From Bacillales bacterium (GTDB lineage: Bacteria; Bacillota_I; Bacilli_A; RFN20; JAISJY01), in assembly GCA_031261365.1 (NCBI GenBank), contig JAISJY010000080.1, forward strand, positions 1 through 40,493: a DNA stretch of 40,493 bases, written 5' to 3'. Both the position numbers and the translations under genes were made by a program. Below the pieces are notes generated by a model, which was given only the letters and a program-made list of their open reading frames with translations, did not search any database and was not told the DNA's origin. Positions 1-40,493 of the stretch are shown here, in pieces; positions within the stretch are counted from its first letter, which is position 1; every line of letters starts with the position of its first letter.

Positions 1-228
1 AATAAGGTTATTGAAAAAAACAATTCAGTTTATGTTTCCTTTACAGGTAATGCTAGTCCTATTGATAATGGTGAAATATGTGAAACTTTTGCTTGTGTCT
101 ATATTCCTCAAAAAAATAAGACTATCGAATATCATAAAAACTATGTAAATGTTTCTAGAACTCGTATAATTTTAGATGCTTGTGATAGTGTCGCGAAAAT
201 TATTATTAAAGAAACCCTAAAATCATAA
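1..228 (+). CDS. cinA: CinA/PncC-family protein, C-terminal fragment (5' end outside window)
   Basis: Frame 1 is open from base 1 to TAA at 226-228. It is absent from the ORF track because there is no start in the window. My translation, ...VYVSFTGNASPIDNGE...NVSRTRIILDACDSVAKIIIKETLKS, fits the T-G-x-A-x-P segment and terminal helix of CinA C-domains. cinA directly upstream of recA is a common Bacillota arrangement. Confidence 0.5.
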   Translation, partial: NKVIEKNNSVYVSFTGNASPIDNGEICETFACVYIPQKNKTIEYHKNYVNVSRTRIILDACDSVAKIIIKETLKS

Positions 229-263
229 GGTAAAAACGGATGTTTAATTTATAAGGAGAAAAT

Positions 264-1259
264 ATGCCAGAAGAGAAAAAGTTATTTGATGAAGAGTTAA
301 AAAAGACCCTCAAAGACATTAGGAAATTGTATGGTGAGGGTTCAGTTATGGTTTTAGGAGATAGACAAAATATTAATGTTGATACTATTCCTAGTGGTTC
401 ATTATTATTAGATTGTGCTTTGGGAGTAGGCGGTTACCCTCGGGGAAGAGTTATTGAAATATATGGTCCTGAATCAAGTGGTAAAACTACTTTTGCTTTA
501 CATGCTATTGCTGAAGTTCAAAAAGAAGGGGGAAGAGCAGCTTTTATTGATGCTGAACATGCTATTGACCCTAATTATGCTTCTAGATTAGGAGTAATTG
601 TTGATGATTTAATTTTATCACAGCCAGATTATGGAGAACAAGCTTTAGAAATAGCAAATATGTTAGTGAAGTCTAATGCTATTGATTTAATTGTTATTGA
701 TTCAGTGGCAGCTTTAGTTCCTCAAGTAGAATTAGAAGGAGAAATGATAGATCAACAAATGGGATTACAAGCTCGTTTAATGTCTAAAGCTTTGAGAAAA
801 CTAACAGGTAATTTAAACAATAATAAATGTTCTATTATCTTTATTAATCAATTAAGAGAAAAGGTTGGCATAATGTTTGGTAACCCTGAAACAACTCCTG
901 GTGGTAGAGCTTTAAAGTTCTATGCAAGTATTAGATTAGAGGTTAGAAAAGGTGAAGCTATTAAAAACGGAACTGAGATGGTGGGTAATGTTGTTAATAT
1001 TAAGATAGTCAAGAATAAAGTGGCAGCTCCATTTAAATCAACTCAAGTAGAATTAATTTATGGACAAGGTATCAACACTAGTAAGGAAATATTAGATTTA
1101 GCAGTAGAGTTTGACATTGTTAAAAAGTCAGGTTCTTGGTATGAATATCAAGATGCTAAAATAGGACAAGGACCAGAAAAGGCTTTGACTTATTTAAAAG
1201 AACATCCTGAACAATTTGCTGAAGTTACTAGATTAGTTAAAGAGAAATTAGGCAAATAG
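264..1259 (+). CDS. recA: Recombinase RecA
   Basis: 331 aa. Walker [10 protein letters not shown], motifs [28 protein letters not shown] and [19 protein letters not shown] Shine-Dalgarno lies upstream of ATG 264. Confidence 0.98.
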
Positions 1260-1310
1260 TTTTTTAGAAAAAAGAATTATTTTGTCTTTTTATTTTAATA
1301 AATATAGAGA

Positions 1311-1340
1311 GTTTACTAGTTAAATATGCTGATTTTTAAG
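1311..1340 (+). repeat. Direct repeat copy 1 (GTTTACTAGTTAAATATGCTGATTTTTAAG), recA-rny island left flank
   Basis: 27/30 identical to 3884-3913 by hand alignment, with the first 20 nt identical. Same orientation, and both copies are intergenic. Confidence 0.9.
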
Positions 1341-1618
1341 TAATATTTGAAAACCTGTAAACAGTTTTATTTATTAAATATATAAAAAACAGTTGATAAA
1401 AATATAAAAAATGATAACATAATAGTATAAAGTACAAGCCAATTAAAAAATAATTTTTTGTCCGCTGAATATAATGGAGGTTAATATGGAAAAAGCTGGT
1501 TTTAAAAGACTTATGTTAATTGAATTAAACGATTTTAAAATAATCTTGCTTTAGCTAAGTTATTTAATTATGGTATTGTATATATCTTTAGATATTTTGA
1601 AAGGAAAAGAAAAGGCAT

Positions 1619-2038
1619 ATGAAGAAAATAGGTTTAATTACCACAATAATCATGTTAGCAATGACGGGGTGCAGTTTTGTAAAAAAAAATAATGTTTTTT
1701 CGAAACAAGAAGATAACATGAGTTTTACTTTTATTCAATTAAATGTTGTGACATATTTATTAGAACCGAATTTTATGGTTTCTTTTGGAGATACGGTTTT
1801 TTCAACAAGTACAATTCAATATAAGTATAACTATTTTTTTACAAGTAACGATTTATTGGAAGTTGAGAGCAAAATTGATTATATACTTCCTCCTTGCTTT
1901 GGAAGTCAATGTTATGGTTACTATATAAATACTGGTTACTTTAAAGAAAAAAACAATGATACTTATGAAAATGAAATCGGATATGATTTTTATATAACTA
2001 ATAATGCTACTTTTTATTACGGATATATAGGGGGTTAA
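1619..2038 (+). CDS. Putative lipoprotein, unknown function
   Basis: 139 aa. N-terminal MKKIGLITTIIMLAMTGC has a signal peptide plus a lipobox-like TGC. A purine-rich Shine-Dalgarno (gaaaggaaaag) lies upstream. It sits 13 nt before the next gene. Confidence 0.65.
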   Translation: MKKIGLITTIIMLAMTGCSFVKKNNVFSKQEDNMSFTFIQLNVVTYLLEPNFMVSFGDTVFSTSTIQYKYNYFFTSNDLLEVESKIDYILPPCFGSQCYGYYINTGYFKEKNNDTYENEIGYDFYITNNATFYYGYIGG

Positions 2039-2051
2039 GGAAAGGAAATTT

Positions 2052-3743
2052 ATGAAAAAAATATTATTTTTGTTAATGGGTATTGTTATTATTTCTAACA
2101 ATATTATTTTAGTTTCTGAAAATTATTATGTTAAAACAAACAATGTAGAAAATGAAGAATTTATAGGTATAGACGATAACTTATATTATTCTACAGAAGA
2201 CGGATATGATGACTATTCAACAGAAATTATTCCTCCACCTTTGGTTTTGCCACCAAAACAATTATTAATGCCACCTGGTGGAAGTGTTGTCGTAGATGAT
2301 AGTTATGTCCCAAATTCAACATTTATGGCAAATTATTATTCTCATTTAGGAAAAAACTACCCAACTAATCATTTAGGAATATGTGGATATACTGCAATTT
2401 CTATGCTCTTACTGTATTATGATACATATTGGAATGATAATTTTATTTTGGATAATTATGAACAAATAGAGCAAATGGAATCAACCACTTTTACTAACGG
2501 TGCTTCTCACAATTCACCTGGGGTTATTGATGATTTAAAATTTTCCCCAAGTATTGATAATCTTGTTTCATTAATACCATATCCTGTTGATTCTGTTGAA
2601 TTTAAGGCAGCATTGGATACAGCAATTATGGGTGAAATAATGACCTCAGTTAATAATCCAAATAGTTTTGCGGGGTTGTTGTTTTCTATTGCTCTTGAAA
2701 ACGGTTCTATTGTGCCTCATAATAATCCAAATTATTATAGCGGAAACAATAATTATCTTAATGGAATAGGTGTAAACAACACTATCATGAATAATGTATT
2801 AAGTGACTACATTTCTGGTAATAATAAGATAGCTAATTCTGTTACATATTCTACATCTGCGGCTGTAAATACTTCTGTTCAAGAAAAAAACAGAATTCGT
2901 AATGAAATTATACAAATTGTTCAATCTGGTAAACCTGTTATGGTTGGTGGAAATGGATATGATGATATAAATCATAATGGAACATTAGATAGTACTGAGC
3001 ATTCTTTTGGTCATGTTGTTGTCATTTATGAATATGATTCAACGGCGGACATTTTATATGGAAATATGGGGTGGGGAAATAATCCTAGTAATATGCACAG
3101 AAATATGGATGCTTTTTTTAATATAAGAATGCAAGATTATTGGAGTCTTAATATTGACTCTACACTTCCTCAATCTTATACTAATAATTACATTTTTTCA
3201 GATAAAAAAGTTACTTATAGTCCATATGGTGGTATGTACAAGACTCTTGTTCAAACAGATTATAATTTTGAACCTCAATATTTCTTTTATGAAAAAATAA
3301 ATACAATTAATTTGCCAGATCAATTATTAATAAATCAAGTAACTTTTACTAGATTAAGAACTGGGTACATTGAAAATCAAACAATTAATCTTTCTCCATG
3401 CAGAACTGGAGCAGGAAGTGCATATCTTGTTTATTATTTTAATAGACCAATAAACAGAATAAATATAAATATGAGTTGGTGGAGTTCTAACGAAAATGTT
3501 ACTCAAAATAATTCGGATTATAGAATAGAATATTTAGTTGGTTCTACATGGTTAACCGCCAAAGATTTATGGAGAGATATTACACTGTCAACAGATAGAT
3601 GGACACCTACAAATTTAGATATTAGTTTTATTTCTTCAATTAATTCTTTTAGAGTTAGTGCTGCGGCACCGTATAATGGGAATAATACCCATAATAAAGG
3701 TAGATTATGTATTTTTGATATGAAAGTATTTGTTGACCAATAA
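2052..3743 (+). CDS. Secreted protein with papain-like (clan CA, C47/C10/C39-like) cysteine peptidase core and C-terminal beta-rich domain
   Basis: 563 aa with an N-terminal hydrophobic signal or anchor and a Pro-rich linker (PPPLVLPPKQLLMPPGG). Candidate catalytic Cys lies in NHLGICGYTAISMLLLYY and candidate His in SFGHVVVIYEYD, followed by GNMGWGN. This resembles the staphopain and streptopain Cys and His contexts. The function is inferred from motifs only. Confidence 0.45.
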   Translation: MKKILFLLMGIVIISNNIILVSENYYVKTNNVENEEFIGIDDNLYYSTEDGYDDYSTEIIPPPLVLPPKQLLMPPGGSVVVDDSYVPNSTFMANYYSHLGKNYPTNHLGICGYTAISMLLLYYDTYWNDNFILDNYEQIEQMESTTFTNGASHNSPGVIDDLKFSPSIDNLVSLIPYPVDSVEFKAALDTAIMGEIMTSVNNPNSFAGLLFSIALENGSIVPHNNPNYYSGNNNYLNGIGVNNTIMNNVLSDYISGNNKIANSVTYSTSAAVNTSVQEKNRIRNEIIQIVQSGKPVMVGGNGYDDINHNGTLDSTEHSFGHVVVIYEYDSTADILYGNMGWGNNPSNMHRNMDAFFNIRMQDYWSLNIDSTLPQSYTNNYIFSDKKVTYSPYGGMYKTLVQTDYNFEPQYFFYEKINTINLPDQLLINQVTFTRLRTGYIENQTINLSPCRTGAGSAYLVYYFNRPINRININMSWWSSNENVTQNNSDYRIEYLVGSTWLTAKDLWRDITLSTDRWTPTNLDISFISSINSFRVSAAAPYNGNNTHNKGRLCIFDMKVFVDQ

Positions 3744-3883
3744 TTTTTTAAGATTTATCATCTAGATTTGTGTAAAATACTAATGGCAATTTTAAAAAGC
3801 GAGATGCTTTATAAAAGTTTTTATATATTTAAATAAAATAGTCAAACTTTTGTTAACTTTAATATTTTTTAATAACCATGTTA

Positions 3884-3913
3884 GTTTACTAGTTAAATAT
3901 GCTAATCTTTAAC
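3884..3913 (+). repeat. Direct repeat copy 2 (GTTTACTAGTTAAATATGCTAATCTTTAAC), recA-rny island right flank
   Basis: 27/30 identical to 1311-1340. It lies about 20 nt upstream of the candidate rny -35 box. Confidence 0.9.
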
Positions 3914-3932
3914 ATTACTTAACATAATAAAA

Positions 3933-3961
3933 TTGCTTATTTGTTTTTTTAGTAATATAAT
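3933..3961 (+). promoter_or_regulatory. Candidate sigma-A-type promoter for rny (TTGCTT-17 nt-TATAAT)
   Basis: TTGCTT at 3933-3938, a 17-nt spacer, TATAAT at 3956-3961, about 55 nt upstream of ATG 4018. Confidence 0.45.
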
Positions 3962-4017
3962 ATATTTGCAAAAAACTAATTTATTAGTGGGCATATTGAA
4001 AGGAATATATAAATACT

Positions 4018-5601
4018 ATGGAACCGTGGGTCGCAGTACTGATTGGCCTTCTTTGTTTAATAATTGGTAGTGGATTAGGTATATTTGTCGCTTATAGAAC
4101 CTCTTTTGGTGGAGTTAAAAAAAGACTTGAAGACTCTGCTAAAGAAGTTCAAAAAGCTACCGATGAAGCTAACATTATTATTAAGAATGCTGAAGTTGAA
4201 GGAAAAAAGTTGTTAATTGAAGCTAAAGAAAAAGCTGGGTATGAAGTTGAACAAGTTAATAAAGAGGCTAAAGAAAGAAAAGTTGAATTAAAAACATTAG
4301 AAAATACTTTATTACAAAGAGAACAATATTTAGCAAAAAGAGATGAAACATTAAACAAAAAAGAAGAGGTACTTGAAAATAAAAGTGAACAATTATCTAT
4401 TAGAGTAACAGGCTTTAAGATAAAAGAAGACGCTTTATTAGTTAAAGAAGGAAAACTAGATGCTGAATTAGAAAGAATTGCTGGTTTAACTAAAAATGAA
4501 GCTAAAAAAGAAATCATTGAACAATTTAAAGATAAACTTAATAGTGAATTAGGTTATTTAATTAAGTTACAAGAAGAAGAATTACACGCCAAAGAGGTGG
4601 AACTATCACAACAGATTTTAGCAACAGCTATTGAAAAATATGCTCAAGATGTGGTTACTGAAAAAACTATCACTGTTGTTCTTTTACCAAACGATGAAAT
4701 TAAAGGAAAGATAATAGGTCGGGAAGGTCGTAATATCAAGACATTAGAAGCAAAATTAGGAGTAGATTTTATTATAGATGATACTCCAGAAGTTATTCAA
4801 ATATCTTGTCATGACCCAATAAAAAGAGAAGTTGCTAGAATTACTTTAGAAAAGTTAATAAAAGATGGTCGTATTCAACCGGGCAGAATAGAAGATACTA
4901 TAGTTAAAGCAACAGATGAAGTAACAGATTCTATTAGAGAAGCAGGAGAAGAAATTATCTTTAAGTTAGGTTTAAGTAAAGTTAATCGGGAATTACAGTC
5001 TATCTTGGGTAAATTAAAATATAGAACAAGTATGGGACAAAATGTTTTGCAACATTCTTATGAAGTTGCTGTATTCTCTGGGTTAATGGCTGAAGAATTA
5101 GGTTTAGATGTAATGTTAGCTAAAAGAGCAGGATTATTTCATGATATAGGTAAAGCAGTTGACCATGAAAAAGAAGGAACACATGTAGAATTAGGGGAAC
5201 AAATAGCTCGTAAATACGGAGAACATCCGACAGTTATTAATGCTATTTTATCACATCACGGCAATATTCCAGCTGATAATCCTATTTCTTTATTAGTGAG
5301 TGCGGCTGATACTTTGAGTGCGGCTAGACCAGGTGCTAGAAATGAAAATCTAGAAAGATACATAGAAAAAATTGCTGCTTTAGAAAACATTTCAAAATCA
5401 TTTTCTGGAGTTGCTGAAGCTTATGCTATTCAAGCAGGAAGAGAAGTAAGAGTTATTGTTATTCCTGAAGAAGTTGATGATAATGCTTCTTTGATGTTAG
5501 CAAGGAATATTAAAGACAGAATAGAATCTGAATTAAATTATCCCGGACAAGTTAAAGTAACAGTTATTAGAGAAACTAGGGCGGTCGAGGTTGCTAGGTA
5601 A
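4018..5601 (+). CDS. rny: Ribonuclease Y
   Basis: 527 aa. N-terminal TM helix, Lys/Glu-rich coiled region, KH motif GKIIGREGRNIK, and HD domain LFHDIGKA...SHHG. Confidence 0.95.
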   Translation: MEPWVAVLIGLLCLIIGSGLGIFVAYRTSFGGVKKRLEDSAKEVQKATDEANIIIKNAEVEGKKLLIEAKEKAGYEVEQVNKEAKERKVELKTLENTLLQREQYLAKRDETLNKKEEVLENKSEQLSIRVTGFKIKEDALLVKEGKLDAELERIAGLTKNEAKKEIIEQFKDKLNSELGYLIKLQEEELHAKEVELSQQILATAIEKYAQDVVTEKTITVVLLPNDEIKGKIIGREGRNIKTLEAKLGVDFIIDDTPEVIQISCHDPIKREVARITLEKLIKDGRIQPGRIEDTIVKATDEVTDSIREAGEEIIFKLGLSKVNRELQSILGKLKYRTSMGQNVLQHSYEVAVFSGLMAEELGLDVMLAKRAGLFHDIGKAVDHEKEGTHVELGEQIARKYGEHPTVINAILSHHGNIPADNPISLLVSAADTLSAARPGARNENLERYIEKIAALENISKSFSGVAEAYAIQAGREVRVIVIPEEVDDNASLMLARNIKDRIESELNYPGQVKVTVIRETRAVEVAR

Positions 5602-6392
5602 TGAACATTCTTTTTATTGGAGATGTCTATGGACGACCAGGTCGTGAAATATTAAAAAAACATCTTCAAGAAATAAAAGATAAATATTTAATAGATTTTG
5701 TTATTGCCAATGTTGAAAACTCAGCACATGGTAGGGGTGTTAACACAGATATATATTTTGAATTAGAAAATGCTGGAGTTGACTGTATGACTTTGGGAAA
5801 TCATTTTGTTATAAATAATGAAAAAGAAACTATTTTTGAACAATGTCCTCGTTTATTGAGACCTTTAAATGCTTCTCCTTTATTAAACGGCTTAGGGACT
5901 AAACTATTTACTAAAAATGGTATTAATATTAGAGTAAGTAATCTTTTAGGCAAACTCTTTATTAATGAATTAAATCCTGATAGTCCTTTTTTAGCCATTG
6001 ATAAAGTTATTGAAAGAAATAAAGAAGCCATTCATATTATTGATTTTCATGCTGAAGCAACTAGTGAAAAAATAGCTTTAGGGTGGTATTTAGATGGGCG
6101 GGTTAGTGCAGTTTTAGGAACACATACTCATATTCAAACTTCAGATGAAAGGATTTTACCCAAAGGAACCGCTTATATTACTGATGCAGGTATGACAGGA
6201 CCTTTTAATTCAGTTATTGGAGTTGATAAAGATATTATTATTCAAAGTTTTCTAACAGGATTAAGAGAAAGACATGAAGTTGCAGATGGTCCTGCTCAAT
6301 TAAATGGGGTTATTTTAGAGGTTGATGAAATAACAGGTAAAAGTTTAAATATTAAAAGAATTATTATTAATCCAGAAAGGAATTTAAAATGA
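5601..6392 (+). CDS. ymdB: YmdB-type metallophosphoesterase (2',3'-cyclic-nucleotide 2'-phosphodiesterase family)
   Basis: 263 aa. Motifs ILFIGDVYGRPGR, NVENSAHGRG, LGNH, DFHAEATSEK and GTHTHIQT. It overlaps rny by 1 nt (TAATG). rny-ymdB synteny is conserved in Bacillota. Confidence 0.9.
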   Translation: MNILFIGDVYGRPGREILKKHLQEIKDKYLIDFVIANVENSAHGRGVNTDIYFELENAGVDCMTLGNHFVINNEKETIFEQCPRLLRPLNASPLLNGLGTKLFTKNGINIRVSNLLGKLFINELNPDSPFLAIDKVIERNKEAIHIIDFHAEATSEKIALGWYLDGRVSAVLGTHTHIQTSDERILPKGTAYITDAGMTGPFNSVIGVDKDIIIQSFLTGLRERHEVADGPAQLNGVILEVDEITGKSLNIKRIIINPERNLK

Positions 6393-7384
6393 AAATAGGC
6401 ATAATAGGGACAGGTGCTTGGGGTTCTGCTTTGGCAAATGTTTTAACTGATAATGGAAATGAAGTAATTTTATATGGCATTGTTGCTGAAGAAATAAATG
6501 ATATAAATACTAATCATAAAAACAGTAAATATTTAAAAAGTACTTGTTTAAATGTTTCTATTAAGGCAACAGATAAATTAATAGAAGCTGTTAAAGATAG
6601 TGAAATGATTATTTTAGCTGTGCCAAGTCAATTAATTGTAGAAATGGCAAATACAGTTATTTCTAACTTAAATACTAAACCTGTTTTAGTTAATGTTTCT
6701 AAAGGTTTTGAACCTAAATCACATTTAACTTTATTAACCGCGATTAGAAACTCTATAGATATAAGTAAAATTAAAGGATTAGTTTCTTTAATAGGACCTT
6801 CTTTTGCTAATGAAGTTGCAGTTAGAGATATTACCACAGTTTGTGCGGTTAGTAGAGATATAGAAATAGGTCAAATAGTTCAAAAGGTCTTTTCTAATTC
6901 TTATTTTAGAGTTTATTTAAATACTGATGAAATAGGTTGTGAAATAGGGGCAGCTATTAAAAATGTTATTGCTATTGCCTCTGGTATGTGTGTTGGTTTA
7001 GGCTATGGAGATAATACAAAAGCGGCCGTGATAACAAGAGGTTTAGCTGAAATAATAAGAGTTGGAGTAGCTTTGGGGGCTGATAAATCAACTTTTACAG
7101 GTCTAACAGGTATTGGAGATTTATTTTTAACTTGTTCTTCTAATAATTCTAGAAACTTTACAGCAGGTTATCAAATAGGCAAAGATAATTCTTCTCTTAA
7201 CTTTTGGAAAGATAATAAGAAAACTGTTGAAGGCGTTTGGGCATGTCAATATTTAATTGAATTAGCCCATAATAAAAAAGTAGAAGTTCCAATAACTAGA
7301 AGTGTTCATAATGTTTTATTTAATAATGCTAAGCCAAGTGAAGAATTGTTTTTACTTGTTTCTAGAGCTTTAAAAGAAGAATAA
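6389..7384 (+). CDS. gpsA: NAD(P)H-dependent glycerol-3-phosphate dehydrogenase
   Basis: 331 aa. Rossmann motif IGTGAWGSALA, plus GPSFA.EV, IKNVIAIA and GDL..TC. ATGA overlap with ymdB. Confidence 0.94.
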   Translation: MKIGIIGTGAWGSALANVLTDNGNEVILYGIVAEEINDINTNHKNSKYLKSTCLNVSIKATDKLIEAVKDSEMIILAVPSQLIVEMANTVISNLNTKPVLVNVSKGFEPKSHLTLLTAIRNSIDISKIKGLVSLIGPSFANEVAVRDITTVCAVSRDIEIGQIVQKVFSNSYFRVYLNTDEIGCEIGAAIKNVIAIASGMCVGLGYGDNTKAAVITRGLAEIIRVGVALGADKSTFTGLTGIGDLFLTCSSNNSRNFTAGYQIGKDNSSLNFWKDNKKTVEGVWACQYLIELAHNKKVEVPITRSVHNVLFNNAKPSEELFLLVSRALKEE

Positions 7385-8353
7385 TTATTTAAGAGTTAAT
7401 TTATATTTAATCCATTCATTATATTCTTGTTTTGGTTTCAAAATAATATCTCTATAAGTTTGATTTATACTATCTATTTCAAATTGTGGTTCAATAGCAA
7501 TGCCATGATGTTGTTGCATTTTAAGATTACCATCTAAAAGTTGTGGAGTAGTAAAATTATGGGAATATATTTGAACACCAGGATAAGAAGTTGTGATATC
7601 TAAAGATAAATCTTCACTACTTAAGTTTAAAAAAGGTTTAGTAAAAACAAAATGATTATCAATACCTTTATTAAGAGTATCTTTTAATAAGGTTAAAGAA
7701 TCTTTTAATTGTCTTGGTTTATTAAAATCAAAAGGAGTATTTTTAACATCTAAAAAATTACCTGTAGGTATTAATTCATTATCTACCTCAAGTATTTTAT
7801 CAGCAGATATTGTTAAATAATCATTTAAGATATTTCCATTATTACTTAATCTAAAATAAGAATGATTAGTAATATTAAGAGGAGTGGCTTTATCAGTAGT
7901 TGCTTTATAATTAATTAATAAAGTATTACCTTCTAATTTATAAATAACATCTAAAGTTAAATTACCGGGATAACCTTCTTCTTTATCGGCTGAAAAATAA
8001 GTAAATATTAGAGTATCTTTTTCTTCTTTTACTTTAAATATTTGAGACCAAAAACCTTTATTTCCTCCATGTAAAGAATGTTTATGAAGATAGTTTTTAG
8101 AAGTTTGATATTCTATTCCATTAACAGAAAACTTGCCGTCTTTTATTCTATTACCAACTCTACCAATAGTTTGACCATAAAAACCGGTATTTGAACCATC
8201 AATATAAGCAGATAAATCTTGATTAGTTAAAACTATATTTCTCTTTAAAGAATTAACTTCCCATTTGTAAATAGTTGCTCCTAAATCTAAAAAAGTAACT
8301 GTCATAAACTCATTTGCTAATTGATATTTCTTAATTTCCATAATATTCTCCAT
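7385..8353 (-). CDS. galM: Aldose 1-epimerase (mutarotase) family
   Basis: 322 aa. Motifs GRVGNRI, LHGG, ITNHSYF and AIEPQ are typical of the mutarotase fold. The start is ambiguous. ATG 8353 lies 6 nt after a TATAAT. ATG 8341 is preceded by GGAGA. Confidence 0.85.
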   Translation of the reverse strand: MENIMEIKKYQLANEFMTVTFLDLGATIYKWEVNSLKRNIVLTNQDLSAYIDGSNTGFYGQTIGRVGNRIKDGKFSVNGIEYQTSKNYLHKHSLHGGNKGFWSQIFKVKEEKDTLIFTYFSADKEEGYPGNLTLDVIYKLEGNTLLINYKATTDKATPLNITNHSYFRLSNNGNILNDYLTISADKILEVDNELIPTGNFLDVKNTPFDFNKPRQLKDSLTLLKDTLNKGIDNHFVFTKPFLNLSSEDLSLDITTSYPGVQIYSHNFTTPQLLDGNLKMQQHHGIAIEPQFEIDSINQTYRDIILKPKQEYNEWIKYKLTLK

Positions 8354-8572
8354 AGTTAAATTATATAGCGATTACCCTTATATTTCTAAGATAAATGAAA
8401 AGAAAGAGTATGAAACAATAATAAAATGCAATAAATCTAATATTTATTTTGTCTGTTGAGCAATATAAAAAGCACTCCTTTATTATTTTCTATTTGTACT
8501 TAAATATATTTAGCTATCTTTCGTTGCTTATAGTTTGTTATTGTTTTTGCTTTTCGCGGTTATTATCTACTG

Positions 8573-9046
8573 CTAAATAATTTCAATATCAGTGTGCCGT
8601 TTAATTGCCTCAACTATTTTATTTGTAGCCATTATTTGAATTTGTCCTTTTTGAGACCTTGCTTTTCCGATTGTCATATTATATAAACTAGTTTTTGAAA
8701 AAAATATCCAGCCTCCATAAAAGGGATAACCTTTATATCTTATTTCAACTATTTCTTCCCATGCTATTTGCTTTTTAAAAAATATTTTAAATAAAGAGGA
8801 CTTTACCCCATAATCAGATATTTCTATTACTTTGCAAAACTTTCCAATAGACCAAATAAATAGTCCAAATGGAATAATTCCAAACATTATAAATATAGAT
8901 ATGTCTAAAAAAACAGTTCTACCAGTCGCAATATCTGCAAAAAAGGATAAGTACATTATCAAAACTCCTATTAAAACTAGAAAAAGTGTTCCAAAAGGCA
9001 TAACCAATGAACAAATAAACTTTTCTTTTGTTTTTTCCTTATCCAT
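8573..9046 (-). CDS. Hypothetical membrane protein (2 TM plus small soluble C-terminal domain)
   Basis: 157 aa with two long hydrophobic segments and an AAGGAGAA Shine-Dalgarno upstream. I recognise no family. Confidence 0.55.
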   Translation of the reverse strand: MDKEKTKEKFICSLVMPFGTLFLVLIGVLIMYLSFFADIATGRTVFLDISIFIMFGIIPFGLFIWSIGKFCKVIEISDYGVKSSLFKIFFKKQIAWEEIVEIRYKGYPFYGGWIFFSKTSLYNMTIGKARSQKGQIQIMATNKIVEAIKRHTDIEII

Positions 9047-9075
9047 TTTATCTATTTTCTCCTTTGCTCTTGTTT

Positions 9076-9516
9076 CTAAAAAGGGGTACGCTCAAAAATT
9101 AAAATAAAATTGCCAGTGATAAAATACACTTCTCCACTAGAATAAAACACTTTTCCATCAGCAATTCTATATTCATAGTACGCAATACTTAATATTTTGT
9201 TTTCAGAAAGACTATCGAAAAAATTAATAATAAGTTTGCATGCAAATTTAATTCTATCATTTTTGTTTTCGGTCGTTTTCTTATAGGGAAAGCCACCAAT
9301 TTGTGAAATAACCCATGAAATTTGCTTGTCTTGAGATAGAGTTCGGTTAAGAACACTCGCTCCGTCTTCATATATTAATTCAATTTTACTAAGATTTTCT
9401 GCTAGAAAGGGGACTTCCAAATTGGGCCATCCTCTAGTGTCGTATCCGCAACCTGAAAGAACTAAACCAAAAACGATAAAGACAAGAAACCGCCGAAACC
9501 GCATGAACTTTGACAT
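9076..9516 (-). CDS. Putative lipoprotein, unknown function
   Basis: Lipobox LVLSGC after a basic/hydrophobic N-terminus (MSKFMRFRRFLVFIVFG). I place the start at ATG 9516, which is preceded by GGAGGA, rather than the track start at 9528. Confidence 0.6.
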   Translation of the reverse strand: MSKFMRFRRFLVFIVFGLVLSGCGYDTRGWPNLEVPFLAENLSKIELIYEDGASVLNRTLSQDKQISWVISQIGGFPYKKTTENKNDRIKFACKLIINFFDSLSENKILSIAYYEYRIADGKVFYSSGEVYFITGNFILIFERTPF

Positions 9517-9543
9517 ATTTTCCTCCATAATTGATATGAAATT

Positions 9544-9552
9544 ATTATACCA
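9544..9552 (-). promoter_or_regulatory. Candidate extended -10 promoter (TGGTATAAT) for the lipoprotein gene
   Basis: The minus strand reads gTGgTATAAT, 15 nt upstream of ATG 9528 and 27 nt upstream of ATG 9516. Confidence 0.4.
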
Positions 9553-9577
9553 CTCTATTTGTATACTTCAATATGTT

Positions 9578-10135
9578 TTATGGGGTTAGTTTTGACTTCT
9601 TTAAATATAAAAAAGCATTATCTGTTTGAAATTGTTGGAAACCTAACTTTTGATAAAGGTTAAGAGCCTTAGTATTAGTTTCATAAACCTCTAAAATAAA
9701 TTGTTTATAAGCACTTTCCTTTATAATAAAATTGATTAAATTAAAAGCAACACCTTGAAGTCTGTTTTCTTCTTTAACAGAAATAAACTCTAAAACACCT
9801 ATTTTATCATTAAGAGGGAAAGGGTATATCTTTTTAGTAAACTCATTATTAAGTTTATAATAAGCCAATAAACCTTTAAATAAACCAAAATGTTTTATTA
9901 ATTCTTTCTTTTTTAAAATAACAGTCGGTAAATTGTTTTTATTTATACCCGCTATACCAATTACTTGTTTATTATCAAGTGCTAAATAAAAAGTATCTAA
10001 AATAAACATATGAGCAAAACCATTAATTAATTTATTTTTATCTTTATTAATAAAAGAGATTTCTTCATAAAAACCATCTATAAAAACAGAACTCATTTGT
10101 TTTCTAGTATTTTCATTAGCTTTTATAAATATCAT
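9578..10135 (-). CDS. GNAT-family N-acetyltransferase
   Basis: 185 aa. Acetyl-CoA-binding style motif VKEENRLQGVAFNLINFI and C-terminal NTKALNLYQKLGF. 4-nt overlap with the upstream ORF. Confidence 0.8.
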   Translation of the reverse strand: MIFIKANENTRKQMSSVFIDGFYEEISFINKDKNKLINGFAHMFILDTFYLALDNKQVIGIAGINKNNLPTVILKKKELIKHFGLFKGLLAYYKLNNEFTKKIYPFPLNDKIGVLEFISVKEENRLQGVAFNLINFIIKESAYKQFILEVYETNTKALNLYQKLGFQQFQTDNAFLYLKKSKLTP

Positions 10136-10638
10136 TGTTCTCTTAAAAAGAACCTAACATAATAATTAGCACTACTTTGAATTAGTTTCATTTTTATTAC
10201 TTCTCTATCTATTTTATCAATGTCTTGTAAAAACATAAATTGTTCATTATTTAAAAACTTAATTTTATAACCATTTAAAGTATAAGTTTCTTTTAATAAA
10301 GGAATAGAAGTCGCTTCACTTTTAAACTTTAAAACACCTGCTTGACTTTTGTCAGGTCTATTGATTAAAACATTAATGCTTTGTAATATTTGTCTTTTTA
10401 TTTCTTGTTTAGTTTCTAAAGGTAAATATTTCAATTCATAATTCATAACTTTATTATCTTGGTTAAAACCTTTAACATTTTTCAAAGAGACATCAAAAAG
10501 TTCGGGAGTTTTAGAAGCAACAACCGCATTATAAAACCATTTAGCTTCTAAAAACATCATCTTTAAAAACCACAAACTATCTTGACTTAAATTAGCTTTG
10601 TTTATTTTTAAATCAATAATATTAGGGTTCTTATTCAT
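10132..10638 (-). CDS. Hypothetical protein; possible N-terminal (pre-RuvC) remnant of a TnpB/IS605-OrfB-like protein
   Basis: 168 aa. Its motifs follow the order of TnpB N-terminal regions: FLEAKWFYNAVV (like ...RFVYN..L), then GVLKFKSEATSIP (like GFPKFKSK...S), then YKIKF...EVIKMKLIQSSANYYVRFFL (like the strand pair ending ...GKYYvsi). The ORF stops where the first RuvC motif (GIDxG) would begin. Pattern recognition only. Confidence 0.4.
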   Translation of the reverse strand: MNKNPNIIDLKINKANLSQDSLWFLKMMFLEAKWFYNAVVASKTPELFDVSLKNVKGFNQDNKVMNYELKYLPLETKQEIKRQILQSINVLINRPDKSQAGVLKFKSEATSIPLLKETYTLNGYKIKFLNNEQFMFLQDIDKIDREVIKMKLIQSSANYYVRFFLREQ

Positions 10639-11722
10639 CTTTTATTCTTTCAAAAAGTTCTAAAGCTTTTTCAATAGTCTTGTCCATATCTAAATACGCA
10701 AAAGAACCTAACCTTCCTCCAAAAATAACCTTATTATCTTTTTGAGCTAAACTTAAATACTTTTGGTAAATGTTATTATTTTTTTCATCATTTATTGGGT
10801 AGTAAGCTTCTTTTCCCAGAGTCCAACTTTCTGAATATTCTTTAGTAATAAGAGTTTTAGGACCTCTTCTAAAATTAAAATGTTGGTGTTCTATAATACG
10901 GGTGAATGGTTCTTGATTAGAAGCATAATTAATGACAGCATTACCTTGAAAATCAGCAACATCTAGGTATTCGTCTTCAAATCTTAAACTTCTATAAGAG
11001 AGAGGACCAAACTTATAATCATAATATTCATCTATTTGTCCTGTGAAAATAATTTTATCATATTCAATATTATTTTTATTAGTAAAGAAATCATAATTTA
11101 ATTTAGTATCTATTCCTTCTAAAAGTTTTTCAATTAATTCAGTATAACCATTTGTCGCTATTCCTTGATAAATATCATTAAAGTAGTTGTTATCATAAAC
11201 AAATCTAATCGGTAATCTTTTAATAATGAAAGAAGGTAAGTTAATCGGAGCAGTTCCCCATTGTTTAGTAGTATAGTCTTTGATTAATTTTTCATATATT
11301 TCTTTACCAACCAATGATAAGGCTTGTTCTTCTAAATTATTAATTGTCGTGTATTTAACTTTTTCTTTTTCTAATTTTTCACGAGCCTCTTGAGGTGTTT
11401 TAGTCTTAAATAATTGATAAAAAGTATACATATTAAAAGGCAAGTTATAAAGAGTTCCTTTATAGTTGGCTAAAGGGCAATTAATGAAGTTATTAAAATT
11501 AACAAAACCATTGACATAATCCCAAACCTTTTTATTAGAAGTATGAAAAATATGAGCTCCATACTTGTGCACGATTATTCCTTCTTTATTATAAGTGTAG
11601 ATATTCCCACCTAAATGTTCTCGTTTATCAATAACTAAAACCTTTTTATTTATTTTGGTTAATTCATGAGCCATAACTGCCCCAAATAAACCACTACCAA
11701 CAATTAAATAATCATATTTCAT
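10631..11722 (-). CDS. glf: UDP-galactopyranose mutase
   Basis: 363 aa. FAD motif YLIVGSGLFGAV, then DKREHLGGN and GAHIFHT. The length and C-terminal GRLGSFAYLDMD are typical of Glf. Confidence 0.92.
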   Translation of the reverse strand: MKYDYLIVGSGLFGAVMAHELTKINKKVLVIDKREHLGGNIYTYNKEGIIVHKYGAHIFHTSNKKVWDYVNGFVNFNNFINCPLANYKGTLYNLPFNMYTFYQLFKTKTPQEAREKLEKEKVKYTTINNLEEQALSLVGKEIYEKLIKDYTTKQWGTAPINLPSFIIKRLPIRFVYDNNYFNDIYQGIATNGYTELIEKLLEGIDTKLNYDFFTNKNNIEYDKIIFTGQIDEYYDYKFGPLSYRSLRFEDEYLDVADFQGNAVINYASNQEPFTRIIEHQHFNFRRGPKTLITKEYSESWTLGKEAYYPINDEKNNNIYQKYLSLAQKDNKVIFGGRLGSFAYLDMDKTIEKALELFERIKDE

Positions 11723-11723
11723 T

Positions 11724-12743
11724 TTAATACCCTAACTTCTTTTGAACATATTTATAACCTCTATTGTAGACTATTCTTTGTAAGAAATAAGGTAGTCCAC
11801 CAATCCAACCAACCATTGTAAAGAAGAAAAGATGTCGGTATAATTTTATATCATGTTTCTTATATTCTCTTTTAATACTCCTAATTAATTTTATTTTATC
11901 TTTGGAATATTCAAAGGTTGTAAATAAAATCGCAATTAAATAGATATCTTCTATTTGTTTGAAAGTAATATTTCTTAATCCTTTGGAGAGTTTTTTAATC
12001 TCTTTATAAGAATAAGCGTAGAAAGCTTCATTTAAAACAAACAAATAATCTTTATATTTTTTAACACTTATTGAAACATTAATGGACTGGTCAGGTCTTC
12101 CAATAAAATATCTATATAAGTTAATCGGTAAATAATAAATATCTTTAACTAAAGGCATTACCATATAAGAAAACAATAAATCATCATAAGAAATCTTCAG
12201 AGGTAGGGAGATGTTAGCTTGTTTCAGAATAGATAGTTTAGCGGAAAAAGCATGTATCATAATTGGAGAAAAGACAGAGAAGTGACGGACCGAATTCCAA
12301 TTAGTTATTTGATTACTTGTCATATTAGTATATTCATGAAGAATAGATTTATTAGTATAAACATGTTCGTGAACATAATTAGTAAAGTAAATATCAATGT
12401 TTATCTTTTGATTATAATGTTCTTCTATTTTATCTAGAAAGGTTAATAAAGCTGTTTCGTCAAACCAATCATCAGAATCTAATACTTTAAAAAATAAACC
12501 ACTTCCTCTTTTTATACCTTCATTTATAGCAGAGCCATGTCCTCCATTTTCTTTATCTATGACAATAAAAATATTAGGGTAAGATAATTGATATTCTTGG
12601 GCTATCTTTAAGGTATTATCTTTGGAACCATCATTGACTATTAGAACTTCTAATTTTTCACCACCACAGAGACAAGAGTTTAAACATTTTCTTAAATATT
12701 CCTGACTGTTATAGCAAGGAACCACAATTGTTAATAGTTTCAT
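11724..12743 (-). CDS. Family 2 glycosyltransferase (candidate galactofuranosyltransferase or synthase)
   Basis: 339 aa. Motifs VVPCYNSQEYL, NDGSKDNT and VLDSDDWF (DxD). It sits 1 nt upstream of glf. Confidence 0.88.
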   Translation of the reverse strand: MKLLTIVVPCYNSQEYLRKCLNSCLCGGEKLEVLIVNDGSKDNTLKIAQEYQLSYPNIFIVIDKENGGHGSAINEGIKRGSGLFFKVLDSDDWFDETALLTFLDKIEEHYNQKINIDIYFTNYVHEHVYTNKSILHEYTNMTSNQITNWNSVRHFSVFSPIMIHAFSAKLSILKQANISLPLKISYDDLLFSYMVMPLVKDIYYLPINLYRYFIGRPDQSINVSISVKKYKDYLFVLNEAFYAYSYKEIKKLSKGLRNITFKQIEDIYLIAILFTTFEYSKDKIKLIRSIKREYKKHDIKLYRHLFFFTMVGWIGGLPYFLQRIVYNRGYKYVQKKLGY

Positions 12744-12749
12744 TTAATA

Positions 12750-12755
12750 ATTATA
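12750..12755 (-). promoter_or_regulatory. -10 box TATAAT, 6 nt upstream of the GT2 ATG (leaderless candidate)
   Basis: The minus strand reads tTGatATATAAT-tattaa-ATG. There is no Shine-Dalgarno, and a TG lies upstream in a possible extended -10 register. Confidence 0.45.
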
Positions 12756-12840
12756 TATCAAAAAGTCTAATTGGTTTTTAAGAAAATACAAATTGTTAAA
12801 TGAAGAAGTAAAAAGTTGCTTAATATTATTTTGATTTTTG

Positions 12841-12846
12841 TATAAT
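12841..12846 (+). promoter_or_regulatory. -10 box TATAAT, 6 nt upstream of ATG 12853 (leaderless candidate)
   Basis: tttTGTATAAT-aagagt-ATG. The nearest -35-like hexamer, TTGCTT at 12816-12821, has a 19-nt spacer, which is poor. Confidence 0.4.
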
Positions 12847-12852
12847 AAGAGT

Positions 12853-13554
12853 ATGAAAGAAAAAGTGTTATCGGTTGTTTTATTAGCTCTATCAATGTTT
12901 TTGTTTCTTTTAGTATTTTATGTTGGAAGAGATCATTTTTTAATTCCTTTTTTACATATTAATTTTAAATCAATATACTTATATATTTTTCTTATATCAG
13001 CAATGATGGTTGTAGCTGTTTGGGTGTTGTTTTTTGTTAAAAAGACACAAGATATTGCTTTTTTTATGTTGAAATATGCTTTTGTTTTTGTTTTTATTTT
13101 TATAATGTTCATGTCATTACTTGGTAATATGACATATTCTTATACTTCTTCTTTGAGTGAATATATGCATATTTCTAATCAAGATAAAGCGTATATGAAG
13201 AATAATAATTACTTTGATTTATTTCCAGCAAATACAGACAAAGGAACTCTTGATTTTTATTTTTATTATTCTGAAACGGGATTTCTTAGTGACCTTGTAA
13301 TTGATTTTACAATTATATATGATAATGAAACATTTTATAATGAAGAAGTTGATAGATTAAATATTTTTTCTGTTAATCATCAGCTCCGTTGGGATGGGAA
13401 TATGGCTTATTATTCTCCTTTTATTTCTAATCGTGGTTTTGTTTTAAATGAAGAAGGAAAAAGTATTAAATATTTTCTAACTAGGTTTTATGGCAAAGAT
13501 ATTTATTATGAACAATACATAAAACATATTAAGGACGAAGTCACATTTTATTGA
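12853..13554 (+). CDS. Hypothetical polytopic membrane protein
   Basis: About 233 aa from ATG 12853 (MKEKVLSVVLLAL...). The track start at 12838 is a TTG that overlaps the TATAAT box. There are three or four hydrophobic helices, then a Tyr/Asn/Phe-rich soluble domain. I recognise no family. Confidence 0.6.
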   Translation: MKEKVLSVVLLALSMFLFLLVFYVGRDHFLIPFLHINFKSIYLYIFLISAMMVVAVWVLFFVKKTQDIAFFMLKYAFVFVFIFIMFMSLLGNMTYSYTSSLSEYMHISNQDKAYMKNNNYFDLFPANTDKGTLDFYFYYSETGFLSDLVIDFTIIYDNETFYNEEVDRLNIFSVNHQLRWDGNMAYYSPFISNRGFVLNEEGKSIKYFLTRFYGKDIYYEQYIKHIKDEVTFY

Positions 13555-13568
13555 ACTATGTTTGTTTT

Positions 13569-13969
13569 CTAGTTTTGCCCTAGTTTTCTCCGCAAAGCCT
13601 CTGCACTTACCGCCGATATATTCACTTTTCGTTTTTCTGCCATATATTTCAAATTATATGGTAATGTTATACTTGTTTTAACAGCTCGATTATCGTTGAG
13701 CTTGCGGTATTCCATTGTATCACAAGCGATAAGAGATACAAACTCGTTTGCTTTTATTTTTATATCTTTAATATTGCTTGGCTTTGGTAATTTTAATCCT
13801 TTATCTTCAGCGTGTAATAAAGACAATGGTAAGACATCGTTTGCCATAAATAGTGCCTCTTCTAATGTTTCACCACTTGTAAAGACGCCGATTTCTGTTT
13901 CTTCAAAGTCAGGGAATAAGACAGAATATCCTCCTCTGTAAATATTGCTGGATAAACATATTTTGCCAT
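13569..13969 (-). pseudogene. hicB: HicB-family antitoxin, disrupted by a 1-nt frameshift; no hicA partner
   Basis: GGAGG, 5 nt, then ATG 13969 gives MAKYVYPAIFTEE. This frame runs into a stop after about 33 codons. The adjacent frame continues GGYSVLFPDFEETEIGVFTSGETLEEALFMANDVLPL..., ending in an RHH-like tail (VKTSITLPYNLKYMAEKRKVNISAVSAEALRRKL) and TAG at 13569-13571. The frames switch within GAGGAGGA at about 13928-13936. The track shows only the 92-aa distal part. Confidence 0.7.
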
Positions 13970-14006
13970 AATTTCCTCCTTAGTTTTTCCGCCCCTCTTG
14001 GTTTAT

Positions 14007-14035
14007 ATTATACGCATAATTATACGCATTGTCAA
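14007..14035 (-). promoter_or_regulatory. Consensus promoter TTGACA-17-TATAAT for hicB, built on a tandem 11-mer (ATGCGTATAAT x2)
   Basis: The minus strand reads TTGACA ATGCGTATAAT T ATGCGTATAAT. The second copy supplies the -10 box and the first fills the spacer. On the plus strand the copies are ATTATACGCAT at 14007-14017 and 14019-14029. Confidence 0.65.
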
Positions 14036-14160
14036 TGTTTTTTATAAATGGTGTATCGCTTTAGTTTTCTACTTAAATAAAAATATTAAAAAAAGATATT
14101 TCAAAGTTATGTTTAACAAATAAAACAACAAGGAATAGTTATTAAGAATAGTCAATTCGT

Positions 14161-14189
14161 TTGACAAAAAAATTAATAAATAATAAAAT
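14161..14189 (+). promoter_or_regulatory. Promoter TTGACA-17-TAAAAT, 6 nt upstream of the response-regulator ATG (leaderless candidate)
   Basis: TTGACA at 14161-14166, a 17-nt spacer, TAAAAT at 14184-14189, then agtctt and ATG 14196. No Shine-Dalgarno. Confidence 0.6.
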
Positions 14190-14195
14190 AGTCTT

Positions 14196-14906
14196 ATGAA
14201 TATTAAAATAGCAATAGTAGATGATACTTTAAGTGAATATGAGAATTTAAAGAATTACATTTCTAAATATTTTAAAAATAGTCAAGATGTTGTTACCATT
14301 AGTTATTTTTCAGATGGCAAAGAAATCGTTGCTAAATACAAAGGTGATTTTGATATTATTTTAATGGACATTGATATGCCAATTATGGATGGAATGACTG
14401 CCGCCTTTAAAATAAGAGAAATAGACAAGGAAGTGGTTATTGTTTTTATAACTAATTTATCTACCTACGCTATTAAAGGTTATGAAGTCAATGCTTTAAG
14501 TTATTTATTAAAGCCTCTAAACTATTTTATCTTTTCCGAACAAATGAATAAAATTGTTGAAAGATTAAAAAAGAATATTAAACAAAGTATTTTAGTTACA
14601 ACATCAACATCAACCGATAAAGTTTTAATCAAAGATATTTTATACATTGAATCAGATGGGCATTATGTAGAAATAGTTACGAGTAAAGAAAAGTATTTTA
14701 CTAATGGTCCTTTAAAGAAATATGAACAAAACTTTTCTGATACTTTTGCTAAATGTAATAACAATTATCTAGTAAATCTATCTAATGTAGCCTCAGTTAA
14801 AGGAGATTTAGTATTGCTTTCTAAATGTGATTATAAATTAAAAATATCTCGGCAAAAGAAAAAAGTGTTTTTAGAAAGTTTAATGAAACACATAGGAGGA
14901 AACTAA
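14196..14906 (+). CDS. LytR/AlgR (LytTR)-family response regulator
   Basis: 236 aa. Receiver domain motifs IAIVDD, acceptor context IILMDIDMP and YLLKP. C-terminal LytTR domain (ILYIESDGHYVEIVT...NNNYLVNL). Confidence 0.92.
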   Translation: MNIKIAIVDDTLSEYENLKNYISKYFKNSQDVVTISYFSDGKEIVAKYKGDFDIILMDIDMPIMDGMTAAFKIREIDKEVVIVFITNLSTYAIKGYEVNALSYLLKPLNYFIFSEQMNKIVERLKKNIKQSILVTTSTSTDKVLIKDILYIESDGHYVEIVTSKEKYFTNGPLKKYEQNFSDTFAKCNNNYLVNLSNVASVKGDLVLLSKCDYKLKISRQKKKVFLESLMKHIGGN

Positions 14907-16210
14907 TGGACTTTCCAGAAATGTTACTAACCCCACCTCGTTTTTACACAGGTTTAGCAGAGTTTTTAGGTTGTTTACTTTTTATTATTCCTAGTCAAAA
15001 AAGGTTTAGTAGAAAGGTTACTGCTTTATTACTTTTAGTTTTTGCTATTGTTCAAATATTATTTCAATTACTATGTGGTATTATGCCTTTGTGGTTTTGG
15101 GTTATTGGTATGATAACCGCTGTTCTTATTATGGGCTTTTTTGTTCTCTTAATAAGCAAATATTCTTTATTAAAATGTATTCACTATACTTTGTTTGGTT
15201 TCATTATGGCAGAGTTCTTCGCTTCAATTGAATGGCAATTATATGCTTTTATTTTTAATGCAACTGAAGGTCAGTCTAAAACATTTGATGTACCTTTAAT
15301 GATTATAGTTTTTAGTGCTTTGTTTTCAAGTTTCTTATTTATTGAATTGTTTTCTAATAAGAAATATAAAGATTTTGAAGTATCTCTAGTTGATACAATA
15401 TTAGTTGTCTTTATCTCTTTAAGTGTTTTCACTATTTCTAATTTATCATTTTTAACACAAAATACTCCTTTTTCAACTTATAACAGTATTAATTATATTA
15501 GGACTCTAGTTGATTTATTAGGTGTTGCTATCTTTTATATTTACCGTATTTATAAGGTCTCTTTTAAAATGGGTATAGAAACTCAAGCAATGTCAAATAT
15601 CTTGCATAAAAATTATGACCAATATCGGCAATTCCAAAATACCATAGAAATATTTAATCAAAAATATCACGACTTTAAACATCAAATCGCGACCATTCGT
15701 TTAGAAAATGATAGTAATAAAAGGGAACAATATTTAGAAGAATTAGAAAATAATATTAAATCATTAAATGTTAAGTTTAATACAGGTAATGACATTTTAG
15801 ATAATATTTTAGCTTCCAAAGGTATGATATGTATTGAAAACAATATTACATTTACTTGTGTAGTAGATGGTTTTTTATTAAATGAAATATCTATTATGGA
15901 TTTATGTGCTATCTTTGGTAATGCTTTAGATAATGCTATATCAGCTGTTAAAAAGACTTCAGAGATAGAGAAAAGAGTTATTAATGTGGCTGTTTTTGCT
16001 AAAGATGAATTAGTTATTATTAGGTTTGAAAACTATTATGAAAGTGAAATTATCTTTAAAGACGGTTCATTTATTACAACTAAAAATGACCAAAAGTATC
16101 ATGGGTTTGGTATTAAGAGCATTCAAAATATTGTCAGCAAATATGATGGTCAAATTAGTATAGATACAAACAATAATTGGTTTAAGTTAATAATCATGTT
16201 GCACAAGTAA
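14906..16210 (+). CDS. AgrC/ComD-like (HPK10, GHKL) membrane sensor histidine kinase
   Basis: 434 aa with about six TM helices in the first ~215 aa. H-box YHDFKHQIATIRL, N-box GNALDNAI and G-box HGFGIKSI. 1-nt overlap with the regulator gene (TAATG). Confidence 0.88.
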   Translation: MDFPEMLLTPPRFYTGLAEFLGCLLFIIPSQKRFSRKVTALLLLVFAIVQILFQLLCGIMPLWFWVIGMITAVLIMGFFVLLISKYSLLKCIHYTLFGFIMAEFFASIEWQLYAFIFNATEGQSKTFDVPLMIIVFSALFSSFLFIELFSNKKYKDFEVSLVDTILVVFISLSVFTISNLSFLTQNTPFSTYNSINYIRTLVDLLGVAIFYIYRIYKVSFKMGIETQAMSNILHKNYDQYRQFQNTIEIFNQKYHDFKHQIATIRLENDSNKREQYLEELENNIKSLNVKFNTGNDILDNILASKGMICIENNITFTCVVDGFLLNEISIMDLCAIFGNALDNAISAVKKTSEIEKRVINVAVFAKDELVIIRFENYYESEIIFKDGSFITTKNDQKYHGFGIKSIQNIVSKYDGQISIDTNNNWFKLIIMLHK

Positions 16211-16318
16211 AGAAGGGGTGAAATTACCAATTGTGTCAAAAAAAAGGCAGGTTATGCAATTTTTGAGGTGTAAGCGTTTCCAAGGTTTATAATTGAGAAT
16301 ATCAAGGGAGGATATATA

Positions 16319-19300
16319 ATGAAGAAGTTATTTGTTGTTGCTACGACCGTTACATTATTGTTAACAGGTTGTAAGGGACCAGATGCAAGTTCAAGTCCGG
16401 TTGTTAGTTCGACGGATTCGAGTGTTGTTAGTTCTAGTCCGGTAGTTGTTACTCCAGGTGTTCCATCTTATGAAACTGTTGTTACCCCAACAGGAACAAA
16501 GACTGGTCATTTGGAAGCAGATGGAAAGTTTTATGCTGACTATTCAAGTATGGCTGAAGTTGCTGAAGCAGGCCATGAAATCGCTGTTCAAGTTGCTGAA
16601 GAAGGAGACGCTTTACTTAAAAATGACGGAGCTCTTCCGTTGTCTGAAAAGGAAAGAAAGATTACTTTATTTGGTGTTAATTCAGATGCTATATTTACAG
16701 GTGGTGGTGGTTCTGGTTCTGGTTCGTTAGGAGCTAATGGAATTACACATGTCACTTATGAACAAGGATTTATTGATGCTGGTTTTAAAGTAAATCCAAA
16801 AACTATGGGTATTTATAAAGATACTACTGCTACTTTAGAACCTGATATTAGTGTTTATAGTCCTGCAGTTGTTAACACTTATAAATCATACAATGATGCT
16901 GCTGTTATTTTATTAAGTAGAACAGGTCAAGAGTTTAGTGACCCTCCTCTACATGATGTTCCTGGACATAGTAATCCAGATGACCATTATTTGCAATTCC
17001 AAGATAATGAAATTGATTTAATAAAACATGTTAAAGCTCATTTTGACAAGATAATTGTTGTTTTAAACACTTCTAATACAATTGAAATAGGTGGTTTAAT
17101 GGCTCCTGTTTCTAGTGAATTAGGTGTTAATGCTGTTCTTTGGGTTGGTATGACAGGTAATGATGGAGCTGCTGCAATTGGTAGAATTATTGCTGGTGCA
17201 GTTAATCCTTCTGGACATACTTCTGATATTTGGCCTGTAAACTTAAAACAAGATCCAACTTGGTTTAACTTTGGTGATAATAGTCAAATTAAAGATGGTT
17301 CAGGAAATAGACTTAATACTAACTATTATTTAGCCGATGGTGAAACTCTTGCTAAAGGTGCTGCCCCTGGTGGTGCATACTCAGGTAATGGTGGTTTTGA
17401 AGATTTAGAATACCGTGAAGGTATTTATATGGGTTATAGATATTATGAAACAAAAGCTACTCTTTTAGGATCAGCTGGTGAAGCTTGGTATGCTTCTCAA
17501 GTTGCAGCTCCGTTTGGACACGGTTTATCATATACAACTTTTGATTGGACTTTACATTCAGGTATTGATCCAACAGGTTTAATTGATAATGCTCGTGGTA
17601 CAGTTACTCTTAAAGTTGATGTTACTAATACAGGTGATGTAGCTGGTAAAGATGTTGTTCAACTTTATTCAGAACTACCTTATACAACAGGTGGTATTGA
17701 AAAAGCAAGTAGAAATTTAGTTGGTTTTGCTAAAACAGGTTTATTACAACCAGGCGAAACTGAAACTGTTACTGTTCAAATAGTTGCTCAAGATTTAGCT
17801 TCATTTGACTATAATGATTTAAATAATAATAGTCATAAAGGTTATGAATTAGAGGCTGGAGATTATATTTTACACGCTTCTCGGAGTAGTCATGATTCAG
17901 TTCTTACTATTACTAGAACTGTTCAAACAACGATTAATATTGATACTGATTACACTTCTGGAAATGTTATAAAACCATTATTTTCTGATGGTAGATATAA
18001 TACAGTTAATGATAATCTTGCTGAAAAAGGTATGACTAGGGCTAATGGTTTAACACTTCCTGGTACTCCTTCAATTGCTGAAAGAATTATGTCTGAAGAA
18101 GAATTAGCTAGAAGGTCATCTGAAGCATCTTTTACAAGTTCAATGGATAAAACCACTGACCCTTGGTATGCAAGTGCTGTTCCAGCAACTTGGAATCAAT
18201 TAGAGACTCGTACAGCTGGAACTCAATCACCAATTTTATTATCTGAGATGTCTGGAGTTTCTTATGTTCCGCCTAAATTAGAAAACGGAACTGTTACTCT
18301 TACTAATACTGTTGATAATAATAAATGGGAAACATTTATGAATCAATTAACCGCTTCTGAGTTAAAAGATTTAGTTGGTAGAGGTAGTTTTAGTACTTAT
18401 GCTGTGGCTGGTATTGGTAAAGAAACAGCAGTTGATAATGATGGTCCTATGCAATTAAAAGCAAGGTCTGGTGGAGCTGTTGGTACATTATGGCCAGTTC
18501 TTCCTATTCAATCTGCAACTTTTGATACTGAATTAGCAACAAGAATTGGAAATACAATTGGTAATGAATCATTGTTTATAAAAGTTACCGGTTGGTATGG
18601 ACCTGGAGTTAATACTCACCGTTCTGCTTTTGGTGGAAGAAACTTTGAATATTATTCACAAGATGGAGTTCATGCTGGTTTAATCGCTGCTGCTGTTATT
18701 GGAGCAGCTACTGAAAAAGGTTTGAATTCTTATATGAAGCATGTTGTTTTAAATGACCAAGAAACAGATAGATACAATACTGATACATGGTTAACTGAAC
18801 AAGCATTGAGAGAGATTTACACTAGACCATTAGAATATGCTATTAAAGTTGGTAATTGTTCTGGTTTCATGACTGCTTTCAATAGAATTGGTGACCAAAG
18901 TGCTTCTGTTAATTATGCTTTGTTAAATAGTTTATTAAGACACGAATGGGGATTCCAAGGTGAAGGCGTTACTGATATGTATTCAACAGGTTTCCGTGAT
19001 GTTGATCAAATGATTAGAACAGGTAATAATATGCCTTTAGGAACTAGTTTACCAGAAGGTACTTGGTCTCCTGCTAGCAAAACTATGTTAGTTAGAGCTC
19101 AAGGTGCTGCTCCGACTGACCCTGAAACAGTTCCAAGTCCTACTCATTACTATAATTTAAGAAAATCTGCTCAAGAAATTCTTTATGTTTATGCTAATAA
19201 TAATAGTATGTTACAAGGAATTAAAAACAACCTTACTTTTGAAGCTACTGTCAGAAAAGGTACAATTAATAATTCTGTTGTTGATGTTAGTAGTCTTGGT

Positions 19301-19840
19301 TCAACCGATGTTAGAATAACTCCAACTACGGCTGGTGCTGCTCTTTTACCTGCTGGAGTAACATTTAATTCAGGTACTGATGCTTTTGTTGCTGCTGCTA
19401 ACTCTGCTGCTCCTGTTGGTGTATACAATATTCCGGTTGACATTGTTATTGATGGTTGGGTTAAGAGAAGTGGAGTTGTTACTTTGAATGTTATTGAACC
19501 TGTTACTTATGCTGGAACAGATTTAAGTAGTGTAGTTCAAGGAAGTAGTATTACTGGTCAATTTGCTTCTACTTACTTTGTACTTGGTGGTCAATTTATA
19601 CCTAGTGGAACTGCTTTTGTAGATATTACAGGCGTTAGATATTTATTACAAAGTCTTCCAGCTGGTTTAACAGGTTTGACTATTACAGAATCTGGTGCTT
19701 TATCTGGTATTCCTAGTGGTGCTCCTGGTACTTATACTTTGACTGTTAGAGTTGCTGTTAGTTACCTCAGAACAAATATGGGAACTACTTCTACTGCAAC
19801 AACTAATATTGATAGACCGTTTACTGTTGTTATTGTTTAG
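16319..19840 (+). CDS. Surface lipoprotein, GH3 glycosidase with permuted domain order plus C-terminal Ig-like (He_PIG-type) repeats
   Basis: 1173 aa. Lipobox LLLTGC is followed by a Ser-rich linker. Domain order:
- GH3 C-domain (LLKNDGALPL at ~16,620; GGGGSGSG; PFGHGLSYTTF at ~17,525).
- Fn3-like (VTNTGDVAGKDVVQLY).
- GH3 N-domain (GRNFEYYSQD at ~18,640; KHVVLNDQE at ~18,740; WGFQGEGVTD with Asp codon 18974-18976).
- Two LPAG...G.Y-type Ig-like repeats.
GGGAGG Shine-Dalgarno. Confidence 0.88.
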   Translation: MKKLFVVATTVTLLLTGCKGPDASSSPVVSSTDSSVVSSSPVVVTPGVPSYETVVTPTGTKTGHLEADGKFYADYSSMAEVAEAGHEIAVQVAEEGDALLKNDGALPLSEKERKITLFGVNSDAIFTGGGGSGSGSLGANGITHVTYEQGFIDAGFKVNPKTMGIYKDTTATLEPDISVYSPAVVNTYKSYNDAAVILLSRTGQEFSDPPLHDVPGHSNPDDHYLQFQDNEIDLIKHVKAHFDKIIVVLNTSNTIEIGGLMAPVSSELGVNAVLWVGMTGNDGAAAIGRIIAGAVNPSGHTSDIWPVNLKQDPTWFNFGDNSQIKDGSGNRLNTNYYLADGETLAKGAAPGGAYSGNGGFEDLEYREGIYMGYRYYETKATLLGSAGEAWYASQVAAPFGHGLSYTTFDWTLHSGIDPTGLIDNARGTVTLKVDVTNTGDVAGKDVVQLYSELPYTTGGIEKASRNLVGFAKTGLLQPGETETVTVQIVAQDLASFDYNDLNNNSHKGYELEAGDYILHASRSSHDSVLTITRTVQTTINIDTDYTSGNVIKPLFSDGRYNTVNDNLAEKGMTRANGLTLPGTPSIAERIMSEEELARRSSEASFTSSMDKTTDPWYASAVPATWNQLETRTAGTQSPILLSEMSGVSYVPPKLENGTVTLTNTVDNNKWETFMNQLTASELKDLVGRGSFSTYAVAGIGKETAVDNDGPMQLKARSGGAVGTLWPVLPIQSATFDTELATRIGNTIGNESLFIKVTGWYGPGVNTHRSAFGGRNFEYYSQDGVHAGLIAAAVIGAATEKGLNSYMKHVVLNDQETDRYNTDTWLTEQALREIYTRPLEYAIKVGNCSGFMTAFNRIGDQSASVNYALLNSLLRHEWGFQGEGVTDMYSTGFRDVDQMIRTGNNMPLGTSLPEGTWSPASKTMLVRAQGAAPTDPETVPSPTHYYNLRKSAQEILYVYANNNSMLQGIKNNLTFEATVRKGTINNSVVDVSSLGSTDVRITPTTAGAALLPAGVTFNSGTDAFVAAANSAAPVGVYNIPVDIVIDGWVKRSGVVTLNVIEPVTYAGTDLSSVVQGSSITGQFASTYFVLGGQFIPSGTAFVDITGVRYLLQSLPAGLTGLTITESGALSGIPSGAPGTYTLTVRVAVSYLRTNMGTTSTATTNIDRPFTVVIV

Positions 19841-19852
19841 TTACTGATTATT

Positions 19853-19892
19853 AACCCCAGGACTTAATTGTCTTGGGGTTATTGTTTATTTT
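19853..19892 (+). terminator. Rho-independent terminator after the first GH3 gene
   Basis: AACCCCAGGA (19853-62) pairs with TCTTGGGGTT (19871-80), giving a 10-bp stem with one G-U. The loop is 8 nt, followed by ATTGTTTATTTT. Confidence 0.7.
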
Positions 19893-19905
19893 GAAAGGAA
19901 GAAAA

Positions 19906-21267
19906 ATGAAACACTTATTTAAAAAAATCTTAACAATTATTATATGTATATTTGCTTTTACGGGCTGTACTGAACCTAATGGTAGCAGTTCAAATCCTAA
20001 AGCATCTGAGGGAGGAGTTCAAGTTTCTAAGATAGAAGTTAGTAAAGAGCCAGACAAGGTGGCTTATTATATTGATGAAGTATTTGATGCAACAGGTGGA
20101 GAAGTTACAATTACTTATACGGATCAGACTGATGAAGTTTCTCCTCTAACTGATTCTAAGTTTGTGATAGACCCTGTTAATACAACTAGTGCTGGTCAAA
20201 AAACAGTTATCGTTAAATATAGTGGCAAACAAGATACATTTAGAATAACAGTTTCTATTGAACAAATAGATGTTATTTTTAATTACAATTATAGCGGAGC
20301 TCCTACACCTACAACGGTCAAGACTAATAAAAATAGTCCGATTACAAAGCCAACTGATCCAACGAGAAGTGAATATACTTTTGAAGGTTGGTATACCGAT
20401 GTTATTTGTACTTCAGCTTATAATTTTGCTTTAAATGTTGTTAGTAGTTTTACTTTATATGCTAACTGGTTAGAAGAAGGTACTTATTACAATGCTAATT
20501 TTAGTTACAATTATTATGGTTGTAATCCTGATTCCTTTACTTTAAAAGTAAAAGAAAATCTTACTGTTGCCAGACCTTCAATTAGTCCAACCAGAGTTGG
20601 TTATGCTTTTGTTGATTGGTATGGAGATATAGAAGGAACAACATTATATAATTTTAGTTCAACTTTTACAGGTGATAAAACTATTTATGCTAAATGGAAT
20701 AGAACAAGTAGTGGAATTGTGAATTATTTATTTGAAGCCGAAGGGACAAGTTTAAATGGTAAAGCAGGACCTGGTTATTCTGGCTATTGTGGTGGAACTG
20801 ATATGATTGTCTTTGATGACCATGTTGGAGCAAGTAATAACCGTTTTGTTTCATATTTATATGCAAGTGGGTCAAGTTTAGAATGGTATATTGCTAGTGA
20901 TATTGCAGTTTCAGATTTAACATTTGTGGCTAGATTATCAGCTGAGTTTGGGAATATGACCTTTACTCCTGACAACTATGTCATTATTTTGAATGGTAAT
21001 GAATTAAATTATGGAACTATTGCTATTACTGATGTGCCAGGCGGAGGGGCTAAAGAGTTTGCTGATTTTACAATTGGTACAAGTTTGACTTTGGTTAAAG
21101 GTTTAAATAAAATTGAGTTTATTACAGATAATGATGATAATCCTTTAGGGGCTGGAGCTGGAACTATGCAAGCAACTGCTCCGATTATAGATTGTATTAA
21201 ATTATCAACTACTGCTGTTTTGATTTGGGATGATAATTACCCATCAACATCGCTTATATATAGTTAG
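19906..21267 (+). CDS. Surface lipoprotein: Big_3-like Ig domain, two Listeria-Bacteroides (Flg_new) repeats, CBM6/35-like domain
   Basis: Start moved to ATG 19906 (GAAAGGAAG Shine-Dalgarno); the track's TTG 19873 lies inside the terminator stem. Lipobox FAFTGC. Domains in order:
- Big_3-like: KIEVSKEPDKVAYYIDEVFDATGGEVTITY.
- Flg_new repeats: P.R..Y.F.GWY......YNF.......LYA.W occurs twice.
- CBM6/35-like: C-terminal FEAEGTSLNG...LVKGLNKIEF...APIIDCIKL. Confidence 0.78.
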   Translation: MKHLFKKILTIIICIFAFTGCTEPNGSSSNPKASEGGVQVSKIEVSKEPDKVAYYIDEVFDATGGEVTITYTDQTDEVSPLTDSKFVIDPVNTTSAGQKTVIVKYSGKQDTFRITVSIEQIDVIFNYNYSGAPTPTTVKTNKNSPITKPTDPTRSEYTFEGWYTDVICTSAYNFALNVVSSFTLYANWLEEGTYYNANFSYNYYGCNPDSFTLKVKENLTVARPSISPTRVGYAFVDWYGDIEGTTLYNFSSTFTGDKTIYAKWNRTSSGIVNYLFEAEGTSLNGKAGPGYSGYCGGTDMIVFDDHVGASNNRFVSYLYASGSSLEWYIASDIAVSDLTFVARLSAEFGNMTFTPDNYVIILNGNELNYGTIAITDVPGGGAKEFADFTIGTSLTLVKGLNKIEFITDNDDNPLGAGAGTMQATAPIIDCIKLSTTAVLIWDDNYPSTSLIYS

Positions 21268-21298
21268 TTGTTTTTGTTAATTTTGAAGGAGAATAATT

Positions 21299-24229
21299 AT
21301 GAAATTTATTTTTAAGCATATACGGACACGCGTTTGGTTTATCGTTTCAATTATATTAATACCATTATTGGTAGTCGTTTCAATTGTGACAACGACCACT
21401 TTATATACTCTATTGAATATTGTCATGCCAGGCGGTGGAGAAAGAGCAGTTTATAGTGAAGATGCTCCTGCTATTTATGAAATGGATTATCCTTCTAAAG
21501 AGAAAGCTTATGAACACGGCTATGATTTAAATACTTTAATAAGTGAAGAAGGTTTTGTCTTACTTAAAAATAAAAATAATGCTCTTCCAATTAGCAAGGA
21601 AAAAGCTAGGGTTAGTGTTTTTGGTAAGAACAGTGTTAATATTATTTATGGTGGTTCAGGTTCAGGTGGTGCTTCTACTAAAGATGCAATAGACTTATAT
21701 CAAAGTTTAAAAGATGCTGGTTTTGTGACTAATCCTAAATTAAAAGCTTTTTATGAATCAAAAGATTCTGGTAAGGAAAGACCGGGTAATCCAACTAATT
21801 TAGATAATGGTAATAGTATTTCTATGCCAACAGCTGAAACACCTCAAAGTAATTATACTAATGAGGTTAAAAATAGTTATAATGATTATAAAGATGTGGC
21901 TTTAATTGTTTTTTCTAGAATAGGTGGGGAAGGTTTTGATTTACCAAGAAACATGAGACAAATAGATGGGGCTAGAAATGAAACAGACCATTATTTGCAG
22001 TTAGACCAAAATGAAACAGATTTAATTCAAAGTGTTTGTGAAGTTGGTTTTGAAAAAGTTGTGGTTATTATTAATAGTGCTGCCGCTTTAGAGTTGGGCT
22101 TTTTAACTAATCCTCTTTATTATGCTTATAATTCAAAAATTGATGCAGCTATAAATATCGGTTTTCCGGGTATTTCTGGGATGAAGGCTTTGGGTAGAAT
22201 CTTAAATGGTGAAGTTAATCCTTCAGGAAGAACTGTTGATACTTATGCTTATGATTTCAAAGCTAATCCTACTTTTGTTAACTTTGGTGATAATAATGAA
22301 AATGCAGGGGATTTATATACTGTTGACCATTTACCTTCTAATCAAAAACGGAGTTTCTATTTTGTTGATTATGAAGAAAGTATTTATATGGGTTATAGAT
22401 ATTATGAAACTAGAGGGGCAACCGATGGAGAAGAATGGTATCAAAACAATGTTGTTTATCCATTTGGCTATGGATTATCTTATACTACTTTTAATTGGGA
22501 AGTTGTTGATAAAACTCAAATAGAAAATGTAGCGATAAGTGCTTTAAATGATTATACAGTTAAAGTTAAAGTTACAAATACAGGAACGGTGGCAGGTAAG
22601 GATGTTGTTGAATTATATGGTCATGCTCCTTATGAAACAGGTAAAATAGAGAAGTCCGATAGAGTTTTATTAGATTATGCTAAAACAGCTTTATTACAAC
22701 CTGGTGCTTTTGAAATAGTAGAGTTAAATTTTAATCCTTATTATTTAGCTTCTTATGATTATAATGATGCTAATGGTAATTCTTTTAAAGGGTATGAATT
22801 AGATAGTTCAAATAATTATTTCTTATATGTTAGTAAAAATGCTCATGAAGTAGTAGCAAGTATTCCTTTTAAAGTTACAACTAATATTCGTTTTGAAAAT
22901 GATCCAACGACCGATTACCCTGTTGTTAATTTATATAAAGATAATGATAATCCTTATTTAGATTCTGATATTGAATTAGAAACTTTATTATCAAGAGGAG
23001 ACTGGACTAATACTTGGCCAGTTGCTCCAACTAATGAGGAAAGAAAATTAAGTGGTGATTTGTATAGTGCTTTAGCTAATACAGAACATAATAATCCTAA
23101 TGTTGATGATTACTATGAGATGGAGTATCCTTTATTTGATGAAGAAGTCATTTATACTTTAAGAGATTTATTAAGTGATGAAGATGGAGCTTTACAAAGT
23201 TTTGTTAATTATGATGATGAAAGATGGGAAGATGTTTTAAACTCTGCTAATATGAGTGAGATGATTCATTTATATAATTTTGGAGCTTTTAAAACTGATA
23301 AATTATCAAATATTAATAAACCTAAAACAAATGATACTGATGGACCTGCTGGTTTTGTTAATTTTATGGATGGGACAACTTTTTATGGGACTGTTGCTTA
23401 TTGTTCTGAAACAGTTTTAGCTTCTACTTTTTCTAAAGAGTTAGCCGAGGAATATGGTAAATCTATTGGTAATGAAGGGCTTTGGGGTAATGCTAAAGGA
23501 GACAAAATGCCATATAGTGGTTGGTATGCTCCTGGTGTTAATTTACACCGCTCCCCTTTTGGTGGCAGAAACTTTGAATACTATTCAGAAGATGGTTTCT
23601 TAAATGGTTCAATGTCTGCTAATGTTATTAAAGGAGCTCAAAGTAAAGGTGTTTATTGCTTTATTAAACACTTTGCTTTAAATGAACAAGATACTCACCG
23701 TTCCTTGAGTGGAAATAGTTCTTGGGTGACAGAACAAGCTATTAGAGAAATATATTTAAAACCTTTTGAACTTGCTGTTAAAGAAGGCGGAACAAGAGCT
23801 TTAATGACTGCCTTTAACCGTATTGGTACTAAATGGGTTGGTGGTGATTACCGTTTGTTAACAGAAATATTAAGAAATGAATGGGGCTTTAGAGGAAGTG
23901 TTATTTGTGATTTTAATACGGTTCCTTCTTATATGAATGGTAAACAAATGGCGTATGCAGGTGGTGATATTAATTTAGCAACAATGGCATCTTCTTCTTG
24001 GAATGTTGATACAAGTGATCAAGCGGATATTATTGTTTTAAGAAATGCGATTAAGAATGTTTTATATACAGTTGTTAATTCTAATGCTATGAACGGAGAA
24101 ATTATCGGTTATAGAATGCCATTGTGGACAGTGGGATTAATAATTATAGATGTAGCAGCAGTGGTTGCTTTAGGAACTTGGGGTACTTTGGCAATACTCT
24201 CTTTAAGAAAGAAAAAGGAGCTAGAATAG
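21299..24229 (+). CDS. Membrane-anchored (N- and C-terminal TM) GH3 glycosidase with permuted domain order
   Basis: 976 aa and a clear paralog of 16319-19840. N-terminal TM (VWFIVSIILIPLLVVVSIV). Then LLKNKNNALPI at ~21,575, GGSGSGG and PFGYGLSYTTF at ~22,480. Then Fn3-like (VTNTGTVAGKDVVELY). Then GRNFEYYSED at ~23,575, KHFALNEQD and WGFRGSVICD (Asp codon 23909-23911). C-terminal TM (LWTVGLIIIDVAAVVALGTWGTLAIL) plus RKKKE. Confidence 0.88.
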   Translation: MKFIFKHIRTRVWFIVSIILIPLLVVVSIVTTTTLYTLLNIVMPGGGERAVYSEDAPAIYEMDYPSKEKAYEHGYDLNTLISEEGFVLLKNKNNALPISKEKARVSVFGKNSVNIIYGGSGSGGASTKDAIDLYQSLKDAGFVTNPKLKAFYESKDSGKERPGNPTNLDNGNSISMPTAETPQSNYTNEVKNSYNDYKDVALIVFSRIGGEGFDLPRNMRQIDGARNETDHYLQLDQNETDLIQSVCEVGFEKVVVIINSAAALELGFLTNPLYYAYNSKIDAAINIGFPGISGMKALGRILNGEVNPSGRTVDTYAYDFKANPTFVNFGDNNENAGDLYTVDHLPSNQKRSFYFVDYEESIYMGYRYYETRGATDGEEWYQNNVVYPFGYGLSYTTFNWEVVDKTQIENVAISALNDYTVKVKVTNTGTVAGKDVVELYGHAPYETGKIEKSDRVLLDYAKTALLQPGAFEIVELNFNPYYLASYDYNDANGNSFKGYELDSSNNYFLYVSKNAHEVVASIPFKVTTNIRFENDPTTDYPVVNLYKDNDNPYLDSDIELETLLSRGDWTNTWPVAPTNEERKLSGDLYSALANTEHNNPNVDDYYEMEYPLFDEEVIYTLRDLLSDEDGALQSFVNYDDERWEDVLNSANMSEMIHLYNFGAFKTDKLSNINKPKTNDTDGPAGFVNFMDGTTFYGTVAYCSETVLASTFSKELAEEYGKSIGNEGLWGNAKGDKMPYSGWYAPGVNLHRSPFGGRNFEYYSEDGFLNGSMSANVIKGAQSKGVYCFIKHFALNEQDTHRSLSGNSSWVTEQAIREIYLKPFELAVKEGGTRALMTAFNRIGTKWVGGDYRLLTEILRNEWGFRGSVICDFNTVPSYMNGKQMAYAGGDINLATMASSSWNVDTSDQADIIVLRNAIKNVLYTVVNSNAMNGEIIGYRMPLWTVGLIIIDVAAVVALGTWGTLAILSLRKKKELE

Positions 24230-24230
24230 T

Positions 24231-27200
24231 ATGGGAAAGTATCTAATTAAACATCAAGATATTCTTGATAAGCTGACATTAAAACAAAAAGCTAATTTTA
24301 CATCGGGGAAGAACTTTTGGGAGACATACAATATTAAAGAATTAGGTATTCCTTCTATCTTTTTATCTGATGGACCTCACGGGGTTAGAAGACAAGCTAC
24401 TAAGGCTGATAAAGCAGGTTTAAATGTTTCTTTACCTGCTACTTGTTTTCCAACTGCTTCGGCTTTGTCTAATACTTTTAATGTTGATTTATTAAAAGAA
24501 ATTGGGACGGCTTTAGGAGAAGAAGCTAAAATACAAAAAGTTGGAATATTATTAGGACCAGGCATGAATATTAAGAGAAATGCCAAATGTGGTCGGAACT
24601 TTGAATACTATTCAGAAGACCCTTATCTAGCTGGTAAACTAGCTTCTAATCTTATTTTAGGTATTCAAGATAACAATTTATCAGCCTGTGCTAAACATTT
24701 TGCTTTGAATAATCAAGAGTTAAATAGAATGTGTAATGATTCTGTTTGTGATGAAAGAACAATGCGGGAAATATATTTACAACCTTTTGAAATGTCTGTT
24801 AAAGAAGGAAAAGTAAAAGCGATTATGAGTTCTTATAATAAAATAAATGGGGAATATGCCAATGAGAATTATCATGTTTTAAGAGAGATATTAAGAGATG
24901 ATTGGGGCTTTGAAGGTGTGGTAGTTTCAGATTGGGGTGGAGATGATGATAGGATTAAAGCTTTATTAGCCAGCTCTGACCTTGAAATGCCTGGTACTAA
25001 AGGCGATTCTGTTATTGATGTTGTTAATAGTGTTAATAATGGTGAATTACCTTTAAAAGTTTTAGATGAATCTGTTGATAGAATATTAGACCTTGTTTTA
25101 GAAGAGAAAGAAAGTGAGAAGAAAGAGTTTGATGTAGAAGCTCATCATAATATTGCTAGAAAAGCTGCAGTTGAATCTATAGTCTTATTAAAAAACGATA
25201 GCATATTACCTTTAAAAGAGAACACTAAGGTCGCGATTATTGGAGACTTTGGCAAAAAACCTCGGTATCAAGGAGCAGGTTCAAGTCAAGTTAATCCGAC
25301 TAAATTAGATTTACCTCTAGAGGTTATAAAAGATTACTCACTTAATTTTGTTGGTTATGAGAGAGGTTATAAAAGATTTGGTGGAACAAGTAAAGGTTTA
25401 ATTAAGTCTGCTCTTGAATTAGCTAGAAAAGCTGAAGTTGTTTTACTTTATATTGGCTTAGATGAAAGAAGTGAAGCTGAAGGTCAAGATAGAGCAAATT
25501 TAAAATTACCAGAAAGTCATATTCAATTATTTAAAGAATTATTAAGTGTTAATAAAAATATTGTTGTTATTAATTCTAGTGGAAGTGTTGTTGAATTAAA
25601 AGAGTTTAAAAATGCTAAAGCTTTATTAAATAACTTCTTAGGAGGACAAGCAGGAGCTAGAGCTTTATTAGATGTTTTAGTGGGTAAAGAAAATCCAAGT
25701 GGTCGTTTATCAGAAACTTATCCTATTGATTATGAAGCTTGTTCTGTTAAAGATTACCCAAGTCCTTTAAAAGCTATTTATAAAGAAGGCTTATATGTTG
25801 GTTATAGATATTATGATACTAATAATATTTCTGTTCTTTATCCTTTTGGTTATGGTTTAAGTTATTCAACTTTTACTTATTCTAATTTAAAAGTAGATGA
25901 AGTTAGTGTTTCTTTAACATTAGAAAATACTTCAGAAGTTGATGGTTATGAAGTAGTTCAATTATATGTTGGTAAGAGTAAATCTAATGTTTATAGACCT
26001 AAAAAAGAGTTAAAGGGTTTTATTAAAGTCTTTATAAAGAGCCATCAAAAAGTTAGAGTTGTTATACCTTTTGATGATTATACTTTTAGATATTTTAATA
26101 CTGAAAGCAATACTTTTGAAGTTGAAAAAGGAGTTTATGAAGTTTATGTTGGCAGTAATATTCAAGACATTCATTTAACAGGTTCAATAGAAAGAGATGG
26201 AGTTGAAGTAATTAGTAAGAAAGATGTTTTACCAACTTATTATGCTGGTGATATTAAAGATGTTAGCAAAGAAGAATATGAAGTTTTATTAGGGCATCAA
26301 TATCAAGAAGGTAAAATAGATTTTGTTAAAAAGAATAGAATTGTGGTTGATAGGAATACTCCTATTGCTCATTTAAGATATGCTAAAGGTTGGACAGGTA
26401 GAGCTATAAATGGTTTATTAAGATTTGCTTTGGGACTTTTGAAGTTATTTAAGAAAAACAAATTAGTAGTGGAATTAAATATGGGTATTTATAATACACC
26501 TATTAGGTCTTTATCTAGAGCTAGTGGTGGTATGTTCCTTTATAAACAAATAGATGGTTTAGTAGAAATGTTTAACGGACACTTCTTTAAAGGATGTAAA
26601 ACATTTAGAAAAGCTAAGAAAGAGTTTAATAAGATTAGGAAACCTGAAATTAAATTAGAAAAAGAATTAATTAAGAAAACTGAGAAGGAAGAAAAACTTC
26701 AAAGATTAGCTCCTGAATTAGAGAAATGGAAATCTAGAGAAAAGGACAATGTTTTTAAAAAGTTCTTTAAGTGGTGGGTACGCTTCTTCATTATTCATAA
26801 GAATTGGTGGCAATTCTTAAAGTTTTGGTTAGTTTCTAATGCTGTTACTATTTTCCAAGTTTTAGCCAAGTTAGTTCTTGACCCTCTATTCGCGAGTACT
26901 AATTTAGCAACTACTTCTTTCCAATGGTTACAAATAGGGACAAGGGCTAATTCAGGAGGAACTCCTTTCTTTATCTTTGATTACCCAGCCCATAAGATAG
27001 GTGAATATTTAGGGGCAAATGGAACAGTTATTGCAGGTATTGGTGGTGGTTTAGCTTTGTTTTTATCTTATTATGTTGGAGTAGCTATTGCCCAAGTAAT
27101 AAACTTCTTTGTGCAAAGGAATGTTACTTTTAAATCAAAAGGAAATCCTTGGTATCAAGCTATGTGGTATGCTATAGCTTTTGTTGGTATTTTGTTCCTT

Positions 27201-27380
27201 TCTCAAATAGTTTTGGGAACTGTTGGAGCTCCTGCTTATGATTTGTTTACAAGATGGTTTGGTGGTGTTGGCAAGACAGTTTATGATATTATTATTTCAG
27301 GATTATTAATACCGACTATTAGTTTCTGGGTATTCTTCCCGATATTTAAGATTATCTTTCCAGAAGGTAAAAAAGAATAA
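24231..27380 (+). CDS. Cytoplasmic canonical-order GH3 beta-glucosidase-like enzyme fused to a C-terminal GtrA-like 4-TM module
   Basis: 1049 aa with no signal peptide. GH3 part: SDGPHGVR, GRNFEYYSEDP at ~24,600, KHFALNNQE, VVSDW (Asp codon 24930-24932), LLKNDSILPL at ~25,195, PFGYGLSYSTF at ~25,860, then Fn3-like. A Lys/Glu-rich linker follows. Four hydrophobic helices occupy ~26,780-27,377, with GtrA-like signatures QFLKFWLVSNAVTIFQ and AQVINFFVQRNVTFKSK. Confidence 0.8.
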   Translation: MGKYLIKHQDILDKLTLKQKANFTSGKNFWETYNIKELGIPSIFLSDGPHGVRRQATKADKAGLNVSLPATCFPTASALSNTFNVDLLKEIGTALGEEAKIQKVGILLGPGMNIKRNAKCGRNFEYYSEDPYLAGKLASNLILGIQDNNLSACAKHFALNNQELNRMCNDSVCDERTMREIYLQPFEMSVKEGKVKAIMSSYNKINGEYANENYHVLREILRDDWGFEGVVVSDWGGDDDRIKALLASSDLEMPGTKGDSVIDVVNSVNNGELPLKVLDESVDRILDLVLEEKESEKKEFDVEAHHNIARKAAVESIVLLKNDSILPLKENTKVAIIGDFGKKPRYQGAGSSQVNPTKLDLPLEVIKDYSLNFVGYERGYKRFGGTSKGLIKSALELARKAEVVLLYIGLDERSEAEGQDRANLKLPESHIQLFKELLSVNKNIVVINSSGSVVELKEFKNAKALLNNFLGGQAGARALLDVLVGKENPSGRLSETYPIDYEACSVKDYPSPLKAIYKEGLYVGYRYYDTNNISVLYPFGYGLSYSTFTYSNLKVDEVSVSLTLENTSEVDGYEVVQLYVGKSKSNVYRPKKELKGFIKVFIKSHQKVRVVIPFDDYTFRYFNTESNTFEVEKGVYEVYVGSNIQDIHLTGSIERDGVEVISKKDVLPTYYAGDIKDVSKEEYEVLLGHQYQEGKIDFVKKNRIVVDRNTPIAHLRYAKGWTGRAINGLLRFALGLLKLFKKNKLVVELNMGIYNTPIRSLSRASGGMFLYKQIDGLVEMFNGHFFKGCKTFRKAKKEFNKIRKPEIKLEKELIKKTEKEEKLQRLAPELEKWKSREKDNVFKKFFKWWVRFFIIHKNWWQFLKFWLVSNAVTIFQVLAKLVLDPLFASTNLATTSFQWLQIGTRANSGGTPFFIFDYPAHKIGEYLGANGTVIAGIGGGLALFLSYYVGVAIAQVINFFVQRNVTFKSKGNPWYQAMWYAIAFVGILFLSQIVLGTVGAPAYDLFTRWFGGVGKTVYDIIISGLLIPTISFWVFFPIFKIIFPEGKKE

Positions 27381-27413
27381 AGACCTCCTTTCTTTAAATA
27401 AGTGTTGACTTAG

Positions 27414-27444
27414 AAAACTCCTTTATTAATTATTGGAGTTTTTT
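27414..27444 (+). terminator. Rho-independent terminator after the GH3 cluster
   Basis: AAAACTCC (27414-21) pairs with GGAGTTTT (27435-42) across a 13-nt loop. The T run continues to 27444. Confidence 0.55.
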
Positions 27445-27453
27445 AAATAGAGA

Positions 27454-27497
27454 AATTATTGCGACAGTGTTGCAATATTCTTTTATAGTAGAAAAAG
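27454..27497 (+). repeat. Direct repeat copy A (contains 19-bp imperfect palindrome ATTGCGACAGTGTTGCAAT, 27458-27476)
   Basis: 38/44 identical to 28587-28630 by hand alignment, in the same orientation. It lies downstream of both convergent genes. Confidence 0.9.
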
Positions 27498-27538
27498 TTT
27501 AGTTAATTGGGAATAGAAAACCAACAATTTATCTGTTT

Positions 27539-28510
27539 TTAATAAAAAGTAACACCTAATTGCCTGTTTAATTCTTCTAATATTTCCATAACAGAAAGGG
27601 TTGTATCATAATTAACAACAGGGCTTTCTAATGTTTTATTTCTAACTAGATTTTCAAAATGTTCTATTTCATAAATGAAGCCATCTACTTTTTTAAACTT
27701 CTTTATTACTTTTTGATTAAAAGTTTTAACTATTACTTTTTTAGCATCAAAAAATCTTGGTATTTTAATATAACCATTTTCATAATTAATAATAAAGGCT
27801 TCTTTTATTTCTAAAAGTTTAAAAGAAGATCTTAAATGCCCTATTACATTGTCATCATAAATGAAAGAAAAATTACACCATCTATCTACTCCATTTATGA
27901 CTTTTCCATTAGTTGTAATTTTGTTTGGAAGTCCATTAATCATTAGAGAATAATGAACTAAATAAACACCTAAATCTAAAATACTACCACCACATAATTC
28001 TTTTTTATAAATACGAGAATTAGGACCATGTCCAATACCAGCACAGAAATTACCTTTAAAAGATATTAATTTTCCTAAATTATGCTTTTTAATTACTTCT
28101 GTTACATATTGAGTGGCAGGTAAAAACTTTGTCCACATTGCTTCCATAATAAGTGTGTTATTATTTTTAGCAGTTTCTATCATTTCTTGAGCTGTTTTAT
28201 AATCGTATGAAAAAGTCTTTTCACATAAAATTGGTATTTTCTTTTCTAAAAACATTTTGACATTAATATGATGCATATTAATATTTGTACAAACATAAAC
28301 AGCATCTACTAAAGAAGGAGATTCTGCTAATTCTTTATAAGTTAAAGCATATTTTATATTGTATTTTTTTTGATATTTAATGGCTCTTTCTTTAGAAGAA
28401 GAAACACAAGCAATAACAATTGAGTTTTTAGATAATTTATTAATTACTTTAACAAATCTTTTTGATATTCTTCCTAATCCACAGACTGCCCATTTGAATT
28501 GATTTTCCAT
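27539..28510 (-). CDS. Gfo/Idh/MocA-family NAD(P)-dependent oxidoreductase
   Basis: N-terminal Rossmann motif KWAVCGLGRIS, then EKTF and a C-terminal alpha/beta domain. I place the start at ATG 28510 (AGGTGA Shine-Dalgarno, 6-nt spacing). The track start at 28519 is the GTG inside that Shine-Dalgarno. Confidence 0.85.
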   Translation of the reverse strand: MENQFKWAVCGLGRISKRFVKVINKLSKNSIVIACVSSSKERAIKYQKKYNIKYALTYKELAESPSLVDAVYVCTNINMHHINVKMFLEKKIPILCEKTFSYDYKTAQEMIETAKNNNTLIMEAMWTKFLPATQYVTEVIKKHNLGKLISFKGNFCAGIGHGPNSRIYKKELCGGSILDLGVYLVHYSLMINGLPNKITTNGKVINGVDRWCNFSFIYDDNVIGHLRSSFKLLEIKEAFIINYENGYIKIPRFFDAKKVIVKTFNQKVIKKFKKVDGFIYEIEHFENLVRNKTLESPVVNYDTTLSVMEILEELNRQLGVTFY

Positions 28511-28586
28511 ATTATTCACCTTTTTTCTAATTTTAATCTGTATTTATTTTAACATTTTAAGAGAAAAATAGAAAAGACAATTTGAT

Positions 28587-28630
28587 AATTCTTGTGACAG
28601 TGTTGCAATAATCTTTTGTAGTAAAAAAAA
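28587..28630 (+). repeat. Direct repeat copy B (AATTCTTGTGACAGTGTTGCAATAATCTTTTGTAGTAAAAAAAA)
   Basis: 38/44 identical to 27454-27497. It sits in the divergent region between the oxidoreductase gene and pyk. Confidence 0.9.
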
Positions 28631-28753
28631 CTAAAACTCAGAATATAATGATATTGCCTTTAAAACAAATGTTTATGACTATAATTATTTTAGGTTTATG
28701 GCTTATCATTTTCTTTAAATAGAGTATAATTATTATGATAGATGGAGGCTTTT

Positions 28754-30163
28754 ATGAGAAAAACCAAAATAGTATGTACTTTAGGACCTGCTACAGACGG
28801 CATAGACATTTTAAAAAGTTTAATTGATGCTGGGATGTCAGTGGCAAGGTTTAATATGGCACACGGAGATTATGCAGAACATCAAAAAAGAATAGATGAT
28901 GTTAAAAAGGTTAGAGAAATATTAGGTGTTCCTGTCGGTATAATGGTTGATATAAAAGGTCCTGAAGTTAGAACAGGCAAAGTAGAAACACCTATTCCTG
29001 TTAATGAAGGAGATAACTTTATTTTTACAAGTGATGTTATAGAGGCAAAAGGTAATAGATGTTCAATTACTTATCCTAAAATACACGAAGATGTTAAAGC
29101 AGGTGGTTTAATTTTATTAAATGATGGCTTATTAGCTATGAGAATAGAAAAGGTTGAAGGACATGATATTTACTGTAAGGTTTTAGGTAAGGGTTTTATT
29201 GGAGACCATAAGAATATGCATTTTCCTGATGCTCATTTGAATATTCCTTTTATTAGAGAAAAAGATATAAATGATATGGATTTTGCTCTTAAAAATCAAG
29301 TTGAATATATTGCTGCAAGTTTTGTTAGTAGAGCAAGTGAAGTTAGAGAAGTTAGACAATATTTAGATAGTCACGGGGGTGATGAAATAGATATTATTGC
29401 TAAAATAGAAAATAGAGAAGGGGTTGATAATATTGAATCTATTTTAGAAGAGAGTGAAGGTATAATGGTGGCTAGAGGTGATTTAGGAGTTGAAATACCA
29501 ATAGAAGAAATACCTAACATTCAAAAGAAATTATTAAAGAAATGTTATTTATGTGGTAAAAGAGCTATAACCGCGACTGAAATGTTAGAGAGTATGACTA
29601 ATAATGCTCGTCCTACTAGAGCTGAAGTAAGTGATGTTGCTAATGCTGTTTATGATGGAACATCGGCTGTTATGTTATCTGGTGAAACAAGCATTGGTAA
29701 ACACCCTATAGATGTTGTTAAAACTATGGCAAAGATTTGTGTTCAAGCTGAAAATAATATTGATTATGTTAAACAATTTAGAAACTTAAATGTGAATATT
29801 GCTAATATTTCTGATGCTGTTTCTCATTCTTCTGTTTCAGCAGCCCACGATTTAAATGCTAAAGTAATTGTTGTTTGTTCTTCTTCAGGGAGAACGGCTA
29901 GACTTGTTTCAAGGTTTAGACCAGTGACCCCTATTTTATGTTTAACACCTTCTAAAGTTAGATATGAACAATTAGCTTTATCTTGGGGAGTAACTCCTGT
30001 TTTAGTTAAAACTTATCAGTCAATAGAAGAGATAGCGAGTAAGGCAAAAGAAAGAGCAGTTAAAGAAAAGTTTGCAAGAACAGGTGATGTTTTAGTTATC
30101 ACAGCAGGGACATCTTCAGCTAGTGATGGGACAAACTTAATGCGTATAGAGTCTATTAAATAG
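28754..30163 (+). CDS. pyk: Pyruvate kinase
   Basis: MRKTKIVCTLGP..., FNMAHG, DIKGPEVRTG, MVARGDLGVEIP and MLSGETS. Start moved to ATG 28754 (GGAGG at 28744-48, 5-nt spacing) from the track's 28742. Confidence 0.95.
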   Translation: MRKTKIVCTLGPATDGIDILKSLIDAGMSVARFNMAHGDYAEHQKRIDDVKKVREILGVPVGIMVDIKGPEVRTGKVETPIPVNEGDNFIFTSDVIEAKGNRCSITYPKIHEDVKAGGLILLNDGLLAMRIEKVEGHDIYCKVLGKGFIGDHKNMHFPDAHLNIPFIREKDINDMDFALKNQVEYIAASFVSRASEVREVRQYLDSHGGDEIDIIAKIENREGVDNIESILEESEGIMVARGDLGVEIPIEEIPNIQKKLLKKCYLCGKRAITATEMLESMTNNARPTRAEVSDVANAVYDGTSAVMLSGETSIGKHPIDVVKTMAKICVQAENNIDYVKQFRNLNVNIANISDAVSHSSVSAAHDLNAKVIVVCSSSGRTARLVSRFRPVTPILCLTPSKVRYEQLALSWGVTPVLVKTYQSIEEIASKAKERAVKEKFARTGDVLVITAGTSSASDGTNLMRIESIK

Positions 30164-31599
30164 TGAAAAAAGATATTATTTCAGCACCTGATTTAAAAGA
30201 AGCTCGGAAAAGGTCAAAAGAAAATATAGATATTATTTATTCTGATTTAGTTATTGAAAATCAATTATTTAATTATGCTAGAAATAAAAAGTATCTTTTA
30301 AAGACCTTCGGTTGTCAAGCCAATGTTCGTGATGGGGAAACAATTGCAGGTATCTTAGAGAATATAGGTTATGTTTTAACTAATGAACCTCAAGAGGCTG
30401 ATTTAATTATTTTAAATACTTGTGCAGTTAGAGAAAATGCTGAAGATAGAGTTTTTGGAGAAATAGGACATCTTAAAGGTTTAAAGTTAAAAAAGAAAGA
30501 AGCCATTTATGCTATCTGTGGTTGTATGGTTCAACAAGAAAGTATTACTAGTAAAATATTATCAACATACCCCCATATAGATTTAATTTTTGGAACTCAT
30601 AATATTCATAGAATACCTCAATTATTATTTGAAGTTATTAATGAAAGAAGAATAGTGGTAGAAGTTTTATCTAATCAAGGAAATATTATTGAAAATCTAC
30701 CAAGTAAGAGGAGTGATAAATTAAAAGCTTTTGTTAATATTATGTATGGTTGTGATAAGTTTTGTACTTACTGCATTGTCCCTTATACTAGAGGCAAACA
30801 AAGAAGCAGGTTACCTCAAGATATTATTTCTGAAGTAGAACAATTAAAAAAAGATGGTTATATTGAAGTTACTTTATTAGGGCAAAATGTTAATGCTTAT
30901 GGTAAAGATTTAAACCTTGAAATTGATTTTGCTAAGTTGTTACATTTAGTTAGTGAAACTCATATTCCTCGTATTAGATTTGTAACTTCACATCCTTGGG
31001 ATTTTAGTCAAGAAATGATAAATGCTATTAAAACATTAGATAATGTTATGCCTTTTGTTCATTTACCTATTCAGTCAGGTGATGATGATATTTTAAGAAA
31101 GATGGGCAGAAGATATACAGTTGAGGAGTATTTAACAACTTATAATAAATTAAGACAAATAGATAAGATATCAATTACAACTGATATTATTGTCGGATTT
31201 CCAAATGAGAGTCTTGAAGCTTTTAATAATACTTTAAAAATTGTTGATGAGTGTGCTTTTGATGGAGCTTTTACTTTTATTTATTCTAAAAGGGAAGGAA
31301 CACCAGCCGCTCTTTTAAAAGATGATATTAGTGAAGAAGAAAAACACCGTCGCTTATCATTATTAATAGAAAAAGTTAATTATTATGCTTTATTAAGAAA
31401 TAAAACTTATTTAGGAGAAATAGTAGAAGTTTTAGTGGAAGGTAAATCTAAAAGAAATGAAGATATTTTATCTGGTTATTCAAAACAAAATAAATTGGTT
31501 AATTTTAAAGGTAATATTAATAATATTGGTAAGTTAGTTAAAGTAAAAATAAACAAGGCTAAATCTTTTACTTTGCAAGGAGAAGAAATAGATGAATGA
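30163..31599 (+). CDS. miaB: tRNA (N6-isopentenyl-A37) methylthiotransferase MiaB (radical SAM plus TRAM)
   Basis: 478 aa. N-terminal UPF0004 Cys triad (TFGCQAN...NTCAVRE...CGCM), radical-SAM motif CDKFCTYCIVPYTRG, and a TRAM-like C-terminus. GTG start overlaps the pyk stop (TAGTG). miaB-ymcA synteny as in B. subtilis. Confidence 0.88.
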   Translation: MKKDIISAPDLKEARKRSKENIDIIYSDLVIENQLFNYARNKKYLLKTFGCQANVRDGETIAGILENIGYVLTNEPQEADLIILNTCAVRENAEDRVFGEIGHLKGLKLKKKEAIYAICGCMVQQESITSKILSTYPHIDLIFGTHNIHRIPQLLFEVINERRIVVEVLSNQGNIIENLPSKRSDKLKAFVNIMYGCDKFCTYCIVPYTRGKQRSRLPQDIISEVEQLKKDGYIEVTLLGQNVNAYGKDLNLEIDFAKLLHLVSETHIPRIRFVTSHPWDFSQEMINAIKTLDNVMPFVHLPIQSGDDDILRKMGRRYTVEEYLTTYNKLRQIDKISITTDIIVGFPNESLEAFNNTLKIVDECAFDGAFTFIYSKREGTPAALLKDDISEEEKHRRLSLLIEKVNYYALLRNKTYLGEIVEVLVEGKSKRNEDILSGYSKQNKLVNFKGNINNIGKLVKVKINKAKSFTLQGEEIDE

Positions 31600-31903
31600 A
31601 TTAGAGACAGCTAAAGAATTAAAGCAATTAATAATTCAAGAACCCCTTTATTTAGAGTATCAAAGAGTTTATAATTTATTAGCAGAGAGTATTAAAGAAA
31701 AAGAAAATAGAATAATCTTTTTACAGAAGAAAATGACTTCTAATCTTTTAAAAGATACTTATGATAAATATAAAAAAGAGTTTGATGAATTAAGTGAGGA
31801 ATTAGAAAAAGACCCTGCTTTTACTTATTATGCCGAATTAAAAAATCAATTAAATGAAATGTTACAAAAAGTGTTAAAAATTATTAAGGAGGGGTTATGT
31901 TAA
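31592..31903 (+). CDS. YlbF/YmcA (RicA-like) family protein, short form
   Basis: 103 aa, helical, with an N-terminal A.EL..LI pattern and a C-terminal P....Y.....L..ML.......I pattern as in Com_YlbF proteins. Its position after miaB matches B. subtilis ymcB-ymcA. Confidence 0.5.
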   Translation: MNELETAKELKQLIIQEPLYLEYQRVYNLLAESIKEKENRIIFLQKKMTSNLLKDTYDKYKKEFDELSEELEKDPAFTYYAELKNQLNEMLQKVLKIIKEGLC

Positions 31904-33561
31904 CAGATATTGAGATTAGTCAACAAGCAAAAAAAGAGAAAATAGGAAAGATAGCTAAGAAGATAGAAATTAATGAACATTATTTAATTCAATATGGATT
32001 ATATAAAGCTAAAGTTAATTTAGATATTGAAAAGAAATTAAATGAAGCTAAAGGGAAACTTATTTTAGTGACTGCCATTACTCCAACTCCAGCAGGTGAA
32101 GGGAAAACAACTGTTACTATAGGGTTAGGTGATGCTTTAAATGTTTTAAAAAAGAAAACTTTAATTTGTTTAAGAGAACCATCTATGGGACCTGTTTTCG
32201 GTTTAAAAGGTGGAGCAACAGGAGGAGGTTTTTCTCAAGTAACTCCAATGGAAGATATTAATTTACATTTTACAGGTGATATGCACGCGATTTCTAGTGC
32301 TGTTAATTTAATTGCAGCAGTTTTAGATAATTCAATTTATCAAGGTAATGAATTAAATATTGATATTAAGAAAGTTGTTTTTAATAGAGCAGTTGATATG
32401 AATGATAGAGTTTTAAGAGATGTAACTATTGGACAAGGTTCTAGTATAAATGGGGTGGAAAGAAGTAGTCATTATGATATTACCGTGGCAAGTGAGATAA
32501 TGGCAATTTTATGTTTATCTAATGATTTAAAGGATTTAAGAAATAGAGTTGCTAATATTATTGTAGCTTATAATCTTAAAGGCAAACCTGTTACGGTTAA
32601 ACAATTAAAAATAGAACACGCGGTGGCAGTCTTATTAAAAGAGGCTATAAATCCTAACCTTGTTCAAACTTTAGAAAATAATCCTGTTTTAATTCATGGA
32701 GGACCTTTCGCGAATATTGCTCATGGTTGTAATTCTATAATCGCGACTAGGTTAGCTTTAAAGTTAGCTGATTATGTTGTAACAGAAGCAGGATTTGGAG
32801 CAGATTTAGGAGCAGAAAAGTTTTTAGATATTAAGTGTCGAGTAGGAGGATTAACACCTTCAGCAGTTGTTTTAGTTGCTACAATTAGAGCTTTAAAAAT
32901 GCATGGTGGTCTTTTAAAAGAAGAATTAACTATTCCTAATGTTAATGCTTTATCTAATGGTATGGCTAATTTACAAAAGCATTTAGAAAACATTAAGAAG
33001 TTTGGTATCACCCCTTTAATAGCTTTAAATAAGTTTTTCTCTGATAGTCAAGAAGAAATTGATTTTGTTTTAAATTGGGCTCATAAAAACAATTATGAAA
33101 TAGCTTTATCAGAAGGCTTTGAAAAAGGTGGTTTAGGTTGTGTAGAATTAGCTAAAAAAGTAGTAAGTATTACTGATAAACCTAATACATTTAAGTATCT
33201 TTATAATCTTTCTTTACCTGTTACAGAAAAAATAAGTATTATATGTAAAGAAATATATGGAGCAGGAGCAGTGGAATATACTTTAAAAGCTCAAGAAGAT
33301 TTAAAGAAGATAATTCAATTAGATTATTCTAATTTGCCAATTTGTATGGCTAAGACTCAAAACTCTTTATCTGATGACCCCAAACTTTTAAATGTTCCGA
33401 CAGGGTTCACAGTTTTAATTAAAGAAATCAGATTATCGGCAGGAGCAGGTTTAATTGTTCCAATTACGGGTAAAATATTAACAATGCCTGGCTTACCAAA
33501 AAGACCAGCCGCTGAACAAATAAAGATAAATAAAAACGGTACCATAAGAGGATTATTTTAA
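31897..33561 (+). CDS. fhs: Formate-tetrahydrofolate ligase
   Basis: 554 aa. MLTDIEISQQA..., P-loop TPTPAGEGKTT, FDITVASEIMA and GGPFANIAHG. Confidence 0.95.
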   Translation: MLTDIEISQQAKKEKIGKIAKKIEINEHYLIQYGLYKAKVNLDIEKKLNEAKGKLILVTAITPTPAGEGKTTVTIGLGDALNVLKKKTLICLREPSMGPVFGLKGGATGGGFSQVTPMEDINLHFTGDMHAISSAVNLIAAVLDNSIYQGNELNIDIKKVVFNRAVDMNDRVLRDVTIGQGSSINGVERSSHYDITVASEIMAILCLSNDLKDLRNRVANIIVAYNLKGKPVTVKQLKIEHAVAVLLKEAINPNLVQTLENNPVLIHGGPFANIAHGCNSIIATRLALKLADYVVTEAGFGADLGAEKFLDIKCRVGGLTPSAVVLVATIRALKMHGGLLKEELTIPNVNALSNGMANLQKHLENIKKFGITPLIALNKFFSDSQEEIDFVLNWAHKNNYEIALSEGFEKGGLGCVELAKKVVSITDKPNTFKYLYNLSLPVTEKISIICKEIYGAGAVEYTLKAQEDLKKIIQLDYSNLPICMAKTQNSLSDDPKLLNVPTGFTVLIKEIRLSAGAGLIVPITGKILTMPGLPKRPAAEQIKINKNGTIRGLF

Positions 33562-33562
33562 A

Positions 33563-34378
33563 ATGATTTTAAGTGGAAAAGATTTAGTTGTTCAATTAAA
33601 AGAAGAATTAAATGTTATTTTTTTAGAAAAGAAAATAGGAGAAAGTAAACCAATTAATATTGTTGTTATTCATACTTTAAAAGATGAAGCTAGTCAAGCT
33701 TATAAGAATACTAGAGATAAGTTAATGGGAAATTATAATATTCAAGTTCAAGATATTTATTTAGATAATTTACCTAATAGAGAACTCCTTAACTATTTAC
33801 AAAATCTTAATCAAGACCCCTATGTTGCTGGAATTATGATTAATAGACCTGTGGGCAAGGGAGTTGATTATAATGAACTTATAACCACATTAGGAAAGAA
33901 AGATATTGAAGGTGTTGGTTTAATTAATACAGCTTTATTAACTATTTCTAAAAAAGGTCTTATTCCTCCAACCTCTAATGCTGTTATCTATATTCTTGAT
34001 AAATATAATATTGATTTAAGTGGTAAAAATGTTTTACTTATTGGTAGAAGTCATAATGTTGGTAAACCTTTAATTCCTTTGTTATTAGAAAGAAATGCCA
34101 CTTTAACAATTGCTCATTCTAAAACTCAAAATATTAGTTCTTTAATTGCTAATGCAGATGTAGTCATTTCGGCTGTTGGTAAGCCTAATTTTGTTAAGGA
34201 AAGTCATAGTAAACAAATATTAATTGATGTGGGATTTCATTATTTAAGTGATGGAACAATAGTGGGCGATATATCTAAAGAAGCCAAAGAGAGAGCTTTA
34301 AGTTATACTCCTGTTCCCAATGGAGTAGGTAGTTTAACAACATATTTATTAATAAAAAACATCTTAGAAAATGTTTAG
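33563..34378 (+). CDS. folD: Bifunctional methylene-THF dehydrogenase / methenyl-THF cyclohydrolase
   Basis: 271 aa. Motifs GKDLV..LKEEL, GRSHNVGKPL, TIAHSKT and TPVPNGVG. It starts 1 nt after fhs. Confidence 0.92.
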   Translation: MILSGKDLVVQLKEELNVIFLEKKIGESKPINIVVIHTLKDEASQAYKNTRDKLMGNYNIQVQDIYLDNLPNRELLNYLQNLNQDPYVAGIMINRPVGKGVDYNELITTLGKKDIEGVGLINTALLTISKKGLIPPTSNAVIYILDKYNIDLSGKNVLLIGRSHNVGKPLIPLLLERNATLTIAHSKTQNISSLIANADVVISAVGKPNFVKESHSKQILIDVGFHYLSDGTIVGDISKEAKERALSYTPVPNGVGSLTTYLLIKNILENV

Positions 34379-34379
34379 A

Positions 34380-34413
34380 ATATCTTTTGTTTTATTTAAA
34401 GATATGTGTTTTA
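34380..34413 (+). terminator. Weak AT-rich hairpin plus T-tract after folD
   Basis: ATATCTTT pairs with AAAGATAT (8 bp, 10-nt loop), followed by GTGTTTTATT. All pairs but one are A-T, so this is low confidence. Confidence 0.3.
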
Positions 34414-34475
34414 TTGACAATAACTAGACAATAAAAATTATTGGAGTAAAATTATCATATAAAAAGGAAGTCTCT

Positions 34476-35327
34476 ATGTTAGTAACATTAAAAAAAGTAT
34501 TAGAATATGCTGAAAAAAATAAGGTTGCAATTGGGTCATTTAATACCCCTAATTTAGAAAGTTTAAGAGCAGTTATTGAGGCTAGTGAACAATTAAAACA
34601 ACCTGTTATTGTTCAATTTGCTCAGTGTCATGAAAGTTTAACCCCTTTAAAAATAATCGGTCCGATTATGGTAGCTTTGGCTAAATCAGCTAAAGTAGAT
34701 GTCTGTGTTCATTTAGACCACGGGGAAACTTTGAAATATTTAAAACAAGCCCTAGAAATAGGATTTACTTCAATTATGTATGATGGTTCTAATTTAAAAT
34801 ATGAAGAAAATGTTTTAAATACTATAAAAGCTGTTGAAATGGCTCATAAATATGGTGCTTCAGTAGAAGCTGAACTTGGAAGTATGGGAGCTAGAGAATC
34901 TGGTTCTAGTGAAAGTATTAATGATACTACTAAAATATATACTGACCCTCTTTTATCAAAAGACTTTATTGAGAGAACCAAGATAGATGCTTTGGCTTGT
35001 TCTTTTGGAACAGTTCATGGTATTTATTTAACTAAACCTCAATTAGATTTTAATATTGTTAGAGAAATCAGAGAAATAAATAATTTAATTCCTATAGTTA
35101 TGCATGGTGGTTCAGGTGTTTCAAAAGAAGATTATTTTAAGGCTATTGAGGCTGGAGTAAGAAAGATTAATTATTTTACTTATATGGATTTAGCAGGTGG
35201 TTCTTTTATTAAAGAAATAGATTTAACTAAGAATGTTTATTTTTCTAATATAAGTTTAGAGGCTAAAGAAAAAATGAAATTAGATGTTATAAGAGCAATG
35301 ACTTTATTTGCAAGGAGGGAAAAATGA
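34476..35327 (+). CDS. Class II ketose-bisphosphate aldolase family (FbaA/GatY/KbaY-like)
   Basis: 283 aa. Motifs AIGSFN, VIVQFAQ, HLDHG, MYDGS, HGGSG. Confidence 0.85.
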   Translation: MLVTLKKVLEYAEKNKVAIGSFNTPNLESLRAVIEASEQLKQPVIVQFAQCHESLTPLKIIGPIMVALAKSAKVDVCVHLDHGETLKYLKQALEIGFTSIMYDGSNLKYEENVLNTIKAVEMAHKYGASVEAELGSMGARESGSSESINDTTKIYTDPLLSKDFIERTKIDALACSFGTVHGIYLTKPQLDFNIVREIREINNLIPIVMHGGSGVSKEDYFKAIEAGVRKINYFTYMDLAGGSFIKEIDLTKNVYFSNISLEAKEKMKLDVIRAMTLFARREK

Positions 35328-36730
35328 GAAAAACAACATTTGCTTTATGTTTTGGTAATCGAGGTTTTATGCCTGGTGAGTTAATATTAGAAGCTAGAAA
35401 AGATTTAGTAAAAGTTTTAAATGAGGAAGGCTATGATTATATTTTAATGGAAGAAAAAGCCACTAGATATGGAGCTATAGAAACGAGGGCAGAAGGTTTA
35501 TTATATGCTAAATGGTTAAAAGAACATCAAGGACAATATGATGGAGTTATCTTTTCCATGCCTATATTTGTTGATGAAAACGGAGCAATAACAGCTTTAC
35601 AAGATGCTGGTGTCCCTATTTTAATGCAAGCCTATCCAGATGAAATAGGTAAATTAGGATTTGCTACTAGAAGAGATGCTTATTGTGGAAAGTTTTCAGT
35701 TACTGATGTTTTCTCGCAATATAAAGTACCTTTTACAGTTTTAAAGCCTCATGTTGTTCACCCTTTATCAAAAGCATTTCGGGATAATTTAAGAGACTTC
35801 TCTGCTATTTGTGCGGTTGTTAATGGTATGAAAAGGTTTAATGTTGGTTGTATTGGGGCGAGGACAACTGCTTTTAAGACTGTTCGTTTTGATGAAATAG
35901 CCTTACAAAAATATGGTATTAATGTGGAATCTTTTGATTTATCAGAATTAATTGATTTTGTTAATAAGTTAAAAGATGATGATAAAGAAGTTTTAATTAA
36001 AGAAAAAGTTTTAGAAAACTATTCTAATTGTTCTCTTGTTCCTAAAAAGAACTTGAATACTTTAGCTAAGATTAGTGTGGTTATTGATAAGTATATTAAA
36101 GATTATAATTTGGATGCTATTACTTTAAGATGTTGGAATGAAATGGAAACTATTTTAAGAGTTTGTCCTTGTGTTTTATTAAGTGAATTAAACGATAGAG
36201 GCATTGTTGCATCTTGTGAAATAGATTTATGTTCGGCAATTACAATGAGAGCGATGAATTTAGCTTCTCAACAACCAACAGCTGTTTTAGATTGGAATAA
36301 TAATTATGGAGATGATGAAGATAAAGTTATTTTATTCCATTGTGGTCCAGTGGCTCAAAGTTTAATGAGCGAAAAGGGTTGTGTCACGGAGCATAAGATG
36401 TTTGCTAAGAATGATTCTGGTTCGGGTTGGGGAACTAATGAAGGAAGAATTAGAGATTTTCCAATGACTTTTTCTAACTGTAAAACGGAAGATGGAAAGT
36501 TAATTGTTTATGTTAGTGAAGGCGAGTTTACTAAAGATGTTATTGAAAAAGGTTTCTTTGGTTGTGGGGGAGTTGCTTTAATTTCTAATTTACAAGATAA
36601 GTTAATCTTTTTAGCAAGAAATGGTTTTAAACATCATACATCAGTAGGTGTTGGACATCTTAAAGCTGTTTTAGAAGAAGCTTTTAAAACTTATTTAAAA
36701 TATGATGTTGTTTCAATTGAGGTAAAATGA
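35324..36730 (+). CDS. L-fucose/L-arabinose isomerase-family sugar isomerase
   Basis: 468 aa. The N-terminal FALCFGNRGFMPGEL, the length and the overall pattern resemble COG2407-type isomerases. ATGA overlap with the aldolase gene. Confidence 0.65.
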   Translation: MRKTTFALCFGNRGFMPGELILEARKDLVKVLNEEGYDYILMEEKATRYGAIETRAEGLLYAKWLKEHQGQYDGVIFSMPIFVDENGAITALQDAGVPILMQAYPDEIGKLGFATRRDAYCGKFSVTDVFSQYKVPFTVLKPHVVHPLSKAFRDNLRDFSAICAVVNGMKRFNVGCIGARTTAFKTVRFDEIALQKYGINVESFDLSELIDFVNKLKDDDKEVLIKEKVLENYSNCSLVPKKNLNTLAKISVVIDKYIKDYNLDAITLRCWNEMETILRVCPCVLLSELNDRGIVASCEIDLCSAITMRAMNLASQQPTAVLDWNNNYGDDEDKVILFHCGPVAQSLMSEKGCVTEHKMFAKNDSGSGWGTNEGRIRDFPMTFSNCKTEDGKLIVYVSEGEFTKDVIEKGFFGCGGVALISNLQDKLIFLARNGFKHHTSVGVGHLKAVLEEAFKTYLKYDVVSIEVK

Positions 36731-38142
36731 AAATAGCTGGTTTAGATATTGGTACTTCTAGTTGTAAATTGAGTATCTTTGCAGAAAACGGAGAACCTCT
36801 TTCTTCTTTTTCTTTTAAGTATGATATTCAAAGAAATCTAAGTGAGCATGAAATAGATGCTAATGTTTTAAAGGATGCTGTTTTTAATGTTTTAAAAGAG
36901 GCAGACAAACAATATAATGATATTAATGGTTTAGGAATTACTAGTTTTGGAGAGACTTTTGTTTTATTAGATAATGATGATAAAGTCTTATGTAATAGTA
37001 TTTTATATACTGATAATAGAGGTAAGGAACAACTTAATTTATTAATTGCTAAACTTGGGGAAAAGAGCATAAAAGATATTACAGGTTTATACCCTCATGA
37101 GATGTATTCTATTAGTAAATTGATGTGGATTAAAGAGAATAATCCTGAGGTTTTTGCCAAGGTTAAAAAGATATTATTAATTGAAGATTATGTTGCTTAT
37201 TTATTAACAGGCATTAGACAAATTAGTTATTCTTTGGCTTCAAGAACAATGTGTTTTGATATTAATAATTTTACTTGGAGTTTAGAAATATTAAAAATTG
37301 CAGGTATTGAAGCTGATTTATTTTCAAAACCTGTTCAAACAGGAACAAAAGTAGGTTTTATTAAATTACCTTTTTTAAAAAATACTGAAGTAGTTTCAGT
37401 GGGGCATGACCAAATAGCCGCGATTATTGGAACAGGGGCTAATCAGGTTGGTGATACAGTTGATGGAGGTGGAAGTGTTCAATGCTTTAGTTATATTGTT
37501 GATAAGAAAACTAAAGATAGTTATGATTTTGGAAAGTATTGTTTTACGCCTTTTCTTGTTCCTGATACTTATGTTTTATTTGTTTTTATTTATGCAGGTG
37601 GAGCTTTATTAAAATGGTGTAGTCAAATAGTTTCTAAGTCTTTTGTAGAGTTAGAAAGTGAAATTAAGCCTAGTGGATTATTGATATTGCCACATATTTT
37701 AGGGGCAGGAACTCCGTATATGAATATTGAAGCAAAGGGGGCTATTTTAGGTTTAACTTCTAATACGACAGAGAAAGATATTTATCAAGGTTGTTTAGAG
37801 GGTATTGCTTATGAACTTAAATTGAATGAAGAAATATTAAATAAGAATAAAGTTTATAGTAAAAAGATTTTGGCAACAGGTGGGGCTAATTCTTTGATGT
37901 TTTTAAAAATAAAATCTAAAATATTAAAAAGGTCATTTGTCAGATATGAGAATAAAGATGTGGGAACAATAGGGTGTATAATGAGTGTTGGTATGGCTTT
38001 AAATATTTTTAAGAGTTATGAAGAGGCTTGTCAAAAATTGATTAAAGTAAAAGATGTTGTTTCTTGCTTTGATGATAAAAAAGAATATTTAAGTTATTAT
38101 AAAAAGTATAAAAAGGTTTATCAAAGAATAAAAGACATTTAA
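36727..38142 (+). CDS. FGGY-family carbohydrate kinase
   Basis: 471 aa. Motifs GLDIGTSSCK, SFGETFVLLD, VGHDQIAA and ATGGGANS. ATGA overlap with the isomerase gene. Confidence 0.8.
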   Translation: MKIAGLDIGTSSCKLSIFAENGEPLSSFSFKYDIQRNLSEHEIDANVLKDAVFNVLKEADKQYNDINGLGITSFGETFVLLDNDDKVLCNSILYTDNRGKEQLNLLIAKLGEKSIKDITGLYPHEMYSISKLMWIKENNPEVFAKVKKILLIEDYVAYLLTGIRQISYSLASRTMCFDINNFTWSLEILKIAGIEADLFSKPVQTGTKVGFIKLPFLKNTEVVSVGHDQIAAIIGTGANQVGDTVDGGGSVQCFSYIVDKKTKDSYDFGKYCFTPFLVPDTYVLFVFIYAGGALLKWCSQIVSKSFVELESEIKPSGLLILPHILGAGTPYMNIEAKGAILGLTSNTTEKDIYQGCLEGIAYELKLNEEILNKNKVYSKKILATGGANSLMFLKIKSKILKRSFVRYENKDVGTIGCIMSVGMALNIFKSYEEACQKLIKVKDVVSCFDDKKEYLSYYKKYKKVYQRIKDI

Positions 38143-38179
38143 ATCCTAAAAAAGTTTATTTCAAACGGATATTTAGGAT

Positions 38180-40138
38180 GTGAGTTATCTTAAAATAGAA
38201 AATGTTTCAAAGAAATATAATGATGGTAGTTTTTCTTTAGAAGTATTACATTTAATTAATTTAAGTATTGAAAAAGGTCAGGTAATTGCTTTAATTGGGG
38301 AGTCTGGTTGTGGGAAATCAACTCTTTTAAACTTAATAATGGGTTTAATAAAAGCAACTAGAGGGCATATTTATTTTAATGATAAAGATATTAATGCTTT
38401 TTCTTATAAGGAGATGGTTAAGTTTAGAAAAGAGAAAATCGCGGTTATCTTTCAAGAATATAATTTATTTAAAATATTAAATATTCAAGATAATTTGGAA
38501 GTGGTAGAAGAAGAAAAACTAATAAAGAAAGATTTAAAACAAGCAGGATTAAATCAAGATATAAAGATGAAAGTTAGTAAATTGTCGGGTGGGGAACAAC
38601 AGAGAATCGCGGTTTTAAGGGGTGTTTTAAAGAAATCAGAATTAATATTAGCCGATGAACCAACAGGAGCTTTAGATGAGGAAAATTCAGAATTAGTTTT
38701 GAAATATTTAACAAAATTAAACAATAAAACTATTATTTTTGTTAGTCATAATTTAGAAATGGCTAAAAAATATTGTTCTAGAATAATTATTTTAAAAGAT
38801 GGAATGATAGAAAGTGATGAGTTAAGAGAATTAAAAAGAGAAAAGAATTATATAATTCAAAAAGAAACTAAAACAGAAAAGACAGTTGCAAAACATATTT
38901 TTAAAGAGATAATAAAAAATAGAGGAAAGTTTTTAGTTAGTTTTTTATCAACTTTAATTTCTTTAGTTTTTACATATTTATTATTAATATCAATTTTTGG
39001 TTTAAAAGATTATTTGTTGGGGTCTTATAATGAAGTGGCAAATTGTAATGTTTTTAATGTGGAGAGTTATCAAAGAGACAGTAATAATAAACAAGAAATA
39101 CCTCAAGAGGTAATTAAAGAATTAAATAAATATGATTTAGAAATGAGAGAGAATATTGATGAGGGATTAAATAATTTATTTTTAAATAGATTTAGATTTG
39201 AAAGCAAGAAAGTAGCCAGATATAGTGTAAGTTGTTTATCAAAGCAATATCAACAAAAGTATTTATTAACAGGGAGATTACCTTTAAATAGTAATGAAAT
39301 AATTGTAAATGAAAGTTTATTAAAAGAAATAGATGTCAAACAAAATAAAAGTTTAAATAAAAAGATAGTATGCGATTTTGTAACAACATATGCCAACTTC
39401 TATAAAATTATTATAAAAAAAGAGTATAGAATTGTCGGAGTTTCTAAAGATGGAATGATCCAAAAAGAGCCTAAAATATATTTTAATTATCAGGAAACAG
39501 AAAACTTTTTAAAAGAAGATGTTTCAGCAGGAAAATCTTTATATGAAATTATTAAAACAAATAAACTTCAAATAGATTTAAATAAAATAAGTGATGTTTT
39601 AAAAACAACCCAAAAAATAAAAGAGAGTAAATATTATTTAAAGGCAGATAAGTATTTAAACTATAACTTTGTCTTATTAGATAATGGAGGGTTACAAGAT
39701 TATTTATTATATGCCTCAATAACTAATTCTATTGAAATTGTCTTGGGGTTCTTTTTGTTGATAGTTATGGCTATAACTTTTATTTTAATATTAAGTATCT
39801 CTTTTTCTTTTGTTCAAGAATTACAAAAGGAAATAAGTATTTTTAAACTTTTAGGTTCAGCTAATTTAGCAACTTCTATTTATGCTGGTTGTATTAGCTC
39901 TTTTATTGTTTTGCCTCCTTTTATTGCTTCTTTTTTGCTTACTTTCTTATTGGCTAAAGGAGTGGAAGTTTTATCATTAAAATATTATCAAATCAACATT
40001 GGAATACAAACATTTTTAAGTAGTTCAAATGTCTTATTTTTGTATATAATTTTAGCAATGTCCATATATGTTGTTGATTTTCTAGTGGTGTTTGTGAATA
40101 TTAAGGGCTTAAATCTTCAAAAAGCTTTAAAAAGATGA
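38180..40138 (+). CDS. Fused ABC ATPase plus MacB/FtsX-type permease
   Basis: 652 aa. Walker A GESGCGKST, signature LSGGEQQR, Walker B ILADEPTGALD, then one TM, a ~250-aa extracytoplasmic domain and three C-terminal TMs. GTG start with a weak Shine-Dalgarno. Confidence 0.82.
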   Translation: MSYLKIENVSKKYNDGSFSLEVLHLINLSIEKGQVIALIGESGCGKSTLLNLIMGLIKATRGHIYFNDKDINAFSYKEMVKFRKEKIAVIFQEYNLFKILNIQDNLEVVEEEKLIKKDLKQAGLNQDIKMKVSKLSGGEQQRIAVLRGVLKKSELILADEPTGALDEENSELVLKYLTKLNNKTIIFVSHNLEMAKKYCSRIIILKDGMIESDELRELKREKNYIIQKETKTEKTVAKHIFKEIIKNRGKFLVSFLSTLISLVFTYLLLISIFGLKDYLLGSYNEVANCNVFNVESYQRDSNNKQEIPQEVIKELNKYDLEMRENIDEGLNNLFLNRFRFESKKVARYSVSCLSKQYQQKYLLTGRLPLNSNEIIVNESLLKEIDVKQNKSLNKKIVCDFVTTYANFYKIIIKKEYRIVGVSKDGMIQKEPKIYFNYQETENFLKEDVSAGKSLYEIIKTNKLQIDLNKISDVLKTTQKIKESKYYLKADKYLNYNFVLLDNGGLQDYLLYASITNSIEIVLGFFLLIVMAITFILILSISFSFVQELQKEISIFKLLGSANLATSIYAGCISSFIVLPPFIASFLLTFLLAKGVEVLSLKYYQINIGIQTFLSSSNVLFLYIILAMSIYVVDFLVVFVNIKGLNLQKALKR

Positions 40139-40493
40139 AAATATCACATCTTAGTAAAAAGGTTGGTGATAAAACAATTTTAAATGATATTTCTTGTGAT
40201 TTTTCTTTAACAGGTATTGTGAGTTTATTCGGACCTTCAGGAGCTGGTAAAAGCAGTTTATTATATGCTATAGCTGGTTTAGATAAAAGCGTTACAGGTA
40301 GTATTATCATAGAACAACAAGAAATAACAAAGCTTTCTAATATAGAGAGAAATGAGTTTTTAAAAGAAAAAATTGCTTTCATATTTCAAGATAATCAATT
40401 AATACCTTTTCTAAATATTCAAGATAACCTTTTAATTAATCGGAGTTATGTTATTGATGAAAAATATTATTCTTTATTAAATATTAAAAACAT
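40135..40493 (+). CDS. ABC transporter ATP-binding domain, 5' fragment (continues beyond window)
   Basis: ATG 40135 overlaps the previous TGA (ATGA). My translation is MKISHLSKKVGDKTILNDISCDFSLTGIVSLFGPSGAGKSSLLYAIAGL..., which contains a Walker A. The track's minus-strand ORF here is its antisense shadow. Confidence 0.8.
   Translation, partial: MKISHLSKKVGDKTILNDISCDFSLTGIVSLFGPSGAGKSSLLYAIAGLDKSVTGSIIIEQQEITKLSNIERNEFLKEKIAFIFQDNQLIPFLNIQDNLLINRSYVIDEKYYSLLNIKN

Follow-up and report, generated by a model that had tools for sequence, protein, structure and literature searches.

Organization of the locus

In the window (the whole 40,493 nt stretch of Bacillales DNA analyzed here), an Open Reading Frame (ORF) with an ATG start runs through 1049 codons without interruption, as the initial annotation had reported. 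Its product consists of a glycoside hydrolase (GH3), a helical extension, a linker and a GtrA-like module with four transmembrane (TM) helices (Table 1), which agrees with the anatomy described there (cytoplasmic GH3, linker and 4-TM GtrA-family-like module). The stop of a circularly permuted GH3 gene lies 1 nt ahead of this fusion ORF. The other neighbours named earlier, two surface GH3s in all, a UDP-galactopyranose mutase (Glf) and a GT2 glycosyltransferase, are present as well, and no importer was found in the window cluster, also as claimed. Few other loci (2 of 70) retain the surface protein, which contains Big_3 and Listeria-Bacteroides repeats. The best matches of the GT2 are WaaH-like, chondroitin-synthase-like and TarS-like proteins. 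Its assignment to the GtrB/DPMS polyprenyl-phosphate type was rejected, as it contains no TM segment and reaches 29.6 bits against the ArnC model (cut-off 529).

Table 1. Features of the fusion ORF and its neighbourhood in the window
Feature	Position	Strand	Remarks
UDP-galactopyranose mutase (Glf)	10631..11722	-	directly downstream of GT2
GT2 glycosyltransferase	11724..12743	-	339 aa; no TM; divergent from GH3 cluster
LytTR response regulator	14196-14906	+	
GHKL histidine kinase	14906-16210	+	multi-TM
Second circularly permuted GH3	16319..19840	+	1173 aa; lipoprotein (MKKLFVVATTVTLLLTGC; signal LLTGC)
Surface protein	19873..21267	+	Big_3 and Listeria-Bacteroides repeats; same operon
Circularly permuted GH3	21299..24229	+	976 aa; TM at both ends, catalytic part outside
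Fusion ORF	24231..27380	+	1049 aa; GH3, extension, linker and GtrA-like 4-TM module
GH3 N-terminal barrel domain	24231..25130	+	PF00933 (Glyco_hydro_3), residues 70-287, E 8e-37
GH3 C-terminal alpha/beta sandwich	25179..25865	+	PF01915 (Glyco_hydro_3_C), residues 317-545, E 3e-46
Fn3-like domain	25950..26159	+	PF14310, residues 574-643, E 4e-19
All-helical C-terminal extension	26280..26642	+	subfamily-specific; residues ~684-804 (~115 residues)
Lys/Glu-rich junction linker	26643..26774	+	residues 805-848; 12 K and 9 E in 44 residues
GtrA/DPMS-TM-like module	26775..27377	+	hydropathy, AF2, PF04138 sub-threshold
TM1	26814-26882	+	4-TM module; residues ~862-884
Extracytoplasmic beta-hairpin insert between TM1 and TM2	26883-27023	+	47 residues
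TM2	27024-27110	+	4-TM module; residues ~932-960
Cytoplasmic motif AQVINFFVQRNVTFKSK	27090-27140	+	4-TM module
TM3	27156-27224	+	4-TM module; residues ~976-998
TM4 with ISFWVFFPIFKIIF	27282-27356	+	4-TM module; residues ~1018-1042
Terminator-like hairpin downstream of fusion ORF	27457..27477	+	consensus scan only

GH3 core and helical extension

A complete, signal-less canonical GH3 had been proposed for the N-terminal part, and the data confirm it. All three Pfam domains are found, of which PF00933 (127.7 bits; cut-off 27) and PF01915 (158.5 bits; cut-off 31) exceed their curated thresholds, and no hydrophobic segment was found upstream of residue 862 in the fusion protein, indicating that the GH3 has no signal peptide. 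VVVSDWGG lies at residues 230-237 (nt 24918-24941) and includes Asp234, which we take to be the putative catalytic nucleophile, while SEAEGQDR at residues 414-421 (nt 25470-25493) presumably provides the acid/base through its Glu, as is general for GH3. DWGG and E-x-E-G-x-D-R are nearly invariant in 104 relatives. The core aligns end to end with structures of BglB/PSTG1 type, with E-values from 2e-182 (7MS2) to 1e-164, and the best NCBIfam equivalog models reach about half of their cut-offs (676/1300 bits). Judged by sequence, the GH3 part is a cytoplasmic exo-beta-glycosidase of BglB/PSTG1 type. Its nearest characterized relatives include PSTG1, an “STG-hydrolyzing” glucosidase crystallized with heptyl thioglucoside, and the ginsenoside-active arabinopyranosidase family.

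The core and catalytic motifs are shared with GH3s of this type (Clostridium thermocellum BglB, 7MS2; PSTG1, 8J9F/9LQL; B. adolescentis, 5WAB), but those enzymes are soluble and stand alone, whereas the window GH3 is fused to a 4-TM module. In its first half, the extension is similar to the C-terminal end of PSTG1 (8J9F/9LQL). Its second half (MG..P.R.LSR..GG...MFNGHFFKG) is found, like the 4-TM partner, in the subfamily of the window GH3 only. The extension contains the motifs MG..N.P.RSLSR..GG and MFNGHFFKG as well as an amphipathic helix, GLLRFALGLLKLF, at residues 728-740 (nt 26412-26450). It is all-alpha in an AF2 model (pLDDT 84.5), and no Pfam family was found for it. The amphipathic stretch and the Lys/Glu-rich segment of the initial annotation are both real, but residues 690-804 are not a junction segment as supposed there: the extension is kept in unfused GH3 relatives of ~800-840 aa, so this region is a conserved C-terminal domain of the GH3 subfamily.

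The 4-TM GtrA-like module

Four C-terminal hydrophobic helices had been claimed, and both hydropathy and AF2 recover them. The AF2 model of the module, with four long helices, is a confident prediction (pLDDT 88.5, pTM 0.80). Hydropathy together with the positive-inside rule (16 K/R before TM1, three in the TM2-TM3 loop) gives an N-in/C-in topology, so that the 4-TM module ties the catalytic GH3 to the cytoplasmic side of the membrane.

The claimed match to the GtrA family (PF04138) holds in part. The window module scores 21.3–23.1 bits at profile positions 25-83 of 117, below the gathering score of 26.1 bits. However, PF04138 matches at E<=0.01 in all 40 aligned relatives (40/40), and several of them, at 44–50% identity, exceed the gathering score (26.6–32.6 bits, profile positions 24-111). 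Comparisons of fold and with phage GtrA were not significant. In Foldseek against PDB, DPMS entries had the best TM-score among weak matches (TMq 0.37, probability 0.28), and no GtrA match was found against viral models. Aligned by hhalign with a profile of 30 SfV/enterobacterial GtrA sequences, the family profile reached a probability of 1.7% (E 0.03) and was collinear only on the FFANARFTFK and SAIS motifs; phmmer found no link from the 4-TM clade to ordinary GtrA. The profile scores suggest that the module forms a branch of its own, with high conservation, within the GtrA/DPMS-TM family, with the window copy below threshold and relatives above it, the one line of evidence for kinship with bona fide GtrA being the borderline Pfam profile.

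The module is 43–50% identical across phyla, with invariant polar residues inside TM1 and TM2 and the invariant motifs QF..F..SN..T..Q, AQVINFFxQRxxTFK and SFWVFFPIFK, so it is not a generic anchor. It is quite improbable that the 4-TM protein is a pure membrane tether, which only localizes the glycosidase without binding or translocation of its own. Fusion or adjacency is evidence of proximity only, and an anchor role has already been proposed for Rv3789 (PMC7389260); nevertheless, conservation across phyla far exceeds the needs of an anchor, the polar intramembrane residues and the structured external beta-hairpin included, and the GH3 already has an amphipathic extension of its own.

The fusion is genuine and recurrent

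The window protein is collinear with two separate proteins of Evansella: GH3-806 (48% identity, residues 6-804) and GtrA-like-211 (44%, residues 849-1045; 211 aa), the latter encoded directly downstream of the former. The linker of the window protein is homologous to the junction of the fused orthologue P0241 and absent from separate genes (L007); by this sequence comparison, it occupies the place where the first ancestral gene stopped and the second began.

A missed stop or a frameshift in the assembly could in principle join two separate genes. All of the 138 other pairs in species-representative genomes are unfused (138/138), and the only twin contig, from a second assembler (L001), has identical DNA at the locus (100%) and might derive from the same reads. 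However, P0241 (locus L157), which comes from another sample and an unrelated run (SRR16842390), encodes a 1045 aa orthologue with 53% identity as one continuous ORF, whose junction is homologous and whose neighbours are the same. Fusion also arose independently in two further cases: P0121 has a different junction, and P0242 contains the extension, linker and 4-TM module without a GH3 core, which makes three independent fusion lineages including that of the window. Since a second assembler gives identical DNA and the P0241 orthologue keeps the fusion, an artefact is hardly credible. We conclude that two genes were genuinely fused in this ORF and that their fusion has been selected, and such fusion is recurrent.

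The GH3/GtrA-like gene pair across genomes

We collected 80 loci seeded on the 4-TM motifs only, spanning four phyla, with denominators that vary by feature. A GH3 lies directly upstream of the GtrA-like gene on the same strand in 66 of 72 loci, and the pairing is conserved in Actinomycetota, Bacillota (including Acholeplasmataceae) and Spirochaetota, in saccharolytic gut, plant-biomass or digester bacteria. For 62 of 70 pairs, a possible GtrA-like start codon is located -8 to +30 nt from the GH3 stop, where the candidate nearest to the stop was chosen, which favours short gaps. Among exact annotated junctions, the two genes overlap by ATGA in L007 and are 1 nt apart in L155. In most carriers, the two ancestral genes are adjacent and probably translationally coupled. 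The covalent fusion is rare compared with this very common operonic gene pair, and none was found among the 70 further pairs examined (0/70). Thus, the association is not peculiar to this ORF. The statement of the initial annotation that the combination matches no described system stands, as no description of a GH3/GtrA-like combination was found in the searchable literature.

A glycosyltransferase is near the pair in 43 of 60 loci, mostly GT2 and rarely GT28-like, and in 46 of 74 a GT2 orthologue is the next gene downstream of the GtrA-like gene. A GT28_C-like enzyme replaces GT2 non-homologously in L115 and L156, while about 28% of loci, especially in Lacrimispora, have the pair without a nearby glycosyltransferase. 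Glf occurs within 8 kb of the GtrA-like gene in 37% of loci (22/60 to 26/70), and a LytTR two-component system is nearby in 52 of 70. The accompanying permuted GH3s are extracytoplasmic, and 84 of 100 homologues at related loci are anchored in the membrane by both ends. The theme of a glycoside hydrolase docked on a GtrA-like protein extends beyond GH3: in two loci, the genes that overlap the GtrA-like start encode a GH43 and a GH2.

Clustering of the ORFs of 63 loci found no conserved importer (ABC, PTS or MFS) and no conserved multi-TM GT-C; only GH3, the GtrA-like protein, histidine kinase, response regulator, GT2 and Glf are conserved, and importers are sporadic. A catabolic polysaccharide-utilization locus with a dedicated importer was rejected, as no ABC, PTS or MFS transporter is co-inherited in the 63 loci. 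The loci are nevertheless often found among catabolic glycoside hydrolase and sugar ABC genes, and several have their own ABC sugar importers nearby.

The lack of a conserved importer would suit an import conduit, in which the 4-TM protein, probably as an oligomer, would be a small transporter that takes in soluble beta-linked oligosaccharides produced outside the cell and delivers them directly to the docked cytoplasmic GH3. The conserved polar residues lining TM1 and TM2, the tight coupling of a glycosidase to a membrane protein and the GH43 or GH2 partners agree with it. However, GH3s of BglB/PSTG1 type are generally exo-acting and release monosaccharides, so a second, cytoplasmic exo-glycosidase would be redundant. 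Moreover, the glycosyltransferase and Glf are left unexplained, the module retains a GtrA-family signature, which goes with lipid-linked sugars, and the ABC sugar importers of several loci also argue against a conduit, which we consider unlikely.

Comparison with known systems

GtrA-family proteins (phage SfV/SfX GtrA, Listeria/Bacillus GtcA, Rv3789; PF04138) have four TM helices in N-in/C-in topology and an N-F-F-x-x-R-x-x-T-F-K-type motif at the cytoplasmic end of TM2, as the window module does. However, they are 120–150 aa long, while the window module has ~200 aa with its 47-residue external beta-hairpin, and its clade is separate from and much more conserved than ordinary GtrA. The partners also differ: a glycoside hydrolase here, a GtrB-like polyprenyl-phosphate glycosyltransferase and a GT-C there. 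Rv3789 of Mycobacterium tuberculosis is linked genomically to GT2 and Glf in the arabinogalactan cluster, and the window module shares this link.

The type III dolichyl-phosphate mannose synthase (DPMS) of Pyrococcus furiosus (5MLZ, 9EP0) has a GtrA-like TM domain fused to its GT2 catalytic domain. Both this enzyme and the window fusion join a cytoplasmic carbohydrate-active domain via amphipathic helices to a GtrA-like 4-TM part, but the catalytic domain is a synthase in one and a GH3 hydrolase in the other, and the structural match, given above, is not significant. For DPMS, it has been proposed that the TM domain binds the lipid-linked sugar and may also flip it (PMC12992685).

Three-component systems (GtrA/GtrB/GtrV; CsbB/GtcA/YfhO) and the window locus both combine a GtrA-type protein with a GT2 in the cytoplasm and a carbohydrate-active enzyme outside it. 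Unlike in these systems, the window GT2 lacks C-terminal TM helices and a GtrB/DPMS signature, the outer enzyme is a GH3 hydrolase instead of a GT-C transferase, and the partner that recurs most constantly in loci of the window type is an additional, cytoplasmic hydrolase. A three-component Gtr-type system was rejected as the identity of the locus, given a GT2 without TM and no conserved GT-C in 63 loci.

A possible cycle for a beta-glycosylated lipid

Our tentative proposal, which seems quite possible, is a cytoplasmic glycosidase docked on a GtrA-like handler of lipid-linked sugars, in a cycle that makes, flips and trims a beta-glycosylated lipid. A glycosyltransferase would build the beta-linked head group on the cytoplasmic face, with UDP-Galf as the donor where Glf is present. 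The GtrA-like module would bind or translocate the amphipathic lipid-linked beta-glycoside and could be the docking platform for enzymes acting on it. The docked GH3 would remove or edit the head group in the inner leaflet, and after the flip the membrane-hugging permuted GH3 would trim it in the outer leaflet, the product class being a membrane glycolipid or a lipid-linked glycan. In the eukaryotic glucosylceramide cycle, a synthase works with two glucosidases, one at the cytosolic face and one in the lumen, and the proposed cycle is formally analogous to it.

A lipid-linked substrate is suggested by the glycosyltransferase next to the pair and the frequent Glf, by outer GH3s that are anchored at both ends or lipidated, by the lack of a conserved importer or GT-C, and by the nearest characterized GH3s, PSTG1 and the ginsenoside-active family included. 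The initial annotation had offered trimming of lipid-linked sugar at the inner leaflet, tied to Glf/GT2, beside an oligosaccharide conduit. The trimming fits the conserved context better, because genes for GT2 or GT28-like enzymes adjoin the pair, Glf often occurs and both ends of the outer GH3s are anchored, but no lipid-linked substrate is predicted for the pair. Other points also count against the cycle: the GT2 is not of the GtrB/DPMS type, the pair occurs without a glycosyltransferase in part of the loci, the catabolic surroundings favour a catabolic role, the kinship with GtrA is a borderline profile match, and a glycoside made and hydrolyzed in one place requires a regulatory rationale. 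Whether GtrA proteins serve as scaffolds, as in the recruitment of AftA by Rv3789, is already a matter of debate, and even in canonical members flippase activity awaits biochemical proof (PMC7389260).

It is also conceivable, though rather unlikely, that exogenous amphipathic glycosides are scavenged: plant, fungal or dietary glycolipids, steryl glucosides or saponins would partition into the outer leaflet, the double-anchored outer GH3 would trim them, the GtrA-like protein would flip them inward and the docked GH3 would release the last sugar for catabolism. This would agree with the saccharolytic carriers, the frequent embedding among catabolic glycoside hydrolases, the lack of a conserved classical importer, the pairs without a glycosyltransferase and the activity of the nearest characterized GH3s on glycosides with large hydrophobic aglycones. 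However, the glycosyltransferase directly downstream in most loci and Glf would stay unexplained, and inward flipping by a GtrA-type protein is without precedent.

A far more speculative variant, which we consider very improbable, is a “reverse Gtr”, in which a lipid carrier would bring sugars across the membrane and no nucleotide activation would be involved. The outer retaining GH3 may move a glycosyl group from an external beta-glycan to an outer-leaflet lipid, e.g. polyprenyl phosphate, the GtrA-like protein may flip it inward, and the docked cytoplasmic GH3 may free the sugar; conversely, the cytoplasmic GH3 may load the carrier from cytoplasmic beta-glucosides by transglycosylation. If true, it would account for the two GH3s on opposite sides of the membrane, for the GtrA signature that the module has kept and for the absence of an importer, and the glycosyltransferase would be a primer or repair enzyme only.

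From the above, the coupled GH3/GtrA-like pair points to a widespread, undescribed membrane-bound sugar-processing module.

Domain organization of the fusion protein

The ORF that joins a GH3 glycoside hydrolase to a GtrA-like four-helix membrane (4-TM) module was described in the initial annotation as uninterrupted, encoding a complete signal-less GH3, an amphipathic stretch, a Lys/Glu-rich part and four hydrophobic helices. All of these elements were located on a single ORF, including the three Pfam domains of the GH3, and no hydrophobic segment was found at the N-terminus.

Features of the window, of the fusion protein and of compared loci
Feature	Sequence	Position	Strand	Remarks
563-aa protein	window	2052-3743	+	N-terminal hydrophobic segment; weak, sub-threshold Peptidase_C39_2 match (21.8 bits)
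Four small genes downstream of Glf	window	8573-10638	-	168 aa; GNAT acetyltransferase; 150-aa probable lipoprotein; 157-aa membrane protein
Glf (UDP-galactopyranose mutase)	window	10631-11722	-	
GT2	window	11724-12743	-	
238-aa membrane protein	window	12838-13554	+	upstream of two-component system
LytTR regulator and multi-TM kinase	window	14196-16210	+	
Lipoprotein permuted GH3	window	16319-19840	+	1173 aa; LLTGC
Big_3/Listeria-Bacteroides-repeat surface protein	window	19873-21267	+	
Permuted GH3	window	21299-24229	+	TM segments at both ends
Fusion ORF	window	24231-27380	+	single ORF, 1049 codons
Terminator-like hairpin	window	27457-27477		after fusion ORF
Protein matching L-fucose-isomerase C-terminal domain only	window	35324-38142	+	beside FGGY-family sugar kinase and class II aldolase
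Glyco_hydro_3	fusion protein	70-287		Pfam
Glyco_hydro_3_C	fusion protein	317-545		Pfam
Fn3-like	fusion protein	574-643		Pfam
Amphipathic stretch GLLRFALGLLKLF	fusion protein	728-740		within helical segment C-terminal to Fn3-like domain
Lys/Glu-rich stretch	fusion protein	805-848		
Four hydrophobic helices	fusion protein	about 862-884, 932-960, 976-998, 1018-1042		
GtrA-like gene with extra tail	L007	13468-14547		
GH43 with CBM6-like end / GtrA-like gene	L111 (Bifidobacterium sp.)	6379-7965 / 7962-8561		GH43 overlaps GtrA-like start
GH2 (GalA/GalB-like) / GtrA-like gene	L131 (Litchfieldia salsa)	5542-7908 / 7905-8564		GH2 overlaps GtrA-like start
GT28_C-like GT	L115	8564-9712		directly downstream of GtrA-like gene
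GT28_C-like GT	L156	2793-4037		directly downstream of GtrA-like gene; then Glf
P0242	L158	290-1591		433 aa

The GH3 core aligns end to end with three cytoplasmic beta-glucosidases, namely C. thermocellum BglB (7MS2; E 2e-182), PSTG1 (8J9F; E 2e-177) and 5WAB. SDWGG, the nucleophile motif, and E-x-E-G-x-D-R, the acid/base loop, are both kept and nearly invariant among 104 relatives; judged from these motifs, the GH3 is catalytically intact. K and R are enriched before TM1 and in the TM2-TM3 stretch of the 4-TM module, so that both of its ends, and hence the GH3, are predicted to be cytoplasmic. The predicted topology places the enzyme at the inner membrane face, held by or adjoining a conserved 4-TM GtrA-like protein.

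The sequence from about residue 690 onward had been read as an in-between segment. The fusion protein is 48% identical to an 806-aa GH3 of Evansella caseinilytica across residues 6-804, and 44% identical to P0023, a 211-aa Evansella protein, across residues 849-1045. From these collinear alignments, residues 690-804 are not a linker, and the earlier boundary has to be moved: they are shared with an unfused GH3 and, by alignment, form a C-terminal extension that is conserved in this GH3 subfamily, leaving only residues 805-848 as the junction. No Pfam family was found for the extension, and its AF2 model (residues 655-812, 104 sequences) is all-helical with a pLDDT of 84.5. Its first half alone resembles a solved structure, the C-terminal part of PSTG1 (‘STG-hydrolyzing beta-glucosidase 1’), and Foldseek gave probabilities of 0.72–0.99 against seven PSTG1 chains, but E-values of only 0.15–1.2; a phmmer search of PDB sequences with the extension as query returned only noise. 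We take STG in the entry title to mean steryl glucoside, in which case the substrates of the nearest characterised GH3 relatives carry large hydrophobic aglycones. For the fusion GH3, the best NCBIfam model is a bifidobacterial arabinopyranosidase that acts on ginsenosides, which points in the same direction. That the system scavenges exogenous amphipathic glycosides is a reading we consider unlikely, though not negligible.

Independent occurrences of the fusion

The Logan contig L001, twin of the window, is 100% identical to it in DNA and so is not independent at read level. An exhaustive search found P0241, an orthologous fusion of 1045 aa that is 53% identical over its full length in one HSP. 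It comes from a distinct run (SRR16842390) and has a homologous junction and the same neighbours as in the window (LytTR regulator, kinase, and permuted GH3 followed by the fusion and a MocA-type oxidoreductase), which speaks against the missed stop or frameshift considered at first. P0121, from a Clostridiales MAG, is another fusion, whose junction is unrelated; a GT28-like glycosyltransferase (GT) and Glf follow it. P0242 has no GH3 core, and its 4-TM module is joined to the extension through a Lys-rich linker. As encoded, the GH3 part and the 4-TM part are covalently joined at least three times, which is classical evidence of physical and functional interaction between GH3 and GtrA-like protein. 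P0241, P0121 and P0242 also make an assembly artefact very unlikely; it was rejected as the source of the fusion, and we give next to no weight to an artificial joining of two genes. The linker of P0242 is long, its upstream neighbour lies on the opposite strand, and its contig is only 2.1 kb.

The 4-TM module and its kinship with GtrA

The last 359 residues of the fusion protein have 970 database relatives (best E 2.5e-43), nearly all of them free-standing proteins of 200–250 aa, many bearing precomputed PF04138 matches or the name ‘putative flippase GtrA’. Conservation of the family is unusually strong: identity is 43–50% among Actinomycetota, Bacillota and Spirochaetota, with invariant polar residues in TM1 (Q..F..SN..T..Q) and the further invariant motifs GGGL, AQVINFFxQRxxTFK and SFWVFFPIFK.

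The assignment of the C-terminus to the GtrA family stands in part. PF04138 is matched at E<=0.01 by 40 of 40 aligned members, several of them above the gathering score (27–33 bits, profile positions 24-111), but the window copy reaches 21–23 bits against a threshold of 26.1 (profile positions 25-83). AF2 models were made separately for the two C-terminal parts of the fusion protein, a full-length alignment having been dropped because in it MAFFT aligned the short GtrA-like sequences wrongly (only about 20% identical to the query). The module model (121 sequences; pLDDT 88.5, pTM 0.80) has four membrane helices and an outer-side beta-hairpin insert between TM1 and TM2. Using Foldseek, it has no significant match in PDB (best TM-score 0.37, two entries of dolichyl-phosphate mannose synthase, DPMS) or among the viral models of BFVD, where no GtrA was among the matches. 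The family profile has no match among PDB sequences, and comparison with phage SfV GtrA by hmmsearch and hhalign was not significant; hhalign against an SfV/enterobacterial GtrA profile gave a probability of 1.7%, a weak test because that profile is very shallow (30 sequences, 76–92% identical to SfV GtrA). Searched exhaustively with phmmer, 1.84 billion representatives yielded only 297 matches, so the clade is narrow and well apart from ordinary GtrA. We call the module a divergent GtrA/DPMS-TM-like subfamily rather than a bona fide GtrA, and its GtrA link is borderline. A generic anchor was considered as a rival explanation and rejected, and a passive tether role has only an outside chance.

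Many GtrA-like genes of Acholeplasmataceae and rabbit-gut Clostridia (about 35 loci with ORF segments of 330–430 aa) carry after TM4 an extra Ala/Lys/Glu-rich cytoplasmic tail of ~120–170 residues, probably a coiled-coil, which the window copy lacks.

A widespread GH3/GtrA-like gene pair

In Evansella caseinilytica, the gene of P0023, the closest named relative of the module, lies 30 nt 3' of the 806-aa GH3 gene. Of 69 loci from the whole-protein search, all but the twin contig of the window have the two genes adjoining and unfused. An unbiased scan, for which the sole seeds were two motifs taken from the 4-TM family, gave 80 genome loci; the carriers include Demequina, Cellulomonas, Microbacterium, Bifidobacterium, Actinomyces, Paenibacillus, Lacrimispora, Clostridium, Treponema and Acholeplasmataceae. 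GH3 is directly upstream of the GtrA-like gene on the same strand in 66 of 72 loci, so the association is not peculiar to this ORF; none of 70 pairs is fused. A possible GtrA-like start (nearest candidate taken) falls -8 to +30 nt from the GH3 stop in 62 of 70 pairs.

A GT2 is directly downstream in 46 of 74 loci, and some GT lies within 8 kb in 43 of 60 (42 GT2, 1 GT28-like), leaving 28% of loci with none nearby. Glf occurs within 8 kb in 22/60 to 26/70 loci, and a LytTR regulator with a GHKL kinase in the neighbourhood of 52/70. Clustering of all ORFs from 63 loci revealed no other conserved partner, specifically no importer and no GT-C; because antisense shadow ORFs arose in high-GC loci, co-occurrence was counted by tblastn instead. 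Taken together, the loci show a conserved cassette of a glycoside hydrolase, a GtrA-like protein and a GT, with or without Glf, to which are added a GH3 that hugs the membrane from outside and a sensor kinase embedded in it.

Variants of the pair were also seen. Another glycosidase abuts the 4-TM gene in two loci, GH43 in Bifidobacterium and GH2 in Litchfieldia, and the GH3-type extension is absent from both. In L115 and L156, a GT28_C-like protein (MurG/UgtP-type C-terminal domain) stands in place of GT2. In Lacrimispora/Hungatella (L117, L120, L122, L129, L130, L134, L138, L140, L141, L146; ~8700-9750), no GT follows the pair; a conserved ~219–260-aa protein without Pfam family occupies its place, and genes for a Y-family polymerase, SRAP peptidase, MarR regulator and ABC exporter lie further on.

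Genomic context in the window

The genes form one contiguous cluster with divergent minus-strand and plus-strand arms, and the fusion ORF starts 1 nt past the stop of the permuted GH3 that precedes it. The permuted GH3s have the domain order GH3_C, Fn3-like, GH3_N. TM segments at both termini are found in 84 of 100 complete homologues (related loci L002-L155, four phyla), so the double anchor is no local quirk of the window; such an anchor is unusual for an exo-glycosidase. The four small genes beyond Glf and the 238-aa membrane protein have no homologue in 70 related loci, and all but the GNAT gene match no Pfam or NCBIfam family.

The host has a G+C content of about 29%, and its RecA is at most 69–71% identical to those of uncultured low-GC Bacilli (Coprobacillus CAG:826, Erysipelotrichaceae and Acholeplasmatales MAGs), indicating that the host is an undescribed member of that group. 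Elsewhere in the window, the L-fucose-isomerase-like protein and its neighbours may together serve sugar catabolism, as a small unit that has no relation to the GH3 cluster.

Comparison with known systems and proposed mechanism

The nearest architectures are the small membrane proteins GtrA, GtcA and Rv3789, type III DPMS and the Gtr-type three-component glycosylation systems. In type III DPMS, the GtrA-like domain is joined to a GT2 whose product it possibly flips (PMC12992685). The present cassette differs in that the constant partner of the GtrA-like protein is a hydrolase, that its GT belongs to another type, the neighbouring GT2 not being GtrB-like, and that a hydrolase instead of a GT-C is the outer enzyme. 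Whether GtrA proteins are flippases or enzyme-recruiting anchors or scaffolds is debated, flipping being without biochemical proof and no activity having been reconstituted (PMC7389260). Full-text literature searches found no description of a GH3 paired with a GtrA-like protein, in line with the original statement that the combination matches no described system. Nothing relevant was found on Celf_0468 or PSTG1, or on GtrA in connection with Glf, beta-glucosidase or GH3; the two papers that name both GtrA and GH3 do so in unrelated contexts. The cassette of GH3, GtrA-like protein, usually a GT, often Glf and an external GH3 thus appears undescribed in the searchable literature.

Of the readings weighed, we tentatively favour a mechanism, which may well prove wrong, in which the 4-TM protein would bind or translocate a putative amphipathic lipid-linked beta-glycoside and act as a docking site. 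An inverting GT would build the head group in beta linkage, and the retaining GH3s would take it off on either leaflet. A conduit for soluble oligosaccharides is distinctly unlikely. The main weaknesses of the favoured mechanism are that the GT2 is not of the GtrB kind, that 28% of loci lack a nearby GT, and that the kinship with GtrA is borderline.

Biological significance

GtrA-family proteins are ubiquitous in cell-envelope glycosylation. Natural ‘Rosetta stone’ fusions and very tight operonic pairing indicate that one conserved GtrA-like clade works while physically touching a glycoside hydrolase of the cytoplasm. A GT is usually encoded beside the two, Glf often so, and the external GH3 on the opposite side is double-anchored. 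This compact cassette is found in Bifidobacterium, Cellulomonas, Paenibacillus, Lacrimispora, Treponema and Acholeplasmataceae, some of which are cultivable and tractable, and it offers a concrete system to distinguish the scaffold from the flippase role of GtrA-like proteins. It suggests a natural context for many bacterial GH3s characterised solely on ginsenosides or steryl glucosides, and its study may bring to light an as yet unrecognised cycle of membrane glycolipids, or else a novel way in which bacteria of the gut and of plant biomass handle amphipathic glycosides.
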